Part shown: piece by piece, positions 1 through 64,000 of the stretch
Layout: the number at the start of each line of letters is the position of its first letter
Position numbering within the stretch: the stretch's first letter is position 1
Assembly: GCA_029259715.1 (NCBI GenBank)
Contig: JAJDEP010000003.1
Coordinates: 701,174-765,173, forward strand
Direction: 5' to 3'
DNA: 64,000 nt
DNA from: Planctomycetota bacterium
GTDB taxonomy: Bacteria > Planctomycetota > B15-G4
The notes under the pieces: model-generated
Database searches by the model: none
Told to the model about the DNA's origin: nothing
Seen by the model: only the letters and a program-made list of their open reading frames with translations
Position numbers and translations under genes: made by a program

Positions 1-1155
1 GCCTCCAACGCCGAAGCCATCGACCTGTTCGGAGAAACGGTGGCGGTCTCGGGCGACACCTTGGCGGTGGGTGCCATCGTCGAGTCCAGCAACGCGACCG
101 GCATCAACGGCGACGAGAGCGACAACAGCGCGGCCGAGGCGGGCGCTGTCTACGTGTTCACCCGCAGCGGCACGACATGGAGCCAGCAGGCCTACATCAA
201 GGCCTCCAACGCCGAGGAGGGCGATCACTTCGGGAAGTCCGTCGCCCTCTCGGGCGACTCACTCGTGGTCGGCGCCGAGCACGAGGATGGCGGGTCCGCA
301 GGCATCAACGGCGACGAGACCGACAACAGCGCCTTCCTCGCGGGGGCGGCCTACGTCTTCGTGAGATCCGGAACCGACTGGAGTCAGCAGGCGTACCTCA
401 AGCCCGCGATCGTCGACGTGACCGGCCTCGACAGCTTCGGGTCGGTCGTCGCCATCGACGGCGACATCGTTGTCGTCAGCTCACCCTTCGAGGACAGCAC
501 GGCGACCGGCGTGAACGGCGACGCCGGCGACAACGGGCTGTCCAACACGGGCGCCGCCTACGCCTTCGTCCGCGACGGGACGAACTGGAGTCAGCGGGCC
601 TACCTCAAGCCGTCGGCCAACGGGTTCTCCGACAACTTCGGCCGGGCCGCGACGGTCTCGGGGACCACGGCCGTCATCGGAACCCTCAACGAGGACAGCA
701 ACGCCACGGGCGTCGGCGGCGATCGCTTCAACGACAGCAGCCAGGGCTCGGGGGCCGCCTGGGCCTTCGATCTCGAGCCGGGCCCGTGGACGGACCTCGG
801 CTGCGCCACCAACGGCCTCTTCGGTGCGCCGGTCCTGACGGGCACCGGCGACGCAGTGCCGGGATCATCGGGAGAGCTGTCGCTGACCAACGCGCGCATG
901 AACACCGTGACGCTGTTCGGCGTGTCCTTCGGCGAAGGCGCCTTCCCGGCCTTCGGAGGCGTCGTGAAGCCGACCCTGCCGCTCGATGCCGAATTCGCCT
1001 TCAGCACGGGAGCGGCCGGCAGTGTGACCATGCCCTGGGCGAGCTTCCCGGCGTTGGCCTCGGGCACCGTGCTGGTGTTCCAGTTCTTCATCGCCGACGC
1101 CGCCCACCCGACCGGCGTGGTCTTGTCCAACGGCCTCAAGGTCACCGTGCCCTGA
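1..1155 (+). CDS. FG-GAP / integrin-alpha-like repeat secreted protein, 5'-truncated at window edge
   Basis: Frame is open from nt 1 (ORF track starts at GTG 40). Repeated ~60-aa units with GINGDxxDNxxxxAGAxYVF...WSQQAYLKP signature, typical of FG-GAP beta-propeller blades. C-terminal ~120 aa is non-repetitive. Stop TGA at 1153-1155. Confidence 0.75.
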   Translation, partial: ASNAEAIDLFGETVAVSGDTLAVGAIVESSNATGINGDESDNSAAEAGAVYVFTRSGTTWSQQAYIKASNAEEGDHFGKSVALSGDSLVVGAEHEDGGSAGINGDETDNSAFLAGAAYVFVRSGTDWSQQAYLKPAIVDVTGLDSFGSVVAIDGDIVVVSSPFEDSTATGVNGDAGDNGLSNTGAAYAFVRDGTNWSQRAYLKPSANGFSDNFGRAATVSGTTAVIGTLNEDSNATGVGGDRFNDSSQGSGAAWAFDLEPGPWTDLGCATNGLFGAPVLTGTGDAVPGSSGELSLTNARMNTVTLFGVSFGEGAFPAFGGVVKPTLPLDAEFAFSTGAAGSVTMPWASFPALASGTVLVFQFFIADAAHPTGVVLSNGLKVTVP

Positions 1156-1287
1156 GCACCGCTCGACCCGCTTGACCCGGGCTTTCGCAAAGTCCGGAAT
1201 CCACTTACAAGAAGGGACTCGTCGCAGCGCCGGCGGACCGTGGGCCGGACCGCGGGCAGACCCTTCCAACGATCGGGACGCGGGACC

Positions 1288-2790
1288 ATGTCGCTGCACC
1301 TCGCGAAGCGGATCGTGTTCACCCTGCTCGCCTGCTCGGCGTTCGCCGCGGCGGCACGACCGGCCGCCGACGACAAGCCCAACATGCTGGTGATCGTGGC
1401 GGACGACCTCGGCTGGGTCGACCTGCTCAGCGTCCCCACGCCGCACATCGACGCGCTCATGGACGCGGGCGTGACCTTCACGAGCGCCTACGCCAACACC
1501 AACTGCACACCCACACGCGTCACCGCGCTCTGGGGCGTCTACAGCCAGCGGGTCCAGATCGGGACCATCGTCACGCCCACGGGCACCAACCCGTCGCCGC
1601 TCTTGAACCCCTCCATGAGCTACGAGCGGGTCTCGCTGCCGATGCACCTGCGCAGCGGCGGATACACCTCGCTGGCCGCCGGGAAGGCCCACCTCGCCAA
1701 CACCCTCTCCGGGATCCCCGAGGAGGCCATGCGCGCCTACGGCTTCAGCTATTGGCGCGCCGGGACGACCTTCGGCCTCGACCACGGCGGCTACGACGAC
1801 TGGGAGTCCGTCGACGACGGCGAGGTCACGCCCACGAACGTCTACAACACCACGGCCATCGCTCAGAGCGTCGCCGACTGGTGGCAGGACACCGGCGGGC
1901 CGAAGTTCTGCTGGGCCGCCTTCAACGCGCCCCACGCGCCCTTCGAGACGCCGCCGGCCTACACCCTGCCCTCGCGCTTCGTCGTGGCCGACAACGACCG
2001 CGCCCGCTACGAGGCCATGATCATGGCGCTCGATTTCGAGATCGGGAACATGCTCACGGCCGTCGACCTCGCCGACACGGTGGTCGTGATCATGAGCGAC
2101 AACGGGACACCCAGCTCCGTGGTGCCGCCCGGCATCGATTCCCGCAAGGTGAAGGGCTCGATGTACGACGGCGGCATCCGTGTACCCCTGGTGGTGGCCG
2201 GCCCCGGTGTGATGGCGGACGCGGTCTGCGACGACCTGGTGCAGACCGTCGACCTGTTCACCACGCTCTCCGAACTCGCCGGCCTCGAGGTGCCCGACGG
2301 CGTGGCGGAGGATTCGGTGAGCTTCGCGCGGTGCCTGATCTTTCCGCAGGGCGCCAACCCGTCGCCCAGTGCGCCGCCCGCGGTCGGGGCCACGGGGGTC
2401 TCCTTCGGAGGCCTGAGCACGGGCGTCGGCACGTCCACGTCACCCGCGGGCACCGTCTCCTACGAAGACCCGCTGCCGGGCCACCGCGCGAGCCCGAAGG
2501 GCGTGAGCCCGCCGCCCACGCTCAACGGGCGCCGGCTCTGGGCCTATTCCGAGAACTGGGCGCCCAACGGTCCCCTGCCCAAGTCTTTCATGCGCGTCAT
2601 GGCGCGCAACCGCACCCACAAGCTCATGTGGCTCGACGACGACGCCGGCGGCCCCGAACAGTTCAGGCAACTGCTGTTCCGGATGGAGAACGAAGTCCTG
2701 ATCCAGCCCGCCGCCTACACGGCCACGGACTTGGAGGCCAAGGCCGAGCTCGAGCTGGTGCTGACCGTCATGGCACCGCTGAGCCCCTGA
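1288..2790 (+). CDS. arylsulfatase-family (Cys-type) sulfatase
   Basis: Signal-peptide-like N-terminus (MSLHLAKRIVFTLLACSAFAAAA). Sulfatase motif 1 PNMLVIVADDLGWVD and formylglycine motif C-T-P-T-R (CxPxR). ORF track 1240..2790; internal ATG at residue 17 chosen as start. Confidence 0.88.
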   Translation: MSLHLAKRIVFTLLACSAFAAAARPAADDKPNMLVIVADDLGWVDLLSVPTPHIDALMDAGVTFTSAYANTNCTPTRVTALWGVYSQRVQIGTIVTPTGTNPSPLLNPSMSYERVSLPMHLRSGGYTSLAAGKAHLANTLSGIPEEAMRAYGFSYWRAGTTFGLDHGGYDDWESVDDGEVTPTNVYNTTAIAQSVADWWQDTGGPKFCWAAFNAPHAPFETPPAYTLPSRFVVADNDRARYEAMIMALDFEIGNMLTAVDLADTVVVIMSDNGTPSSVVPPGIDSRKVKGSMYDGGIRVPLVVAGPGVMADAVCDDLVQTVDLFTTLSELAGLEVPDGVAEDSVSFARCLIFPQGANPSPSAPPAVGATGVSFGGLSTGVGTSTSPAGTVSYEDPLPGHRASPKGVSPPPTLNGRRLWAYSENWAPNGPLPKSFMRVMARNRTHKLMWLDDDAGGPEQFRQLLFRMENEVLIQPAAYTATDLEAKAELELVLTVMAPLSP

Positions 2791-2793
2791 GAC

Positions 2794-4614
2794 CTAGCGC
2801 CGCTGCGCGCGCAACTCGGCCAGCTTCGTGACGGCGTTGGTGTTGGCGGGATCGATGGCCAGCGACTTCTCGTAGAATTCGATGGCCTGCTCGTGCCGGC
2901 CGGCCCGCATGGTGGCGTCGCCCAGGCTGTCCCACACGTTGCCCGACTCGGGATAGGCCTGGGCATTGAGGGTGAACAGCTCGAGGGCCGTCTCGGTGCG
3001 ACCCAGGTTCAGCAACATGTATCCGGCGCCGTTGATGCCGTCCTCCGCGATGAGGATCTCACCGTCGTGCGCGGTCGCGTAGTCGGACCGCAGGGCCCAC
3101 GCCCGCTCCACATCGCCTGCGCTGAGGGCCGCGAAGAACGTGTCCTGCCCGCGATACCGCCGGGCGAGGCCGTCAAGGCGTTCTTGCAGGAAGGCCGCGG
3201 GCATCCAGTGTCCGCGCGCCATCACACCCAAGGGTCGCGACACGGCAGTCACGTCGGCGAGGGGATCGTCGGCGAGCAGCAGCAGGTCGGCCCGCTGTCC
3301 AGACGCCACCGAGCCCCACTCGTCGGACTGGTCGAGGAACCGCGCCGCCTCGGACGTGCCGGCCCGCAGGGCCGCGAACGGTGACAGCCCGCTGTCGATC
3401 AGGTAGCCCAACTCCTCGTGGAGCGAGAAGCCGGGGACCACGAAGGGATTCGGCGTGTCGCTTCCGAGGAGCAGGCCGGCACCCGCCTCGTGCAGGGCCC
3501 GCACGACGCTCAGTCGGTACTCGTGCCAAATGCGATTGGCGAGCGACTCTGCCGGGGTCAGGCTCGCGGCAAAGCGGCTCGCGCCCTGAAACCAACTCAC
3601 CCGCGTGGACGGATCGACGAAGGCCATCTCCGGCTCCGCCATGGCCGCCTGCAGGCTCGCCGCGTCCTCCGGCCGGAACACCACCAGCGTCGGCACCACC
3701 CACAGCGACGAGGCGGCCACGTCCGCCGCGACCGTGGCGATCGTCTCGGGGTCGTAGGCGTCATCGAGAGAAGACTCCCCGGCCGCGATGCGCACCGCCA
3801 CGCCCGCCATCGCCTTGCGGCGTTCCATGAAGGACAGCGCGTCCCATTCCGACTTGATGGGCCCGTCGAGCCGGCGCGTCACCGCCGGGAATCCAGTCAG
3901 GTGTTCGGTGGAGAGCTGCCCCGCCCGCATGGCTGCGTAGAGACCGACGGCGTCGGGGACGTGACCTTCGACGCGCATCTCGTGTTGCGCCGCCGCCTCA
4001 ATGATGGCGGCGTAGACCTCCGCCGACAACTGGTCGTAGACCTTGAGGCCGGCGAAACCGGCCTGCCTGAGCTGCGCCACCGTCTCGCGCGCCTCGTCCG
4101 GGGTCGCAACGATCGTACTGCCCGGCCAGTAGGCGTCCGGACCGTCCATGAGCGGCCCCAAAGTGTAGATCGACGGTGCGATGCGCGCCCCCGACTCGAT
4201 CTCCGCCTGCCAACCCTGGTGCAACGACGTGCCCCACATGTTGCGCACCGTGGTGATGCCGTTGGCGAGGAACAGCCAGAAGTGGTCCTCGTCCCAGACG
4301 TGCACGTGCATGTCGGCGAGACCCGGCATGAGGTAGCGGCCGGCTCCTTCGATGCGGACCGCGTCGGCGGGCACTTCGAGCGTGTCCGCCGCTCCCACGG
4401 CCACGATGCGATCACCGCGCACGATCACCGTCTGATCGGGCAGGATCACCTCTCGATCCATGGGCACCACGTTGACGCCGACGAATGCGTAGACGCTCTC
4501 CACGGCGGCGAGTGCATCGCCGGCGTCGTCAGCGGCGGTGCTCCCGGATACGAACACGACGAGAGCGAGCAACACCAGGGTCACACACCTTCCGGCGGAC
4601 TGGGTCGCGAGCAT
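2794..4614 (-). CDS. amidohydrolase-family metallohydrolase with C-terminal TPR repeats, secreted
   Basis: Start reassigned to internal MLATQSAGRCVTLVLLALVVF (signal peptide) of ORF 2794..5583. LMPGLADMHVHVW is an HxH metal-binding amidohydrolase motif. C-terminus has TPR-like helical repeats (EQAIEFYEKSLAIDPANTNA). The upstream 323 codons of the ORF are Arg/Gly-rich junk. Confidence 0.78.
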   Translation of the reverse strand: MLATQSAGRCVTLVLLALVVFVSGSTAADDAGDALAAVESVYAFVGVNVVPMDREVILPDQTVIVRGDRIVAVGAADTLEVPADAVRIEGAGRYLMPGLADMHVHVWDEDHFWLFLANGITTVRNMWGTSLHQGWQAEIESGARIAPSIYTLGPLMDGPDAYWPGSTIVATPDEARETVAQLRQAGFAGLKVYDQLSAEVYAAIIEAAAQHEMRVEGHVPDAVGLYAAMRAGQLSTEHLTGFPAVTRRLDGPIKSEWDALSFMERRKAMAGVAVRIAAGESSLDDAYDPETIATVAADVAASSLWVVPTLVVFRPEDAASLQAAMAEPEMAFVDPSTRVSWFQGASRFAASLTPAESLANRIWHEYRLSVVRALHEAGAGLLLGSDTPNPFVVPGFSLHEELGYLIDSGLSPFAALRAGTSEAARFLDQSDEWGSVASGQRADLLLLADDPLADVTAVSRPLGVMARGHWMPAAFLQERLDGLARRYRGQDTFFAALSAGDVERAWALRSDYATAHDGEILIAEDGINGAGYMLLNLGRTETALELFTLNAQAYPESGNVWDSLGDATMRAGRHEQAIEFYEKSLAIDPANTNAVTKLAELRAQRR

Positions 4615-4755
4615 GGGACGCACTCCGAGATGAGGGACGCTCCGGATGATATCGAGCCCTCCGCCGACCCGCGACCGGGGCCGCTGTCCCGAAGGACGCC
4701 GCCGAACCGGCGAAAGGGGCTGCATGACCGCGTGATTCGGGCGAGAGTGGGCCCG

Positions 4756-6543
4756 ATGCCCGTTCCGCCCCCCACCGGTCGACGACGTCCGCGCCCCGTC
4801 GCCCGGGCCGCGATCGGCGGCGGCGTGCTGCTCGCCGCGCTCGTCGGTGCGTGCTCGGATGCGAATTCGAACCCGAATTCGGACGCGACTGCGGCACCGA
4901 CGTCGGAGACCGCACCGGCGGAGTGGCGCACGATCGCCGCCGCAGGCGAGGCCCCGTCCCTTTCCATCGCCTGGCGCCCCCGGGACCGCCGCGAGATCCC
5001 CCGTAACGTGGCCTTCGACCTGGAGGTGCAGGTCCGACGCGAAGGCCTCCCCGCCACCATCGACGCCCTCCAGGTCTCCGGGTGGATGCCCGCCCACAAC
5101 CACGGTCTGGTCCAACTCCCCACCGTGCGCCCTGCCGCCGGCGCTGCGAGCCACAAGGCGAGCGGCACTGCGAGCGGCCACGGGAACGACGCTGCGGACG
5201 GACGCTTCGTCGTGGAGGGCCTGCTGCTGCACATGCGCGGGCAGTGGGAGCTGCGTTTCACCGTCCACCACGGGGGCCGCCCGTCGATCCTCGTCGACAC
5301 CGTCGAGGTGGACACGCCCCCCCTGCCGCTCGACTCCCCGCTGCGACTCGACGACGACGCCATCGCGCGGGCGCTGACCTTCTCGCCGCTCCCGGACCCG
5401 CCGCCGGACCCGACCAATGCGGTGGCCGACGACCCGGCGGCCGCGCGCTTCGGCCAGGCCCTGTTCTTCGACGCACGCCTCTCCGCCAACGGCGCGGTCT
5501 CCTGCGCGACCTGCCACGATCCCGGCCGGAGCTGGAGCGACGGCCGCACGCTGGCCAAGGCCCTGGCCCACCATCCGCGCCACACCCCGTCGCTGTGGAA
5601 CGTGGCCTACAACCGCTGGTTCTTCTGGGACGGACGCAAGGACACCCTCTGGTCCCAGGCCCTGGCCCCCTTCGAGGACCCCCGCGAACAGGGCAGCTCA
5701 CGCCTGGAGGTGCTGCACGTCCTCGACGGCGACCCCGCGTCCGTCGAGGCGTACACGCAGGTCTTCGGGATCTGGCCCGGCTTCGCGGATACCGAGCGCT
5801 TTCCGCCGGCCGGTCGCCCCGTCGACGAGCAACCCCTGCACCCGCACCAGCAGGCGTGGGACACGGTGAGCCCGGACGACCGTCTGCTCGTCGACCGGGC
5901 CTTCAGCAACGTCGGCAAGGCACTGGCCGCCTATGAGCGGCTCATTCTCTCCCGCCGAGCGCCCTTCGACGTCTTCGTCGAAGGCCTGCGCGACGGCGAC
6001 GACGCCAAGCTCGCCGCCCTCTCCCCCGCCGCCCAGCGGGGCTTCGCGTTGTTCACGGGCAAGGCGGCGTGCCACGTCTGCCACGACGGGCCGAACTTCA
6101 CCGACCTCGAGTTCCACAGCAACCGCGTCCCCACCGGCGAGGGCGTCGACCCCGGCCGGGCCCTGGGCGTGTTGCGCCTGAAGGCCGACCCGTTCAACAG
6201 CGCGAGCGCCTTCGCCGACGACGGTGGCCTCGTCGGCGCCCGCAAGCTGGCCCTCGCGCCGCGCGCCTGGCACATCCCCGGCGAGTTCAAGACGCCCAGC
6301 CTGCGCAACGTCGCGGTCACCGCCCCCTACATGCACGAGGGGCAGCTGCAGACCCTGGAACAGGTCGTGCGTTTCTACTCGACCTTGGAAGGCGCCGCGC
6401 CGCCGGACCCTTCCGGCGAGCGACTCATCGAAGCCCGCCACCTGACCGACGCCGAGCAGGCCGACCTGGTGGCCTTTCTGCGCTCACTCACCGACGAGAC
6501 GCTGCCGCCGGAGCTGATGGCCGCCCCGGCCCCGCCCCGCTGA
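4756..6543 (+). CDS. di-heme cytochrome c peroxidase (CCP/MauG family) with extra N-terminal lipoprotein domain
   Basis: Two heme-binding CxxCH motifs (CATCHD, CHVCHD). Lipobox-like LLAALVGACSD after MPVPPPTGRRRPRPV. Start ATG at 4756 is in frame with ORF 3418..6543, whose upstream part is antisense to the amidohydrolase gene. Confidence 0.88.
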   Translation: MPVPPPTGRRRPRPVARAAIGGGVLLAALVGACSDANSNPNSDATAAPTSETAPAEWRTIAAAGEAPSLSIAWRPRDRREIPRNVAFDLEVQVRREGLPATIDALQVSGWMPAHNHGLVQLPTVRPAAGAASHKASGTASGHGNDAADGRFVVEGLLLHMRGQWELRFTVHHGGRPSILVDTVEVDTPPLPLDSPLRLDDDAIARALTFSPLPDPPPDPTNAVADDPAAARFGQALFFDARLSANGAVSCATCHDPGRSWSDGRTLAKALAHHPRHTPSLWNVAYNRWFFWDGRKDTLWSQALAPFEDPREQGSSRLEVLHVLDGDPASVEAYTQVFGIWPGFADTERFPPAGRPVDEQPLHPHQQAWDTVSPDDRLLVDRAFSNVGKALAAYERLILSRRAPFDVFVEGLRDGDDAKLAALSPAAQRGFALFTGKAACHVCHDGPNFTDLEFHSNRVPTGEGVDPGRALGVLRLKADPFNSASAFADDGGLVGARKLALAPRAWHIPGEFKTPSLRNVAVTAPYMHEGQLQTLEQVVRFYSTLEGAAPPDPSGERLIEARHLTDAEQADLVAFLRSLTDETLPPELMAAPAPPR

Positions 6544-6571
6544 GCACTCCGGTGACCGCCGCGCGCGCTGT

Positions 6572-9040
6572 CTACGGTCCGAAGTCGAGCCGCAGGGCGT
6601 TGCTCACCGCGACCCCGTAGGGCACGCCGGCGTCGAGGATGGCGATCTGCGCGAAGACGCTGAGCGGGCCGCCGCCGCCGTTCACCGGGAATTCCACCTC
6701 GCCGTTGCCGTCGGTGACGAGCACCACCTGCACGAAGAAGGGCACGGGCACGAGGTCGCCGCCCAGGAACGGCGTCGGGTTGTTGGTGAAGCCGGCGAAC
6801 AGGACCGCGCCCGCGTTGGGCGCCGCGTTCTCGAGCTTGAGCGTGGAGACGTCGCCGCTCTCGAGGCCGTCACCGCACACGGAGAAGATCGCGCTGCCCG
6901 GGCCGGCGAAGCCGACGTCCGTCTGGCAGGTGCCGCAGTCGAAGCGGGTGATGCGCAGGTCGTCGACGGCCGCTTCGACGATGGAGGCGTCGTTGGCGTC
7001 CTCGGCCACGAATCGCAGCCGCACCGTGGCCGTGGGCGTCACCAGGTCGCTCACCAGGAAGCTGTGGCGATACCAACCGCCGAAGGCCGCCTCGTCGCCG
7101 GGGCCGATGACCTCGACGTTGGTCCAGCCGCTGCCACCGTCGTTGCTGATGTCGACGGTGAAGCTGTCGTCGGGCGTGCTCGACCCGGCCGCGTTGCTGA
7201 ACCAGCGCCAGTAGCTGATGGTGGCGTCGCCGCCGGAGAGGTCGTAGTCGATCGTGGTCAGCGTGGTCGCGCCGCCGTCCACGTCGTTCTCGCCCAGGCT
7301 CCCGAGGGGTGAGCCCTGTCCGGTGACGAAGCACTGGCTGCCGGGATCGCTGTGGTCGTCCTCGGGTTGGGCCGCCGTGGCGATGGGGTCGGCGTGGATC
7401 CACAGGCCGGTGAAGGCCGTGTCGCCCGGGGCGCTGAGGCTCCAGGCCGGCGCGACCTCCAGGTCGTCGGCGATCAGCACCGCCTCGGACACGGCCGCCG
7501 TCGCGCCGTAGGCGAAGCCGGGGGCCGCCGGCGGATCGGTCCAGGTGATGCCCCCCGTGGTGCGGGCGCTCACGAACCACTCCACGGCCGTGCCGCAGGC
7601 GAGCGCGGGGAAGCTGCCCGCGAATTCGCCGCCGCCGATGTCGGCCAGCGGCACCTCGACGGAGCCCGCCCCGCTGTCGACGTGCAGGCGCGCCGTCGCG
7701 ACGTCGAGCGTGGCGCCACCCGCCGCGGCGATGGCCACGGTGAGGGGCTCGCCGTCGGGGTCGATCAGGGTCGGCGCGCCGCCGGACACCGTGAGGTCGA
7801 GCTCGCGCGCGCCCAGGCGCCACACGAACAGGCCGCGCTCGGCGTCGCTGCCGATGACGGTGCCGCTGTCGAAGTAGGGATACACGCTCCAGATGCCGTT
7901 GAACTCGGCGGCGTCATCTTCCGGGAATGTGTCGAACCAGGCCGTCTCCACCGGGCTGGTGGGATTGCTGGCATCGAACACCCGCATCCCGCTGCGGTAG
8001 TTGGCCTCGAAGATCAGGTCGCCCTTGGTGTAGAGGTTGTGGTCGATGGACGGCAGCCCGGCGCTGAAGCTGGCCACCGGCGTCGGGTCGGTCAGGTCGC
8101 TCACATCGAGCACATGGGTCGTGGTCGGCGTCCCGAAGGCCCGCTCGTCGAGCTCGTCGTTCAGGTAGAGGTACTGCCGGTCGGGAGAGAGCCAGCCCTG
8201 ATGGCTGAAGACGGCCGACCCGTAGAAGGCGTCGCCGATGGACACGATGGCGCCCTTGTTGGTGACGTTCAGGATGTCGACGCCCGGGTTCCCGCCACCC
8301 GAGGTGTCCTCCGAGTAGCAGAAGGCGATCTCCTGGTTGGCGAAGGGCCCGCTCGTGTAGCGCACGATCTGGGCATCGTGGACGTAGCGCGTGTTCCAGC
8401 TGCCCACGAAGACGGGCGCGGCCGGGTTGGCCAGGCTGAAGATGCGCAGGCCCTCGGTGGCCCCGCCGCCCCCACCGGTGCGGTAGAGGAAGCCCGCATC
8501 GACGTCGATGGCCACGTTGTGGGAGGCGTCCGTGCCGGCATCAAAGACGCCGCCGATGTACGTGACGATCCCATTGTCGATCTGTGACATGTCGGCGATC
8601 TGCACGCCGTCGCCGCCCTCGCTGACCCAGTAGGCGTAGGTCTGGTAGGTCTTCACATCGCGCCACAGGCTGTTGACCGCCGGCAGGGTCGCAACGATCT
8701 GGGGGCGGCCCGGGTCGGTGATCTCGACGAAGCTCATGCTCGAGCGCGTCGTCATGAGCGCGTATTCGCGGCCCGACCCCGAGGTGTAGCCCCAGCAGTC
8801 GGCGCCGGTGGCGCCGCCGAACTCCGGTAAGGGCACCAGCCCGACCAACGCCACCCCGGAACTGGTGAAACCCGTGGACGCGGTGGGCGTCAGCACGATG
8901 GACGCCGGGATGGGCGCGCGCACGCCGACCATGAACTCGGGGCTGTCGTGGGCCGCCGCCGGCGACGCCAGGAGGCTCAGCGAGACTGCCAGGCCGAGAG
9001 CCAGGCATCCAGCGCGGACGAGGGATCGGGTGTCGGGCAT
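6572..9040 (-). CDS. LVIVD-repeat beta-propeller / choice-of-anchor-B-like secreted protein with C-terminal MAM-like jelly-roll domain
   Basis: Start at internal MPDTRSLVRAGCLALGLAVSLSLLASPAAAHD (signal peptide, residue 45 of ORF 6572..9172). Repeats such as SFVEITDPGRPQIV, GLRIFSLANPAAPV and GMRVFDASNPTSPV match the LVIVD/choice-of-anchor B pattern. C-terminal region is Gly/Ser-rich with conserved W/F positions. Confidence 0.78.
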   Translation of the reverse strand: MPDTRSLVRAGCLALGLAVSLSLLASPAAAHDSPEFMVGVRAPIPASIVLTPTASTGFTSSGVALVGLVPLPEFGGATGADCWGYTSGSGREYALMTTRSSMSFVEITDPGRPQIVATLPAVNSLWRDVKTYQTYAYWVSEGGDGVQIADMSQIDNGIVTYIGGVFDAGTDASHNVAIDVDAGFLYRTGGGGGATEGLRIFSLANPAAPVFVGSWNTRYVHDAQIVRYTSGPFANQEIAFCYSEDTSGGGNPGVDILNVTNKGAIVSIGDAFYGSAVFSHQGWLSPDRQYLYLNDELDERAFGTPTTTHVLDVSDLTDPTPVASFSAGLPSIDHNLYTKGDLIFEANYRSGMRVFDASNPTSPVETAWFDTFPEDDAAEFNGIWSVYPYFDSGTVIGSDAERGLFVWRLGARELDLTVSGGAPTLIDPDGEPLTVAIAAAGGATLDVATARLHVDSGAGSVEVPLADIGGGEFAGSFPALACGTAVEWFVSARTTGGITWTDPPAAPGFAYGATAAVSEAVLIADDLEVAPAWSLSAPGDTAFTGLWIHADPIATAAQPEDDHSDPGSQCFVTGQGSPLGSLGENDVDGGATTLTTIDYDLSGGDATISYWRWFSNAAGSSTPDDSFTVDISNDGGSGWTNVEVIGPGDEAAFGGWYRHSFLVSDLVTPTATVRLRFVAEDANDASIVEAAVDDLRITRFDCGTCQTDVGFAGPGSAIFSVCGDGLESGDVSTLKLENAAPNAGAVLFAGFTNNPTPFLGGDLVPVPFFVQVVLVTDGNGEVEFPVNGGGGPLSVFAQIAILDAGVPYGVAVSNALRLDFGP

Positions 9041-9205
9041 CGAGGGCCTGGGGGGACGCGGACGCAGCGCGGTTCGGGACGGCACGTCACGGAAGGAGTC
9101 AGGGGGGCTGAAGGAGTCGGGGAGGCCGGCGGCCCCGTCACGATTCGGGTCGGACGACAGAGCCGCAGGCATGATAAGCGCCCGGCGACAATCGGGTAAG
9201 CCTCA

Positions 9206-10063
9206 TCAAGGGCTCAGGGCCTCGGTCGCCGGCGCGGCCAGGTCCTGCGCGAGACGGTCCGTCCATTCCTCGGACAGCCCGTCGGACTGCCGGATCAGTC
9301 GGGCCCGGGGCAGACGTACGCCGGCGGGCACCTCGGCGCCCACGTGCCGGGCCACGGCGAACACGGTGTCGTCGTAGGCGTCCACCACCTGCTCGTAGGT
9401 CACCCGCAGCGGCTCGATGCCCCAGGTCGCGAAGTAGTCCTCCCAACCGCGCTCCTGGGCCTCCAGCTTCCGCTTGCAGGAGCGCATCAGATCGAGGTCG
9501 TAGCGCTCGACCACATCGGACGTGTCGGAGCCTCGAAAGCGGTTGGTCTGCCGGGCCCTCGCGAGCGAAACGACCTGTCGCAGCCGATTCTCCCTCGTGA
9601 TGTACACGAACCTCGGATCGGGCAGGATCTCGTGCAGGGGCATGCCCCCCAGCTCATTCATGTGCTGATCGTGGTGCAGCTTCACCCCGAACAGCCCGTA
9701 CGATGCCGTGCGTTGTTCGAGCAGCCGGGCGATGTAGCTGCGCAAGAATTTCTCGGACCGGAGCAGATGGCCGCTCCTCGAGCGGCGGTACGCCAGCCGC
9801 AGCCGGACGCCGAGGGTCCGGCAGCCCCAGCGCCGTGTGAGCCGCTTGATGTACCGGTCGTTGAAGTACTCGGCCGGCATGGCGGCCGTGCCCAGGTCCC
9901 ACAGCCCCTGGCACAGCAGCGTGCTCCCGGTGCGCGGCACCGAGCAGACGACGAACGAACGCTCGCACGGCGCGTGCCCCAACCCGTCGTAGGGCCGTCG
10001 GAAGCTCGGCACCTCGTCGGCGTGGATGGCGTCGAGCAGGCTCTGTGGAAAGCGGTCGGCCAT
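9206..10063 (-). CDS. Stf0-family sulfotransferase
   Basis: N-terminal PAPS-binding-like motif FVVCSVPRTGSTLLCQGLWDLG...AEYFN and overall length (~285 aa), as in the Stf0 sulfotransferase family (PF09037). Confidence 0.78.
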   Translation of the reverse strand: MADRFPQSLLDAIHADEVPSFRRPYDGLGHAPCERSFVVCSVPRTGSTLLCQGLWDLGTAAMPAEYFNDRYIKRLTRRWGCRTLGVRLRLAYRRSRSGHLLRSEKFLRSYIARLLEQRTASYGLFGVKLHHDQHMNELGGMPLHEILPDPRFVYITRENRLRQVVSLARARQTNRFRGSDTSDVVERYDLDLMRSCKRKLEAQERGWEDYFATWGIEPLRVTYEQVVDAYDDTVFAVARHVGAEVPAGVRLPRARLIRQSDGLSEEWTDRLAQDLAAPATEALSP

Positions 10064-10114
10064 GGCGATTCCGGTGCGGACAGTGCGCGGCGCGGAGACC
10101 GGTCCCGAAGTGCC

Positions 10115-10339
10115 CTACTTGCCCTGGGTGCGGTGTCCCGGACCGCCGGACGAACCCGCCGGCTTGCTCGACGGCCGACCGCCCAGGCCCATGGGGTTCT
10201 TGCGATCGGGCGTCGACTTGCGCGTGTCGCCGTCGCTCTCGGCCCGCTGCTCGACATGGCGCGCCCGCGCGGTCTTGGCCTTCTCCTTGCGGAGCCTGGC
10301 CTTCTTCTCCTGCTTCGCCTTCTTGCGTGCGTTGGACAT
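10115..10339 (-). CDS. hypothetical small Lys/Arg-rich protein (74 aa)
   Basis: ATG-initiated ORF with GC-rich third positions, on the same strand between the zinc-ribbon ORF and Stf0. No recognisable family. Confidence 0.35.
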   Translation of the reverse strand: MSNARKKAKQEKKARLRKEKAKTARARHVEQRAESDGDTRKSTPDRKNPMGLGGRPSSKPAGSSGGPGHRTQGK

Positions 10340-10352
10340 GCGGTCGTTCCGG

Positions 10353-10664
10353 TCAGGCGTGTTCGGGAGCCGGGCGATGGAACACGTGTCCGCACTCGCA
10401 CGTCTTCTTACGGCTGTGCAGGCGCGTGCCGCAGCGCGGGCAGGTCTTGTCCCAGCGACCCATGACGGGACGCTGCGTCAGCTCTTCGATGAGCTGCGCG
10501 GCGACCGCCGACTTCTCGACACGCTTGAGCCGTTCCGACTCCGAGCGCACCTGATTGCACTGGGGATGGATGCCCGCCTGGGAATAGGAGATCTCCCCGC
10601 AGACCGGGCAGCGCTTGCGCGCCGGGGAGCCATTGCCGAGCGGAGGTGGTTTCTTGGTGCTCAC
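10353..10664 (-). CDS. hypothetical double zinc-ribbon protein (~104 aa)
   Basis: Two CxxC...CxxC/H clusters (CPVCG...HPQC and CPRCG...CECGH). Start tentatively GTG (VSTKKPPP...). The upstream part of ORF 10353..10829 looks non-coding. Confidence 0.4.
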   Translation of the reverse strand: MSTKKPPPLGNGSPARKRCPVCGEISYSQAGIHPQCNQVRSESERLKRVEKSAVAAQLIEELTQRPVMGRWDKTCPRCGTRLHSRKKTCECGHVFHRPAPEHA

Positions 10665-10969
10665 AGAGGACACTGCCCTGGACGCGGAGGAGCGGGAAAT
10701 GAGGGGACCAGAGTCGTATTGACTCTCGTTCGCCGCGGCCGTCGGCCGTTTCGCGCCGGTGGAGGATACCGCAAGACGGGCTGCGGTGACCCGTGGGAAC
10801 CGGCCGAGACGCGGATTCATGGATTTCACGACGCCGATTCAGCCCGGCGAAAGCGACACTCTCGGCCCTAGTGCGGCCGGTCCCGGTGCGACCCGCCCTC
10901 GACCCGCACGCCGCCCACCACCTGCCGCGCCCGCCCGCCGGGCCCCACCCACACGAGCCGAGCCCCCCC

Positions 10970-11170
10970 ATGTCCGCAATCCGCGAGTCCGACCAGATGT
11001 CACCGGCCAGCCAGCGGGAGGTCTTCCGCGAGCTCGTGTCCTGCCAGGATGCCGGCATGACGGTCGAGCAATCCCGGAATCAGATGGCCTCCTATTTCTC
11101 CATCACCGTGAAGGCCGTGGTGGAAGTCGAAGCCATGGGCCTCGAGAAGAAGTGGCCCCCGCTGGACTGA
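10970..11170 (+). CDS. hypothetical small acidic protein (66 aa)
   Basis: C-terminal part of ORF 10793..11170 from ATG (MSAIRESDQMSPASQREVFRELVSCQDAGMTVEQSRNQMASYFSITVKAVVEVEAMGLEKKWPPLD). Composition is coding-like and clearly differs from the Pro/Arg-rich upstream part of the ORF. Confidence 0.35.
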   Translation: MSAIRESDQMSPASQREVFRELVSCQDAGMTVEQSRNQMASYFSITVKAVVEVEAMGLEKKWPPLD

Positions 11171-11273
11171 TCCGGGCTGGAGCCTCGGCCCTCGGGCCCC
11201 GCATCCACCGGCCACCGGCCGCCTGCCCCCAGTCCGCTCGCCCCCAGTCCGCCCACCGTCTGTCCGTCCGGCC

Positions 11274-12434
11274 TCAGCCCTTCCGTCGCCGGCGCAGCAC
11301 GCGGGCCCGGAACTCACGGATCACCGGCAGCTCCTCGATCCAGGCGGCCGCGTCCGCCCGGTGCGGATCCAGGGGATGGGACAGCCCCACGAAGCCGGCC
11401 GGGATCTGACTGAGCAGCACGGCGTCGTCGGCCTCCCCCTCGGCGTCCTCGTGGTACTCGAAGCCCGGGATGAAGATGTCCTCGTCGGCCAGGACGTCGT
11501 GGACGCGCACGCCGTAGGTCGAAAGCTCCGTCGTCAACGCCTGGGGCGGATTGACCCACGCGTGGGTCGGGCTCGCGACGAACAGGTATTGGATCTCGGC
11601 GTTGCGGGAGAGGATGCGCAGCTTGCGCAGTCGGCCGCCGTAGAAGCGGCTGTGCAGTGACGACTCCTCCAGCACGCCGCCCTCGAAGTCCGGCTCGAAC
11701 CCGGCGGCGAAGCGCAGCGAGCCGGGGTCCCCCGCCCGGGTCAGGCGCGCCACCGACCGGCCCCCGTGGATGCGGTAGCCCGCCGCGGCCCGGCGACGTG
11801 GGGCCACGAAGTCGGCGTAGGGCTGGATCCGCCGCGAGGGCCCCTCGCGCAGGACGAGCTCGATGGCCTCGTCGTTGCGGCGGCGGCGCTGCGTGCGGCT
11901 GGCCGTGTCGAGGGCGGTCTGGATCTCGTAGGGGAGGTTGGTGGTCTCCTCCACCGTCGTGAGCAGCTCCTCGCCGCCGCTGCGGATCCAGCGGGTGTCG
12001 CCCTTCCCGATCCAGTATTCGTCGTGATCGTGGACGAAGTGGCTGGCCACGCGCCACACGAGGGATGAGTCCTTGTAGAAGATGCGCGGGTGGATCGCCC
12101 GGACCGGCCGCCCGTCGCCCGCGCCGAGCACGACGGAGCCGACGAAGAAGCCCAGCGCCTCGTTGAAGCAGAAGTCGCTCAGGAAGTAGAGCGTGTCGAA
12201 GAGGCGGATCTCGTGGCGCGGGAGGTAGGGCGCCGACAGCAGGACCTCGGGGTCGTGGCGGGCGCGCCCGGCCGGCAGCAGCTGCGCGCCGTCCTCCACC
12301 AGGGCCCGGAATCGGCGGCCCACCGCGGCGGGCGAGACGTCCTCGCGGACCACGCCCGTGACGATGGACGTCGCGGGCCGGCGCGCTGCCGGGCGTCGGG
12401 AGGGTCTCGGGGTTCGGCGCGGGGAGGAGGGCAT
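11274..12434 (-). CDS. hypothetical protein (386 aa), family not recognised
   Basis: Start moved to internal MPSSPRRTPRP (residue 33 of ORF 11274..12530). Long ORF with consistent GC3 bias. Conserved-looking hydrophobic/aromatic core (FDTLYFLSDFCFNEALGFFVGS...HFVHDHDEYWIGKGD). Confidence 0.55.
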   Translation of the reverse strand: MPSSPRRTPRPSRRPAARRPATSIVTGVVREDVSPAAVGRRFRALVEDGAQLLPAGRARHDPEVLLSAPYLPRHEIRLFDTLYFLSDFCFNEALGFFVGSVVLGAGDGRPVRAIHPRIFYKDSSLVWRVASHFVHDHDEYWIGKGDTRWIRSGGEELLTTVEETTNLPYEIQTALDTASRTQRRRRNDEAIELVLREGPSRRIQPYADFVAPRRRAAAGYRIHGGRSVARLTRAGDPGSLRFAAGFEPDFEGGVLEESSLHSRFYGGRLRKLRILSRNAEIQYLFVASPTHAWVNPPQALTTELSTYGVRVHDVLADEDIFIPGFEYHEDAEGEADDAVLLSQIPAGFVGLSHPLDPHRADAAAWIEELPVIREFRARVLRRRRKG

Positions 12435-12586
12435 GGAGCGCCCTACCTTGTCGCCGGGCGTTCGTGGCGACAAGGCCCAAGGGTGCGCCCCCGGCCGAGG
12501 GGCGCCGGCGCTGCACGCGACCCGCAGCATCCCCTATACTTCCCGGGACTCTGAACAGCGTCGGTCGCGACGACCGGCGCAGCAGC

Positions 12587-13591
12587 GTGGAGGCGGTCGA
12601 GGTGGCTTCATCCGATGATGACCTGGGCGCGGTCTCGGCCCACAACGCCGCGCGCGACATCAAGAAGGCCAAGCGCCAGCGCCCCGTCTACGGACAGGGC
12701 GAGGACAAGGAGCGCACCGCCGACGCCACCTGGTACCGCGGCAAGCACACCAATTTCATCGCCTCCCAGGCGAACCTGGAGGAGCCCAATGCCCTCGAGG
12801 ACTACGTGCTCAAGGGCTGGCTGCCCGAGCGGCCCTTCATCAGCCGCGCCGACACCATCACCGCCTTCGGCAGCTGCTTCGCCAGCTACCTGACCAAGTA
12901 CCTGCGCGAGCTGCGCTACTCCATCGGCGGCGACGACGGCGGCGACACCCACGTCCTGACCCACGGCGCCGGCATGGTCAACACCTACGCCCTGCGCCAG
13001 CAGCTCGAGTGGGCCTACGACGAAGCCGAGTTCACCGAGGACCTCTGGCACGACCGCTTCGGCCGCAAGGCCAAGCGCTCGGACAAGATCAAGGAGAACA
13101 CGCGGGCCGTGTTCGACCGGTCGGACGTGTTCATCTTCACGCTCGGCCTCTCCGAGGTCTGGTACAGCAAGGTCACCGGCAACGTGTTCTGGCGCACGAT
13201 CCCCAGCACCGAGTTCGACGACGAGAAGCACGGCTTCCGTGTCACCACGGTCGAGGAGAACTGCCACAACCTCGAGCGCATCTACAGCATCATCCGCAAG
13301 CACCGGCCGGACGCGGCGATCGTGTTCACCATCTCGCCGGTGCCCCTCGTCGCGACCTTCCGGCCCGTGTCGTGCATCACCGCGAACTCGGTCTCCAAGG
13401 CGATCCTGCGCGTGTCCGTCGACGAGACCATGCGCAAGCACGAGTCCGACCCCAAGCTCTTCTACTGGCCGTCCTACGAGATCGTGAAGGACTACATCCG
13501 CGAGCCGTACAAGCCCGACAACCGGCACATCAAGCCCGAGGTGGTCGCGCGGATCATGGAAGAGTTCTCGAAGTACTACCTGTCGGACTGA
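12587..13591 (+). CDS. GSCFA-family protein
   Basis: Contains the eponymous motif (ITAFGSCFASYL), as in the GSCFA domain family (PF08885). Start uncertain: ATG 12464 gives an Arg/Pro-rich N-terminus that looks non-coding, so in-frame GTG 12587 is preferred. Confidence 0.75.
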   Translation: MEAVEVASSDDDLGAVSAHNAARDIKKAKRQRPVYGQGEDKERTADATWYRGKHTNFIASQANLEEPNALEDYVLKGWLPERPFISRADTITAFGSCFASYLTKYLRELRYSIGGDDGGDTHVLTHGAGMVNTYALRQQLEWAYDEAEFTEDLWHDRFGRKAKRSDKIKENTRAVFDRSDVFIFTLGLSEVWYSKVTGNVFWRTIPSTEFDDEKHGFRVTTVEENCHNLERIYSIIRKHRPDAAIVFTISPVPLVATFRPVSCITANSVSKAILRVSVDETMRKHESDPKLFYWPSYEIVKDYIREPYKPDNRHIKPEVVARIMEEFSKYYLSD

Positions 13592-13839
13592 GCCGCTGCG
13601 GCGGGTGATTCCGATGCGGCGGTCCGCCCCGTCTCGCCGGACGATTCCGTCCGGGCGCCCCGCCCCGGCGGCAATGCGGCTGAGAGCGCCCTGAAAACCC
13701 GCTCCCGCGGAGTTGCCGCGGCCCCGTGAGGGCCGCGTGAGCCGGCACGAGCCCCGGCGTTCGCATGAAGCCTCAATGCTCCTCCCACCAGAGGACGAAG
13801 AGGGTCAGACGCACGACCAGGACTCCGGGCAACCCCTCC

Positions 13840-16044
13840 ATGACCTCCTCACACAGGATGCGCTCCGCGCTCATCACCGCCGCGTTGCTCGGCGCCGGGC
13901 TCGCCGGTCCGGGCTTCCTCGACGCGCCGCTCACCGCCCAACAGGCCCCGCCGGTTCAACCGGCCCGCGGGCCCACTGCGATGCGCGCGCTCCGCGCCGG
14001 CGAGCTGTCGGCCCTGCAACTCTGGACCGGCTCGGCCCAGCGCCTGCAGGTGCCCGAGCGCGCCGACGGCCGCGTCGAGGTCGCCCTGCGCATCCAGGGC
14101 ACGGACGAGATCCTGCGGCTGCGGCCGCACTCGGTGCGGGCGCCGGACATGGTCGTGCGCGTCCAGGACGCGGCGGGCTCCTGGCGCGTGCACACCCCCC
14201 CGCCCGTCGCGACGGTGCGCGGTGAGATCGTGGGCCGGCCCGGCAGCCGGGTGACCGGCACGCTCAGCGGCGGCCGCCTCACGGCCCTCGTGCAACGCGA
14301 CGCCGAGGCGCCCTTCTGGGCGGTGCAGCCCCTCCCCGACGCAGCCGACTCCGGCGAGCACGCCGTGTACGCCGCCGATGACGTGGTCGACGTCGGCGCC
14401 GCGTGCCAGGCCCTCCCCGCGCCCTTCTCGCAGCCCCCGCCCGTCACCGTCGCCACCGAGGCCTCCGCGTCCCGGGTGTGCGAGATCGCCATCGACACCG
14501 ACGCCGAGTACTTCGCGCTCAACGGCAGCTCCGTCGAGGCCACCGTGTCCGACGTCGAGGACATCATCAACGGGATGGAGGCCCTCTACCTCGCCGGCGC
14601 GGGCATCAGCTACAGCCTCACCGAGGTGGTGGTGCGCACCGATGCGGCCGACCCCTACGACAGCACCGACTCGCTGGCCCAGCTGATCGAGCTGCGCCAG
14701 GAGTGGAACGCGCACCACGGCGACGCCGAGCGGGACATCGCGCACCTGTTCACGGGCAAGGAGCTCGACGGGTCCATCATCGGCCGCGCCTACATCGGCG
14801 TGATGTGCAGCTCCGACTCCGGCTACGGCATCTCCCAGTCGCGCTTCAGCGCCAACTTCTCGGCGCGGGTGGCCCTCACCGCCCATGAGGTGGGCCACAA
14901 CTGGAATGCGCCCCACTGCAACGGCGAGTTCGACTGCAACGTCATGTGCTCGGGCCTGGGTGGCTGTGCGGGCGACCTCTCCCGCTTCGGGACCACCGCC
15001 TCCCTCGCCATCGCGGCGGCCAGGTCGGCCGCCCCGTGCCTGTCCGAGGGCGCGATTCCCGAAGGCCCCGCCATCGACACCATCACCCCCGCCTTCGGGC
15101 CGGCCTGCGGCGATCGGCTGGTCGTGCTGAGCGGTGGCCCTTTCGTCGACGACCCCGCCACCACGGTGAGGTTCGACGGGGCCCCGGCCGAGATCCTCTC
15201 CATCACCGACGACACGCTCACCCTGATCACCCCCGAGGGCGTGGGCGGCCGGAGGGTCGACGTGATCGTCGACGGGCCCACCGGCACGACGCTGCTGGCC
15301 GACGTGTACACGTTCGAATGGCACATCAACCCCGGGGACCAGGGCCAGGCCGCCATCGGCGTCGACGACATCGACCGGGCCTACTTCGCGGGCACCGCCG
15401 GCACCGAGTTGCGGGCGGAGGTGCGCCGCAAGGGCAAGTCGAACGAGCCGCGCATCGTGCCCGGACTGCGCCTGCGAGGGCCGAATGGAAGCGTGTTGAT
15501 CACCGTGGAGGACGACCCGCTCAAGCCCAAGCACCGGGCCCGCTTCACCAAGCTGGTGCTGCCCACGACCGGCACCTACACCCTCGAGATCTACGGGGTC
15601 GACGGGTCCATCGGCGGCTATCGACTCACCACGCGGGCCCGGCTGTTCCGCCGGCTCAAGCAGAGCGTGGGCATCGGCCCCTCGACGCCCGTGGCCACGG
15701 TGAGCTTCGGCGCCCTGCCCGACACCACCCTGCGGAGCCTGCAGTTCAAGGCCCGCAAGGCCAAGGGCGACTTCGCCACCATCGAGGGGCTGCCGGCGGC
15801 GCTGTTGCCCCGGCTCGCGGGCGTCTGGGGGCCCGACGGCCCCGTCGATTTCGTCGGCTTCATGACGGTGAACAGCAAGGCTGACCAGGTGCGGCTCAAG
15901 AACGTTCCGCTCGACGGGTTCGGCGACTACGAGCTGATCCTCGGCTCGGAGGCGGCGTCCGTCGGCTACGGCGAAGTCCGCCTCTCGCTGAAACCGCCCA
16001 AGCTCAAGCGCGTCAAGCACACCGCCGAGCCCGAAGCGGACTAG
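13840..16044 (+). CDS. secreted metzincin zinc metalloprotease (reprolysin/M12B-like) with IPT/TIG and C-terminal beta-sandwich domains
   Basis: Signal peptide (MTSSHRMRSALITAALLGAGLAGP). Zinc-binding HExxHxxGxxH motif in HEVGHNWNAPHC. IPT/TIG-like segment (ITPAFGPACGDRLVVLSGGPF...VRFDGAPAEILSITDDTLTLITPEG). PPC-like C-terminus. Confidence 0.85.
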   Translation: MTSSHRMRSALITAALLGAGLAGPGFLDAPLTAQQAPPVQPARGPTAMRALRAGELSALQLWTGSAQRLQVPERADGRVEVALRIQGTDEILRLRPHSVRAPDMVVRVQDAAGSWRVHTPPPVATVRGEIVGRPGSRVTGTLSGGRLTALVQRDAEAPFWAVQPLPDAADSGEHAVYAADDVVDVGAACQALPAPFSQPPPVTVATEASASRVCEIAIDTDAEYFALNGSSVEATVSDVEDIINGMEALYLAGAGISYSLTEVVVRTDAADPYDSTDSLAQLIELRQEWNAHHGDAERDIAHLFTGKELDGSIIGRAYIGVMCSSDSGYGISQSRFSANFSARVALTAHEVGHNWNAPHCNGEFDCNVMCSGLGGCAGDLSRFGTTASLAIAAARSAAPCLSEGAIPEGPAIDTITPAFGPACGDRLVVLSGGPFVDDPATTVRFDGAPAEILSITDDTLTLITPEGVGGRRVDVIVDGPTGTTLLADVYTFEWHINPGDQGQAAIGVDDIDRAYFAGTAGTELRAEVRRKGKSNEPRIVPGLRLRGPNGSVLITVEDDPLKPKHRARFTKLVLPTTGTYTLEIYGVDGSIGGYRLTTRARLFRRLKQSVGIGPSTPVATVSFGALPDTTLRSLQFKARKAKGDFATIEGLPAALLPRLAGVWGPDGPVDFVGFMTVNSKADQVRLKNVPLDGFGDYELILGSEAASVGYGEVRLSLKPPKLKRVKHTAEPEAD

Positions 16045-16047
16045 GGC

Positions 16048-18042
16048 CTAGCGCTTGCCGCCTCGCCCCGGCCGTGCGCCCCGGCGCCCCGGTCGGTAGC
16101 CCACCGTCGACGCCGTGCCCGCGTCCCGCGCGTGGACCGGCGCGGCGTCCTCCCCGGCGGCGCGGCGACGCGCCTCGATGGCCTCGGGCGGCGCGGTGGC
16201 GGGGATCAGGCACTTCGGCCCACTCCCGATGAGGTCGTTGCGGCCGCGCTCGGAGAGGGCCTTGCGCACGGCGAACCAGTTCTCCGGCAGGAAGAATTGC
16301 AACAGCGCGCGCTGCACCTTTCGGTCACGCAGCCTGTTCGCTGTCTTCACGGGCTTGCGCGTGAACGGGTCGAGGCCCGTGTGGAACATGCACGTGGCGA
16401 TGTCCATGGGCGCCGGGATGAAGTCCTGCACCTGGCGCGGACGGTAGCCGCGAGCCTTCAGGAACAGCGCCAGCTCGATCATCTCGTCCACCGTCGAGCC
16501 CGGGTGGCTGGCGATGAAGTACGGCACGAGGTACTGCTCCTTCTCCGCGCGCTGGGAAGCCTTGGCGAAGTTCTGCTCGAAGGCTTCGAACGACGCCTGG
16601 TCGGGCTTCTTCATGGCCGTGAGCACGGTGTCGCTGGTGTGCTCGGGCGCCACCTTGAGATGCCCGCCGACATGGTGCTGCGCCAGCGCATCGATGTACG
16701 CGGTGGAGCGATTGGCCAGGTCCATGCGGATCCCGGACGCCACGTGCACGCGCTTGATGCCCGGCTTTTCGCGGGCCGCCGCGAGCAGGTCGATGGTCGG
16801 CTTGTGGTCGGTGCCCAGCAGCGGGCAGATCTTGGGGTGGATGCAGCTCAAGCGCCGGCAGATCGCCTCGACGTCCGGCTTCGTGCAGCGCATCTTGTAC
16901 ATGTTGGCGGTGGGCCCGCCGATGTCGGAGATGGTGCCCTTGAACTCGGGGTCCGCCGCGATGCGGTCGACCTCCGCCAGGATCGAGCGCTCGCTGCGGC
17001 TCTGGATGGTGCGGCCCTGGTGCATGGTGATGCTGCAGAAGGTGCAGCCCCCGAAGCAGCCGCGCATGATCGTCACCGAGTCGCGGATCATGCGGTCGGC
17101 CGGGATCGGCTGGGTGTAGCGCGGGTGCGGACGCCGGGCGTAGGGCAGGTCGTAGGCCGCGTCCATCTCGGCTTCGCTCAAGGGCAGCGTGGGAGGGTTC
17201 TGCACGAGCACCCGGTCGCCGTGACCCTGGGTCATGCGGCGCGCGTTGAGCGGGTTGGTCTCGTGGTGGTGCAGCGCCGTCATGCGGGCGAAGGCGATCT
17301 TGTCGGCCGTGGCCTCCTCGTGCGACGGCAACTCGATGGTCGCGGCTTCGTTGCCGTTGGCAGCCGCGGGAGCCGCGGCGGCATCGCCGGGATCGATGTC
17401 GAAGCGGTGCTCGGGCAGCGCCTCGGTGCGGCCCAGCAGGTAGGCCACGCCGCGCATGTCGCGCAGCGACGCCACCGGCTCGCCCGCGTCCAGCCGCCGC
17501 GCGATCTCCAGGATCGGCATCTCGCCCATGCCGTACACGAGCAGGTCGGCCTTGCTGGAGACGAGCATGGACGGCCGCACCGTCTCGCTCCAGTAGTCGT
17601 AGTGCGCGATGCGTCGCAGCGAGGCCTCGACGCCCCCGATCACCACCGGCACGCCGCGGAAGGCCTCGCGGCAGCGCTGGGCGTAGATCGGTGTCGGGCG
17701 GTCCGGCCGCAGCCCGATGCGTCCCCCCGGCGAATAGGCGTCGTCGTTGCGACGCTTCCTGTTCGCCGTGTAGTGGTTGATCATCGAGTCCATGTTGCCG
17801 GCGCTGACGCCGTAGAACAGACGCGGCGCGCCGAGCGCGCGCCAGGCGTCGGCGGACTTCCAATCCGGCTGGGGCAGGATCGCCACCCGGTAGCCCGCGT
17901 GCTCCAGCAGGCGGCCGAGGATCGCCGCCGCGAACGACGGGTGATCGATGTACGCATCGCCGCTGACGAGGATCACATCGGCCTGGTCCCAGCCGAGGGC
18001 GTCCATCTCGCGGCGCGTCGTCGGCAGGAACTCGGAGGACAT
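16048..18042 (-). CDS. ygiQ: YgiQ-family radical SAM protein (UPF0313)
   Basis: Start at [37 protein letters not shown], the characteristic YgiQ N-terminus. Radical SAM CxxxCxxC ([13 protein letters not shown]). ~664 aa, typical for the family. Confidence 0.9.
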
Positions 18043-18122
18043 GCGGGCCAGCTTAGAGCAATGGACCCACGCCGTCGCGGCAGCGGCGCACAAGCACCCT
18101 GCAGCTCACGTGTCCGCGTCGG

Positions 18123-20267
18123 TCACTGCGCGCCCCGTGGCTCCACCCGCAGCCAATCCAGGTTGAAGGCGATGGGCTGCTCCTCGTTCGGGTGCAGGTG
18201 GGCCCGGTCCGCGCGAAAGGTGATCGTGGAGATGGACTCTCCCGCCACCCCGGCGGGGACGACGAGTTCGGGTTCGGTCGTCCCGACGCGCTTGACCACC
18301 CACTCACCGACGGACGTCCCGTCGACGTCGACCCGGATCGTGAGCGGGACCACCTCCCGCCGCACGGAGATCCGCGCCTGCAGGTCGAAAGCCCCGTCGA
18401 AGGGCACGTCGAGGAACAAGGACGCCTCGGGCATGGTCGCGCGCCGGTAGGTCGTGCCGTCCGGGCGGCGGCGCGGCGTGCTCCAGCCATGCAGGGACTC
18501 GTGCCGTCCGCCCTGCTCGGAACCCACGTCGATCTCCTCGGCGCGCAAGTCGACCCCCGGGGCGTAGATCGCCTGCTCGAAGCTCCACGAGTCCGACGCG
18601 AGGCCCGGGCCGGACACGGTGTACTCCTCGATGTGCGTCTGCCAATCGTCGCCGGTGCGGTCGCGCAGCACGTAGGCGCCGTAGGCCCGTTCGCGCGACG
18701 CATCCTCCGGCAACTGCGCCAGGTCGCGACCGTGGAAGCGCTCGGGCAACCCCGCGGCCGCCGCGATGGTGGGCGCGATGTCACCGATCCAGGCCGGCGC
18801 GTGCGACGTGCGCAGGGGGCCGACACCGTCGGGCCACTTCACCGCGAGCAGCGGCCGCGCCCGGGCCACCAACTTCTTCGACAGCAGATGGGTCTTCCCG
18901 CCCGCGACGCCGAAGTGCCCCCCGTGGTCGGCGGCGAGCACGATCAGGCTGTTGTCGTAGATCCCGCTCGCCTTCAACTGATCGAAGAACTCGGCGGTCC
19001 TCGTGACGGCGCAGCGCACCTGGTCGAGGTAGCTGGGTTCGTCGTAGGGCCGCTGCGGCACGACGTTGCACTGGTCGTCGAGCACCATGGGCGTGTGGCC
19101 ACCGTTCAGGTGCAGGATCTTGAAGGTGGCCGAACCGCGGTCGAGGCGCAGGCCCCCGCCGTATTCTGCCAGGAAGCGCGCCGAGGCCGCCGGCACGAGC
19201 AGATCCGCGCTCGTCGTCGCCACCAGCGGCTGCACCGTCCAGGCGCCTTCGCTGTACAGCACCTCCTTCAGTGTGTGGGGCGCATGCCGGAACAGCGAGA
19301 GGTCCAGCAGTTCTGCGGCCATGCGGCGCCGATACGCAGCCGCTGACTCGGTCGTCTTGGGGATGGCGTAGGCCGTCGTGTAGACGCCCTGGCTCAGATG
19401 GAAGACATCCAGGCCGATCCAGTCCACCGCGACGCCGACGTCCATCAGGCGCCGCGCGATGGTGTCGCCTTCGAGCATGGCCTTGGCGCGATAGCCGGGC
19501 ACGGAGCGCTCGTTGCGGAAGGGCGGGATCCCCAGCATGACCGGCAGGCTGAAGGCCGTCGTGGGGAAGGCGCCGAGGGCATCGGCATAGAAGGTGAACC
19601 CGGAGAACGAGGTCTGACCCCATTCCGGCTGCTCGGCCACGACGCGCGCGAAGGCGTCGCTGGTGGTGGCGTCGAGGATCACGAGCAGGAAGTTGCGCTC
19701 GTCCGAGAAGGAGTGGATCTCGTCCACGGGGCTGAGCGAGCGGAATTCGTTCCCGATGGGCACCGAGTCCCCGCCGCTCGCGCTCACGAAGGGCAGCGAC
19801 ACCAGACCCAGGGCGAGGAACAGGCCCGACAGGAAGGCGATGCGAGGCAGCAGGAAGCGGTGCAGTCCCTGCCCCACCAGCACCACCAGCACCCAGAGCG
19901 CCAGCTCCCCCGTGGCCCGACCGGACCGCCCCTCGATGGCCAGGGCCTGCCCGTCGATGAGCCCGTAGTCGGCCACGAACATGTTGGCCTGCATCCAGCC
20001 CATGCAGGCCAGCGAGAACACGAGCGTCACGAAGCGTTCGCCGAGCACACGCGGCAGCACCCGGGCGACGAGCGTCAGCACCAGGGTCACGGCGACCACC
20101 AATCCCAGGAGCAGCGGGACGATGCGGCCGAACGTCTCGAGGTACTCGAAGACGTTGAAGGCGTAGAGGGTGAACGGGCCGACGAGCAAGGCGTCGGTCG
20201 CCAGGAGCCCGCTGGCGAGGAGCGCCGCGCCCGTCAAGGGCCGCTCGGCAGTCCCGGAATTCGCCAT
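18123..20267 (-). CDS. membrane-anchored sulfatase-fold hydrolase/transferase (LTA-synthase / phosphoglycerol-transferase-like)
   Basis: About 5 N-terminal TM helices followed by an alkaline-phosphatase-superfamily domain (NFLLVILDATTSDAF...ILHLNGGHTPMV...VLAADHGGHFG). No CxPxR motif. Confidence 0.78.
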   Translation of the reverse strand: MANSGTAERPLTGAALLASGLLATDALLVGPFTLYAFNVFEYLETFGRIVPLLLGLVVAVTLVLTLVARVLPRVLGERFVTLVFSLACMGWMQANMFVADYGLIDGQALAIEGRSGRATGELALWVLVVLVGQGLHRFLLPRIAFLSGLFLALGLVSLPFVSASGGDSVPIGNEFRSLSPVDEIHSFSDERNFLLVILDATTSDAFARVVAEQPEWGQTSFSGFTFYADALGAFPTTAFSLPVMLGIPPFRNERSVPGYRAKAMLEGDTIARRLMDVGVAVDWIGLDVFHLSQGVYTTAYAIPKTTESAAAYRRRMAAELLDLSLFRHAPHTLKEVLYSEGAWTVQPLVATTSADLLVPAASARFLAEYGGGLRLDRGSATFKILHLNGGHTPMVLDDQCNVVPQRPYDEPSYLDQVRCAVTRTAEFFDQLKASGIYDNSLIVLAADHGGHFGVAGGKTHLLSKKLVARARPLLAVKWPDGVGPLRTSHAPAWIGDIAPTIAAAAGLPERFHGRDLAQLPEDASRERAYGAYVLRDRTGDDWQTHIEEYTVSGPGLASDSWSFEQAIYAPGVDLRAEEIDVGSEQGGRHESLHGWSTPRRRPDGTTYRRATMPEASLFLDVPFDGAFDLQARISVRREVVPLTIRVDVDGTSVGEWVVKRVGTTEPELVVPAGVAGESISTITFRADRAHLHPNEEQPIAFNLDWLRVEPRGAQ

Positions 20268-20428
20268 GTCATCCCCCTCGCGGCGCGCTCCCCCCGCGAT
20301 GCTCCCGTGGGCCGCGGTCGATGGCCGCGCAGTCTACCGGAAGCCTCCGGCTCCCCGGTCGCCGCGATCCCGGCTAACATGGCGGCGGAGGAGTCTCCGG
20401 CCGGGCAGCCGCAGACCACCGCACCCGG

Positions 20429-22009
20429 ATGAGAGCCGTGTCCATGCGACCCAGGGGCCGTTCGCCGAGCGCCGTCACCGTGGTCGCGACGCTCGTGATC
20501 CTGCTCGCCCTCGCCGGGACCGCCGCGCCCACAGCCGCCATCGCGATCGCCGCGTCGGCACAGCCCGCGGCCGGTCAGGACGTGAGCTTCACCATCGAGG
20601 AGACGCTCACCCTCCCGACGACCCACAGCGTCGTGCTCACGCTGGTGCCCTTCGACGACGCCGAACTGTACGTCGCGTACGGCGCCACCGACGGCCGGTG
20701 GACCACCGACACGCCCACGCTGAGCGTGGACGCCGGCTTCCCCGCCGAGTTCCTGATCACGGGCCTCAAGCCCGGCCATGAATACGCCTACCGGGTCTTC
20801 GTGCGGCCCGGCGGCAGCGCGGTCGAATACGTGGGCCGGCAGACGGAGCGCTTCCGCACCCTGCGCCGCGCCGGCGAGCCGGTCACCTTCGCCTACACGG
20901 CCGACGCGCACCTCTACGACCTTTGGGCCAAGGCCACCTTCGGCGGCTCGGTCGGCGGCTACGACCACGTGCGCAAGAGCTTCGAGAACCTGGCGGCGGA
21001 CGACAGCCTCGACTTCTTCGTCCTCGCCGGCGACCACGCCTCGACCCACTGCCACAACTGCCCCGGCGGCATGCTCGAGGGCGTCAACTACCACCAGGAC
21101 TACGCGCTGGTCCCCGAGCAAGGCCTGCTGCGCTACCAGAAGCTGCTCGCGCCCGAGCACGTGGGCCAGGTCGCCCGGCGCACGCCGTTCTTCTGGGTGC
21201 TGGGGAACCATGAGGGCGAGACCGCCGTCACCATGAACGGCTGCGGGCACAACGAGCTCAACGCCATGGTCAGCCGCGACGCCCGCCGCACATACCTCCC
21301 CGATCCCTACCCCTTCTTCGGGGGCAACGACCGGGGCACCTACTACTCCTTCGCTTCAGGCGACGCGCGCGTCGTGGTGCTCGACGTGATGGGCTACAGC
21401 AACGCGCTGCCCGTGAACGCCAACGGCTGGTCGCTGGGCACCGAGCAGCTCGCCTGGCTCGACAAGGTGCTCGCCACCTCCGACGAGAAGTGGACCTTCG
21501 TCATCGCCGAGCACCTCGTGGGCGGCGCCACCGTGGGGCTCGTGCAGTGCTACCACTACGGACGCGGCGGCATCCGCTCGACGGTGGCCAACAAGCTCAA
21601 GGAGACGTTCCTCGGCGAGCAGGCCCTGGTGCAGGAGATCGTCGCTCGCCATGTCACGCCCGGAGGGGCGAGTTTCTTCATGACCGGCCACGACCACGTG
21701 GCCATGCTGCCCCTCGAGAAGCCCGACCTGCAGGGCGTCGGCACGGGCGTCTACTACGTGAAGGCCGGCAGCATCGGCGCGGCCCCCGGCTGGTGGAAGA
21801 ACGACGCCAAGTTCCAGAAGCAGATGGACTGGGACTTCGACGGCGAGGCCGACTACTTCGCCGAGGAGACCGGCACCGACCGTCGGGGCTACTGGCGCAT
21901 CACCGTCGACGGAGAAGAACGCGTCGTCTTCGACTACGTCATCACCAGCCTCTGGCCCAACCCGGTGAATGCGTCCGTGCTGCTCAGCCGGACCATCGAG
22001 GCGGAGTAG
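20429..22009 (+). CDS. purple-acid-phosphatase-like metallophosphoesterase, secreted
   Basis: Signal peptide. N-terminal PAP fibronectin-like domain (ITGLKPGHEYAYRVFV). Calcineurin-like motifs GDHA, VLGNHE, GHDH. Confidence 0.85.
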   Translation: MRAVSMRPRGRSPSAVTVVATLVILLALAGTAAPTAAIAIAASAQPAAGQDVSFTIEETLTLPTTHSVVLTLVPFDDAELYVAYGATDGRWTTDTPTLSVDAGFPAEFLITGLKPGHEYAYRVFVRPGGSAVEYVGRQTERFRTLRRAGEPVTFAYTADAHLYDLWAKATFGGSVGGYDHVRKSFENLAADDSLDFFVLAGDHASTHCHNCPGGMLEGVNYHQDYALVPEQGLLRYQKLLAPEHVGQVARRTPFFWVLGNHEGETAVTMNGCGHNELNAMVSRDARRTYLPDPYPFFGGNDRGTYYSFASGDARVVVLDVMGYSNALPVNANGWSLGTEQLAWLDKVLATSDEKWTFVIAEHLVGGATVGLVQCYHYGRGGIRSTVANKLKETFLGEQALVQEIVARHVTPGGASFFMTGHDHVAMLPLEKPDLQGVGTGVYYVKAGSIGAAPGWWKNDAKFQKQMDWDFDGEADYFAEETGTDRRGYWRITVDGEERVVFDYVITSLWPNPVNASVLLSRTIEAE

Positions 22010-22034
22010 GAACCGACCCCACGGAGACGAATCC

Positions 22035-22367
22035 ATGCACATGTCCATCCCCGCCCGCTCGTGGCTGCGCTCGCTGCGCTTGCCCGCGCTCCTGGCCCTC
22101 GTCGCGTTGCTCAGCTTCCGCTTTGCCATGGCCACGACGGCCCCCCTTCCTGCGGCGACGCTCGACGACTGCCTGATCAACCCGAACATCCCCATGGCGC
22201 AACAAGCCACGGGCCAGGCGCTCGCCCTGCTGCAAGCGGCCCAGCAGGTCGATCCCCCGCCAGGCTACGTCGCCCACAAGCGCCAGGCGGAGAAGCTGCT
22301 GCGCCAGGTGCAGCGCCACCTGGGTGCGGCCGCCCAGGCACTCAAGGACGAGTGCGAAGAGAACTGA
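22035..22367 (+). CDS. hypothetical small secreted protein (110 aa)
   Basis: Internal ATG of ORF 21969..22367 giving a signal peptide (MHMSIPARSWLRSLRLPALLALVALLSFRFAMA) followed by a helical, Gln/Ala-rich region. Confidence 0.45.
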   Translation: MHMSIPARSWLRSLRLPALLALVALLSFRFAMATTAPLPAATLDDCLINPNIPMAQQATGQALALLQAAQQVDPPPGYVAHKRQAEKLLRQVQRHLGAAAQALKDECEEN

Positions 22368-22475
22368 GTCGAATGCGGAGGCCGCCGCGAGGCCGCCGCG
22401 AGGCTGACGTCATCACCGGAGCCCGGCGCCATGCGCACTGCGCTCTGGGCGCGAGACTCAGAATGCGAATTCAGC

Positions 22476-25400
22476 TCACCGCTCCTCGAGTGTGAAGTCG
22501 ACCGTCACTCGCTCGCCCCGCGCCAGGGTCACGGGCTGGCTGGCGAGGAATGTGCGCTGTTCCGTCCACGCGACGATCCTGATCTCGTAGGTGCCGGGAC
22601 GGACGGGATCGATGACCCACTGCCCGTCCTCGGTGTAACCGCGCCCTTCCAACCCCTCCTCGCCGAGCCTGTGCAACTCGACGATGACGTCCTCGACCGG
22701 GCGACCGCTGCGCGTCCGGGCAGTGCCCTCGAGCACGGCAGCCCGCTCCAGCGCGACCGTGACACGCTCGGGGATCGTATGAGCTTCGACACCGAATCTC
22801 GCCGAGTCCGCGAGGAAACCGGAGGCCCTGCCCACCAGCCAGTATCGGCCGGGGAGCACACTGACCAACTCGCCTTGGCCGAGACCGTCCGTCTCCCCAT
22901 ACACATCAAAGTCGAAGCGCACCTCCTCTCGGATCCGCTTCATGGTGGTCAGATCCCAATCGGGAAAGCTCGCCCACGACTGCCCGATCTCGGGCGTCCG
23001 GACAAGGCGGACCCGCGCGGCGGGCAAGGGCTCCCGGGACGAGGCATCGACGACCTCGAAGGCCAAGGTGTGGCCGTGCAGGTCGATGTCGGCCACCACG
23101 ACGTCGTCGTCGACGAGTTCCACTCGCACGATGCGCACAAATCCCTGCGCCGCATTGACGAGCAACAGCGCCGGGCCCGAGAAGAGCCCGCGCACACGAA
23201 AGCCGCCCATCTCATCCGAAGTGGTCTCTGCGACGAGGGTCCACGGCTCGTCGCCCGTGGGAGTCGTGGCAAGTCGGATGATGGCCCCCGAGACGGCCCG
23301 GCCCGCGTCGGTCACCGTCCCGGACACGAGAGCGCCCTCGGCCAGGACGAGATCCCTCGTCACGTGAGCGCCCCCGTCGAGGTGGATCTCCTGCGCCTGG
23401 CGAGGGAACGCGGACCGTCGAGCACCCGATGCACGGAATGTCGCCTCGACGGCCACCGGGTCGCTCGTCGCGAGCAGCACGAATTCATCCGGCATCAGGT
23501 CGTTGAAGCGATAGAAACCCTGTTCGTTGGCCGGGGTCTTCCGCGCCGACGGACGAGATGAGTCCGAATCCCATGAAGAGAGGGACACGGGCAGCCCCTC
23601 CCACCGGTCACCGCCCTCCTCAACTGCGGATCGCCTGGGCAGGGCCATCACCGTGGCGCCCGGCAGGATCTCGCCGTCGGCACCCTTCACGACGCCTTCG
23701 ACCACGGCCTTGGGCAGCAGCCGGATGACATAGTCTTCGACCTTCCCCTTGGGCAGGACGAGGTGGTGATTGCTGGCGGTGTGACGGCCCGGTGCGTTGA
23801 CCCAGAGTTGCCACCGCCCCGGCACGACGTTGGTGAACACGAAGCGTCCCGAGTCGTCGCTGCGCACGCCGATCGTCCCGGTGCCCAGGGCCGCTCCGGA
23901 CTCGGCCGCCATCTGCACGCTGGCATGGACGATCGGGCGTCCGGCCTCATCGATGACGATGCCGCCGAAGGATTGGGCCGGCTCGAGCAGCAACTCGAAT
24001 GTGATGCGCCCCGCCGATGGCACGGGCGGCGTCACCGCCACGGCCTGGGCGTAGCCCCGCGCCCTCACCTGGAGCTTGGTGCCTTCCCGCCCGGCCCCGG
24101 TGATGAGGTGCGTGCCCGCCTCCAGATCGTGATAGGCGGCCGACAAGTGGCTCGTGTCGTCCCGGATCGGTCGCAGCTCGAAAGCATCGGGAAGGCTGGT
24201 CCAGAGCTGAGCGCCCTCGACCACGTCGCCGGTCTCCCCGTCGCGCACAGTGAGCACGATCTCGCCGGGAGGCAGCAACGTGATGACCAGCGGCGGGTCG
24301 CTCGGAGCCACCGCAGCGACATGGGTGAAGGCGGTTCCCTTGGCGCGTGCGTGGACGGAGTATGGGCCGGGCTGGAGGTCGCCGATGAGGAATCGTCCCA
24401 GCGAGTCCGTGCGCACATGGGCTTCCCACTTCGCCGCGACCATGGCGACCTCGTCGTCGTCCGGCCACTTGGGGAAGTCGTGGGAGCGGGCGTACACCTC
24501 GGCATCGGCGACGGGCTCACCTTTCGCGTCCTGCACGATGCCACTCAGGCGCGGCCCCGCCTCGAGAGTGAGAGTGCCCAGATCGGTCGACTCTCCGGGC
24601 ACAACGGCAACGTCGACGAGCGCTGTTGACCGGTGGTCTGGGCGAGCGACGAGCAGGTCCACACGCCCGCCCGCGAGTCCCGCGAGTGCGAAGCGACCCT
24701 CTTCGTCGGTGGCCGTGCGCACCACCGTCCGCCGCGATCGTGCGAGTCGATCCGGATGGAGGAAGACGCCACTCCGGGTGTCGCCCGAGACGGTGGGTTG
24801 CTCGCTCACCAGCGAAACCTCGACGTCGGACAGGGCTCCGCCGTTCCGATCGACCACGCGCCCGACCACGCCCGCGCCCCGTGCCAATCGAAGGGTCCCC
24901 AGGTCGTTGGCCCCCACCGCGACTTGACCGTTGGCGTGGATCCGCGTGGCGTGAGCATCGTGGAGCACGACCAGGAGCGTGCCGTCGCGGTCGTCTTCAT
25001 CCCAGCGACTCACGTCGATGTCGAGGGTGAAGCGTCCCTCCGCATCGCTGAGCACACGCGGAACCCGGATGTTCTGGAGCAGCGGCAATCCGGCGACATG
25101 CTGATTCACACCGAGCAGTCCTCGAACATCTCCGTCGTGAACCGAAAAGCGGACCTCGGCCTCGGCGAGCGGCTCACCCTGCGCATCCTCGATGCGGCCT
25201 GAGAGAACGGCCACCTCGCCGGCGAGCCCGTTGCCCGCGACGGCAGGAACAGCCTGCCCCCCGACGCCCAACGACTCGACCGGCGCCTCCAGCGCCCCCG
25301 GCAAGGCATTGCTGAGTGCCGTCGGCGAGGCCGGCGGGTCGGCCGGAACCGCAGCCACCGGGCTCGGGGGACCCGTCTCCGCATCACCAGCGTCCAGCGC

Positions 25401-26204
25401 CTGCACCGTCGACCACAGTAGACCGAACGCACCGATCACGACGATCGCGCCCACGAGGACCTTGGCCTTGGCGGTCATGACGAGAGTTCCCTTCAGGCCC
25501 GTCCCCGCGAGGGGACCGACCGCGGATCCGCCGGCCTGCGCGCCGGCTTGCCCGGTGGCCTGGGCAGCGGCGTGCCCGGTGGTCTGGGCGGTGGCTTGAG
25601 CCGCGGCCTGTGCGGCTGCGTGGGCGAAGGCCATCTCCCCGAAGGCCCCCGACGAAAGCGCTAGCGGAATCAGACTCAGCGACCACGACGAACGCGCGCC
25701 GCCGAACTCGCCGTCGAGGCGGCGCCGGAGTTGCTCGAGGGCGCGCTTGAGGCGAGACCGCACCGTGGAGCCGGGAATGTCGAGGCGACGCGCGATGTCC
25801 TCGGCGCTCAGGTCCTCGAAGTAGCGCAGCAGCACCGTGGTGCGGTACGGCTCGGCAAGTCGCAGCACGGCGTGCACGACTTTCTGCTGGATGTCGGCCC
25901 GTGTCACGAGATCGTCTGTCGAAGGCAGGTCGTCGGGAACGGGCGCCTCCGCCTCATGCCGCGATCGACGTCGATTCGACCGCGCCTCCCGCCGCACCAG
26001 GTTGCGGATGATTCCGCCTAGCCAGGCCCGGGTGTGCTCCGGCTCGCGCGGCCGCTGCTTCATCGCGATGAGCCAGGTCTGCTGGACGACGTCGTCCACG
26101 CGGCCCTGATCGAACAGCAGACTCGCGGCCAGGCGCCGGACCCAACGGGAATGGGTCAGCAGCTCGTCGATCTCGAAAGCGTCGGACTCGGGCATCGCGG
26201 TCAC
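22476..26204 (-). CDS. ECF (sigma-70 family) sigma factor fused via one TM helix to ~10 extracytoplasmic carboxypeptidase-regulatory-like repeats (1242 aa)
   Basis: Residues ~20-165 carry sigma region 2 (DDVVQQTWLIAMKQ) and a region-4 HTH (YFEDLSAEDIARRLDIPGSTVRSRLKRALEQLRRRL). An Ala/Gln-rich linker follows, then a hydrophobic helix (VLVGAIVVIGAFGLLWSTV). Then repeated modules with D.EGRF.L..L..G.Y.L....GF signature (e.g. DEEGRFALAGLAGGRVDLLVARPD, DSLGRFLIGDLQPGPYSVHARAKG, DDSGRFVFTNVVPGRWQLWVNAPG). No in-frame stop anywhere. The initiator is GTG. Confidence 0.8.
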   Translation of the reverse strand: MTAMPESDAFEIDELLTHSRWVRRLAASLLFDQGRVDDVVQQTWLIAMKQRPREPEHTRAWLGGIIRNLVRREARSNRRRSRHEAEAPVPDDLPSTDDLVTRADIQQKVVHAVLRLAEPYRTTVLLRYFEDLSAEDIARRLDIPGSTVRSRLKRALEQLRRRLDGEFGGARSSWSLSLIPLALSSGAFGEMAFAHAAAQAAAQATAQTTGHAAAQATGQAGAQAGGSAVGPLAGTGLKGTLVMTAKAKVLVGAIVVIGAFGLLWSTVQALDAGDAETGPPSPVAAVPADPPASPTALSNALPGALEAPVESLGVGGQAVPAVAGNGLAGEVAVLSGRIEDAQGEPLAEAEVRFSVHDGDVRGLLGVNQHVAGLPLLQNIRVPRVLSDAEGRFTLDIDVSRWDEDDRDGTLLVVLHDAHATRIHANGQVAVGANDLGTLRLARGAGVVGRVVDRNGGALSDVEVSLVSEQPTVSGDTRSGVFLHPDRLARSRRTVVRTATDEEGRFALAGLAGGRVDLLVARPDHRSTALVDVAVVPGESTDLGTLTLEAGPRLSGIVQDAKGEPVADAEVYARSHDFPKWPDDDEVAMVAAKWEAHVRTDSLGRFLIGDLQPGPYSVHARAKGTAFTHVAAVAPSDPPLVITLLPPGEIVLTVRDGETGDVVEGAQLWTSLPDAFELRPIRDDTSHLSAAYHDLEAGTHLITGAGREGTKLQVRARGYAQAVAVTPPVPSAGRITFELLLEPAQSFGGIVIDEAGRPIVHASVQMAAESGAALGTGTIGVRSDDSGRFVFTNVVPGRWQLWVNAPGRHTASNHHLVLPKGKVEDYVIRLLPKAVVEGVVKGADGEILPGATVMALPRRSAVEEGGDRWEGLPVSLSSWDSDSSRPSARKTPANEQGFYRFNDLMPDEFVLLATSDPVAVEATFRASGARRSAFPRQAQEIHLDGGAHVTRDLVLAEGALVSGTVTDAGRAVSGAIIRLATTPTGDEPWTLVAETTSDEMGGFRVRGLFSGPALLLVNAAQGFVRIVRVELVDDDVVVADIDLHGHTLAFEVVDASSREPLPAARVRLVRTPEIGQSWASFPDWDLTTMKRIREEVRFDFDVYGETDGLGQGELVSVLPGRYWLVGRASGFLADSARFGVEAHTIPERVTVALERAAVLEGTARTRSGRPVEDVIVELHRLGEEGLEGRGYTEDGQWVIDPVRPGTYEIRIVAWTEQRTFLASQPVTLARGERVTVDFTLEER

Positions 26205-26338
26205 CCCTCTTCTTCATGGAATCATGAAGTGAGTGCCCGGCGGGGTCTCGTCCGTTGCAGGAATCCCCGATTCAGGCTGCGGATGCCTGCACTAGCCCGG
26301 CTCACCGCACCTCGAGCAGCCGCCCTAAAGAGTCGCCC

Positions 26339-26566
26339 CTACGCGCCACCCCGCACCGTCAACCACAAGCCGAGAATGATCCCGCCGCCGATGCCCAGCA
26401 TCCAGCCTGCCGAAGGCACGAAGTAGGGAAACAGCATCAGCACGATGCCGGTGGCCAACTGCGGGGCGCGGGACTGCCGCTTGCCGTAGAGGAACAGGCC
26501 CATCCCCACCGAACCCACGGCGAGGGAGGCCAGCAGCTCCGAGGTGGTGAAGTCGAGGGCGAGCAT
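26339..26566 (-). CDS. hypothetical small two-TM membrane protein (75 aa)
   Basis: ATG ORF with strong GC3 bias and two hydrophobic helices (LASLAVGSVGMGLFLY, GWMLGIGGGIILGLWL). Sits between the sigma-fusion gene and the MFS gene. Confidence 0.4.
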   Translation of the reverse strand: MLALDFTTSELLASLAVGSVGMGLFLYGKRQSRAPQLATGIVLMLFPYFVPSAGWMLGIGGGIILGLWLTVRGGA

Positions 26567-26613
26567 CCTCCTTCATCGGCCGCTCGCCGGGGCAACTCCT
26601 GTAGAACCTTGCG

Positions 26614-27939
26614 ATGACTTCCGACGCCCCGAAAGCCCCGCGCTCCGTCCTGGGGCTCGTGTTCCTGACCGTGTTCCTCGACATCGTCGGGTTCTCGATC
26701 CTGTTCCCGCTGTTCCCCGACCTACTCGACCACTACCTGTCGATCAGCGACGAGGGCAGCCTGCTCGCGCGCCTCGTGGTGCAGCTCGAGCAGTTCGCCG
26801 GCGAGGATTCGAACGCGGTCGTGACCCTGTTCGGCGGACTGCTGGGTTCGGTCTACGGCTTGCTGCAGTTCCTGTTCTCGACGGTGTGGGGCGGGCTGTC
26901 GGACCGCATCGGTCGGCGCCCGACACTCTTGCTGACCCTCGGGGGAACGGTGCTCGCGTACCTGCTGTGGGTGGTGGCGGGCAGCTTCCTGGTGTTGGTG
27001 GCGGCGCGCATCCTGGGCGGCATCATGGCCGGCAACATCTCCACAGCGTCGGCCGCCGTGGCCGACACCACCTCGGGGCGCGACCGCGCCAAGGGCATGG
27101 GCATCGTCGGCATGGCCATCGGCCTCGGGTTCATCCTGGGCCCGGCCATCGGCGGCTTCAGCGTGGGCTGGCAACTGGTCGAGCCCGGCACGTCGTCCGG
27201 TGCGCTGGCCCTCAACCCCTTCTCGGCGCCGGCCCTCATCGCCGCGCTGCTCGCGCTGGTGAATCTGCTCTGGGTGGCCACGCGCTTCCCCGAGACCCTG
27301 CCCGTCGAACGCCGCGGCCGCGGCGAGTCCGTGCGCTCGCTCAATCCCTACCGGCGCCTGGCCACCCTCGACTTCCCCGGCGTGCTGCGCGTGAGCCTGA
27401 TCTACTTCCTCTACCTGGTGGCCTTCGCCGGCATCGAGTTCACGCTCACCTTCCTGACCAAGGAGCGCTTCGCCTACGAGCCCCTCGACATGGCGGGCAT
27501 GTTCGTGTTCGTCGGGTTGATCATCGCGCTGGTGCAGGGCGGCATCGTGCGACGCGTGGCGCCCCGCTTCGGCGAACGCCGGGTGGCCATCGTCGGCATG
27601 CTGCTGACGGTGCCGGGCTTCCTGCTCATCGGCGACGCCGCCACGACCACCGGTCTCTACGCCGGCCTGGCCTGCATGGCCTTCGGCAGCGCGCTGGTCA
27701 TGCCGTGCCTGTCGGCCCTGGTGTCGCGCTACACGCCGGCCGACCGGCAGGGCCTGGCCCTGGGCGCCTTCCGCTCCATGGGCTCGCTGTCCCGCGCCAC
27801 CGGCCCGATCCTGGGCGCGCTGCTGTACTGGCGCTTCAGCAGTGGGCTGCTGTACCTGGCGGCCGGGGCGATGCTGCTGGTCCCGCTGGTCATGGCGCTG
27901 GGGTTGCCCGCCGTGCCGGTGGAGGAGGCGGAGGCCTAG
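26614..27939 (+). CDS. MFS transporter (drug:H+ antiporter / TetA-like)
   Basis: 12-TM-like hydrophobicity. MFS N-terminal motif LVFLTVFLDIVGFSILFPLFP, and GGLLGSVYGLLQFLFSTVWGGLSDRIGRRP (motif A-like). Confidence 0.9.
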   Translation: MTSDAPKAPRSVLGLVFLTVFLDIVGFSILFPLFPDLLDHYLSISDEGSLLARLVVQLEQFAGEDSNAVVTLFGGLLGSVYGLLQFLFSTVWGGLSDRIGRRPTLLLTLGGTVLAYLLWVVAGSFLVLVAARILGGIMAGNISTASAAVADTTSGRDRAKGMGIVGMAIGLGFILGPAIGGFSVGWQLVEPGTSSGALALNPFSAPALIAALLALVNLLWVATRFPETLPVERRGRGESVRSLNPYRRLATLDFPGVLRVSLIYFLYLVAFAGIEFTLTFLTKERFAYEPLDMAGMFVFVGLIIALVQGGIVRRVAPRFGERRVAIVGMLLTVPGFLLIGDAATTTGLYAGLACMAFGSALVMPCLSALVSRYTPADRQGLALGAFRSMGSLSRATGPILGALLYWRFSSGLLYLAAGAMLLVPLVMALGLPAVPVEEAEA

Positions 27940-28110
27940 TCGTCGGCCGGACGCCGCTCTTCAGCCGGACGCCGCGGGGCGGCCCCTGCGACCCGTGTTG
28001 CCAACGCCTGCAACATCGGTGAGGCGCGTGACAAGAATTGCGGGAGAGCTTAGGGTCTTCCCAAGGGGAGGAAGCTGCGCCGGGGGGCGCTGTCCGAGGA
28101 GGAGAGGGGA

Positions 28111-29133
28111 ATGCCGCTGCGTTTCGAGTGTCCCGAGTGCGATGCACCGGTGGTCACCTTCCGGCGCCCGGGTGAGAGCGCACGCTGCGGGGAATGCGAG
28201 TCCGAATTCGACGTCCCCGAAGACGCGATGACGACCCATGAGAAGCCGACCTGGGTGGGCGAGCCGGGCGCCGCCCCTGCACCGACAACCCGGGCTCGGG
28301 CGACGGCCGAAGACGGCCGCTCATCGCGGACTCAGCGAGGGGAGTCCTTCAAGGTCGGCGCGGTGCTCAGCAAGGGCATGTCCATCTGGTTCCGCAAGTT
28401 GCCCGTGTACGTCACGTTGACGTTGCTCGTGAATCTGCCGTTATTCCTCTATCAATGGTGGCTCGTCGACAGCGGGAACATCGGCGCCCCCGCGCCCTAC
28501 GGCTTCAACACGTGGACGATCATCTCCGCCCTGGTCAACATGACGTTGTCCAACCTGGCGACGGCCACATTGATCTACGCGGTGTTCCAGGCGCTGCGCG
28601 GTCACTCGGTCGCCATCGGCACCTGCCTCAGCTACGTGCTCGCCCGCTTCCCCATGCTGCTGGCCGTCACGCTCCTGGTGAGCCTGTTCACCGCCTTGGT
28701 CGCAGGTGTCGCCATACTGCCGGGCCTCCTGCTCGTGATGGTCTCCGAGACCCTCGGCATCTTGCTCTTGTCGATCTGCGCTTTCGCGGCCCTCGCATGG
28801 GTGATGACGGCAGTCTGGGCGACGATGGCCGTGGCCGTCGTGGAGAACCCGGGCATCATGTCGTGCTTGAGTCGGAGCATGGAACTCACCAAGGGGTACC
28901 GCGGCCGCATCTTCCTGCTCCTCCTGTTGTTGGGCGTCCTGGGAGGCATCGTCGGAGGCATCGTGGGTGCCGTGGTTTCCTCGCTGCCTGTGATGATCAA
29001 GCTCCTGCTCACCACGGGCTTGACCGTCGTGGTGGCCTCGCTCAGCGCCGTGGTCACGGCGGTCGGCTACCACGACCTGCGCGTTGCCGCCGAGGGCATC
29101 GACACCGTGGAACTAGCCGCGATCTTCGACTAG
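28111..29133 (+). CDS. hypothetical polytopic membrane protein with N-terminal zinc-ribbon
   Basis: N-terminal CPEC...CGEC zinc ribbon, disordered linker, then ~6 hydrophobic helices. GC3-biased ATG ORF. Confidence 0.68.
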   Translation: MPLRFECPECDAPVVTFRRPGESARCGECESEFDVPEDAMTTHEKPTWVGEPGAAPAPTTRARATAEDGRSSRTQRGESFKVGAVLSKGMSIWFRKLPVYVTLTLLVNLPLFLYQWWLVDSGNIGAPAPYGFNTWTIISALVNMTLSNLATATLIYAVFQALRGHSVAIGTCLSYVLARFPMLLAVTLLVSLFTALVAGVAILPGLLLVMVSETLGILLLSICAFAALAWVMTAVWATMAVAVVENPGIMSCLSRSMELTKGYRGRIFLLLLLLGVLGGIVGGIVGAVVSSLPVMIKLLLTTGLTVVVASLSAVVTAVGYHDLRVAAEGIDTVELAAIFD

Positions 29134-29218
29134 GCGAGGGCTCACCGGCACGAGTTGCGCCGCGAGAGCTCGGCGCCGTCACAGGGTCAGCCACAATCAG
29201 GGTCAGCCACAATCAGGG

Positions 29219-30130
29219 TCAGCCGCTGTCAGGGCCCGCCGTTGTGTCGGGGTCGCCGAGGCGGCCGCCGCGCTTCTTCTCGCGCGCCTGGCCGAGCAGT
29301 AATTCGTGTTCGAGGCGCAGCCTCTGGGAATCGTAGAACGCCCGCAGGAACTCGCGCGACGGAACGTCACCGCCGTCCCATCCGAGCTTGAGCCGGATCT
29401 TCTCGGCCACCAGGTCCAACGCCTCGGCATCCCCGGAGCGGTTCCGTAGCAACTCCTCGAGGACCTGCAATTCGTACACCCCGTAGAGATCGAGTTGCGC
29501 CGGCGTGAACGTCAGCTCGGACGAGGACGTCGATTCGGCAGCCAGGTCCCTTCCCAGTCGCCCTTCGGGTCGTCGCACGACCAGGGTTCCGCCGATGAGA
29601 TCTCCCGCCCGGAGTCGATCTCGGTTGAGGAGGGGCAGCAACGCGATCGCCACCAGCCAGAGACTCGAGAACATGACCATCGATGTGCTCTGGCCGGCGG
29701 GCATCCAATGGGGCTGCAGCACCATCATGAGCGGTAAGAAGAACTCGATCTCACGGGTGAGATTGCGAGCGAAGACGGCATCCGCGGTGAGCATGCCGCC
29801 GTGCCGGTCGATGACCTGCGTGCCGACCAGTTTCTTACCAGGCGTGCGCCCCTGCCAGTTCAGTTCGAACCAGACGAAGTAGAAGTTGCGCACGATGAAG
29901 ATGACCAGGTACACGAACGCACTCAGCGTTCCGCCCATCAGCATGCCGCCGTACGCCACTCCGGCCACGAGCGCGATCACCGTGACAGCGACGACCTGGA
30001 CGAGCACGTCGAAGAAGAAGGCCGCCAGGCGATCGCCGACTCCGGCGATCTCGAATTCGAGCGGCACGCCTTCGGGAGTCACAACCTGGTGTTTGCGAGA
30101 CGCGAGAGCAGACGACAGCAGCGAACTCAT
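29219..30130 (-). CDS. RDD-family membrane protein
   Basis: Start at internal MSSLLSSALASRKH (the longer ORF 29219..30568 overlaps the upstream gene). RDD-like region (AAFFFDVLVQVVAVTVIALVAG...WQGRTPGKKLVGTQVIDR). 4-bp ATGA overlap with the upstream gene. Confidence 0.78.
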   Translation of the reverse strand: MSSLLSSALASRKHQVVTPEGVPLEFEIAGVGDRLAAFFFDVLVQVVAVTVIALVAGVAYGGMLMGGTLSAFVYLVIFIVRNFYFVWFELNWQGRTPGKKLVGTQVIDRHGGMLTADAVFARNLTREIEFFLPLMMVLQPHWMPAGQSTSMVMFSSLWLVAIALLPLLNRDRLRAGDLIGGTLVVRRPEGRLGRDLAAESTSSSELTFTPAQLDLYGVYELQVLEELLRNRSGDAEALDLVAEKIRLKLGWDGGDVPSREFLRAFYDSQRLRLEHELLLGQAREKKRGGRLGDPDTTAGPDSG

Positions 30131-31146
30131 GCCGGCCGCCCCGCCATGTCCTTCCGTCCGGCGAAGACGAAATAGGCCAGCCAGCCGAGGCTCGTGACCC
30201 CGACGACGGTGTAGCGCACCGGCAGGGCATGCACGAGCTGCCGGAAGAAGCCCTCGAGCAACGCGGCAACAAACAGCATCGCCAAGGCTCCGAACACGAC
30301 CACCGCCGCCTCCCGGCCGCGCAACGTCAGGTTGTCGAGACGCGTGTACTGTCCCGGGAAGACAATGGACTGACCGATGACCAGGCCACAGGCGCCGCAC
30401 AAGACGAGGGCCAGGATCTCGGTGACACCGTGCGGCAGCACCCAACTCCACCATTCCACACCGAGGCCGCGTCCGTGGTACAGCCCTGACATCGCCCCCA
30501 AGAGCAGCCCGTTGTAGACCAACAACAGCAGGACGGGGATGCCGCACGCGAAGCCGAGCGCGACGCACAACATGGAGACCTGGGCGTTGTGCGTGAACAG
30601 GAACGAGGCGAAGGAGGTCAACACGCTGGAGACCGTGGCCTCTTCGTCGAACAGGCCGGCGCGGAGGTCTTCGGTGCTCGCGGCAGGCGTCCGCCCCTGC
30701 GCCATGTCCGCCGATACGAGTGAGTAGTAACGATCGGGGTCGGCGGTGGTCAGCAGGAACCCCACCAGGAGGCCCAACAGCAGCAGCCCCGCCGAAGCGG
30801 CGAGTTGCCAGCGCATGTCGCGCACCGCCTGCGGGAAGCGCGCCCCCGCGAACTCCAACAAGCTGGTGAGCAGGCGCCGCCGCGTGGCGTACACCACGAA
30901 GTAGCTGCGAGCCGTCAACCCCTCGAGGTACTCGGTGACGTTCCGATCGAGGGAGATGGCCCGGGCCACGCTCAACGACGAGAGGGCGGAGCGATGCAGC
31001 GACGGCAGGCGGGCCAGGTCCTTGGCAAACAGGTGGTCGAGGCCCGAGCGTTCGGCTCGCGCGATCAGGCGCTCGAGGTCACGCCAGGAATCCTCCCGCT
31101 CGCGGCGGAATTCGACGCTGCGCATGCCGTGTCTCGCGGCGGTCAC
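30127..31146 (-). CDS. SpoIIM-like / DUF95 family membrane protein
   Basis: Polytopic membrane protein (FTHNAQVSMLCVALGFACGIPVLLLLVYNGLLLGAMSG...) in the position typical of DUF95 within RDD/DUF4129/DUF4350/MoxR/DUF58 clusters. 4-bp overlaps on both sides. Confidence 0.75.
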   Translation of the reverse strand: MTAARHGMRSVEFRREREDSWRDLERLIARAERSGLDHLFAKDLARLPSLHRSALSSLSVARAISLDRNVTEYLEGLTARSYFVVYATRRRLLTSLLEFAGARFPQAVRDMRWQLAASAGLLLLGLLVGFLLTTADPDRYYSLVSADMAQGRTPAASTEDLRAGLFDEEATVSSVLTSFASFLFTHNAQVSMLCVALGFACGIPVLLLLVYNGLLLGAMSGLYHGRGLGVEWWSWVLPHGVTEILALVLCGACGLVIGQSIVFPGQYTRLDNLTLRGREAAVVVFGALAMLFVAALLEGFFRQLVHALPVRYTVVGVTSLGWLAYFVFAGRKDMAGRPA

Positions 31147-32459
31147 ACCAGCTCCCGCCGCTTGATGTCGAGGTAGCGGTTCACCAGGTCCATGTCGAGC
31201 TGCCGCGGACGGGCGCCGAGAACGTGGATACCGTCCCGCCGCATGCGGTCGTGGACCTCCCGCCGGTCACGTCGCAGGTCGCCCGCCACCACGGCCCGTC
31301 CCACGTCCGTGAGCCGACGGGGGACATCCAGCTCGAACTGCTCGAGGGCCGGGTCGGCGAGGTCCACGAAGAGGACCACGTGGCGCCGTGACAGGCGGCT
31401 CATGTTGTCGAGCATCAACCGGGCCGTGATCGAATCGGTGAAGTGGGTGAACACGATAATCAACGAACGGCGTCGCAGGCGCGCCGAGAGATCCAGCATG
31501 CCCAGGGTGAAGTTGGTCTCGTCGGTGCCGTACTCGATCGCCGCCGAGGCCTGGGAGATGCGGGTGAAGGCCGCGAGACCGTTCTGCGGGGCGAGGTACT
31601 TGCCGGGCCGGGCCGCGAAGTCGTAAAGCCCCACCCGGTCGCCCGTTCGCAGGCACAGGTAGCTCAACAGCAGTCCGCTATTGATGGCGTGGTCCAGACG
31701 CGGGGTGCCTTCCAATGCTTCCCCCATCTGGTGCCCCGAGTCGATGGCCACGATGACCTGGTGGTTGCGCTCGGCGCGAAAGTGCCGGCTGAGCAACCGG
31801 GTGTGACGCGCCGAGGCCCGCCAGTCGATGCTGCGCGTATCGAGTCCCGGCACGTACTTGCGCAGCGACTCGAACTCCGACCCGTCACCGAGAAAGCGCT
31901 CGGCCTTGATCCCCGCGCTGTTGCGCGACGCGCCGAAGAAGCGCAGCGCAAAGGCGCGCACCGCGGCGATGTTGGGCTGAATGGCGATCGAGCGATCCAA
32001 GCCCACCACCCAGAGACGCTCGACCAATCCCAAGGGGCCCCGCCAACGCAACCACAGGGTCCGGACCTGGCCCGTGCCCCGACGCACGGGCCGCAACGGG
32101 AAGACGTGGCGCCCCGCCCCGCCGGCCGGCACATCGAGGGCGGCGCCCGCCACCGGCGCGATCAAGTCGTTCATGTCGAAGAGCATGTCGATGCGGGTGG
32201 GGCGCTGGCTGCTCGGCACGGCGATGTCGACCTCAAGGGGCGCCGTACTGCCCATGCCCAAGGTTGTGGGTGACGACACCTCCAACTCGAGCTGGCGCAC
32301 TCGGGCCAGGCGTAACCCGTCGACGACACCGACGACCACCAGGCTGACGATGAACACCCACCAGACCCACCAGGTCTGCCCTCCCCAGGCCGCCGGCACC
32401 AGGGCCGCGACCAGGCCTGCACCCATCCACAAGGCGAAGCGGGGCGTCGGTCGGATCAT
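31143..32459 (-). CDS. DUF58-domain protein (vWA-like, MoxR partner)
   Basis: N-terminal TM helices then DUF58 core ([28 protein letters not shown]...[14 protein letters not shown]). 4-bp overlap with MoxR stop. Confidence 0.85.
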
Positions 32460-33412
32460 CGCGGGGCGGGCACCTGATCCAGGATCTGCTGGAGGACGTC
32501 GGGCACGGACGTGCCCTCGAGCTCAGCGCCCGGCGCCAGCACGATGCGGTGGCCGAGCACGGCCGGGACCAGGCTCTTCACGTCGTCGGGCAGCACGTAG
32601 TCGCGACCGTCGAGTGCGGCCCGCGCGCGGGCGGCGCGACACAGCATGTTGGTCGAGCGCGGCGAACCGCCCGCCAGGAAGGCCGTGTGATCGCGGGTGG
32701 CGCGCACGATGTCGACGGCGTAGTGGAGCACCTCCTCCGACAGCTGCAGCCCGGCGATGACCCGGCGCGCCGCGCGGATCTGCGTCATGTCGGCGCACCG
32801 CTCCAGACCGAGATCTTCCAGGCTGGGCATGCTCGACGTGTGACCGTGCAGCCGGGCCATGCGGCGTTCCTCGTCGCGGTCGGGATAACCCACCGGGATC
32901 TTCACCAGGAAGCGGTCGAGCTGGGCCTCCGGCAGCGGGTAAGTGCCCTCGTTCTCGAGCGGATTCTGTGTCGCGATGACGAAGAATCCGTCGCCCAGAT
33001 CGTGGGACTCGCCGTCGATGGTGACGGAGCGCTCCTGCATCGCCTCGAGCAACGCCGCCTGGGTCTTGGGCGGCGTGCGATTGATCTCGTCGGCGAACAG
33101 CACCTGCGTGAAGATCGGTCCCTTGTTCAGCACGAATGTGTTGGTCTGGAAGTGGAACAGGTTCGTTCCGATCACGTCCCCGGGCATCAGGTCCGGCGTG
33201 AATTGGATGCGCTTGAAGTCGAGGGACAGCACCGCCGCGAAGGTGCGCCCCAACAGCGTCTTCGCCGTGCCGGGCATGCCTTCGAGCAGGACGTGGCCCT
33301 CGGACAACAGGGCCACGGTCATGAGGTCCACGGCCTCCACGTGGCCGATGACCACACGGTGGACCTGCTCACGCAGGCGTTCAGCCAGGGTGCGAACGTC
33401 GTCAAGATCCAT
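32456..33412 (-). CDS. moxR: MoxR-family AAA+ ATPase
   Basis: Walker [12 protein letters not shown]. Full-length similarity to the MoxR/AAA_3 consensus ([28 protein letters not shown]...[13 protein letters not shown]). Confidence 0.95.
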
Positions 33413-34700
33413 GCAGCATGTCCTCGTGCCATTGGTGGATGCGGGATGCGAGTGCGAGCGCCCGGCGACTGCGTCGCGGCCCCGAACCGGAGGGAAGCGA
33501 ATCGGCCTCGCCCTCCCGGTGGCCGGCGACCTCGATCAAGGACGTCTCGCGCAATTCCTGGGTCAATGTCAGGGGGTCGTCGGCCAATCCCCGTCGTCGG
33601 GCCATGGCGGCCAAGCGACGGTGGCGCTCGGCTTCGTCGAGACCGGCCGGCAGATGGAACGCGGCACCGACCCGGTTCACGGTCAGCTCGAAGTAGCGCT
33701 TCAGCAGGAAACCGTGCTGCCCGGCGCCGACGAGAAGCTGCGCCGTGTTCTCGATGAGGGCCCGCTTGCCGCTGGGCCGCCGGGACGGTGCCGGGGTGGG
33801 TGGACCGAAGCGCGCGAGCCCCGCCCAGAGCACGATCAGGCAGGTCAACACGACGTGGATCAGCCCGATGACGAGCGGGAAGCGCAGCAGCTCGGCAGCC
33901 AGATGGGAGGTGAGGCCGTGACCGTGCTGGGTCTCGTCGATGATCAACGGCGAATCGTCCTTCAGGAGCGTCAGCGCGTCCACGGCGACAAGCGCGTTCT
34001 CGCCCCGGGCCAGGCCGTGCGTCGAGATCAGGTCGGGATCACTGACCACCACAAGCTCCAACGGGTTCCCGTATCGCTCGAGCCTCTTCAGGCCGACGAG
34101 GACCCCCGCACTCGAGGACACGACCGGCTGCAGATCCGCCTTCGTGAGCAGCTGTGGGTGTGACAGTTCGGGCTGGGCATCGTCGGGTCCGCCGGTCCAG
34201 GCGGTCGGTGGCCGCGCGGGCCGCAACACCCGGGCCTCGATGCCTACACTGGTCAGCAGGTCATTGATCCTCTCCATGGGCAGCCAGCGCACGAGGGAGA
34301 CCCACGCCGGGTTCTCCGGGTCCTCCTCAGCCCACCACTTGGGCAGCACCAGCACCAGGCGAGTCGCCGTCTTCGTCAGGTCCTCGAGGCTCTGCGTGAG
34401 GCCCTCGGAATCCCAGGGCTGCGGCTCGAGGAGCACCAGTACCGCGCCCGGGTCGGTGACATGCATGGCCTGACGCCGGCTCTGGTGAACGGTGTGGCCC
34501 AGCTCCTCGAGCAGTGCGACCAGAGCCGCATGTCCGACGGCCGAGGTGCTGTACGAGTCGGGCTGGGATGACTCCGGCCGGCCCGCTGACGGCTGCATAT
34601 TCCCGGTGAGCATTGCGAACGTGACCGAAACGAGCGCGAGGCCGACCAGCGCGACGACCACCGACTTGCGGAAGACGGGCTCGCTCACGAGACCTCCCAA
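33402..34700 (-). CDS. DUF4350-like protein (MoxR-cluster member)
   Basis: N-terminal TM helix then a large extracytoplasmic domain. Conserved position between DUF4129 and MoxR. Overlaps both neighbours. Confidence 0.68.
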
Positions 34701-35410
34701 TGCTCTCGCAACACGCGGTACTGGGAGACCGCGTGGTTCCAGTCGACGGCCGTGGGATGGGCGGTCCCGAACGTGCTGGTCTCCACGACCCGCACCAGCG
34801 CGTCGTAGGACGCCCGGCGTGGACCGTCGAAGTTCAGCCGCGCGGCGATCTCACGACTGGTGAGTGACGGGGCGAGGCGCATGCGTTGCGATCGGCCGAG
34901 TGCGCGCGTCGTGTCGCGGAGCAGCGCCCGCATGGCTTCGGCGAAGTGCCCTTGCTGAGCCAACTCACGGGCGTTCGCCGACGGCTGGGGGTCGAGCGGC
35001 GAGGACGAAGGCCGGGGCGCGTCCACCTCCGGGTCGATGACCGCGTCCCCGTCCGGGTGGCGCTGGAACTGCCGGCTGCTCCACACGATGCCGACGATCA
35101 CCGCGGCCAAAAGCCCGCCCCAGAGCAGGACAGTGGAGAGGGCCGCGCCGGCGGGGTCGTCGCCACGGTCGCTGCGATAAGACGGCCTGCGTCGACTCCA
35201 GTAGTCGAGCTCATCCGGCCCGGCGCCGGGCTGTCCTTCGATCTCGCACAATTCGGCCTGGAAGCCCTCCCGCGCCACGATCTCACGGGCCAAGCGCACG
35301 GCCTCGCGGTCTTCACCGGGCGAAGCGGCCCACACTGTCGCGGGAATTGCCCCCAGCAACAGCCCGCAAGCCACCACCACGGTCGCCGTGATGCGTGTCG
35401 GTGCCCTCAT
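34685..35410 (-). CDS. DUF4129-like protein (MoxR-cluster member)
   Basis: Start at internal MRAPTRITATVVVACGLLLGAIPATVWA (residue 62 of ORF 34685..35593). Central TM segment (ALSTVLLWGGLLAAVIVGIVW). Typical first gene of this cluster. Confidence 0.62.
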   Translation of the reverse strand: MRAPTRITATVVVACGLLLGAIPATVWAASPGEDREAVRLAREIVAREGFQAELCEIEGQPGAGPDELDYWSRRRPSYRSDRGDDPAGAALSTVLLWGGLLAAVIVGIVWSSRQFQRHPDGDAVIDPEVDAPRPSSSPLDPQPSANARELAQQGHFAEAMRALLRDTTRALGRSQRMRLAPSLTSREIAARLNFDGPRRASYDALVRVVETSTFGTAHPTAVDWNHAVSQYRVLREHWEVS

Positions 35411-35483
35411 CCGCGGCCAGTGTACGGGGTCGCGCCGTCCGTGCGCGCGCCGAACTGCCCCCTTCGCCCGCGGGCCGTCGACC

Positions 35484-36503
35484 TCAGAAGGTGAGCGCCA
35501 ACCCAGTGGAGAGCTGGAATCCCAGCGGGGAGATGCCCCCGTCCAGGACGGCGGTCTGCAGCGACAACTCGAAGCCGATGAGCGCCGGGTCATCCGGGAC
35601 AGCGAACGGGAGCGTGATGTTCCCGCCCGAGTCTGTCGCCGTGACGACCTGGGTCAGGATGTCGTCCACCGAGAACAGGCAGCCGCCGCTGCCGGGGATC
35701 GGTGTGCCCACGTGTCCGACGCCGATGAACAGGACCGCCGGCGACAGCGGCGGCGTGTTACTCACTCGCAGGACGAAGTCGAGGTTGCCCAGGGCCGGAG
35801 TGCCGGCGGACAGGAGCGGCACGGCCCCCCCGGGAGTGCACGCCGAGAGAATCAGCTCCTGCTCCGCCGTGGGCGTCACGTTGCGCGCGCCCAGCGTGGG
35901 CGAGGCATCGCGGAACCAGCCGCCGGGCTGCAGGTCCGTCCCGGTGCCCCGTGCCAGGGAGATATCGAGGCCCGGAACCGGGAGGAACTCCGAAGGGTCG
36001 GGCCACCGCTGTGCCTGGGTCGCCACGTCGGCGCCGTTCTGCTGTCCCGCCCCCCACTGCACGAAGTCGATGACGTTGGCCGGGTCGAGGCACAGTCCCG
36101 CCGGAAACGGGCCGGCCTCCCAGCGCGTCAGCAGGAGTGAGCCCGCGTCGACGCTCAGGTTCGGCACACCCAGGGGCAGCCACAGGTCCACCTCGGTATC
36201 GAGGCCGCTGTCGTTGACGTGAACGCGCACCGAAGCGCCCGGCGCCAGCAGCACGTCCGCGAGCTTCACCGACACGAATTGCTGCATGCACAGTTGTGTC
36301 TCACCGAGATCGGCGGGCACGGCGCCCACGTTGGTGATCTCGATCACCTGCGCCGGCGACGGCTGGAATGCAGGCCGCAGCAGGACCTCAGAGAGTTCGA
36401 AGGTCGGCAAGGTCGACTGACCCGCCAGTGGCGGCGCCCCCCATCCGAGAGACACCAGCAGGACCAGGACGACTGGGGACGTCAGGACAGCACGCATGGG
36501 CAC
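35484..36503 (-). CDS. secreted protein with N-terminal lamin-tail-domain-like (LTD) module
   Basis: Signal peptide (MPMRAVLTSPVVLVLLVSLGWGAPPLAG). LTD-like motif TFELSEVLLRPAFQPSPAQVIEITNVG. Confidence 0.58.
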   Translation of the reverse strand: MPMRAVLTSPVVLVLLVSLGWGAPPLAGQSTLPTFELSEVLLRPAFQPSPAQVIEITNVGAVPADLGETQLCMQQFVSVKLADVLLAPGASVRVHVNDSGLDTEVDLWLPLGVPNLSVDAGSLLLTRWEAGPFPAGLCLDPANVIDFVQWGAGQQNGADVATQAQRWPDPSEFLPVPGLDISLARGTGTDLQPGGWFRDASPTLGARNVTPTAEQELILSACTPGGAVPLLSAGTPALGNLDFVLRVSNTPPLSPAVLFIGVGHVGTPIPGSGGCLFSVDDILTQVVTATDSGGNITLPFAVPDDPALIGFELSLQTAVLDGGISPLGFQLSTGLALTF

Positions 36504-36790
36504 ACCTCAGCAAGGGAGGGGCACACGCGTTCCCCCATGGTGACGAGCGCGAGCGACCCCGATTCCGACGCAAGGAGACGTCACCACCCCGGCGTTTTCG
36601 TGCACGGATTTGGTGTCCGCTATTGACTCGCGGCGGCCCTCAGGGCGTCACCCTTGCCTTGATCAGGGCCAGCCTGTCGTCATCACGGTCTGCCCACACC
36701 AGGACTCTCATTCGATGGGCTCCGTGCGCACCCGCCCGAAGGCGTTCACACCGCAACCGGTGGAAACGATGAGGGCTGGCCGGTCACCGG

Positions 36791-37138
36791 TCATGGTCCA
36801 TCAAAGATCGGAGTCACTCTGACTTCTGCCAATTGACCGTCGCTTCCCATGACCAGCTCCACGTAGTACTCCGCCGTTCGCCCCTCCTGCACTTCGGTCA
36901 CCGTCGCCTTGTAGCTCTTCGAGAATCGATCGAGAGACAGGGGGGGCCGATGGGAACTGGCGAATGCTGCCAACTCGCTCTCCTTCGTCCCGATAGGAAT
37001 CTCGCGAAGGATCCTCGCCCTCAGCTGCTCAGCCAACTCTGAAGGTGACGCCTGACACGCACACAAACACACGAGAATGGCGGCGGTGATGGCATGCGAG
37101 GCGTACCGACGTGACGTCGTGATCCGAGTCACCTGCAT
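36791..37138 (-). CDS. hypothetical lipoprotein (115 aa)
   Basis: Internal ATG giving MQVTRITTSRRYASHAITAAILVCLCACQA (lipobox L-C-A-C). Moderate coding bias. Confidence 0.4.
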   Translation of the reverse strand: MQVTRITTSRRYASHAITAAILVCLCACQASPSELAEQLRARILREIPIGTKESELAAFASSHRPPLSLDRFSKSYKATVTEVQEGRTAEYYVELVMGSDGQLAEVRVTPIFDGP

Positions 37139-37387
37139 CTCCTCGATGGGGTCAGGAATCGCGCACAACGCTCGCCTCCCGTCCCCACGGGTCCTTGCTC
37201 GGCGACCCAGCTCACCGGAATCTGCACGAATCCGGCTCCCGTCAACCTCTTTCGCGACGCTGCATCGCTGTGGTGCGGAGGACGTTCACTACGATCGCAG
37301 GGTGCGACTGAGTTTGCGGTCGGGACAGGTCTCGACGCTGCGGTGGCCGAGGAGTTTCTGGAGCGTGCGGATGTCGGCTCGTGAGAC

Positions 37388-37621
37388 TCAGGCCCTGGGC
37401 TTGGGCGGCGGCAGGGCGCGCGCCTTCTCGTCGGACTGGAAGGCTTCCATGTTGTGGGTGCCGTCGCAGAACGGCTTGTTGTTGGACTTCCCGCAACGGC
37501 AAAGAGAAATCGTGGTACGCCCGGCAAGATCGAACTTGGCACCCGTGCCGTCGGTGATGTCGAACGCGCCGGTCACGCGCAGGGGGCCATTGACCATGAC
37601 CTGAATCGTCGTGTCGTCCAT
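37388..37621 (-). CDS. CDGSH iron-sulfur domain protein
   Basis: Canonical CDGSH 2Fe-2S motif CRCGKSNNKPFCDGTH. Confidence 0.8.
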   Translation of the reverse strand: MDDTTIQVMVNGPLRVTGAFDITDGTGAKFDLAGRTTISLCRCGKSNNKPFCDGTHNMEAFQSDEKARALPPPKPRA

Positions 37622-37636
37622 CGGCGTTCTCCTTGT

Positions 37637-37673
37637 TGTCGGGCAGCGTGTGACAATGTCGGGCAGCGTATGA
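37637..37673. promoter_or_regulatory. 17-bp direct repeat (GTCGGGCAGCGTRTGAC x2, 20-bp periodicity) in the divergent CDGSH / HugZ promoter region
   Basis: Read directly: gtcgggcagcgtgtgac aat gtcgggcagcgtatgac. Lies between the CDGSH start (37621) and the HugZ-like start (37811). Confidence 0.5.
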
Positions 37674-37810
37674 CGTTCCGGGCATCCGATCCAACGGCGC
37701 GCCGGGTGGGCGCTGGCTCCCGAATGGCAGGGTCGGGTGCTCCCTCTTCACGGTCCGGCCCGCAGAGTCCACACTCCGTGCTTCCAGGCGGCCATCCAGG
37801 AGACGACCCC

Positions 37811-38641
37811 ATGCCCGACGCGCTCCAGAAGGCCCGGGAGGCCTACGCCACCTTTCTCGACGACTTCCGGAGCGTGGTTCTCGCGACGGTGGATGCCGAC
37901 GGCAAGCCGGGCTCGAGCTATGCGCCTTGCCTTGTGGATGACGACGGCACGATCTGGTGTTTGGTGAGCGGTCTTTCGATCCACACACGCAACGTGGAGG
38001 CGACGGGTCGGGCCAGCGCGCTCTTCATCGAGGACGAGAGCCGGGCCCAGCAGATCTTTGCCCGCCGTCGTCTGAGCTTCGACTGCGACGCCGCCGTCCT
38101 GTCACGCGAGCATGAGGCCTTCGCCGATGTGGCCGCCCGCTTCGCGGAAGCCTTCGGCAGCATCGCGGAGCAGATCGCGAGCATGCCCGACTTCCGACCC
38201 TTGCGGCTGCAGCCCGTGTCCGGCCAGTTCGTGATCGGCTTCGGCGCGGCCTACCACGTGGAGCGCGGACAGCTGTCGCACGTGACGGGTGGCGGCCAGG
38301 GACACGGTCGCGCCCACGGCGGAGCGGGTGCTCGGCCCCCTGCCCACGGCGCGGGAGGCGGCGCGGAGCAAGCCCTCACGCCGGAGGCGGTGGCGGCCAT
38401 CCTGGGGCACATGAACGACGACCACGCCAGCGCGGTCTTGCACTACGCGACGGTGCATGCCGGCCTGCACGAGGTGCAGTCCGCACAGCTGGTCGATCTG
38501 GACGGCGAGGGAATGGAGATCCTTGCCAGCACCCCCGCGGGTGCAATCCGAGCGCGCGTCCCCTTCCCCCACACCATCGCGACCCGCGGCGCGGCCCGCG
38601 AGATGCTCATGGCCATGGCCCGGCCGGCAACCGAAGAGTGA
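37811..38641 (+). CDS. HugZ/HutZ-like heme-binding protein (PNPOx-like split barrel + DUF2470-like C-terminus)
   Basis: Internal ATG of ORF 37454..38641 (MPDALQKAREAYATFLDDFRSVVLATVDADGKPGSSYAP). FMN-binding-like fold signature. Gly/His-rich linker, then C-terminal LTPEAVAAILGHMNDDHASAVLHYA as in DUF2470. Confidence 0.72.
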   Translation: MPDALQKAREAYATFLDDFRSVVLATVDADGKPGSSYAPCLVDDDGTIWCLVSGLSIHTRNVEATGRASALFIEDESRAQQIFARRRLSFDCDAAVLSREHEAFADVAARFAEAFGSIAEQIASMPDFRPLRLQPVSGQFVIGFGAAYHVERGQLSHVTGGGQGHGRAHGGAGARPPAHGAGGGAEQALTPEAVAAILGHMNDDHASAVLHYATVHAGLHEVQSAQLVDLDGEGMEILASTPAGAIRARVPFPHTIATRGAAREMLMAMARPATEE

Positions 38642-38753
38642 TCGGAGCGTAAACACCTCCGCGCCGCATCAACAACGATCGCCCACATGTGCGCGATCCT
38701 CGCGCACAGCGTCTGCTCTCCGCACTTGCCCGCGGCTTGCTCATGAGGCGTGT

Positions 38754-38828
38754 TGGTTCCCCGGCGAGGACTCGAACCTCGAATGCCAGAACCAAAATCT
38801 GGAGTGTTGCCGATTACACCACCGGGGA
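38754..38828 (-). tRNA. tRNA-Gln (anticodon UUG)
   Basis: Manual fold of the reverse complement: acceptor TCCCCGG/CCGGGGA with the U1:A72 pair typical of tRNA-Gln, D arm GTGT-AATCGGCA-ACAC, anticodon stem CCAGA/TCTGG with loop TTTTGGT (anticodon TTG), T arm CGAGG-TTCGAGT-CCTCG, discriminator A, encoded CCA. Confidence 0.85.
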
Positions 38829-38976
38829 TCCGGGCGCCGGCCGTGGGCCGTGCGCGCGGTGCGATGATACGCAACACCACGGCGGACTGCCCCTCCATCG
38901 GCCACCGGGTGCCGTGTCGATCAGCGCCGCCGGGCCCGGCTTGAAGGCCTCTCTCGGCGTTTCATAGGCTCGGTCG

Positions 38977-40449
38977 ATGATCGATCGGGGGCACGTCGGA
39001 TGGCACCACTCCCTCCCGCCGCTCCTCATCGGCCTGGCCCTCTGCGCCGCCCTTGCGTGCGGCACCCAAGCGCCGGCTGACGCGCCCGACCCGTCGACCA
39101 CCAACGCGCCCTCTGCCACGGGCGCCCTTGCCCCCGCCAACGCCCCCCGTCCCAACGTCATCGTCATCCTGGCCGACGATCTCGGCTATGGCGACGTCGG
39201 CTTCTACGGCGGCACCCGCTACCGCACCCCGGCCATCGACCGCCTCGCCGCCGAGGGCCTGCGCCTCACCGACTTCCACGTCGCCGCGCCCGTGTGCGGA
39301 CCGAGCCGTCAGGCGCTGTTGAGCGGGCGCTATCCGCACCGCGTCGGCGGCACCGCGAACAACGACGGCATCGACATCGACCCCGAGCGCATGCGCGCCG
39401 AGCTGGCCCGCTTCTTCCCGGTGTTCCTAGCCGAGGCCGGCTACGCCACCGGCGCCATGGGCAAGTGGCACGTGCCCACCGGGCCCAAGCTGTGGGTGCG
39501 CGCGCCGGACAGCCCGTCGCGGCCGACGCGCTGCGGCTTCGGGACGTTCCGCGGCTTCCTCAGCGCCATCTGCGACTACGTGACCCACGCCAACCAGCTC
39601 GGGCAACACGACTGGTGGCACGACGACGAACTCAATCGCGAAGAGGGTTACCTGACCCACCTGATCACCGGGCACGCGGTGGAGTTCATCGAGACCCACG
39701 CCGACGAGCCCTTCTTCCTCTACGTCTCGCACCTCGCGCCGCACGTGCCGCACCAGCTGCCGGGCGACGCGCCCTACTTCGTCGAGAGCGACGACGTGGC
39801 CGGCGCGAGGGTCCGCGGCGACGCCACCGACGAGCCCACCTCCCCCGAGCGCTACGGCGCCATGCTCGGCGAGCTCGACGCGTCGGTGGCGACGATCATG
39901 GAGACCGTGGCGCGCCTCGGCCTCGACGAACGCACGCTGGTCGTGTTCCTCTCCGACAACGGCGGCAGCGCGCCCGGCGACTCCGGCCCCTTCGCCGGCG
40001 GCAAGGGCGACCTGCACGAGGGCGGCCACCGGGTGCCCGCCGCGTTGCGCTGGCCGGGTCGCATCGCCGCCGGCACCCGCGACGACAGCCTCTGCTCGGC
40101 CCTCGACCTGGCTCCCACCATCCTCGAGCTCGCCGGCGCGGCGCCGCCGGGCGATCACGAACTCGACGGCCTCAGCCTGGCGCCGTTGCTGCAGGGCGAC
40201 GGCATGCCGACCGGGCGCCGCCTGTTCTGGGAGTGGGGCAACCGCTTCGGCGACGACGTCTACGTGGCAGCACGCGAAGGCTCCTGGAAGATCGTCGGCA
40301 CCCGGGCGGACCTCGCGCTCTACGACCTCGACGCCGACCCCGGCGAGTCCGACGACCTCTCCGAGCGGCACCCCGAGCGGGTCGCGCAGCTGCTGGCCGC
40401 CCACGACGAATGGAATCGGCTCCACACGCCCCCCGCCGAGTCCCGCTGA
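38977..40449 (+). CDS. arylsulfatase-family (Cys-type) sulfatase, secreted
   Basis: PNVIVILADDLGYGDVGFYGG and C-G-P-S-R (VCGPSRQALLSGRYPHRVG). Signal peptide/lipobox LALCAALACGT. Confidence 0.9.
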   Translation: MIDRGHVGWHHSLPPLLIGLALCAALACGTQAPADAPDPSTTNAPSATGALAPANAPRPNVIVILADDLGYGDVGFYGGTRYRTPAIDRLAAEGLRLTDFHVAAPVCGPSRQALLSGRYPHRVGGTANNDGIDIDPERMRAELARFFPVFLAEAGYATGAMGKWHVPTGPKLWVRAPDSPSRPTRCGFGTFRGFLSAICDYVTHANQLGQHDWWHDDELNREEGYLTHLITGHAVEFIETHADEPFFLYVSHLAPHVPHQLPGDAPYFVESDDVAGARVRGDATDEPTSPERYGAMLGELDASVATIMETVARLGLDERTLVVFLSDNGGSAPGDSGPFAGGKGDLHEGGHRVPAALRWPGRIAAGTRDDSLCSALDLAPTILELAGAAPPGDHELDGLSLAPLLQGDGMPTGRRLFWEWGNRFGDDVYVAAREGSWKIVGTRADLALYDLDADPGESDDLSERHPERVAQLLAAHDEWNRLHTPPAESR

Positions 40450-40607
40450 GCCGCCCCCGACGCGAGGGGCCGCCGCGGGGCGATCTTCGGACGAATGAGG
40501 TAAGATTCCCGCCCCTCATCGGGCGAGGGAATCGGGCCGGCGCGCGCCCCCGCACGCCGCCCGCCGCCACGAGCCGTCCAACCAACGCCCGACGCCGGAG
40601 CGCCGCC

Positions 40608-41138
40608 ATGGCCGCCAAAGACGACCCCAGCACCGCCAGCCTCGAGAAGGTCCGCGACATCCTGTTCGGGGAACAGGCCCGCACCGCCGACAAGCGCTTC
40701 GCCCGCATCGAACAGCGCCTGGTCAAGGAGCTCACCGACCTCCGCAAGGACGTGATCAAGCGCCTCGAATCGCTCGAGGCCTTCACGAGCAAGGAGCTCG
40801 AGTCCCTCGCGACGCAGATCGGCGAGCACCGGGCCGACACCGACGAGATGGAGAAGGAGATCGACAAGGAGCTGGCCGCCCTCGACAAGGCGCTCGAGAG
40901 CAAGACGTCGCAGCTCACGGCCCAGCACAACAAGTCGGCCAGCGAACTGCGCAACCAGATCCTGACCCAGAGCAAGTCTCTGCGCGACGAGATCACCACC
41001 CGGGCCGACGACCTCGCCGAGGAGCTCGACACGAGCGTCGCCGACCTCCAGGACGTGAAGGTCGACCGCGCTGCCCTCTCCTCCCTCTTCGCCGACCTGG
41101 CCGTGAAACTGGCCGGCAAGAAGGGCGCCAAGAAGTAA
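40608..41138 (+). CDS. hypothetical coiled-coil protein (176 aa)
   Basis: ATG in frame with ORF 39294..41138, whose upstream part is antisense junk. Charged heptad-like sequence (LEKVRDILFGEQARTADKRFARIEQRLVKELTDLRKDVIKRLESLE...) with a Lys-rich tail. Strong GC3 bias. Confidence 0.58.
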   Translation: MAAKDDPSTASLEKVRDILFGEQARTADKRFARIEQRLVKELTDLRKDVIKRLESLEAFTSKELESLATQIGEHRADTDEMEKEIDKELAALDKALESKTSQLTAQHNKSASELRNQILTQSKSLRDEITTRADDLAEELDTSVADLQDVKVDRAALSSLFADLAVKLAGKKGAKK

Positions 41139-41165
41139 GGCGGCGCGCCTCGCGGCGCGGGCCCG

Positions 41166-43127
41166 ATGGCCGACTCCGAAACGCCACGCGACGACGCGAC
41201 ACCGGCCGAGCCCGAAGCGGGGCGCGGTGATGAGGCTCGGAGCAGCGAGGACCGCCGCGACCTCCAGGAGGTCCGGCGTCTGCTCGTGGGCGACGAGATC
41301 AAGCGCCTCGGCCAACTCGAGCAAGAGGTCGAGGACCTGGTTCCCCGCGCCGTCGACGTCGGCCGCATCCTGCCCGACGCCATCGACGCGGCCAACGCAG
41401 AGGACACCGCGCGCCTCGGCGAGTCCCTGACCCCCGCCGTCGAGGGCGCCCTCCACCGCTCGGTGCGCAAGAACCCGCGCGCCCTCGCCGACGTGCTCTT
41501 CCCCGTGCTCGGCCCGGCCATTCGCAAGGCCATCCAGACCTCGCTGGCCGGGATGATCGAGTCGTTCAACCGCACGCTCGAGAACAGCGTCTCGCCGTCG
41601 AGCCTCAAGTGGCGCCTGGAGGCGCGGCGCACCGGGCGCCCCTTCGCCGAGGTGGTGCTGCTGCACACGCTCGTCTATCGCGTCGAGCAGGTCTTCCTGA
41701 TCCACGCCGAGTCGGGGCTCGCGCTGGCCCACGCCCAGTCGCCGACGATCACCGCCGAGGACCCCGACCTCGTCTCGGCCATGCTCAAGGCCCTCGAGGA
41801 CTTCGCCTCCGATTCGTTCGGCGAGGGCGAGCGCGACCCGATCCAGCAGGTGGCCTTCGGCGACAAGGTCCTGCACGTAGCCGCGGGTCCCAAGGTCCTC
41901 GTGGCGGCCGTCGTGCGGGGCAACCCGCCGCCCGACTACAGCGTGCGCATGGCCGAGGCCGTCGAACGCGTGCACACCGACTTCGGCGACGAGCTGGAGG
42001 AGTTCAGCGGCGAGACGGCGCCCTTCGACCGGGCCGACGACGTGCTGGCGGCGCTGCTCGACGAGAAGATCGCGCGGCCCAAGAGCGCCAAACTGATCAT
42101 GGTCGTTTGGGTCGTGATCACGCTCATCGCCCTGGGCCTGCTCGCCTGGGGCGTCACGGCGTTCATCACCTGGCGCATGGACGAACGCGATCGGCGCAAC
42201 GCCCAGGAGCAGCAGGTCAAGGACCTGGGTGAGAACTTCGGCGTGCTCTCGAACCTGAGCCAGTCGATGGAGCAGGCCATCGCCGAGTTGGCGGCCAGCC
42301 AGGACGTGCGCGACCAGGCCCTCGCCGCCAAGGCCGAGCGCCGCCGCCGGCTCATCGCGGCGATGCACACGGCGCCCGGCCTGATGGTGATGGAGATCGG
42401 CGACGACGGCGACCGCCTGCTGCTCACCGGCCTGCGCGACCCCGACGGCGCCGACCCCGACCAGGTCATGCGGGATGCGGGGGTCGACCCCGCGGTGGTC
42501 GAGGCCCTGTGGCAGCCGTTCATGTCGTTCGAGCCCTCCATCGTGCTCACGCGCAGCGGGCGCGTGCTCGACCCGCCCGACGGGCTCGACCTCGCCATGC
42601 GCGGCGACGTGCTGGTGGCCTCCGGCACCGCCGATCATGCTTGGATCATTCGCGCGCGTCTGCTCGCCCCCACCATCGCCGGCGTCTCGGCCTACGAGGA
42701 CGACGGCGTGACCGACCTCGACGTCGCCGCCTTGCAGGCCGTCGCCGCACGCATGGCCGCCATGCACGTGTCGTTCCCGCCGGGTTCGCCCGAGCCCGCC
42801 ATCGACGACGACGTGCGCATGGCCCTCAGCGCCGTCATCGACGAGCTGGAGGCCACCGCCGGCCGCGCCGACCGCCTCGTACGCGTCGAGCTGCGCGGCC
42901 ACATCGAATCGCAGGAGATCGGCCACGGCGTGCTCGACCTCAAGCAGCGCCGCTGCGAGGCGGTCAAGCACGAGCTGGAACTGCTGCATGAAGGCGTGCG
43001 ACTCTTCTTCGTGGTCGTCGAGCAGCAGGACGACGTGGCCGGTGCCACGCCGCCGGCCGGACTCGATCACTTGCGCTTCGTGGACTTCGCCGTGATCGAC
43101 ACCGGCGCCGGGGGGGACGACGGATGA
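41166..43127 (+). CDS. hypothetical membrane protein (653 aa) with central TM helix and possible OmpA/MotB-like C-terminus
   Basis: Long GC3-biased ORF 27 bp after the coiled-coil gene. Central TM (LIMVVWVVITLIALGLLAWGVTAFITW). C-terminal LDLKQRRCEAVKHEL resembles the OmpA-like LSxxRAxAV motif (weak). Stop overlaps the GTPase start (ATGA). Confidence 0.62.
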   Translation: MADSETPRDDATPAEPEAGRGDEARSSEDRRDLQEVRRLLVGDEIKRLGQLEQEVEDLVPRAVDVGRILPDAIDAANAEDTARLGESLTPAVEGALHRSVRKNPRALADVLFPVLGPAIRKAIQTSLAGMIESFNRTLENSVSPSSLKWRLEARRTGRPFAEVVLLHTLVYRVEQVFLIHAESGLALAHAQSPTITAEDPDLVSAMLKALEDFASDSFGEGERDPIQQVAFGDKVLHVAAGPKVLVAAVVRGNPPPDYSVRMAEAVERVHTDFGDELEEFSGETAPFDRADDVLAALLDEKIARPKSAKLIMVVWVVITLIALGLLAWGVTAFITWRMDERDRRNAQEQQVKDLGENFGVLSNLSQSMEQAIAELAASQDVRDQALAAKAERRRRLIAAMHTAPGLMVMEIGDDGDRLLLTGLRDPDGADPDQVMRDAGVDPAVVEALWQPFMSFEPSIVLTRSGRVLDPPDGLDLAMRGDVLVASGTADHAWIIRARLLAPTIAGVSAYEDDGVTDLDVAALQAVAARMAAMHVSFPPGSPEPAIDDDVRMALSAVIDELEATAGRADRLVRVELRGHIESQEIGHGVLDLKQRRCEAVKHELELLHEGVRLFFVVVEQQDDVAGATPPAGLDHLRFVDFAVIDTGAGGDDG

Positions 43128-43624
43128 CTGCTCGCTACAAGGTCTGCATGCTCGGCGCTTTCGCCGTGGGCAAGACCAGCCTGGTGCGCCGCTACGTGCA
43201 CAGCATCTTCAGCGACAAGTACCTCACCACGGTGGGCGTGAAGGTCGAGAAGCGCGACGTCACCGTCGGCGGAGACACTGCCTCGCTGGTGCTGTGGGAC
43301 ATCCAGGGCGAGGACGACCTCGTGTCGATCCGCGAGAGCTACATCCGCGGCGCGCATGGCGTGCTGCTGGTGGCCGACGGAACGCGCAAGGAGACCCTCG
43401 ACAAGGCCCTCGAGCTGCACGAGCGCACGCGCAAGCTGGTGGGGCCCGTGCCCGCCGTGATCCTGCTCAACAAGTCCGACCTCACCGCCGAGTGGGAACT
43501 CGACGACGACCACATCGCCTCCCTCGAGTCCGAAGGCCGGGCGATCCTGCGCACGTCCGCGCAGACCGGGGCGGGTGTCGGCGAGGCCTTCGACGCCATC
43601 GCCCGGGGCATGCACGAGGCGTGA
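43124..43624 (+). CDS. Ras-like small GTPase
   Basis: All five G motifs present: G1 GAFAVGKTS, G2 Thr in YLTTVGV, G3 WDIQGE (DxxG), G4 LNKSD (NKxD), G5 TSAQ. 166 aa. 4-bp overlap with the upstream gene. Confidence 0.85.
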   Translation: MTARYKVCMLGAFAVGKTSLVRRYVHSIFSDKYLTTVGVKVEKRDVTVGGDTASLVLWDIQGEDDLVSIRESYIRGAHGVLLVADGTRKETLDKALELHERTRKLVGPVPAVILLNKSDLTAEWELDDDHIASLESEGRAILRTSAQTGAGVGEAFDAIARGMHEA

Positions 43625-43658
43625 CCACGTCGAGCACCGTGCCGCGGAGGACTTGCAG

Positions 43659-45179
43659 ATGAGCGCCGGCGACACGCTCCCCACGATCTTCTCCGACCGC
43701 CTCGCGCGTCAGGCCGCCGCCGAACTGCACGCGGCCTGGATGCTCGTGGGCAAGGACGGGCGCATCGTCAACGCCGGCGGCGACCTCGAGCACCACGAGA
43801 TCGAGGACGCCCGCCCGGGCGATGACGCCGCCGACGCCCTGCCCCTCGTGGTGGGCCTCGACTTCGGCGCCACCGGCGGCGAGCTGCCCTCGATGAAGCG
43901 CGGCGGCGGTGGCTTCTCCGACGTGAAGGTGTTCCCCGTCACGGACGGCGCGTGGCTGCTGCTGCTCGACAGCAGCGAACGCAGCAAGCAGCTGCGCGGC
44001 ATGCAGCAGCGGGCCCACGACCTCGAGCTCGAGATGCGCCGACGCGGCCGCGACGCGCAGGAGGCCACCGCCGCCCCCACCCTGACCCAGGTGGTGGCCG
44101 ACCTCGGCGCCGCGGTCTACTCGCTGCAACCCGACGGCCGCTTCGAGACCGTGGGCCAGGCGCCCGTCTGGCTCGACGACCTGCGGCGTCGGGCGCCCGC
44201 ACTCGGCGTGACCCCCGACGCCGCTGAGCTCACCCCTTTTCTCGAGGGCTTCCTCGACGAGGCCCGCGAGTTCTGGGCCGACGGCGGCGGCGCGGACCGG
44301 CTGCGCTCGGGCCCCTGGATCGAGACCCTGCCCGACGGCGTCGAGGCGCCCTTCGAGGCCACCGCCCTGCGGCTCGACGACGGCAGCGCCCGCCTGGTCG
44401 TGCAGCTGCTCGGCGCGAGCTTCGAGCAGAACCGCGACCTGCTCCAGGCCGCCCGCAGTACGCGCCTGCAGTTCGATGCGCTGCTCAAGGAGATCGACAA
44501 GAAGGAGCTGCTGCTCTACGCCATCGTGCACGACCTCAACGGTCCGCTCTCGTCCATCGTCGCCAGCCTGTCGCTGCTCAAGGACTCGCAACTCGATCGG
44601 GACCAGGCCAAGGACCTGATCGAACGGGGCGCGCGCCAGGCCAACAAGCAGCTCGACATGATCAAGCAGATCCTCGAGGTGTTCTCGTCGGACATTGCTT
44701 CCATGGAAGCGTTTGAATCCGAGGCCGACAAGGCCCCCGAGGCGGCGGCGTGTCTGCGCGCCGCCGTGGAGACCTACCGCCCCGCCCTGCAGGACCGCGG
44801 CCTCGTGCTGGACCTGTCCATCGAGACGGGCGGCACCGCCCCGGTGGTGGGGTCACCCGACCGACTCGAACGGGTGCTGGGGAATCTGCTCAGCAACGCA
44901 CTGCGCCACAGCCCCGCGGGCGGCACGGTGTCGGTGAGCCTGCACGACGAGGGCGAGACGCTGCGCTTCGTCGTCGAGGACGAAGGACCGGGCGTACCGC
45001 CAGCGCTGGTGGACGACCTCTTCGACCGCTTCATCCAGGGACGCCGCAGCAAGGGCCTGGCCGGGCTGGGCCTCGACTTCTGCCGCACCACGGTGAAGGC
45101 CTGGGGCGGCGAGGTGGGCTACGAGCCCCGCGAGCCGTCCGGCTCCCGCTTCTGGGTGCGGCTGCCCAAGGCCCGCTGA
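43659..45179 (+). CDS. cytoplasmic sensor histidine kinase (HisKA + HATPase_c)
   Basis: Internal ATG of ORF 43575..45179 (MSAGDTLPTIF), 35 bp after the GTPase stop. H-box LYAIVHDLNGPLSSI. N, G1, G2 boxes (LGNLLSNALRHSPAGG, EDEGPGVPPAL, GLAGLGLDFC). No TM helices in the N-terminal ~300 aa. Confidence 0.85.
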   Translation: MSAGDTLPTIFSDRLARQAAAELHAAWMLVGKDGRIVNAGGDLEHHEIEDARPGDDAADALPLVVGLDFGATGGELPSMKRGGGGFSDVKVFPVTDGAWLLLLDSSERSKQLRGMQQRAHDLELEMRRRGRDAQEATAAPTLTQVVADLGAAVYSLQPDGRFETVGQAPVWLDDLRRRAPALGVTPDAAELTPFLEGFLDEAREFWADGGGADRLRSGPWIETLPDGVEAPFEATALRLDDGSARLVVQLLGASFEQNRDLLQAARSTRLQFDALLKEIDKKELLLYAIVHDLNGPLSSIVASLSLLKDSQLDRDQAKDLIERGARQANKQLDMIKQILEVFSSDIASMEAFESEADKAPEAAACLRAAVETYRPALQDRGLVLDLSIETGGTAPVVGSPDRLERVLGNLLSNALRHSPAGGTVSVSLHDEGETLRFVVEDEGPGVPPALVDDLFDRFIQGRRSKGLAGLGLDFCRTTVKAWGGEVGYEPREPSGSRFWVRLPKAR

Positions 45180-45213
45180 CGGGCGACGCGGGAACCGACC
45201 CGGCGCAGGGGCG

Positions 45214-45281
45214 CTGCAGGCGCGGGGACTCTGCAGGCGCGGGGTTACCGCCGTCGCGGGGTTGCCGCCCTCGCGGGGACT
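45214..45281. repeat. four tandem 17-bp repeats (consensus CYGCMSBCGCGGGGNYW)
   Basis: Read directly: ctgcaggcgcggggact / ctgcaggcgcggggtta / ccgccgtcgcggggttg / ccgccctcgcggggact. Lies 35 bp after the histidine kinase stop. Confidence 0.8.
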
Positions 45282-45421
45282 CTCAAAGTGAGATCAGGGC
45301 CGCCGGCCCAGGCGTCGGGGAAGGAGGAAGGGGCAGAGGCCCCGTCGCTGCACTCCGGTTCCCGGGGGAGGAGTCCGGAGTGTTGAGCCCGCACGACCCT
45401 GATCTCGTCTTGGAGGAGACA

Positions 45422-45467
45422 GGGATGCGTCGGGACGGCGGGCAGGGGTTGCCGTCCCGGGCATCCC
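45422..45467. terminator. GC-rich stem-loop between convergent HK and mscL genes (possible bidirectional terminator)
   Basis: gggatgcgtcgggacggc / gggcaggggtt / gccgtcccgggcatccc. A ~17-bp stem with one bulge and an 11-nt loop. No U-tract on either strand. Confidence 0.35.
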
Positions 45468-45638
45468 GCACCTATTGAAGCGCCTCGGGACGAGATCTTG
45501 CATGACGGTCTCGTTACGAGCCGCGCCCGGAGATCGGGGCGCCCGCACCGCCGCGCCCGCCCTGCAGAGCTGCCACGCGGGACTGCGTCCACCCGCCGGC
45601 CGGAGACGACACGGCCGACGGGCGAACAGAGGCCGGCG

Positions 45639-46100
45639 TCAGGCGCTGGCCGGCACGTCCGAGGTGCAGAAACCGCAACGGGTCGCCGCGATCGGGATCG
45701 ACATGGCACACGCCGGGCAGTCCTTCGCCGTGGGCGCGGCCGGTGCCGCCTCTTCCTTCTTCTTCGCGCTGTTCATGCCCTTGATCAGCATGAAGATCGC
45801 GAAGGCGATGATCAGGAAGGAGATCACCGTGTTGAAGAAGGCGCCGTAGTTGACCGTGACCGCGCCGGCTTCCTTGGCGGCCGCCAGGCTCGCGTAGGGG
45901 GCCACCGCTTCCGCGCCGTCCTTGAGGACGACGAACAGGTCGGTGAAGTCGACGCCGCCGAGGGCGAGGCCGATGGGCGGCATGATCACGTCGGCGACCA
46001 TCGACTTGATGATGGTGCCGAACGCGGCGCCGATGATGATGCCGACCGCCATGTCGACGACGTTGCCCTTCATGGCGAACTCTTTGAATTCCTTCAGCAT
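45639..46100 (-). CDS. mscL: large-conductance mechanosensitive channel MscL with C-terminal Cys4 tail
   Basis: Start at internal [28 protein letters not shown]. Conserved MscL blocks ([32 protein letters not shown]). The C-terminus ends in [22 protein letters not shown] instead of the usual helical bundle. Confidence 0.9.
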
Positions 46101-46559
46101 GATTCGTTGTCCTCTGGAGCTTGGGTGAGAATGGGGATGGATGGGCCGCAGCCTGCCACTGCCACGGATTCGGTTTGGTCGATGTGCATAAAGCCCGAAG
46201 GCACAGAAGAACCCAATGCCTTCGTCGCTGGCAACCCTTGCAACCGTTTCGGCGGCAACGGGCACCGTCGAGCCGGATTCGACGAGGCCGGCATGCCCGT
46301 ACACATGCGCTCGGGCGGAGCGATCTCATCGGGCGGCGGAGCATAGGGGCGCCCTGTTTCCGGTGGGCATGACAGTCCCGTCAATGCTTCCGGCCCCGCC
46401 AATGCACCCGGCCCCGCCATCGGACTCGGCCCGGTCATGGCACCCGGCCCGGGGACGCAACACGCTCCCGAGAGCGGGGAGGTTACGATGCGCGCTGGTA
46501 CTACGATGCGCGCGGGTAGCGGAACGGCGGCCGGAGGGTCGCGGCTGGAGGACGAATCG

Positions 46560-47249
46560 ATGCGGGTGCTCATCGTGGATGACGACGCGGACTTCGCGGA
46601 GATCGTCCGTATCGGCCTCGAGCGTCACGAGATCGAGAGCGCCATCGCCCTCGAAGGCGCGGCCGCCCTCCAGGCCCTGACGGACGCTCCGGGCGGGCAC
46701 TTCGATGCGATCCTGCTCGACGTCGAGATGCCGGGCATGTCCGGCTGGGACCTGCTCTACGACCTGCGCAGCACGGGCCGGGAGATTCCCGTCATCTTCG
46801 TCACCGGCCTCGCGGCCACCGATGAGAAGGTGCGCGGCCTCGGGCTCGGCGCCGACGACTACGTGACCAAGCCCATCGAGATCGACGAGCTGCACGCGCG
46901 CATCATGGCCGTGCTCCGGCGCCGCGAGAACGTGGCCCCCCTCGAGTGGGGCACTCTGCGGCTCGACCTGATGCTGCGCCGGGTGCTGCGGGGCGCCGAC
47001 ACGGTCGAGCTGAGCCCCCGGGAATTCGACCTGCTGCTGTGTCTCGTCCGCGCCAAGGGCGAGATCATCTCCCGCGAGCACCTGCTCAGCGAGGTCTGGG
47101 GGCTGGACTTCGACCCCGGCACCAACGTCCTCGACGTGCACATCGGGCGACTGCGCAAGAAGCTCGATCGGACCGGCCCACCGCTGATCCACAACGAACG
47201 CGGCCAGGGCTATCGCATCGAAGCCCGCCAGGACAAGCCCTCGACCTGA
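46560..47249 (+). CDS. OmpR-family response regulator
   Basis: Internal ATG (MRVLIVDDDADF). Receiver Asp in ILLDVEMPGMSG. Winged-helix output (LSPREFDLLLCLVRAKGEIISREHLLSEVWG...GYRI). Confidence 0.9.
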   Translation: MRVLIVDDDADFAEIVRIGLERHEIESAIALEGAAALQALTDAPGGHFDAILLDVEMPGMSGWDLLYDLRSTGREIPVIFVTGLAATDEKVRGLGLGADDYVTKPIEIDELHARIMAVLRRRENVAPLEWGTLRLDLMLRRVLRGADTVELSPREFDLLLCLVRAKGEIISREHLLSEVWGLDFDPGTNVLDVHIGRLRKKLDRTGPPLIHNERGQGYRIEARQDKPST

Positions 47250-47263
47250 CAAGGAACTTCACC

Positions 47264-48142
47264 GTGCTGTTTTCGCTGATCACCCAGGACGCCCCGCAAG
47301 GCGCCATGGAGAATGCCGCCGACACCGTCTCCGCCTGGGTGGCGGCCGGCCAGCAGTTCGCCATCGACTACGCGCCCAGCCTCCTCGGCGCGATCCTGGT
47401 CTTCGTGTTCGGGCGCATCGTCGTGCGCATGCTCGCGAACATGCTCAAGAAGGTCATGCGCAAAGGCGACACCGACCCCATGGTCGCGAGCTTCCTCGCC
47501 AACCTGCTCTACGGCGTGGGCGTCACGGTGGTCATCATCTCGGCGCTCGGCATCCTCGGCGTCGAGACCACCTCCGCCGTGGCCGTTCTCGGCGCGGCCG
47601 GCCTGGCCATCGGCTTCGCCCTCCAGGGCTCGCTGGGCAACTTCGCCTCGGGCGTGATGATCCTGATCTTCAAGCCCTTCAAGATCGGCGACTTCGTCGA
47701 GGCCGGCGGGACCATGGGCGTGATCCAGGACATCGCCATCTTTGCCACCGTCATGAAGACCGGCGACAACAAGAAGGTGATCCTGCCCAACTCGTCCATC
47801 ACCGAGGGCACCATCACCAACTACTCGGCCCACGACACCCGCCGCATCGACCTGATCATGGGCATCAGCTACGACGACGACATGGGCAAGGCCAAGGCCC
47901 TCTTCGCCGATGTGCTGGCCAAGGACCAGGCCGTCCTCGCCGAGCCGGCCCCCACCATCGGCGTGGTCGAGCTGGCCGAGAGCAGCGTCAACTTCGTCGT
48001 GCGGCCCTGGGTCAAGACGGGCGACTACTGGCCCACCTACTACCGGCTGACGGAGGAGATCAAGCGGCGTTGCGACGCCGAAGGCATCTCGATCCCCTTC
48101 CCGCAGCGGGACGTACACCTGCACAACGCCCCGGCCGGCTAG
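47264..48142 (+). CDS. mscS: MscS-family small-conductance mechanosensitive channel
   Basis: GTG start 8 nt after AAGGA and 14 nt after the regulator stop. Conserved MscS TM3/beta-domain region (GAAGLAIGFALQGSLGNFASGVMILIFKPFKIGDFVEAGGTMGVIQDIAIFATVMKTGDNKKVILPNSSI). Confidence 0.85.
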   Translation: MLFSLITQDAPQGAMENAADTVSAWVAAGQQFAIDYAPSLLGAILVFVFGRIVVRMLANMLKKVMRKGDTDPMVASFLANLLYGVGVTVVIISALGILGVETTSAVAVLGAAGLAIGFALQGSLGNFASGVMILIFKPFKIGDFVEAGGTMGVIQDIAIFATVMKTGDNKKVILPNSSITEGTITNYSAHDTRRIDLIMGISYDDDMGKAKALFADVLAKDQAVLAEPAPTIGVVELAESSVNFVVRPWVKTGDYWPTYYRLTEEIKRRCDAEGISIPFPQRDVHLHNAPAG

Positions 48143-48207
48143 GCGGCCCCGGCGGCCCCGGCAGCCCGGCAGCCCGGCAGCCCGGATTCCCGGATTCCCG
48201 GATTCCC
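48143..48207. repeat. composite microsatellite: 2x GCGGCCCCG, 3x GCAGCCCG, 3x GATTCCCG
   Basis: Read directly, immediately after the mscS stop codon. Confidence 0.85.
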
Positions 48208-48718
48208 TTCGAGCCGCCACCGGCCGCGAATCGAGGTGGCCCACGGCCGCCCGAGGACGACCGTGGACCGGAGACTCCGTGTGCAGCGAAGTCCAGGAAT
48301 GCCTCGTCGTGAGGGCGACGTTGAGCCGCGGACTGTGCGTCGCTCGTCTCGGCTAAGCGGGGGCCAGTCTGGCTTGCGGGGCCGCGAGCGGACGTGACGG
48401 TTCCGATAGTGAAGAATCGCGCTGTGCCGATATGTGCGTCTTTATGCGTAGCCCCTTGAGTTGCCGCCTCGGATCACCGATTCACTCGCGCACAGCGCTC
48501 CGCAGAAGCATTGCGTCACTAACGGAGGCGTCAGTCGCCGCCCTTTAAAGCGACCCCTAGATTGCCCCTCGCATGGGGCACCGCTATGGTGTGGCGCCCA
48601 CGGGTGATGCAGGCGCGGTGCGCCGGAGCGAAGGGCCTTCGGGATCCATCTCTCCACTTCTCCGCGAGGGCGTCGCCGCCCCTTACTCAACCGCAGTTAA
48701 CGTCCAGGAATCCATCAA

Positions 48719-50377
48719 ATGAAAAGCTCCACCCCCATCCTGAGCATCCTCGCGGCGACCGTCCTGATGACGGTGCTCCCCGCGTGTGGTTCGCTCGGCC
48801 CCGGCAAGACCAAGCAGGTGCACAAGTCGCCTGACGTTGAAGCCGACGCCATCCACATCGAGCCGGGTGATGAAATCATCACCTACCGCGACTACGCCAA
48901 CCCGCCCGCGCCCAAGGCGCCGGCGCCCAAGGCCATGTCCGCGCCCGCGCCCGTCGCCAAGAGCTACGGCAACGGCCTGCTCGAAGCCCACCTCTACGTC
49001 CCCACGGGTTCGCGCAGCACCTCCGCGCTGCACCTGCTGAAGATCGTCCCCGCTGAAGTCAACGCCGGCGAGGCCTTCGACATCAAGTTCATCGTCACGA
49101 ACCTGTCCGACCTCTCCCTCGACAACGTGCTCATCAGTGATCCGCTGCCGACGGGCTTCAAGGTCTCCAAGACGGACCCGTCGTTCCCCGCTTCCGCCAT
49201 CAGCAAGGGTGAGTGGATGGTCGGCACGCTCGGTCCCAAGCAGCAGAAGACCATCACCATCACCGGCACTGCCGGTGCGGGCGCCGGTTCTCTGGCCTCT
49301 TGCGCCGACGTCGAGTACGACACTTCGATCTGCCTGGCCACCAACGTGGTCCAGCCGGCTCTGAAGCTGACGGCCAAGGGCCCCGCCGAGGTCAGCCTTT
49401 GCGACGACATCTGCATCGACTACATGGTCGTGAACAGCGGCACCGGTAACGCCAACAACGTCATGGTCACCGGGACCTTCCCCGCGGGCCTGACCGACAA
49501 GTCCGGGCGCACCACGTTGAACCAGAACGTGGGCACCCTGGCCGCCGGCCAGAGCAAGAACTTCTCGGTCTGCCTGAAGGGCTCCAAGACGGGCGCCTTC
49601 AGCAACTCTGCCGTGGCCAAGGCCAACGGTGGGCTGACCGCGAACTCGAACGTCGTCAACACGACCATCCGTCAGGCCAAGCTCAGCATCGCGCTCGACT
49701 GCACCCAGAACGCTTACCTGGGCCGCAATGGTCGCTTTGAGCTCACGGTCGCCAACACCGGTAACGCCACGGCAACGGGTGCCGTCGCTGAAGCTGTCGT
49801 GCCCAGCAACATGCACTTCGTGAGCGCCACCAACGGTGGTCGTCTCTCGGGCGGCAAGGTCACCTGGGCCCTCGGCAACATGGCCGCTGGCGCCAAGCAG
49901 ACCATGTCGTACACCGCTGAGGCTCGTACGGCTGGTACCGCAACCTCCACCGCGACGCTCAACGCTGGTTGCGCCGACAGTGTGTCGGCCACGTGCCAGA
50001 CGAGAATCAGCGGCATCCCGGCCCTGTTGGTCGAGGTGGTGGACGAGCGGGACCCGGTCCTCGTTGGTGAGACCGAGACCTACACGATCACGGTCACGAA
50101 CCAGGGTTCGGCCGCCGGTACGAACATCAACGTCATGTGCAACCTGCCCGATGGTCAGGCTTACGTCTCCGCCACCGGCAACACGGCGGGTTCGGCTTCC
50201 GGCCAGACGGTGAAGTTCGCTCCGGTCTCGAGCCTGGCTCCGAAGGCCACCGCCACCTGGAAGGTCGTCGTCCGCGCCACCAAGGCCGCGAACGTGCGCT
50301 TCAAGGTGACGGTCACGAGCACCGAGCTCGGTAGCCGTCCGGTCGAAGAGACCGAGGCGACCACGCTCTACGAGTAA
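48719..50377 (+). CDS. DUF11-repeat surface lipoprotein
   Basis: Lipoprotein signal (MKSSTPILSILAATVLMTVLPACGS). Several ~110-aa repeats of the DUF11 type (e.g. GEAFDIKFIVTNLSD...ITITGTA, VSLCDDICIDYMVVNSGTGNANNV, GETETYTITVTNQGSAAGTNI). GC is noticeably lower than in neighbouring genes. Confidence 0.75.
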   Translation: MKSSTPILSILAATVLMTVLPACGSLGPGKTKQVHKSPDVEADAIHIEPGDEIITYRDYANPPAPKAPAPKAMSAPAPVAKSYGNGLLEAHLYVPTGSRSTSALHLLKIVPAEVNAGEAFDIKFIVTNLSDLSLDNVLISDPLPTGFKVSKTDPSFPASAISKGEWMVGTLGPKQQKTITITGTAGAGAGSLASCADVEYDTSICLATNVVQPALKLTAKGPAEVSLCDDICIDYMVVNSGTGNANNVMVTGTFPAGLTDKSGRTTLNQNVGTLAAGQSKNFSVCLKGSKTGAFSNSAVAKANGGLTANSNVVNTTIRQAKLSIALDCTQNAYLGRNGRFELTVANTGNATATGAVAEAVVPSNMHFVSATNGGRLSGGKVTWALGNMAAGAKQTMSYTAEARTAGTATSTATLNAGCADSVSATCQTRISGIPALLVEVVDERDPVLVGETETYTITVTNQGSAAGTNINVMCNLPDGQAYVSATGNTAGSASGQTVKFAPVSSLAPKATATWKVVVRATKAANVRFKVTVTSTELGSRPVEETEATTLYE

Positions 50378-50488
50378 GGGTTGTCACCCATCGGTCACCC
50401 GGTCGGCCTCGCGCCGGCCGGGTGATCGGCAGCAAGCTGTACGAAACAGGGCGGCACGGTCCTCACGGACCGTGCCGCTCTCGTTCAT

Positions 50489-51751
50489 TCAGGGCCGGCT
50501 CTCGCCCCGGGCCCCGCTCTCGTCTCGAGCGAGCTGTCGACGCAGCATGTCGAGGGCGATGCTCACCGATCGTCCGCGGATCTCGTCGCGGGTGCCCTGC
50601 CAGCTCCGCACCAGCGTCTCGGTGCCGCGCGCCGAGGCCAGGGCCGTGACCACCGTGCCGACCGGCGTGTCCGGCGCGCCTCCACCGGGCCCGGCCACGC
50701 CGGTGATCGCCAGGGAGTAATCGGCTCCCGTGACCCGCCGGCCCCCCTCCGCCATCGCCCGGGCGACCTCGACGCTCACCATCCCGTGTTCCGCGATGAG
50801 CGCCTCCGGCACGCCCACCCGGGCGGTCTTGGCCGCGGCAGCGTAGGTCACCACCCCCTCGTGGAACACCTCCGAGCTCCCCGGGACCGCGGTGAGCGCC
50901 CCCGCGAGCAACCCGCCGGTGCACGACTCGACGGTGGTTACCGTGCGGCCGGCGCGGGCCAGCGCCGCGACGACCACACCGGCCAGGGTGTCGTCCCCGC
51001 TGCCGAAGACATGCTCGCCGAGGCGCCGCCGGACCTCGGCCTCCACGGCGGCCATGCGCGTGTCGTCTTCACCCCGCAGGGTGATGGTGTGCTCGGCGTG
51101 GTGCACCGTGATGCCGATGTCGCATCCGCTGTCGTCGGCCTCCATCAGGTCGGCCAGGCGCTCGCCCAGCTTCGACTCCGCCAGCCCGCAGGCGCGCACC
51201 TTGCGGTGGGCGACCCCGTCGCCCCGGCTGAAGACGTCGTCCATGAGGGCGGTCGCCATGGCCTTCATCTCGCTGGGCACGCCGGGCAGGCAGGCCACGC
51301 TGAAGCCGCCGCCCTCCCCGGTGAGGATGCCGTAGCGCAGCAGGAACCCGGGCGCCGTCCCGACCGGGTTGTCGAGGCGCCGCGCGCCCCGGGGGGCGAG
51401 GGCCTGGCGCTCGCTGCCGGCGCCCAGCTGCCGGCCGTAACGCGCCTTCAGGTCGGCCAGCACCTCCTCGTCGATGACCAGGCGGCGTCCGAGGGCGGCG
51501 GCCACCCCGTCCCGGGTGATGTCGTCGAGGGTCGGTCCGAGACCCCCGGTGACCACCAGCACGTCGACGCGGCGGCGGAAGCGTTCGACCGCATCCGCGA
51601 TGGCGGCGACGTCGTCCCGTTCCATGGCGGCGCCGACGACCCGATGGCCGCGATCGCGGATCGCCCCCGCCAGCCAGGCCGTGTTGGTGTCCACCGTGTC
51701 GCCCGTGACCAGCTCGTCCCCCACGGCGAGGATCCCGAAGCGCAGGGTCAT
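50489..51751 (-). CDS. cinA: CinA-family competence/damage-inducible protein (MocF-like N-domain + PncC-like deamidase C-domain)
   Basis: N-terminal LAVGDELVTGDTVDTNTAWLA (CinA/MoaB-like). C-terminal TVESCTGGLLAGALTAVPGSSEVFHEGVVTYA (CinA C-terminal domain). Confidence 0.85.
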   Translation of the reverse strand: MTLRFGILAVGDELVTGDTVDTNTAWLAGAIRDRGHRVVGAAMERDDVAAIADAVERFRRRVDVLVVTGGLGPTLDDITRDGVAAALGRRLVIDEEVLADLKARYGRQLGAGSERQALAPRGARRLDNPVGTAPGFLLRYGILTGEGGGFSVACLPGVPSEMKAMATALMDDVFSRGDGVAHRKVRACGLAESKLGERLADLMEADDSGCDIGITVHHAEHTITLRGEDDTRMAAVEAEVRRRLGEHVFGSGDDTLAGVVVAALARAGRTVTTVESCTGGLLAGALTAVPGSSEVFHEGVVTYAAAAKTARVGVPEALIAEHGMVSVEVARAMAEGGRRVTGADYSLAITGVAGPGGGAPDTPVGTVVTALASARGTETLVRSWQGTRDEIRGRSVSIALDMLRRQLARDESGARGESRP

Positions 51752-53418
51752 CCGTCGGACTCCCAGGGCTCGGGCACCCGCGGCAGGGGCTCCAGCATCC
51801 AGGCCGCGGCGGGCCGGTCGTCCTCGGGTGCGTCGAGGTATCCGAGGGCCTTCAGGTCGGGCCGGAACACCTCCGAGATGCGGGTCAGACGCTCGGCGTA
51901 TGCCGAGCGAGGCAACATTCGGGCCCCGGCTCGCAAGCCGTCCAGGGCCGTCTCCAGCGCCTCCCAGCCCGCCCGCACGCGGGCATCGTCGAAATCGCTG
52001 ACGGGACGCCGCTCCTGCGGGTCCTGCGCGAGGTCGAACCAGGCCACGGCGGCCACCCGCGGTGGCTTGCCCTCCACCACCTCGAGGTTGCGGATGAATT
52101 TCTCCTGCGGCGTGCGCAGCGTTTCGATCAGCACGGCATGGCTCTTGCCGTCGGGCCGCGTGCCCGTGAGCAGCAGGCTGGCGAGGGCCGGACGGTCGGG
52201 CAACGCCCCCTGCTCCACCGCCGGCCGCAGCGAGCGTCCGGACACCGTGTCGGGCACCGGAAGGTCGCAGTAGTCGAGGATCGTCGGCATCAGGTCGTCG
52301 AGGGTCACGGCGGCGTCGACCGTGCGCGCCACGCCCGCGCCGGCGAGTCCGCGCGGCGGCACCACCAGCAGGGGCACGCGCAGCACCTCGTCGAAGACCC
52401 CCCGGCGGTGGCCGCGCTGGCCGTGCTCGAAGAACTCCTCACCGTGATCCGAGGTGACGATGATGAGCGTGTCGTCGAGGCGCCCGTCCCGTTCGAGCCG
52501 GTCGAGCACCCGGCCCACCGCGGCGTCGGTCCACGCGATCTCACCGCGATAGAGGGCCTGAACATGAGCCAGGTCCCGGTCGTTGATGCGCCGCTTGGGA
52601 TTCTTGTGCTCGTCCCAGATGCGCCGGTTCTGCATGAAGTCCCGGCCGTCGATCTTGCCGCGGTAGCCGGAGTCGAAGCGGGTGTCGTAGGGCGGCGGCG
52701 GGATGAAGTCGTAGTGCGGATCGAACAGGTGGCAGAACAGGAACAGCGGCGCGGTGCGGTCGAGGCTGCCGAGCGTGCGGCCGACGAGCTCGACAACCTT
52801 GGGCGACGTCACGTCGGCGTGGCTGCTCGAGTGGCGCGTGAAGAAGGCCTGCCGCGCGGCCTCCAGGTCGCCGCCGCGCACGGCCGCCTCCATCTCCTCG
52901 TAGCGTTCCAGGCCGTCGGTCATGGCGTTGGCGTAGGTGTCGAAGCCCCGCCCGAAGCCGAAGTCGGCCGCCAGGTACCACCCGGTCCAGAAGCCCGCCG
53001 TCGACCAGCCCGCCTGCTGCAGCATCTCGGGCAGGGTCGGCACCTCGGGGTCGATGCGCAGGCCGTCGTCCTGCACACCGTGCAGGGCCGGCGGCATGCC
53101 GGTGAACATGGAGACGTGGCTAGGCAGGGTCCAGCTGCTGCCGGCGATGGCCTGGGTGAAGATGGTGCCGCGCTCGGCCAGGCGCGAGAGATGCGGCGCG
53201 ACCCGTGGGTCGAGGAAGGTGAGCGCGTCGGCCCGCACCGTGTCGAGCGAGATCAGCAGCACGTCGGGCGGTGACGCAGACGCCCCGCAGCCCGACGTGC
53301 ACAGCACCGCCCCCAGCAACGCCCCCAGCAACGACAGCGACTGCCGGCGGGTGGTCCGCCGCCGCTTCGGGGGCCGCTGCATGGGCCGCGGGCGCATCTG
53401 CATGGGCCGCGGACTCAT
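51748..53418 (-). CDS. sulfatase-fold protein lacking the CxPxR formylglycine motif, with Tat-like signal peptide
   Basis: Start at internal MSPRPMQMRPRPMQRPPKRRRTTRRQSLSLLGALLGA (residue ~380 of ORF 51748..54561, whose upstream part is the alternative frame of the neighbouring gene). LLISLDTVRADAL... and SSWTLPSHVSMFTG in place of C/SxPxR. 4-bp ATGA overlaps on both sides. Confidence 0.78.
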   Translation of the reverse strand: MSPRPMQMRPRPMQRPPKRRRTTRRQSLSLLGALLGAVLCTSGCGASASPPDVLLISLDTVRADALTFLDPRVAPHLSRLAERGTIFTQAIAGSSWTLPSHVSMFTGMPPALHGVQDDGLRIDPEVPTLPEMLQQAGWSTAGFWTGWYLAADFGFGRGFDTYANAMTDGLERYEEMEAAVRGGDLEAARQAFFTRHSSSHADVTSPKVVELVGRTLGSLDRTAPLFLFCHLFDPHYDFIPPPPYDTRFDSGYRGKIDGRDFMQNRRIWDEHKNPKRRINDRDLAHVQALYRGEIAWTDAAVGRVLDRLERDGRLDDTLIIVTSDHGEEFFEHGQRGHRRGVFDEVLRVPLLVVPPRGLAGAGVARTVDAAVTLDDLMPTILDYCDLPVPDTVSGRSLRPAVEQGALPDRPALASLLLTGTRPDGKSHAVLIETLRTPQEKFIRNLEVVEGKPPRVAAVAWFDLAQDPQERRPVSDFDDARVRAGWEALETALDGLRAGARMLPRSAYAERLTRISEVFRPDLKALGYLDAPEDDRPAAAWMLEPLPRVPEPWESDG

Positions 53419-54872
53419 CGGCCGCCGTCCCCGAGGCCGCGCTTCCACTCGGCCAGGTCGCGCCGCAGGGCCCCCACCCGCCCCGGCTGGCGCTCGGCCA
53501 GATCGCGCGACTCGGACGGGTCCTCCTCGATGTTGAACAGGTGCGCCTCGCCCGCCTCCACCAGCAGCTTCCAGGGTCCTTGGCGCACCGATTGGGACAG
53601 CACGCCATCGTTCTCGAAGTGCTCCCAGAACAGCACCCGGTCGCCCTCGGCAGCATAGGTGGCGGCGCCCGCCCCCGTGCCCGCCCCCGTGTCCGCCGCC
53701 GCATCCGCCGTCGCGAGCAGGTCGAGACCGTCGGACGGCCGCGGCGTCGGGACGCCGGCGACGGCGCGGATCGTCGGCGCCACGTCCAGGGTGCAGGCCA
53801 GGTCGTCGCGCACCGATCCGGCTTGCAGGCGCCCGGGCCAGCGCATCAGGGCCGGGACGCGGTGCCCGCCCTCCCGCAGCGCGCCCTTGCCGCCGGTGAA
53901 GGGACCGTTGTGGCCGTCGGCGGTGGCGCCGTTGTCCGACACGAAGATGACCAGCGTGTCCCGGGCCCGACCGGTGCGATCGAGGGCGTCCAGCACCGCG
54001 CCCACGCCATCGTCGAGCGCCGTCAGGAGCTCGGCGTACTTGGCAGCAGGCGTCGGCCCGCCGGGCCACTCGTACTTCTCGCCCCGGGTGAACACGGTGG
54101 CGTCGTCCGGCCCCTGGTGCGGTCGATGCGGCGCCGCATGGGACACCACCAGGAAGAAGGGCTCGTCGGCCCGGGCCTCGAGGAACGCCACCGCGTGCTC
54201 GGTGATCAGGTGCGTGGCGTAGCCCTCCTCGTCGACGCGGTTCTCGTCGGCCCACCAGTCGGGGATGCCGCGCTGATTCACGTGGCTGCGGTAGTCGATG
54301 CTGCCCGACAGGTAGCCGCGAAAGCTGTCGAAGCCCCGCCGCGTGGGGATCAGCTCGGACTTGGGCGGGCCCAGGTGCCACTTCCCGACGAGCCCGGTGG
54401 CGTAGCCCGCGTCGGCGAGGTGCGCCGGGAGGATCGACCCGAGCTCGAACTCGTAGGCCGCCGCCGCCTCGTCGGACATGTGGCTCCAGTCGTTGGCGAT
54501 GAAGTTGCCGGCCCGCTGGGGATAGCGCCCGGTCATGAGCACCAGACGCGTGGGCGCGCACACCGGTGAGTTGCTGTGGAAGTCGGTGAAGCGCACGCCT
54601 TCCCGGGCCAGCCGGTCGATGTGCGGCGTCGGGTGGGCCTCGGGGCGGTAGCAGCTCACGTCGCCCCAGCCCAGGTCGTCGGCCACGATGAGCACCACGC
54701 TGGGGCGGGCGTCCGCCTCACCCGCCGTGCCGGTCTCGCCGGTCTCGCCCGATTGAGCCCCATCGACCGGGCCCGCCCGATCAGCCGGGTCCGCCGGCCC
54801 ACAGGCTCCGCCCAGAACGACCAGCAGCAGCCAGGCGCCGAGCAACGAGGGACTGTAGGGATCGCGAGCCAT
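53415..54872 (-). CDS. arylsulfatase-family (Cys-type) sulfatase, secreted
   Basis: PSVVLIVADDLGWGDVSCYRP and C-A-P-T-R (VCAPTRLVLMTGRYPQRAG). Signal peptide LLGAWLLLVVLGGACG. Confidence 0.9.
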   Translation of the reverse strand: MARDPYSPSLLGAWLLLVVLGGACGPADPADRAGPVDGAQSGETGETGTAGEADARPSVVLIVADDLGWGDVSCYRPEAHPTPHIDRLAREGVRFTDFHSNSPVCAPTRLVLMTGRYPQRAGNFIANDWSHMSDEAAAAYEFELGSILPAHLADAGYATGLVGKWHLGPPKSELIPTRRGFDSFRGYLSGSIDYRSHVNQRGIPDWWADENRVDEEGYATHLITEHAVAFLEARADEPFFLVVSHAAPHRPHQGPDDATVFTRGEKYEWPGGPTPAAKYAELLTALDDGVGAVLDALDRTGRARDTLVIFVSDNGATADGHNGPFTGGKGALREGGHRVPALMRWPGRLQAGSVRDDLACTLDVAPTIRAVAGVPTPRPSDGLDLLATADAAADTGAGTGAGAATYAAEGDRVLFWEHFENDGVLSQSVRQGPWKLLVEAGEAHLFNIEEDPSESRDLAERQPGRVGALRRDLAEWKRGLGDGGR

Positions 54873-54886
54873 GGCCGGCGATCATC

Positions 54887-56269
54887 CTAGGGAACCTCGG
54901 AGGACGCCTCCACGCGCGCGGCAGGCGCCGTGATCCGATGGACGGCCGCCAGCAGCACCAGCGGCAGGGCCTGGAGCAGCAGCCGCGGGAAAGCCGTGCG
55001 CAGGTGCCAGTGCAGATCGAAGGGCGTCACCACGTAGATCGCGACGATGGCCGCGAGCAGCACCAGGGCGGGGCGGGCGTCGATCTCTGAGCGCCCACGG
55101 GGCAGGAGCACGAGCAGGCCCGCCCCCAGCACCCAGCCCGCCCAGAAAACCGGCGGGTGGAAGGCGTCCTCCACCAGGGCGCCGCGATCCGTGAGGAACA
55201 GCCCGACTGCCCGGGCCACGGCGACGACCCGCTCGGTTAACCGCATCGGGTCGAGCAGCACTTCACCCAGCGAACCCAGCACCTCGGCGTCCTCGGCGCC
55301 TCGGCGCAGGGCCCAGGGCAGCAACAGCGCAAAGGCCGCCAGTCCCGCGAGCGCGGTGAAGCGCACATGCTTGCAACGCACGCTGTCCACGAGCAGCAGA
55401 CCGGCCACGACGACCACGAGCACGGCGCCCTCCTGCTTGATGGACGCTGCACCCAACGCCGCCACCACGGCCAGTCCGCGCCCGCCCTGCCCCTGCCGGC
55501 GCAAGGTGAGCCCCAACCCTGCGAGCAGGACCGCACCCGCGATGGCCGGATCGGCGTAGCCCGAGTGGGCCCACAAGGCCGTGGCCGGCAGCAGGGCGAG
55601 CAACAGGCCGGCAAGGAATCCCCCCAGGGAGTTGCCGCGACTGCGCCCCGCTTCGTAGAGCGCCGCGGCGCCGAGCCAGGTGAACAACCAGCTCGTGCGC
55701 CGCAAGAGGTCGGCTCCTGACGCGCCGGTGAGGTCGCCGAAAGACCTCAACTCGTCAGCCATTCCCGTGATCAGCCACGCCAGCCCGCGGGGATACTCGG
55801 CGTGGAGGTGACCGGGGCCGTTCTCGAGCACGGGCGCCAGGCCCGCCGCCACCTCGCGCAGCTTGGGCCACCAGATGGCGACCGCGTCGTAGCGCACCGG
55901 CGGGCCGGAGGCTGCGAGCATCAGCGGCACCCACAGCACGAGGCCGAAGACCGCCATGACGCACAGCGAAGAGGCATGCAGTCCCATCAGCGAGGTCTTG
56001 TCGACGTGGCGCGAGCGCATCCAGATCGACCAGGGGACGGCGCCGATGATCAGGGCCCAACGCACGACGAGCACATGTTCGTGCGACAGGCCCGCCGCCG
56101 CGAGATTGCTCAGGACCGCCGCGAGGAGCAACGCACCCGCCAGGGCCTGGGTCGCCGGGCCGAAGCGCGCCACGCCGCCGCCGCGGTGCACGAACCAGCT
56201 GCCGGCGAGATAGCAGGGCACCATCAGCAAGACGACGCTCCCGCCCAACAAGTAGATCTCGTGGATCAT
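54887..56269 (-). CDS. hypothetical polytopic membrane protein (460 aa)
   Basis: About 12 hydrophobic helices. GC3-biased. 4-bp overlap with the upstream gene. Resembles GT-C-type glycosyltransferase or DUF2029-like topology, but the family is not identifiable by eye. Confidence 0.62.
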   Translation of the reverse strand: MIHEIYLLGGSVVLLMVPCYLAGSWFVHRGGGVARFGPATQALAGALLLAAVLSNLAAAGLSHEHVLVVRWALIIGAVPWSIWMRSRHVDKTSLMGLHASSLCVMAVFGLVLWVPLMLAASGPPVRYDAVAIWWPKLREVAAGLAPVLENGPGHLHAEYPRGLAWLITGMADELRSFGDLTGASGADLLRRTSWLFTWLGAAALYEAGRSRGNSLGGFLAGLLLALLPATALWAHSGYADPAIAGAVLLAGLGLTLRRQGQGGRGLAVVAALGAASIKQEGAVLVVVVAGLLLVDSVRCKHVRFTALAGLAAFALLLPWALRRGAEDAEVLGSLGEVLLDPMRLTERVVAVARAVGLFLTDRGALVEDAFHPPVFWAGWVLGAGLLVLLPRGRSEIDARPALVLLAAIVAIYVVTPFDLHWHLRTAFPRLLLQALPLVLLAAVHRITAPAARVEASSEVP

Positions 56270-57227
56270 CGGGAGGCCCCGCCGCGGGCGAGGGAACCCG
56301 CCCCGGTCGTCAGCAACACCTCGCCGTCGGGGGCGCCGCCCACCCAGACCACCAGGCCCTCGGGCGCCACGCCCGCAACACGCGGCGTCACTTCGACGCC
56401 CAAGGCCTGGCTCAGATGCAGGCCGCGCACCATGCCGAGACCGTCGGCCGGCGCGACCACCGCGACGGGCTCGCCCTCATCACGCTCGGCACGGGCGGCC
56501 TCCAGCAGACGGTTGAACCCAGGACCCAGCGCGATGTCCCGGCCGTCGAGGTCGCGATCCCAGGTGTCCGGCCAGGTCAGCGGCGGCGCCTCGAAGCCCC
56601 GCTCCACCAGCGCACGCAGAGGAGTCGCGGCGATGCGCAGCGCCAGGGCGGCGACGACCAGCACGACGACGGCAAACCAGCCGGCGAATCCGGCGTTTCT
56701 CGGCGGCACCCGGGCAAGCCATTGCGGCCCACGCCTGCGCACCCACCACCCGGCCCAGAGGGTCAGTGCCACCGCGACGATCACGAGACCCAGCCGGCCG
56801 CCGTCGACGGCTTCGCCATCCGCAACGGAGAGCGCGGCGCTCACCGCGACCACGTCGGCCGTGTCGTCCGAACCGAAGGCCACGGCCTGCACCACCGTCG
56901 CATCCCCGTGGCGCTGCAGCGCCTTCGGTCCGAGGCGCTCGGTGCGGCTTCGATCCGTGGCGAGCGGGCGGGCCTGCAGCGAGGTGCCGGGCGGCACGAC
57001 CACGTGGACGCCCGGCCCCATGCCCACGAGTTGTTCACGACCGGTCCAGCGGCGTCCGACCAGCAGCCCCACTTTGGCCCCGTCGAATCCGCTGTAGGTC
57101 GCGGCGATGCCGGCCGGTCCGCGCTCGACCGCCAGGTCGAGTTCGCCGCCGGGCGGACGACAGGCGGTGACGAGCAGGAACAGCGCCGAGGCGACGAGCG
57201 TCAGGACAGGACGCCTCGTCAGGTCCG

Positions 57228-57231
<4 letters not shown>
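56266..57231 (-). CDS. hypothetical membrane-anchored protein (321 aa)
   Basis: GTG start overlapping the ychF stop (GTGA). N-terminal TM (VLTLVASALFLLVTAC) and C-terminal TM helices. The upstream part of ORF 56266..57813 is the alternative frame of ychF. Confidence 0.5.
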
Positions 57232-58318
<1,087 letters not shown>

Positions 58319-58322
<4 letters not shown>

Positions 58323-59092
58323 CGGGAGTCTCCGAATTCTTCGTCACCGAACACCGCCCGTTCGTGGGCGGCCTGGGCGCCGCGCGCCAGGCGCAGGCCG
58401 AGTTCATACAGCACGATCATGGGGCCGGTCACGAGCAGTTGGGTCACGGGATCGGGGGGCGTCATCATGGCCGAGAACACGAGCATGCAAAGGTACGCGA
58501 CCCGGCGCGACGAACCGAGAGTGGTGGCCTGCACGAGCCCGGCCCGCACCACCAGCCACATGATCAGGGGCAGCTCGAACACGAACCCCATGAGCAGCGT
58601 CATCGCCACCAGCAGGTGGAAGTAGTTGCTCACCGTGACCTGGGCCGCGAGGGCCTCGGGGTCGGCGAAGGTCAGCAGGAACTGCAGGCCCAGCGGCAGC
58701 AGCAGCGCGTACCCGAAGGCGAGCCCGACCACGAACAGCCCCGTGGCCACCGGGAAGGCCTTGCGGATGGCGTCGCGCTCGTTCACGAGCAGGCCCGCGC
58801 CCACGAAGGCCCACAGCTGCCACAGGTACCAAGGGGCGCCGATGAGCAGGGCCATGGCCGCGCCCAGCTTGAGTGAGAAGAGGAAGGCCTCGGCCGGGCC
58901 GATGTAGATCAGGCGCCCCGGGTCGACCCCGCCGGAGGCGAGGATGCCGGCCCGGGCCGACTCCCACGGGATCAGGATGAAGTCGCGCAGCGCGCCCTCG
59001 AAGACCATCGACCCGACGAACAGCACCACGAACCCGAGCACCGCCCGGATCAGGCAACGCCGCAACTCGTCGAGGTGCGCGCGCAGCGGCAT
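58319..59092 (-). CDS. tatC: twin-arginine translocase subunit TatC
   Basis: MPLRAHLDELRRCLIRAVLG matches the TatC N-terminus. Six TM helices. The ORF track's alternative start at 59164 adds 24 aa. Confidence 0.88.
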
Positions 59093-59167
59093 GCGCGTGT
59101 GCTCGAGGGGGTCGGCTCCCGGGTCGGCTCCCGGGTCGGCGGCAGTGCGGGCGACGGTCATCACCGC

Positions 59168-59890
59168 TCAGGATGACCGGAACGTGCCCCCCTCGTCGAG
59201 GGTCGCCACCACGGGCAGCGCGTCCACGCGGGAGCAGAAGACGAGATCGGCATCGAGGCCGATGCCCGCCAGCCGGCGCCCCGAGCGGCTGCGCCGCAGC
59301 AGGCCCAGCAGGTCGTGCTTCCAGGCATCGAACAGGGCGATGGCGGTGCGGGCCCCGTCGCCAGGGGTGGCGGCGGCCATGAGGGCCAGCGAGCCCGCCA
59401 GACACCCGGCGGCGGCCACGTCGTCGGCGGCCACCTCCCCGCGGGTGCCGGCGCACAGCAGGATCACGTCGTCGCCCGCCTCGGCCAGGGCCCGGGCGCT
59501 GGCCTCGGCGCTCACCAGCGACGCGCACAGCACCCGCGCGGCGCCGGGCACGGCGGCCACGGCCCGCGTCCCGTTGGTGGTGGTCATGACCAGCGGGCGA
59601 CCGCCGCAGGTCTCGGCGGTGTAGCTCTCGGGGGAGTTGCCCAGGTCGAAGCCCTCGGGGGGCAGCCCCTCGCGCTCGCCGCCCAGCAGTGCCCCCAGCT
59701 GTCGTGCACGTTGACGTGCCGGCTCGATCTCGCCCATCGGCGTGACGCCCTCGCACCCCACCGACAGGGCATGGGCCACCGTGCTCGAGAAGCGCAGCAC
59801 GTCGATGACGGCCACCGATTCATCGGGCCCCACGCCCTGGGGGCGCATCGCTCCCAGCACAGCCGGGGTCAGGGCGACGTCGACGCGCAA
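59168..59890 (-). CDS. comB: 2-phosphosulfolactate phosphatase (ComB) family protein
   Basis: VIDVLRFSSTVAHAL...GGER...TTTNGT, characteristic of the ComB family. Confidence 0.78.
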   Translation of the reverse strand: MRVDVALTPAVLGAMRPQGVGPDESVAVIDVLRFSSTVAHALSVGCEGVTPMGEIEPARQRARQLGALLGGEREGLPPEGFDLGNSPESYTAETCGGRPLVMTTTNGTRAVAAVPGAARVLCASLVSAEASARALAEAGDDVILLCAGTRGEVAADDVAAAGCLAGSLALMAAATPGDGARTAIALFDAWKHDLLGLLRRSRSGRRLAGIGLDADLVFCSRVDALPVVATLDEGGTFRSS

Positions 59891-59895
59891 ACGCG

Positions 59896-61155
59896 TCAGT
59901 ACTTCAGGAACTTCGCCAGGTCGTCGAGGCGCATCACCCGGGTGCCGAGCTTGTCGGCCAGGATGAAGTCGTCCGTCGTCGACAGGGCCTGGGCGAACTC
60001 ACCGGCGGCCGGGCTCTCGTAGCCGAGCACGAGCACGTCGGTGTCGGTGGTGAGCGTCTCGTCGACGGTGCCACCGAGGGTCGCCAGGCGCTGAGCCACG
60101 AACTCGCGGCTCATGGTCAGGGGGAAGTCCCCCAGCAGGAAGAAGTGCTGGCCGCCGCTGCGATCGAAGTGCGGGTTGCGGATCTGGTCGCCGGGCAGGA
60201 TCGGGTCGTAGGGATCGGCCATGGTCACGAGCCCGGCCATGGCCATGTCCTCGTTGACCTCCTGCACCTCGAGGGTGCCCATGGACCGCTCGCCGCCGCC
60301 CGCGCCCAGGCGCAACACCTCGAAGCGGGTGCCGGGCTGCAGGCCGTCGCGGGTCCCGAGGTCGATGAACGCCATGGCGCCCGAGTCGCTCACCGAGAGC
60401 ACCTCGCCGTCGGGGCCCTGGGGCACGACTTCGGCCTTCTTCTGGTTGAGCGAGCGGATGGTCGCCTCGGCCGTGGCGAGGGAGCGCTTCGACGCGGCCT
60501 CGGCATCGGCGAGGTCTCGCTGCACCTGCCGCAGCAGGGCGTCCTTGTTCTGCTCGGAGGCGAGCAGGTCGTCGATGCGCTGCTGATCCGACTGGGCCTG
60601 GTTGTCGGCGCGGGCCTGTTCGTCGGAGATTTGCTGGTTCAGTGCCGCGACCTGCTGGCTGTGGCTCGACACCGTCGACGCATGGCTCGACGACTGCGAC
60701 TGCCGCGATTGGCGTTCGGTGTTGAGGTCGGCCGTGAGCTGGACGATCTCGGCGTCCCGCGAGGTGAGCTGGGACTGCAGCGCCGTGATCACGCGCTCGA
60801 GCGTCACGCCCTCAGAGCTGAGCGCCGACCCGAGCTGGGTCTTCGCAGCGTCGATGAGCAGCTGCATGGCCTCGGGCTCGGTCTTGCTGCTGATGTTGCC
60901 TTCGTTGCGGAAGCCCACCGTGTTGCTCACCGCCTGGAAGTCCTCGAGCACCGCGGTGTAGTCCGCGTCGAGCTTCTTGTTCTTGGCCACCTCTTCCTGG
61001 GCTTGGTCGGAGAAGCGCTTGATGTCCTCGTTGGCGACGAACCAGAGTCCGATGGCGCCGGCCAGCAGGATCAGCACGACGATGAAGATGAGAGCGTTCA
61101 CGGCGCCCGCCTGGGCGCGATCGGCGGGACGACGGGCGGGCTGCAGCACGGGCAT
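59896..61155 (-). CDS. membrane-anchored coiled-coil protein with C-terminal BRCT-like domain
   Basis: Start at MPVLQPARRPADRAQAGAVNALIFIVVLILLAGAIGLWFV (TM), preceded by GGAGAG. Long Gln/Ala-rich coiled coil. C-terminal FFLLGDFP...TDTDVLVLGYESPAAGEFAQAL...LDDLAKFL resembles a BRCT fold. The upstream part of ORF 59896..61992 is antisense to coaE. Confidence 0.6.
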   Translation of the reverse strand: MPVLQPARRPADRAQAGAVNALIFIVVLILLAGAIGLWFVANEDIKRFSDQAQEEVAKNKKLDADYTAVLEDFQAVSNTVGFRNEGNISSKTEPEAMQLLIDAAKTQLGSALSSEGVTLERVITALQSQLTSRDAEIVQLTADLNTERQSRQSQSSSHASTVSSHSQQVAALNQQISDEQARADNQAQSDQQRIDDLLASEQNKDALLRQVQRDLADAEAASKRSLATAEATIRSLNQKKAEVVPQGPDGEVLSVSDSGAMAFIDLGTRDGLQPGTRFEVLRLGAGGGERSMGTLEVQEVNEDMAMAGLVTMADPYDPILPGDQIRNPHFDRSGGQHFFLLGDFPLTMSREFVAQRLATLGGTVDETLTTDTDVLVLGYESPAAGEFAQALSTTDDFILADKLGTRVMRLDDLAKFLKY

Positions 61156-61479
61156 CTCTCCTCGTGTTCGGGGCCGCCCGGATCCCCCAGACAGGGGACA
61201 CAGCCCATTCCCTGGGCCCATGGGCGCAAGCGCGGGATTATAGGGAGGGTGCCGAGGACGGGCAACGCGACCGGCCCGGCCCCGCGCGGGGCCCTCCCGA
61301 AGCCCGGCCCGGCCCTCCCCGGGGTCGAGGCTATCGAGGGGATCGCCGGGATTTCGGTCTGGATTCACCGGGTCCACACGGCGATGAGGAGAATAGGCCC
61401 GCAGGGACCGGGAGTGGGCCACGGAGACGAGGGTCCCGGAGACAGGGTCCCCGAGACAAGGGGGGCAGGGGGCGAGGAC

Positions 61480-62112
61480 ATGGAGCAGCATCTGGTGATC
61501 GGACTGACGGGCGGCGTGGCCAGCGGGAAGTCCACGGTGGCGAAGATCCTGGGCCGGCGGGGCCTGTTGGTGCTGGATGCCGACGACGAAGCCCGGGACG
61601 TGGTCCGGCGACCCGAGGTGCTGGCGTCCCTGGTGCGGCGCTTCGGCGAGCAGATCCTCGACGACGACGGCGCTCTCGACCGGCCGGCCCTGGCGGCCGT
61701 CGCCTTCGCGAGTCCCGAGGCGACGGCGGACCTGAACGCCATCGTCCACCCCGAGGTGCGCCGGCGCCTGCTCAAGACCATCGACGCCAGCGGCGACCGG
61801 CCGGTGGTGCTCGACGTCCCCCTGCTCGTCGAATCGCCCGTTTCCGACCGGGTGACCACCTGGGTCTTCGTCGAGACGAAGGAAGCCTCTCGCGAGATCC
61901 GAGCCCGTGAGCGGGGCTGGGACGCCGGCGAGCGGGAACGCCGCGAGGCCCTGCAGGCCACCCTCGCCGAGAAGCGGGCCCGCGCTGACCACAGACTGGA
62001 AAACGACGGTACGATGAAGGATCTTGAGCGGCAGGTCGACGCCCTGCTCGAGCGGATCGGCGTCACCGCTTCAACACCCCAGCGGCCCTCTTCGAAGCGG
62101 GCCTCATCCTGA
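61480..62112 (+). CDS. coaE: dephospho-CoA kinase
   Basis: MEQHLVIGLTGGVASGKSTVAKIL P-loop. NAIVHPEV and the conserved family layout (~210 aa). Confidence 0.9.
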   Translation: MEQHLVIGLTGGVASGKSTVAKILGRRGLLVLDADDEARDVVRRPEVLASLVRRFGEQILDDDGALDRPALAAVAFASPEATADLNAIVHPEVRRRLLKTIDASGDRPVVLDVPLLVESPVSDRVTTWVFVETKEASREIRARERGWDAGERERREALQATLAEKRARADHRLENDGTMKDLERQVDALLERIGVTASTPQRPSSKRASS

Positions 62113-62233
62113 CGGCCTCTCCCTCTTCGGAGGCCGCTCACCATCAGGAACCGGGCTCCCCTTTCGGCGGCTTCGCAACACCGCGACCGCCCGGGACTCA
62201 GGCCCGGCCCTCCTTCCCCGTCCCGAGATCGAC

Positions 62234-63718
62234 ATGGCCGCGTCCCGCCGCAAGTCCGCCCCCCGCCGCACGCGCGGGAAGGCTCCGGCTCCCGACGCAG
62301 CCGCCGAGAGCCTGTTCGAGACCGGCGGCGTGAGCGACGGCCAGACTGACGACGAGGACGGCGAGAGCGACGACGAGGTCGAAGTGTCCGAGTACAACCC
62401 CATCCACGTGAAGAAGGCCCCGCCCCTGCCCGGCACCACCGAGTCGGGCGAACCGGCCGTGCTCGAGGAGATGGGCAACCTGCCCGTCGACGAGCTCGTC
62501 GGGCGCCTCAAGGCCTACGGCCTCGATGTCCACGAGGGCATGCCGCGCAGCAAGCTGCTGGTGGCCTTCCTGCGCACGGCGCACAAGCACGAGCTGCTCG
62601 TGTTCGGCGTGGGCCAGCTCGAGATCATGCCCGACGGCTACGGCTTCATGCGCTCGGCCCGCAACTCGTTCCTCTCGTCGCCCGACGACCTGTACGTCTC
62701 GCGGGAGCTGGTCAAGCAGCACGGGCTGCGGGCGGGCCAGGTCATCGAGGGGGTCGTGCGCACGGGCCGCCGGCGCGAGAAGTACTTCGCCATCGAGTCG
62801 GTCTCGTCGGTCAACGGCGCCACCCTCGAACAGGCCGCCGAGTGGAAGCAGTTCGACGACCTGATCCCGATCTTCCCCGACCGGCGCGTGCTGCTCGAGA
62901 CCGACGACTCGCGCGAGATGTCCGCCCGCGTGGTCGACCTGGTGGCCCCCATCGGCTTCGGCCAGCGCGGGCTCATCGTCGCCCCGCCGCGCGCCGGCAA
63001 GACGATGATGCTCAAGGCCCTGGCCCACTCCATCGCCAAGAACTACCCCGCCGCCAAGCTGCTCATGTTCCTCGTGGACGAGCGTCCCGAGGAGGTCACC
63101 ACCATGCAGCGGGAGGTGGCCGGCGAGGTGCTCTTCTCGACCTTCGACGAGCCGCCCTCGCGCCACGTCCAGGTCGCGCGGCGCGTCAACGAGCACGCGC
63201 GCAGTCTGGTCGAATCGGGCCACGACGTGATCCTGCTGCTCGACTCGCTCACCCGCCTCGGCCGCGCCTTCAACGCCAACGCCCGCGGCACGGGGCGCAT
63301 CCTATCGGGCGGCCTCGAGGCCAACGCCCTGCAGGAGCCCAAGCGCCTGTTCGGCTCGGCGCGCAACACCGAAGACGGCGGCTCGTTGACCGTGCTGGCA
63401 ACCGTGTTGATCGAGACCGGGTCGCGCATGGACGAAGTCATCTTCGAGGAATTCAAGGGCACCGGCAACATGGAGCTGGTACTGAGCCGCGCCGTGCAGG
63501 AGCAGCGCATCTACCCGGCCGTCGACATCAACAAGTCCGGCACGCGCATGGAGGACCTGATCTTCGACCCGGCCGAGGCCAAGCTGGTGTCCGCCATGCG
63601 GCAGGCGCTGGCCGACCTCCCGCCCGTCGAGGCCATCGAGTTGCTGCTCACGAAGCTGCGCAAGACCGCCACCAACGCCGAGTTCCTGCTGAGCATCGCC
63701 AACACCAAGGTGCTGTAG
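62234..63718 (+). CDS. rho: transcription termination factor Rho with ~75-aa charged N-terminal extension
   Basis: RNA-binding domain (LEIMPDGYGFMRSARNSFLSSPDDLYVS), Walker A GLIVAPPRAGKT, Q and R loops. ATG at residue 71 of ORF 62024..63718. Confidence 0.95.
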   Translation: MAASRRKSAPRRTRGKAPAPDAAAESLFETGGVSDGQTDDEDGESDDEVEVSEYNPIHVKKAPPLPGTTESGEPAVLEEMGNLPVDELVGRLKAYGLDVHEGMPRSKLLVAFLRTAHKHELLVFGVGQLEIMPDGYGFMRSARNSFLSSPDDLYVSRELVKQHGLRAGQVIEGVVRTGRRREKYFAIESVSSVNGATLEQAAEWKQFDDLIPIFPDRRVLLETDDSREMSARVVDLVAPIGFGQRGLIVAPPRAGKTMMLKALAHSIAKNYPAAKLLMFLVDERPEEVTTMQREVAGEVLFSTFDEPPSRHVQVARRVNEHARSLVESGHDVILLLDSLTRLGRAFNANARGTGRILSGGLEANALQEPKRLFGSARNTEDGGSLTVLATVLIETGSRMDEVIFEEFKGTGNMELVLSRAVQEQRIYPAVDINKSGTRMEDLIFDPAEAKLVSAMRQALADLPPVEAIELLLTKLRKTATNAEFLLSIANTKVL

Positions 63719-63737
63719 GGCCCGACACGGGCGGGGA

Positions 63738-63983
63738 CTATTCGCCGATGAGTCGGATGCGCTCGGCGCGCACCCAGCCGCGACCACCCTCGGTGGTCTC
63801 GATCAGACGCCAGTCGCCCCGGTCCTCCTCGTGGACCACCACGGCGCCGCCGCCCACCCGCAACAGGATCTTGCCGTCGTCCTGGGGCTCGGAGCGCACG
63901 GGCACGACCTTTTCGATGATCACGGCCTCGCGCCCGGCCTGCGCCCGCGCGTGCCGCGACCAGGCGATGCCGGCCGGCGGCAA
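63738..63983 (-). CDS. possible C-terminal fragment of an SH3b-domain protein, likely continuing past the window edge
   Basis: C-terminus DGKILLRVGGGAVVVHEEDRGDWRLIETTEGGRGWVRAERIRLI resembles a bacterial SH3 domain. Start within the window is uncertain. Confidence 0.3.
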   Translation of the reverse strand: MPPAGIAWSRHARAQAGREAVIIEKVVPVRSEPQDDGKILLRVGGGAVVVHEEDRGDWRLIETTEGGRGWVRAERIRLIGE

Positions 63984-64000
63984 CGCCAGCAGCAGGGCCG

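Follow-up and report, generated by a model that had tools for sequence, protein, structure and literature searches.

An ECF sigma factor joined through one transmembrane helix to CarboxypepD_reg repeats, and its large family in Planctomycetota

Reading frame and domain anatomy of the fusion

The minus strand of the window, that is, of the whole 64-kb stretch of DNA analysed here, carries a long gene in which a sigma core, a single transmembrane (TM) helix and a chain of extracytoplasmic repeats are encoded in one frame (Table 1). The reading frame as given in the ORF listing, 22476..26204(-), starts with GTG 26204 and comprises 1242 codons without interruption, just as the original prediction described it. 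ATG 26195 is a likelier start than GTG 26204: the protein read from this ATG is 100% identical to the database protein P0001 (1239 aa) and a GAGGGG motif lies 8 nt upstream of it. GC3 stays within 0.72-0.92 along the full frame, sigma/TM junction included, and no second paralog of the gene was found elsewhere in the 64-kb window.

Table 1. Coordinates of the fusion gene, its parts and its upstream elements
Feature	Position	Strand	Remarks
Predicted autoregulatory ECF-type promoter	26232..26267	(-)	GGGATTCC-TGCAAC, then ggacgagaccccg, then CCGGGCACT
Shine-Dalgarno-like GAGGGG	26204..26209	(-)	direct sequence reading
Whole gene, sigma-TM-CarboxypepD_reg fusion	22476..26195	(-)	stop codon 22476-22478
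Sigma region 2	25965..26156	(-)	P0001 aa 14-77; contains DDVVQQTW core-binding motif
Sigma region 4.2 helix-turn-helix	25728..25886	(-)	P0001 aa 104-156
Conserved post-sigma4 segment	25641..25712	(-)	P0001 aa 162-185; family motif GGDRxAWxLALxPLA
Ala/Gln-rich lineage-specific insert	25482..25640	(-)	aa 186-238
Juxtamembrane LVMTAKAK motif and single TM helix	25398..25481	(-)	aa 239-266; interfacial Trp at end
Extracytoplasmic stalk, Pro/Ala/acidic, poorly conserved	25200..25397	(-)	aa 267-332
Nine CarboxypepD_reg modules (transthyretin-like beta-sandwich)	22479..25199	(-)	

Profile searches with the fusion ORF agreed with the ECF sigma domain anticipated for its N-terminal part and with the nature of the repeats, all three expected Pfam models exceeding their cutoffs: Sigma70_r2 (aa 17-80, 38.0 bits vs cutoff 24), Sigma70_r4_2 (aa 107-159, 48.8 bits vs cutoff 25.7) and CarboxypepD_reg (PF13620; 205.9 bits vs cutoff 32.3 over 7 stretches). 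The NCBIfam model TIGR02937 (sigma70-ECF) scored 69.2 vs cutoff 42.9, and the sigma r3 and r1 domains gave no matches in the Pfam/NCBIfam scan. With sigma2 and sigma4 as its only sigma domains, both passing the HMM thresholds, the fusion is a group 4 (ECF) sigma-70 factor. Its AlphaFold2 (AF2) model (pLDDT 82.9) gave fold matches to the solved ECF sigmas SigL, sigmaE, AlgU, SigW and SigH. The segment following sigma4 is helical in the same model, and the W of its motif is almost invariant in the family. About ten extracytoplasmic repeats had been proposed; the repeat region is there, and the family profile sets the number of modules at nine, eight of them significant and one weak, beginning at P0001 aa 333, 445, 552, 650 (the weak one), 745, 834, 959, 1048 and 1157. 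Matches to Dioxygenase_C, SdrD_B and Big_1 were rejected as catalytic domains and taken as cross-matches among related beta-sandwich models, with which CarboxypepD_reg presumably shares a clan relationship.

The predicted Ala/Gln-rich linker and single hydrophobic helix are both present, with the reservation that the Ala/Gln stretch is a lineage-specific repeat: it contains an imperfect 24-nt tandem repeat, in frame at 25533-25616, which homologs lack. One strong hydrophobic helix (KD 2.33) occupies ORF aa 249-267 and is flanked by a net charge of +3 on its N side and -3 on its C side; the local positive-inside rule by K+R alone is not decisive across the family (1.34 vs 1.63). N-in/C-out topology follows from net charge, from the query's own flanks and from the impossibility of exporting a sigma core, so that the predicted order of ECF sigma, one TM helix and large extracytoplasmic repeat region in this orientation is correct, and it is conserved as well.

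A lost stop or a frameshift might in principle have merged two genes, one for a sigma factor and the next for an anti-sigma or repeat protein, and the Ala/Gln region, a GC-rich imperfect tandem repeat, is a type of site in which indels can occur; nevertheless this origin has a negligible probability, given that GC3 is uniform through the sigma/TM junction, that the repeat unit is divisible by three, that thousands of relatives display the same fused order and that a separate Logan assembly, made from run SRR15505512, agrees at every position of a 1001-nt stretch (100% identity) that takes in the promoter, the sigma part, the linker and the TM helix. Within the reach of sequence data, the joining error is excluded. 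The search for the same domain order returned >100 homologs with the sigma-TM-repeat layout, and no naturally split version was found. Short matches of 240-440 aa were discarded as natural short forms: they carry Arg/Gly/Pro junk-like tails or are flagged partial, and are probably frameshifted or truncated.

Family, neighbourhood and upstream promoter

Relatives were collected with a sigma+linker+TM profile and sampled without regard to the extension (n=47). The profile retrieved thousands of relatives (thousands of 50%-identity clusters), and CarboxypepD_reg repeats were present in 46 of the 47 sampled. Among 120 homologs the motifs of regions 2.2, 2.4 and 4.2 are conserved, a single TM helix was predicted in about 115, and the median distance after sigma4 is 42 aa, compared with 84 aa in the query. 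Three orthologs of about 40% identity align collinearly with the query through the whole series of nine modules, gaps amounting to 0-4%; the sigma motif region is the most conserved (61-69% identity vs 27-48% for the CarboxypepD_reg modules). Because of this collinearity and the near-constant presence of CarboxypepD_reg in relatives selected by profile, the extension is evidently under selection. The 62 related loci inspected come nearly all from Planctomycetota or Phycisphaerales MAGs, several of which possess two or three loci, and one locus (L046) carries tandem paralogs of the sigma-fusion gene. Thus the rarity implied for the fused design by the original prediction does not hold: the gene is a member of a very large, experimentally untouched Planctomycetota family, and the general type (ECF57) has already been described.

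Neighbours of the fusion gene encode a small TM protein, an MFS transporter, a PhoD-like phosphatase and a sulfatase-like protein, and the neighbourhood shares no synteny with those of homologs. The 75-aa two-TM ORF upstream (26339..26566) had been suggested as an accessory component. It belongs to a real small-protein family, yet was rejected as a partner, being never linked to sigma-fusion genes in the 62 related loci and having its own homologs in unrelated neighbourhoods. No cognate anti-sigma gene adjoins the fusion gene in the window, and no site-1 or site-2 protease gene was found in its 64 kb. A hidden anti-sigma domain between sigma4 and TM (FecR N-terminus, ZAS/zf-HC2 or RskA) was likewise discarded: with E values as high as 10 allowed, 0 of 35 linker segments matched any of the anti-sigma families in Pfam, and a profile search with these segments yielded no sequence relatives in PDB.

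An ECF-type promoter was expected in 26205..26338 with the consensus GGAAC-N16-17-CGTC. A promoter is indeed predicted there, and its family consensus is a different one, TGCAAC-N16-GGCACT: the -35 element TGCAAC lies at 26254-26259, and the -10 block CCGGGCACT at 26232-26240 ends 36 nt before ATG 26195. With a model trained without the window it scores 16.7, the maximum among 212 controls being 13.7. In cross-validation, 15 of 57 held-out upstream regions scored above all 212 controls (Mann-Whitney p = 1.7e-7); of the family promoters, no more than roughly one in four to one in three attain stringent scores. When the related loci (771 kb) were scanned, the 25 strongest matches included 19 located directly upstream of sigma-fusion genes. 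Since a family-specific TGCAAC-N16-GGCACT promoter precedes the gene and the motif survives cross-validation, the data indicate that the fusion gene is probably autoregulated. The promoter PWM pointed to no further regulon members within 8 kb on either side; its other matches in the window either fall within coding sequence or have no gene in front of them, and in the related loci no promoters stood out other than those of the sigma genes themselves.

Proposed tethering and release, and competing readings

The architecture, the topology logic, the conservation, the lack of a recognisable anti-sigma domain and the family promoter upstream are matters of observation. The reading we favour, with a probability of roughly 0.55, is that of a self-contained membrane-anchored ECF sigma (a "one-component" sigma), tethered in an inactive state, freed by proteolysis and autoregulated. 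The N-terminal 160 aa constitute a canonical cytoplasmic sigma2-sigma4 core, which the short conserved helix and the one TM helix anchor in the inner membrane; the nine beta-sandwich modules project on a flexible stalk into the periplasm or envelope, where they would serve as an input or stalk domain. Since there is neither a separate nor a built-in anti-sigma domain, control would most likely consist in tethering itself, possibly aided by the conserved post-sigma4 helix. An envelope cue might lead to trimming of the extracytoplasmic part, after which a site-2-type protease would cut within the membrane and release the sigma core; the freed sigma would bind RNA polymerase and transcribe from TGCAAC-N16-GGCACT promoters including its own, closing a positive feedback loop. 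Signal sensing by the repeats, proteolytic activation and the identity of the acting proteases are elements that we infer. The "sensor" role of the CarboxypepD_reg repeats is an assumption: they are beta-sandwiches of a generic type, for which no ligand is known. Tethered sigmas or regulators that are set free by proteolysis have been described before, namely IutY (Prc + RseP), SCO4117/ECF52, pro-sigmaK/SpoIVFB and TcpP/ToxR (PMC8999054, PMC10202637), and for planctomycetal ECF57 release from the membrane was already proposed as the mode of activation in the Casas-Pastor 2021 supplement.

An unlikely alternative, the other of the two mechanisms offered by the original prediction besides proteolytic release, is that the sigma is active while tethered, in the manner of ToxR, CadC or TcpP, forming holoenzyme at membrane-proximal DNA while the repeats modulate it via oligomerisation or conformation and no cleavage takes place. 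The topology is that of ToxR and CadC, and no anti-sigma domain needs to be destroyed. With a median of 42 aa in the family and 84 aa in the query, the cytoplasmic linker could suffice in length. The sigma core of the AF2 model points weakly in the same direction: its rmsd is 11-12 A from sigmas bound to RNAP and 17-21 A from those bound to an anti-sigma. Nevertheless, the characterised tethered sigmas (IutY, pro-sigmaK, SCO4117) are all activated by removal of the anchor, and positive autoregulation would merely keep adding membrane protein, providing no switch. We know of no precedent for a membrane-anchored sigma acting in holoenzyme.

It is decidedly improbable that the extension serves chiefly as a structural protein of the envelope or surface, with sigma release as a by-product that reports its export, assembly or turnover; for example, if a signal-peptidase-like enzyme cut behind the TM helix and S2P then cleared the remaining stub, the readout would be the flux of envelope protein, not an external ligand. 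Stalks and adhesins typically contain modules of the CarboxypepD_reg, SdrD_B and SpaA types, and S2Ps are known for clearing signal-peptide remnants, as the reference list of PMC10202637 indicates. Directly after the TM helix the query reads VQA|LDA, similar to a site for signal peptidase; however, this candidate was rejected, as other family members do not conserve the AxA-like site and the family alignment contains no conserved cleavage motif after the TM helix. In length the hydrophobic segment corresponds to a TM helix and not to the h-region of a signal peptide, and the C-terminus lacks a sorting signal.

In PhyR, a sigma-like domain does not bind RNA polymerase productively. That the sigma-like domain of the fusion is a degenerate pseudo-sigma of this kind, through which a membrane protein would do no more than bind other proteins, has PhyR as its precedent and is very improbable, for the motifs of regions 2.2, 2.4 and 4.2 are the best conserved part of the protein and the upstream region has kept a bipartite promoter of the matching ECF type.

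Position among known sigma systems

Bacterial signalling is often said to have ECF sigma factors as its third pillar. To our knowledge Planctomycetota carry dozens of them per genome, almost none of which have been studied. The sigma-TM-CarboxypepD_reg design is stable, abundant, predicted to be autoregulated and devoid of an anti-sigma domain. If proteolytic release is true, it would represent the simplest known ECF switch, with the sigma itself as RIP substrate. Tentatively, the family may constitute an ECF group distinct from ECF57, possibly unclassified and highly abundant in Phycisphaerae-type Planctomycetota, in which the sigma, lacking any anti-sigma domain, would be the substrate of intramembrane proteolysis, the conserved post-sigma4 helix (GGDRxAWxLALxPLA) an autoinhibitory or degron element of a new, minimal kind and the long CarboxypepD_reg stalk a ruler spanning the envelope or a mechanical sensor; in that event it would add a third general ECF design to sigma/anti-sigma pairs and soluble C-terminal extensions. 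The predicted pair of TGCAAC-N16-GGCACT and sigma could furnish synthetic biology with a compact, orthogonal sigma/promoter tool. Current concepts are not overturned by the family, because an ECF sigma with a membrane-spanning C-terminal extension, together with the hypothesis of its release from the membrane, has already been proposed in silico.

The closest described group is ECF57, compared here by its published description. Jogler in 2012 reportedly described planctomycetal ECF sigmas with a membrane-spanning C-terminal extension (ECF01-Gob, now ECF57). According to Casas-Pastor 2021, ECF57 is defined by a fully conserved Cys pair (sigma2, sigma4), about 2 TM helices and WD40 or homeodomain-like extensions, and its "promoter motifs [are] not conserved". 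Both groups are Planctomycetes-restricted with many paralogs per genome, and both combine a sigma core with C-terminal TM helix(es) and beta-rich repeats and no anti-sigma factor. In contrast to ECF57, the query sigma core contains no Cys (none in 89 of 116 family members, two or more in only 2 of 116), and the present family possesses CarboxypepD_reg (46/47) and a conserved promoter. The extension of the present family does include a TM helix, a single one in about 115 of 120 members, where ECF57 has about 2 on average.

IutY of Pseudomonas putida, a sigma/anti-sigma hybrid of ECF243, and the actinobacterial ECF48/52/53 (SCO4117) similarly place ECF sigma, TM helix and extracytoplasmic domain in one polypeptide, and their activation by proteolytic loss of the extension, through Prc + RseP for IutY, is shown or experimentally supported (PMC8999054, PMC10202637). 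However, in these proteins a FecR N-terminus or a zinc-binding ZAS separates the sigma from the membrane as a recognisable anti-sigma domain, whereas none is detectable in the present family, whose linker offers only about 42 aa; phyla and sensor domains differ too. Pro-sigmaK/SpoIVFB of Bacillus subtilis resembles the proposed scheme in that the sigma itself is membrane-associated, inactive and a direct substrate of a site-2-type metalloprotease, but it is a group 3 sigma with an N-terminal prosequence and no extracytoplasmic domain, whereas the present protein is a group 4 sigma with a C-terminal TM anchor and a putative sensor of about 970 aa. ToxR, CadC and TcpP share the N-in/C-out single pass, cytoplasmic DNA recognition and a periplasmic sensor (putative here), and ToxR and TcpP are also RseP substrates (PMC8999054, PMC10202637); they are nevertheless OmpR-type winged-helix activators working with the housekeeping holoenzyme, while here the sigma subunit itself is tethered, and Pfam detects no Trans_reg_C (OmpR-type winged helix) at the fusion N-terminus, which holds the sigma2/sigma4 core instead. 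Finally, sigmaE-RseA and SigW-RsiW have in common with the fusion the ECF core, the autoregulated promoter (predicted here), a single-pass component with extracytoplasmic sensor and the RIP logic, yet they distribute these functions over two proteins, an anti-sigma domain sequestering the sigma, whereas here a single protein without such a domain unites them.

Reading frame and domain composition

The uninterrupted 1242-codon frame, as originally predicted, is present in the ORF listing of the window with a GTG start (see the table), and both sigma-70 domains score above their Pfam gathering thresholds. The ORF also passes the generic ECF model TIGR02937 (69.2 bits, cutoff 42.9) and reaches none of the specific ECF subfamily models of NCBIfam. 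The proposed lone TM helix was likewise found, as the only strong hydrophobic segment of a Kyte-Doolittle scan (2.33, ORF aa 249-267), while the extracytoplasmic repeats, previously estimated at about ten, are nine beta-sandwich modules with a period of ~100 aa according to an iteratively built family profile (eight significant, one weak). GC3 stays within 0.72-0.92 in each 60-codon block, the sigma/TM junction included. Since the database copy of the protein (P0001, 100% identical) starts at ATG 26195, three codons inside the GTG start, and a Shine-Dalgarno-like GAGGGG lies 8 nt 5′ of this ATG, the likelier product is the 1239-aa protein.

Features of the window and of the sigma-fusion ORF
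Feature	Position	Strand	Basis or content
Sigma-fusion ORF	22476..26204	-	ORF listing
Sigma70_r2	aa 17-80 of ORF	-	Pfam, above gathering score
Sigma70_r4_2	aa 107-159 of ORF	-	Pfam, above gathering score
CarboxypepD_reg	seven stretches of ORF	-	Pfam, 205.9 bits, above gathering score
Ala/Gln-rich stretch	25533-25616		tandem repeat
Predicted promoter, GGGATTCCTGCAAC-13 nt-CCGGGCACT	26232..26267	-	PWM
75-aa ORF	26339-26566	-	
1041-aa ORF	3418-6543	+	CCP_MauG at aa 674-856 only
ORF without Pfam match	6572-9172	-	
ORF without Pfam match	41166-43127	+	
ORF without Pfam match	54887-56269	-	
ORF without Pfam match	59896-61992	-	
Sulfatase genes (three clear, one weaker)	1240-2790, 18123-20267, 38977-40449, 53415-54872		
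Operon-like cluster	30127-34700	-	DUF4350, MoxR-type AAA ATPase, DUF58, SpoIIM-like membrane protein

The Ala/Gln-rich stretch, flagged earlier as a place where a frameshift might lie, is made of 3.5 imperfect tandem copies of a 24-nt unit (75% matches), whose length of 8 codons keeps the frame; because homologs lack it, it is on comparative grounds a lineage-specific insertion. The cytoplasmic spacer that it encodes puts sigma4 twice as far from the membrane as in homologs (84 aa against a median of 42, 10th-90th percentile 30-52). The Logan assembly of SRR15505512, made by an assembler independent of that of the MAG from reads that may be the same, encodes this protein within a contig of 8.8 kb, with 100% identity to the window over 1001 nt spanning promoter, sigma, linker and TM helix. 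Three orthologs (38-40% identity, 99-100% of the query covered) are collinear across all nine modules with 0-4% gaps, showing 27-48% identity per module versus 61-69% for sigma2 and sigma4. Given the identical assembly, the in-frame repeat and the collinear orthologs, an artefactual origin of the fusion is rejected as extremely improbable.

Cytoplasmic region and membrane topology

Family alignment reveals the canonical ECF motifs DDVVQxTW (region 2.2), WLxxVxRNxxxxxxR (region 2.4) and EPYR...LRYFE...IA...TVRTRLxRAL (region 4.2), followed just C-terminally of sigma4 by a conserved LD...GGDRxAWxLALxPLA with a nearly invariant W, and then by a variable spacer, a G..[VI]M[ST]xKxK edge next to the membrane, the TM helix and a Trp at the interface. 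In 35 linker segments no match to a Pfam anti-sigma family was obtained even at E = 10, and a PDB search with the linker-segment profile returned nothing relevant. In the AlphaFold2 model of aa 1-280 (mean pLDDT 82.9), the post-sigma4 segment (168-182) and the TM segment (242-266) are predicted to be helical. Foldseek matches the model to the solved ECF sigmas SigL, sigmaE, AlgU, SigW and SigH; it superposes more closely on RNAP-bound conformations (rmsd 11-12 Å) than on anti-sigma-bound ones (17-21 Å), which speaks weakly against an intramolecular anti-sigma clamp in the model.

The TM helix of the query is flanked by +3 on its N side and -3 on its C side, and family-wide the C-flank is acidic (D+E 1.97 vs 0.27), K+R counts by themselves being not decisive. 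As the Arg-rich sigma core, which has no signal peptide, must stay cytoplasmic, N-in/C-out is the only sensible predicted orientation.

Family spread, upstream motif and neighbourhood

The same domain order, for which a database search had been proposed, recurs widely: matches listed for the full-length protein query include at least 120 clusters of 700-1500 aa combining Sigma70_r2/r4_2 with CarboxypepD_reg, the named ones being 'sigma-70 family RNA polymerase sigma factor' from Planctomycetota MAGs. One-genome-per-species contigs yielded 62 related loci, nearly all from Planctomycetota, two or three in each of several MAGs, the closest in an uncultured Phycisphaerales MAG. A sigma+linker+TM profile gave 12,103 matches at E <= 1e-30 among 1.84 billion representative proteins; the alignments of the best 150 (E <= 1e-79) all extend across the TM region, and ~90% of these proteins measure 600-1460 aa. 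Matches of 240-440 aa, considered as naturally split forms, were rejected, their junk-like tails or partial flags making them look truncated. CarboxypepD_reg was found in 46 of 47 matches sampled regardless of C-terminus, and therefore, with the caveat that the profile was built from homologs retrieved with the full-length query, sigma clade and extension type are by this count tightly coupled.

In a minority of sigma-TM proteins extramembrane DSBA/Thioredoxin_4 (P0086, P0101) or PDZ domains (P0055, P0108, P0114) replace or accompany the repeats, hinting at different inputs, e.g., redox state or unfolded C-termini; P0093 has PF07638. In one related locus (L046) of a long-read Planctomycetota MAG, long ORFs stand in tandem at 4824-7820, 7887-10958 and 11318-12334 (+), at least the second and third starting with a sigma core and the third (P0130, 338 aa, with a junk-like tail) probably frameshifted; the array points to recent tandem duplication within the family.

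A bipartite motif recurs upstream of family members: GGATTyC-n-TG[AC]A[AC]C and, after 15-16 nt, GGCA[CT]T or GGTGT. A PWM trained on all regions placed 25 of 58 above every coding control; under two-fold cross-validation, the regions held out scored above all 212 controls in 15 of 57 cases (Mann-Whitney p = 1.7e-7). The ECF-type promoter sought within 26205..26338 is thus predicted there: with the window excluded from training, the site scores 16.7, and no control exceeds 13.7. Its consensus is specific to the family and differs from the expected GGAAC...CGTC. When both strands of 771 kb of related loci were scanned, a sigma-fusion gene lay directly downstream of 19 of the top 25 matches; such upstream matches are, as predicted sites, the classic signature of ECF autoregulation. 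No further target in the window can be named, because its other PWM matches are intracoding or face no gene.

For most family members the predicted -10 block ends only 9-16 nt 5′ of the predicted start codon (L002, L003, L025, L026, L038, L045, L055 and other loci), which would yield leaderless or nearly leaderless mRNAs, unless start codons are mispredicted; the window's gene is exceptional in having 36 nt (26196-26231) and a Shine-Dalgarno-like site.

The fusion is flanked by genes for a sulfatase-like membrane protein, a PhoD-like metallophosphatase, an MFS transporter and a DUF975-like protein, with sulfatases, a MoxR/DUF58 cluster, a histidine kinase and Rho farther out; this neighbourhood contains no anti-sigma factor or site-2 protease (S2P) gene and has no synteny with homologous loci. 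The 75-aa ORF, originally suggested as an accessory, has coding-like composition and 2-3 hydrophobic segments; it is one of a conserved family of membrane proteins 70-79 aa long (24 clusters, no Pfam match). Its homologs adjoin PSCyt/PSD, WD40, APH or methyltransferase genes in planctomycetal-type contexts and never a sigma fusion; with the lack of synteny, an accessory role is rejected.

Elsewhere in the window, the sulfatase set fits a sulfated-polysaccharide-degrading Planctomycetota/Phycisphaerae lifestyle. The 1041-aa ORF with its di-haem cytochrome c peroxidase domain has ~670 N-terminal aa without Pfam match and a GC3 of 0.83, below its neighbours', as is that of the sigma fusion; four further large ORFs (460-866 aa) of good coding composition have no Pfam match at E <= 1e-4.

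Regulatory reading and known ECF systems

Onto the observed architecture, its conservation, the lack of a recognisable anti-sigma domain and the predicted autoregulatory promoter we would place a mechanism of tethering, proteolytic release and self-amplification, favoured at a probability of roughly 0.55. Tethering would keep the sigma core from productive holoenzyme formation, possibly helped by the conserved post-sigma4 helix; a cue on the extracytoplasmic stalk would bring about trimming, an S2P would then cut within the membrane, as for IutY, pro-sigmaK and TcpP/ToxR (PMC10202637), and the freed sigma would boost its own synthesis. That sigma acts while still tethered, ToxR-like, is a less probable alternative; that the extension is mainly structural, with sigma release tied to its export or turnover, appears unlikely, and a PhyR-like pseudo-sigma highly so. 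The original interpretation was right in outline, save for the accessory and the promoter consensus.

ECF sigmas bearing regulatory extensions form a recognised class, including 19 groups with C-terminal extensions (Casas-Pastor et al., PMC7826278), and the query is one member of a very large, catalogued and computationally described planctomycetal sigma type. A specialist would not be surprised by it; experiments are merited because the design is minimal and devoid of an anti-sigma domain. The literature searched names no ECF-CarboxypepD_reg fusion and reports no experiment on one. Among described systems, IutY is a membrane-spanning sigma/anti-sigma hybrid freed by Prc and RseP, and actinobacterial ECF48/52/53 carry a zinc anti-sigma domain with one or two TM helices (PMC8999054); a planctomycetal ECF clade has large, varied C-terminal extensions (Pinto and da Fonseca, PMC7671368). 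The nearest described group is ECF57, which by the supplement of the Casas-Pastor preprint is confined to Planctomycetes and carries ~2 TM helices in its C-terminal extension. Some ECF57 members have WD40 or homeodomain-like domains, and all share a conserved Cys pair, one each in sigma2 and sigma4; release from the membrane has been put forward as their mode of activation. The sigma-fusion family shares its taxonomy and general layout but has one TM helix, a detectable promoter motif and no such Cys pair: the query's sigma core is devoid of Cys, as are those of 89 of 116 family members, with at least two Cys in just 2 of the 116. The family may belong to ECF57s3, to a neighbouring group or to none yet classified, and is possibly a separate ECF group.

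Follow-up and report, generated by a model that had tools for sequence, protein, structure and literature searches.

A Group 1 Rup GTPase module beside an OmpR-type regulator in a planctomycete, with two mechanosensitive channel genes as probable local additions

Group 1 Rup modules, described bioinformatically by Wuichet and Søgaard-Andersen (2014, Genome Biol Evol 7:57; PMC4316618), comprise four genes in a set order. The first encodes a coiled-coil protein, and the second a protein that combines a TM helix and an OmpA domain with a conserved 'unknown' domain; then come a Ras-like GTPase that lacks the G3 Gln and an output protein with an invariant Gln in its N-terminal region. This set, in unchanged order and with a kinase as the output variant, lies in the 64 000 nt stretch of Planctomycetota DNA analysed here (the window). 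The published description lists neither Planctomycetes nor any response regulator for these systems, whereas five lineages considered here have a conserved OmpR regulator after the kinase. We favour, with somewhat better than even confidence, the reading in which a Group 1 Rup module has been linked to an OmpR-type regulator and two channel genes have recently come to flank the gene of the latter, making the locus a lineage-specific variant.

Conservons (CvnA-D) and MglA/MglB likewise unite a small Ras-superfamily GTPase, a roadblock-fold partner and a histidine kinase, but the GTPase here belongs to the Rup and not the MglA family, and the roadblock/longin fold is predicted to be built into a membrane protein instead of forming a separate MglB/CvnB. 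Compared with the actinobacterial conservon, CvnC (DUF742) is absent, the kinase is soluble rather than membrane-bound, and a response regulator, which the conservon lacks, is present. As regards the channel genes, the OmpR-family regulator MtrA of C. glutamicum controls mscL, betP, proP and lcoP (Möker et al., 2004, cited in PMC10117811). MtrAB is, like this locus, an OmpR-family two-component system tied to a mechanosensitive channel gene, with osmotic and cell-envelope functions. The likeness holds at family level: the MtrAB link to mscL is regulatory and experimentally shown, while here it is positional, and MtrAB has a membrane kinase (MtrB), forms one operon and involves no GTPase module.

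The first module gene (40692..41138, + strand) encodes a coiled-coil cytoplasmic protein recognised from weak Pfam matches (Apolipoprotein, BAR-like) and from synteny, a homologue lying directly 5' of the membrane-protein gene in most of 80 metagenomic loci. The membrane protein itself, p653 (41166..43127, +), was assigned from its homologues, an AlphaFold model (mean pLDDT 80) and Foldseek. The window copy gave no Pfam match, its OmpA domain, unlike that of the published system, being too diverged for Pfam; most of its 2476 homologues carry PF00691 (OmpA), one of them also PF04972 (BON). In the model, N-terminal helices precede a longin/roadblock-like domain (residues ~160-280) and a single TM helix (residues 305-336), followed by a coiled coil, two BON-like domains and a diverged OmpA/Pal-like domain. 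Foldseek matches on the envelope side were Rv0899/ArfA, OsmY, DolP, BonA and Pal, and those of the longin/roadblock domain included Mon1-Ccz1, Sec22b, AP sigma subunits and MglB. What is new here is this modelled succession of a longin/roadblock domain, one TM helix and periplasmic BON and OmpA-like domains: the 'unknown' cytoplasmic domain of the Rup system is predicted to be longin/roadblock-like, and BON-like domains appear in its periplasmic part. The latter would resemble Rv0899/ArfA in its TM-BON-OmpA-like layout, and OsmY and DolP in its BON folds, although none of these three has a cytoplasmic longin/roadblock domain or a GTPase partner.

The GTPase gene (43124..43624, +; Pfam Ras, E = 4e-27) overlaps the p653 stop by 4 nt and encodes a Ras/Rab-like Group 1 Rup protein whose best solved relatives are Rab1, Rab21 and Rab23. 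Its motifs are GAFAVGKT (G1), WDIQGED (G3) and NKSD (G4), with Glu in G3 at the position of the Ras catalytic Gln. The kinase gene (43659-45179, +; Pfam HisKA and HATPase_c, homologue alignment) starts 34 nt further on, and its ATG at 43659 is supported by homologues that align from residue 1. A Rup-type N-terminal domain (residues ~22-125), conserved in 31 loci with G41, Q116 and Q117 invariant, is followed by ~150 residues without an assigned domain and then by HisKA and HATPase_c. The initial annotation had regarded this kinase as cytoplasmic, which agrees with the lack of any TM-like segment in the protein, and as an orphan, which it is not: its gene closes a conserved four-gene unit, the order coiled-coil protein, membrane protein, GTPase and output protein being found in 59 of the 80 metagenomic loci. 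Judged by sequence, the kinase is the output protein of a Group 1 Rup module, because the Gln-less G3, the Gln116/Gln117 kinase domain, the partners and the gene order all match the published system. The earlier suggestion that the upstream GTPase module feeds the kinase thus gains support from the module-specific N-terminal domain, the recurrent order and this match.

All of the genes and spacings described initially were recovered, with identities that agree with Pfam. The OmpR/PhoB-type regulator (46560-47249, +; Pfam Response_reg and Trans_reg_C) has a canonical receiver (DD, D54, T82 and K104) and a winged-helix domain; upstream in-frame ATGs (46488 and 46506) offer other possible starts, and its orthologues share 60-77% identity. 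The order module, kinase, OmpR regulator was found in four more lineages (L082, L084, L086 and L174; regulators 64-67% identical), where it persists although the intervening and following genes vary. Between kinase and regulator lie, depending on the lineage, nothing, a 46-aa ORF, a DUF481 gene or mscL, and the regulator is followed by a 128-aa ORF, a receiver protein, PhoX, mscS or a DUF11 gene. Kinase and regulator probably form a pair, as had been proposed. They are not one transcript, given a gap of 1.38 kb with an opposed gene inside here and gaps of 376-840 nt, or a DUF481 gene, in the relatives. The regulator's true partner might instead be a kinase elsewhere in the genome, with another target for the Rup-module kinase and the adjacency a matter of inherited synteny. 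Five regulator orthologues at 60-63% identity (L169, L171, L173, L176 and L178) lack both a kinase and a Rup module next to them, so that the family appears able to work with a distant kinase, and such orphans occur in three other context classes. Moreover, no OmpR regulator follows the distant kinase-output Rup modules L087, L093, L108 and L110, and a different receiver domain follows L117, L138 and L160. We nevertheless hold a distant partner to be unlikely, since the kinase-regulator adjacency survives in five lineages amid changing surroundings and since the window contains no other kinase: tblastn and Pfam on flanking genes detected no further kinase or receiver gene in the 64 kb, in keeping with the initial description of a sole nearby kinase.

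The mscS gene (47264-48142, +; four MscS Pfam domains) follows the regulator at 14 nt, as first reported and as read directly in the sequence: regulator TGA at 47247-47249, AAGGA at 47251-47255, eight bases and GTG at 47264. This start is supported by a 74% identical homologue in L167 that aligns from residue 1 (an alternative ATG lies at 47307). The protein matches E. coli MscS over its full length (2OAU, E = 1e-68), and GC3 of the gene is 0.966. No terminator-like site was found between the two genes, and with the 14-nt spacer this makes the proposed co-transcription of regulator and mscS likely in this genome. In the closest relative (L167/L168) mscS also follows the regulator (77% identity for the regulator, 74% for mscS), but with a 160-nt spacer that suffices for a promoter of its own. 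It is absent from this position in all eight lineages with regulators of 60-67% identity, and among the 80 MscS genes of reference genomes nearest to it, not one is directly preceded by a regulator gene. L171 has, in addition, a paralogous OmpR regulator whose gene shares an operon with an MscS-like gene of 548 aa.

The mscL gene (45639-46103, -; Pfam MscL, E = 4e-43) is convergent with the kinase gene, as annotated initially, but it is also divergent from the regulator gene, sharing with it a 456-nt upstream region. The protein matches solved MscL over residues 2-127 (E = 2e-33); unlike E. coli MscL, with its C-terminal cytoplasmic helix, the protein ends in a Cys4 tail (CPxC...CxxC) with a weak zinc-ribbon-like Pfam match (UPF0547), and the same tail is found on MscL homologues of L155 and L043. 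GC3 is host-like (0.935). The closest relative lacks a segment comprising mscL and its 263-nt upstream region (45518..46366), delimited by blastn and by a 15-nt direct repeat, GCATGACRGTCYCGT, at 45500-45514 and 46367-46381 (family D9; copies 87% identical, 867 nt apart). There, the conserved non-coding block from the kinase side of mscL (45401..45517, +) abuts the regulator gene directly: positions 1-121 of L168 correspond to 45401-45517 of the window (77% identity, E = 6e-16) and positions 147-818 to 46558-47229, leaving the flanking blocks 26 nt apart in L168 versus 1040 nt here. The regulator leader has also expanded (46373..46518, +), with four 18-nt tandem units (46373-46450; family D1), of which L168 has one, and an 18-nt duplication (46484-46518; family D8). 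At the homologous position mscL is absent from the closest relative, L082, L084, L086 and L174, and its linkage to the kinase is conserved in no relative.

A 14-nt box, TGACRNTCCCGTNA, recurs in front of regulator orthologues, and also of the DUF11 surface-lipoprotein gene nearby. The strict pattern, expected 0.03 times per 64 kb, occurs twice in the window: copy 1, TGACGGTCTCGTTA (45503-45516, +), sits in the conserved block past the mscL 3' end and away from the mscL promoter, and copy 2, TGACAGTCCCGTCA (46370..46383, +), the candidate regulator site, lies 190 nt 5' of the regulator start and 267 nt 5' of the divergent mscL start. Four other lineages have a strict box near the regulator gene, upstream in three and just downstream in L084; in L082 the upstream box is missing. 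Equivalent boxes were located 33-206 nt 5' of orthologous regulator genes, some of these in loci that had not contributed to the matrix. Of six lineages held out, five had their top or second-ranked matrix match 79-174 nt 5' of the regulator gene; combining the per-locus fractions of all six by Fisher's method gave roughly p = 0.002. Two weaker matrix sites 5' of the DUF11 gene, TGACGGTTCCGATA (48395-48408, +) and TGACGCCTCCGTTA (48520-48533, -), rank fourth and fifth in the whole window, and their score is attained in just 1.8% of stretches of equal size; a comparable site lies between the regulator and DUF11 genes in L171. The box is a candidate binding site of the regulator, although it is nearly palindromic, as opposed to the direct repeats usual for OmpR-family sites, and could belong to another factor.

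In the pathway we propose, p653 would sense the envelope state by means of its periplasmic part, with BON and OmpA-like (peptidoglycan-binding) domains, and its cytoplasmic longin/roadblock domain would set the nucleotide state of the Rup GTPase. The GTPase may then engage the N-terminal domain of the kinase, whose invariant Gln-Gln could provide the catalytic Gln that the GTPase is missing, and the kinase would phosphorylate the downstream regulator. The latter is envisaged to bind the box ahead of two genes, its own and that of the DUF11 lipoprotein next to it. The mscS gene would ride on the regulator transcript, because its start now lies 14 nt past the regulator stop, and mscL, having arrived (or survived) on a ~1-kb segment inside the regulator upstream region, may use the divergent control region in common with the regulator.

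The initial annotation had gone further, suggesting a dedicated osmotic or envelope-stress circuit. Taken as a selected osmotic circuit, this would mean that control of both channels is what the kinase-regulator pair is for. The proximity of mscL and mscS is indeed unusual, mscL lying within 10 kb in only one of the 80 nearest MscS loci (L043); in E. coli the two genes are unlinked and both under RpoS/osmolarity control. A selected circuit would fit the 14-nt regulator-mscS coupling with adjacency in the closest relative, the box inside the upstream region common to mscL, the predicted BON (OsmY-like) and OmpA-like sensor domains, the LEA_2 genes around regulator orthologues, the paralogous pair in L171 and, in the source cited above, the MtrAB precedent for two-component control of mscL. 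We think it improbable, however, given that mscS accompanies the regulator only in the nearest relative and not in the eight lineages, that no regulator precedes any of the 80 MscS genes, that mscL is missing from the five relatives named above, and that the module and the regulator family long predate the association with either channel. The reverse extreme, that the channel genes landed in a recombination-prone stretch and run from their own promoters independently of the regulator, is quite doubtful: it suits the turnover of flanking genes in every lineage, the tandem expansions and direct repeat, which point to an unstable region, the 263 nt upstream of mscL and the relative's 160-nt mscS leader, but read-through into mscS is hardly avoidable at 14 nt and no terminator, and the box lies within the shared mscL/regulator region. 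On the Rup-module reading, the channel genes are recent local additions, not parts of a conserved osmotic circuit.

The most deeply conserved neighbour of the regulator family is the DUF11/CLIPPER-repeat surface lipoprotein gene (48719..50377, +; Pfam DUF11, E = 7e-44), whose product has a signal peptide with an LPAC lipobox. Orthologues (46-48% identity) lie beside or near the regulator in L082, L086 and L171, and a CLIPPER-domain gene was also called in L084. An osmotic or envelope theme is plausible, considering the predicted periplasmic BON/OmpA domains together with these surface-lipoprotein genes and the LEA_2 genes recurrent near regulator orthologues.

The four genes called in the initial annotation, in a window of approximately 70% G+C, match the six-frame ORF list and Pfam, i.e. 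a soluble HisKA/HATPase_c histidine kinase (43659–45179, plus strand), mscL (45639–46103, minus strand), an OmpR-type response regulator (46560–47249, plus strand) and mscS (47264–48142, plus strand). The kinase has no TM-like segments and its H-box reads VHDLNGPL in translation; the regulator shows the receiver residues DD, D54, T82 and K104 together with a winged-helix output domain (translation and Pfam). No second kinase or receiver gene was detectable within the 64-kb window, in agreement with the claim that this kinase is the only one nearby. The 14-nt spacer between regulator and mscS is real, with the TGA stop at 47247–47249, AAGGA at 47251–47255, eight bases and the GTG start at 47264, and the promoter/terminator scan detected no terminator-like hairpin at this junction. 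No sigma-70-like promoter was found in the same scan, its sole terminator-like site falling within mscL, and Rfam returned no known RNA families at 45.0–48.8 kb. The mscL gene, described as convergent, does lie on the opposite strand between kinase and regulator but is divergent from the regulator, the two having 456 nt of upstream DNA in common.

Several short repeats were also observed around these genes. Three 17-nt tandem units directly follow the kinase stop codon (45200–45283) and four 18-nt tandem units are found in the regulator leader (46373–46450), where the closest relative has one unit. A further 18-nt duplication in the leader (46484–46518) creates in-frame upstream ATGs at 46488 and 46506, so that the start of the regulator is not certain.

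Rather than being an orphan, as it was described, the kinase closes a four-gene module. Three genes are tightly packed 5′ of it on the same strand, encoding a coiled-coil protein (40692–41138), a 653-amino-acid protein with one TM segment (41166–43127) and a Ras/Rab-like GTPase (43124–43624); the start of the GTPase gene overlaps the stop of the membrane-protein gene, and the kinase begins 34 nt past the GTPase gene. The GTPase (Pfam Ras, E = 4e-27; closest solved structures, Rab proteins) displays the motifs G1 GAFAVGKT, G3 WDIQGED, in which the catalytic Gln is missing, and G4 NKSD. Pfam matches of the first gene product were of coiled-coil type only. The sulfatase gene preceding the module is separated from a PNPOx/DUF2470 gene by a tRNA-Gln gene (anticodon TTG; 38754–38828, minus strand). 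When metagenomic contigs were scanned with an alignment of the 653-amino-acid protein and its relatives, 80 loci were kept, in 59 of which a GTPase gene lies directly 3′ of the membrane-protein gene on the same strand; seven further loci have a GTPase nearby but otherwise arranged, and the contigs of the other loci mostly break off close to the gene. Coiled-coil homologues were found 5′ of the membrane-protein gene in most of these loci. The N-terminal ~100 residues of the kinase (approximately 22–125) are conserved in the next gene of 31 loci, with G41, Q116 and Q117 invariant in all 31. A word-indexed search with kinase residues 1–290 retrieved only the protein itself.

This organization corresponds to the 'Group 1 Rup' systems, defined by four features (Wuichet and Søgaard-Andersen, 2014; PMC4316618) and having either a diguanylate cyclase/phosphodiesterase or a histidine kinase as output protein (PMC4316618). 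All four published features are present here in the kinase variant, namely a GTPase without the G3 Gln, a coiled-coil protein, a TM/OmpA protein and a Gln-bearing output protein. The absence of a separate MglB gene also holds, as neither the ORF list nor Pfam revealed a stand-alone roadblock (MglB-type) gene at 40.6–45.2 kb; a roadblock/longin-like fold is instead predicted within the membrane protein. The actinobacterial conservon, in contrast, combines an MglA-family GTPase with a separate MglB homologue, a DUF742 protein and a membrane kinase with an LPxR tail, whereas in the window the GTPase is Rab/Rup-like, such separate genes are missing and the kinase has no TM segment. The suggested link from the upstream GTPase module to the kinase is supported by the kinase's membership of the module and by the shared N-terminal domain with Q116/Q117. 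No member of the Rup family had been studied experimentally as of 2014 (PMC4316618), and our literature searches found no later experimental characterization of Group 1 Rup or of the Rup family.

The single TM segment of the membrane protein spans residues 305–336. Its 2476 homologues (E ≤ 1e-10) are distributed over Planctomycetota, Alphaproteobacteria, Cyanobacteria, Desulfobacterales and others, and most are annotated as OmpA family owing to a C-terminal PF00691 domain, one being annotated with a BON domain besides PF00691. OmpA was not detected by Pfam in the window's copy, and comparison of the protein's profile with PDB sequences gave nothing meaningful, matches being obtained by fold comparison alone. 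In the AlphaFold model (43 sequences, mean pLDDT 80), N-terminal helices are followed by an α-β-β-α-β-β-β-α domain (residues ~160–280), the TM helix, a long coiled coil and then periplasmic-side domains, consisting of two small α/β domains and a C-terminal α/β domain that resembles Pal/OmpA folds. Foldseek matches in the PDB fell into two groups. The first comprises Rv0899/ArfA, OsmY, DolP, BonA and Pal/OmpA C-terminal domains, and the second longin/roadblock regulators of small GTPases (AP sigma subunits, Mon1-Ccz1, Sec22b, TRAPP, Ragulator and MglB), in which longin domains reached target-normalized TM-scores of up to 0.6–0.73 and the roadblock proteins (MglB, Ragulator) and several others scored lower (0.42–0.52). 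Because the Foldseek output gives no residue ranges, folds were assigned to segments from the order of secondary-structure elements, and the assignment is accordingly provisional. This predicted layout suggests a sensor that would read the periplasm or peptidoglycan and signal to the GTPase via a roadblock-type domain. Such an assignment of the module's 'unknown' domain would connect Group 1 Rup systems with MglB as well as with the GEF platforms of eukaryotes.

The closest relatives of the regulator were collected by protein search and their contigs read (L numbers denote these and other relatives' contigs or loci). In one class the regulator shares its strand with a Rup-module kinase gene and lies 3′ of it (L082/L083, 67% identity; L084/L085, 64%; L086, 65%; L174, 66%), separated from it by 376–840 nt of non-coding DNA or by one DUF481 gene. 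The DUF481-regulator stretch of L084 is also found in L175 (64%; DUF481 81% identical), on a contig too short to include a kinase. Regulator orthologues at 60–63% identity have no adjacent kinase and occur in three other contexts, i.e. AhpC/dynamin (L169 and L176), RsgA/DUF2231-PSCyt1 (L173 and L178, contigs in which PSCyt1 domains occur) and DUF11-receiver-LEA_2 (L171). The proposed pairing thus gains from the kinase-then-regulator order, found in the window and kept in four other lineages (L082, L084, L086 and L174), but not from the 60–63% orthologues, nor from the window itself, where 1.38 kb and the opposite-strand mscL separate the two genes, which are neither adjacent nor co-transcribed. 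As this adjacency is kept within one clade while the neighbours change, the pairing is supported, not proven, and judged by gene order the two proteins are probably a cognate pair.

Both channel genes encode recognizable proteins. MscS is of the full-length Escherichia coli type (residues 21–286 against 12–277 of 2OAU, E = 1e-68; four Pfam MscS domains), and MscL (Pfam MscL, E = 4e-43; solved MscL, E = 2e-33) has two TM-like segments, its alignment to solved MscL stopping at residue 127, short of a C-terminal helical bundle. Residues 128–154 form instead a Cys4 tail (CPAC...CGFC) encoded by the 28 C-terminal codons (45639–45725). The tail pattern, K-D/K-C-P-x-C ... R-C-x-x-C-T-S, is kept in homologues from a saline-lake metagenome (L155:13746–14201) and a Nitrospirota MAG (L043:~9476–9925), and by this conservation it defines a subfamily of MscL whose cytoplasmic end is zinc-ribbon-like. 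In L155 and L158 (9983–14201), an mscL sharing 67% identity with that of the window is preceded at 1.8 kb by a Rup membrane-protein homologue. Two small ORFs separate the two genes, with the GTPase gene located on the opposite side and strand; the proximity may be due to chance.

The association of the channels with the regulator is much less conserved. Among the 80 nearest MscS homologues in one-genome-per-species references, drawn from many phyla and with identities of no more than 59% for full-length matches (a partial match in L077 reaching 62%), none is directly preceded by a regulator gene. Only one of these 80 loci has mscL adjoining mscS, the Nitrospirota MAG (L043:9476–10792), where a 58% identical mscL lies directly 5′ of mscS on the same strand; that the two channels occur together is indeed unusual, as had been remarked. 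Among regulator orthologues, mscS is kept only beside the closest relative, P0002 (77% identical, from the two sequencing runs SRR14610191 and SRR14610213, L167/L168), where a 74%-identical mscS follows after a 160-nt spacer, and a conserved regulator-mscS operon is therefore not upheld. Other regulator orthologues are followed by a 128-amino-acid ORF and a DUF11 lipoprotein, a receiver protein, PhoX, DUF11 or opposite-strand genes. No relative has mscL at this position.

The region around mscL can be aligned with the closest relative on both sides. L168:1–121 corresponds to window 45401–45517, on the kinase side of mscL (77% identity, E = 6e-16), and ends 26 nt ahead of the regulator-homologous block (L168:147–818, window 46558–47229). 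These blocks flank the missing DNA, so the ~1-kb stretch bearing mscL is an indel; in the window it is bordered by the direct repeat GCATGACRGTCYCGT (15 nt, at 45500 and 46367). It may represent an insertion in the window's lineage or a deletion in the relative; outgroups without mscL at this place favour insertion, their spacers themselves not being alignable. Recent horizontal transfer of the channel genes from a donor of other base composition was rejected, since the G+C content at third codon positions (0.935 in mscL, 0.966 in mscS) is similar to that of neighbouring genes and neither gene looks freshly imported from such a donor.

The direct repeat GCATGACRGTCYCGT includes TGACRGTCYCGTNA, a 14-nt box. 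In its strict form (TGACNNTYYCGTNA), for which the expectation is 0.03 occurrences per 64 kb, it was observed at two positions of the window, 45503 and 46370. L167/L168, L169 and L171 have this form 5′ of the regulator, and L084/L175 a short way 3′ of it. A matrix was built from these six sites and used to scan loci outside it. The best or second-best match of the whole locus fell 79–174 nt 5′ of the regulator in L086, L173/L178, L174, L175 and L176; no such top match was found 5′ of the regulator in L082. Held-out per-locus fractions were 0.014, 0.021, 0.119, 0.174, 0.039 and 0.65 (Fisher combination, p ~0.002). Two more sites, at 48395 and 48533 (fraction 0.018), lie between mscS and the DUF11 gene of the window, and L171 likewise has one between its regulator and DUF11 genes (fraction 0.017). 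The idea that the box is a promoter element of the sigma-70 or ECF type was set aside because 14 nt is too short for both hexamers and the box lies at anything between 33 and 206 nt from the start codon. On the simplest reading, the candidate box would be the regulator's own binding site, through which it would autoregulate and control neighbouring genes.

Of the regulator's neighbours, conservation reaches deepest for a DUF11/CLIPPER surface lipoprotein (window 48719–50377), an LEA_2 protein and a receiver-domain protein. The LEA_2 (40–45% identical; L082:1988–2908, L084:191–1051 and L171:11372–12241) and receiver-domain proteins are orthologous among these three loci, beside either the regulator or the Rup module, and have no counterparts in the window. 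Together with the BON/OmpA sensor domains these neighbours have, circumstantially, an envelope or water-stress flavour that both channels fit. L171 further contains a 548-amino-acid MscS-family gene followed after 10 nt by another OmpR-type regulator, 42% identical to the window's (L171:1–2173, minus strand, and L172). This second, independent channel-regulator operon, which shares its contig with a regulator orthologue, has a gene order opposite to that of the window. With MtrAB of Corynebacterium glutamicum, stated in PMC10117811 to control mscL, it indicates that two-component control of channel genes is not unprecedented. A second MscS-like gene was noted at the edge of L084.

The arrangement is a lineage-specific variant assembled from known parts. 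Of the interpretation in the initial annotation, that of a dedicated osmotic or envelope-stress circuit, the GTPase-module link and a probable kinase-regulator pairing stand, but the conserved dual-channel circuit does not; the presence of the channels is recent and local, so that no general rule of channel regulation can be drawn from it. It is conceivable, if rather unlikely, that the Group 1 Rup module is a sensor of envelope mechanics or turgor. BON and OmpA-like domains would then report the state of the periplasm or peptidoglycan, the longin/roadblock domain would relay it to the GTPase, and the kinase-regulator output would set the levels of mechanosensitive channels and of surface or desiccation-type proteins (DUF11 lipoprotein and LEA_2). 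If true, a Group 1 Rup system would thereby have a physiological output assigned to it for the first time. Such systems are widespread, as seen from the 2476 membrane-protein homologues, and the locus is an entry point of some value, a kinase with a nearby DNA-binding regulator, a candidate box and neighbouring targets offering a concrete route to the system's signal and output.

Elsewhere in the window, a 1245-amino-acid protein (22476–26213, minus strand), unusually long for a sigma factor, has ECF-type sigma-70 regions 2 and 4 in its N-terminal part and, C-terminal to these, five CarboxypepD_reg domains. At 30127–33535 (minus strand), genes for a MoxR-type AAA ATPase, a DUF58 protein and a SpoIIM-like membrane protein follow one another, a type of cluster that is common but poorly understood. 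The best named hits, the wealth of sulfatase genes and the PSCyt1 domains on related contigs indicate that the organism probably belongs to the Planctomycetota. The 64 kb also contain at least five sulfatase genes (1156–2790, 18123–20333, 38977–40449, 51748–53274 and 53415–54881), a Stf0 sulfotransferase (9206–10114) and a 2-phosphosulfolactate phosphatase (59168–59998); this gene set reflects a sulfated-glycan lifestyle typical for marine Planctomycetota.
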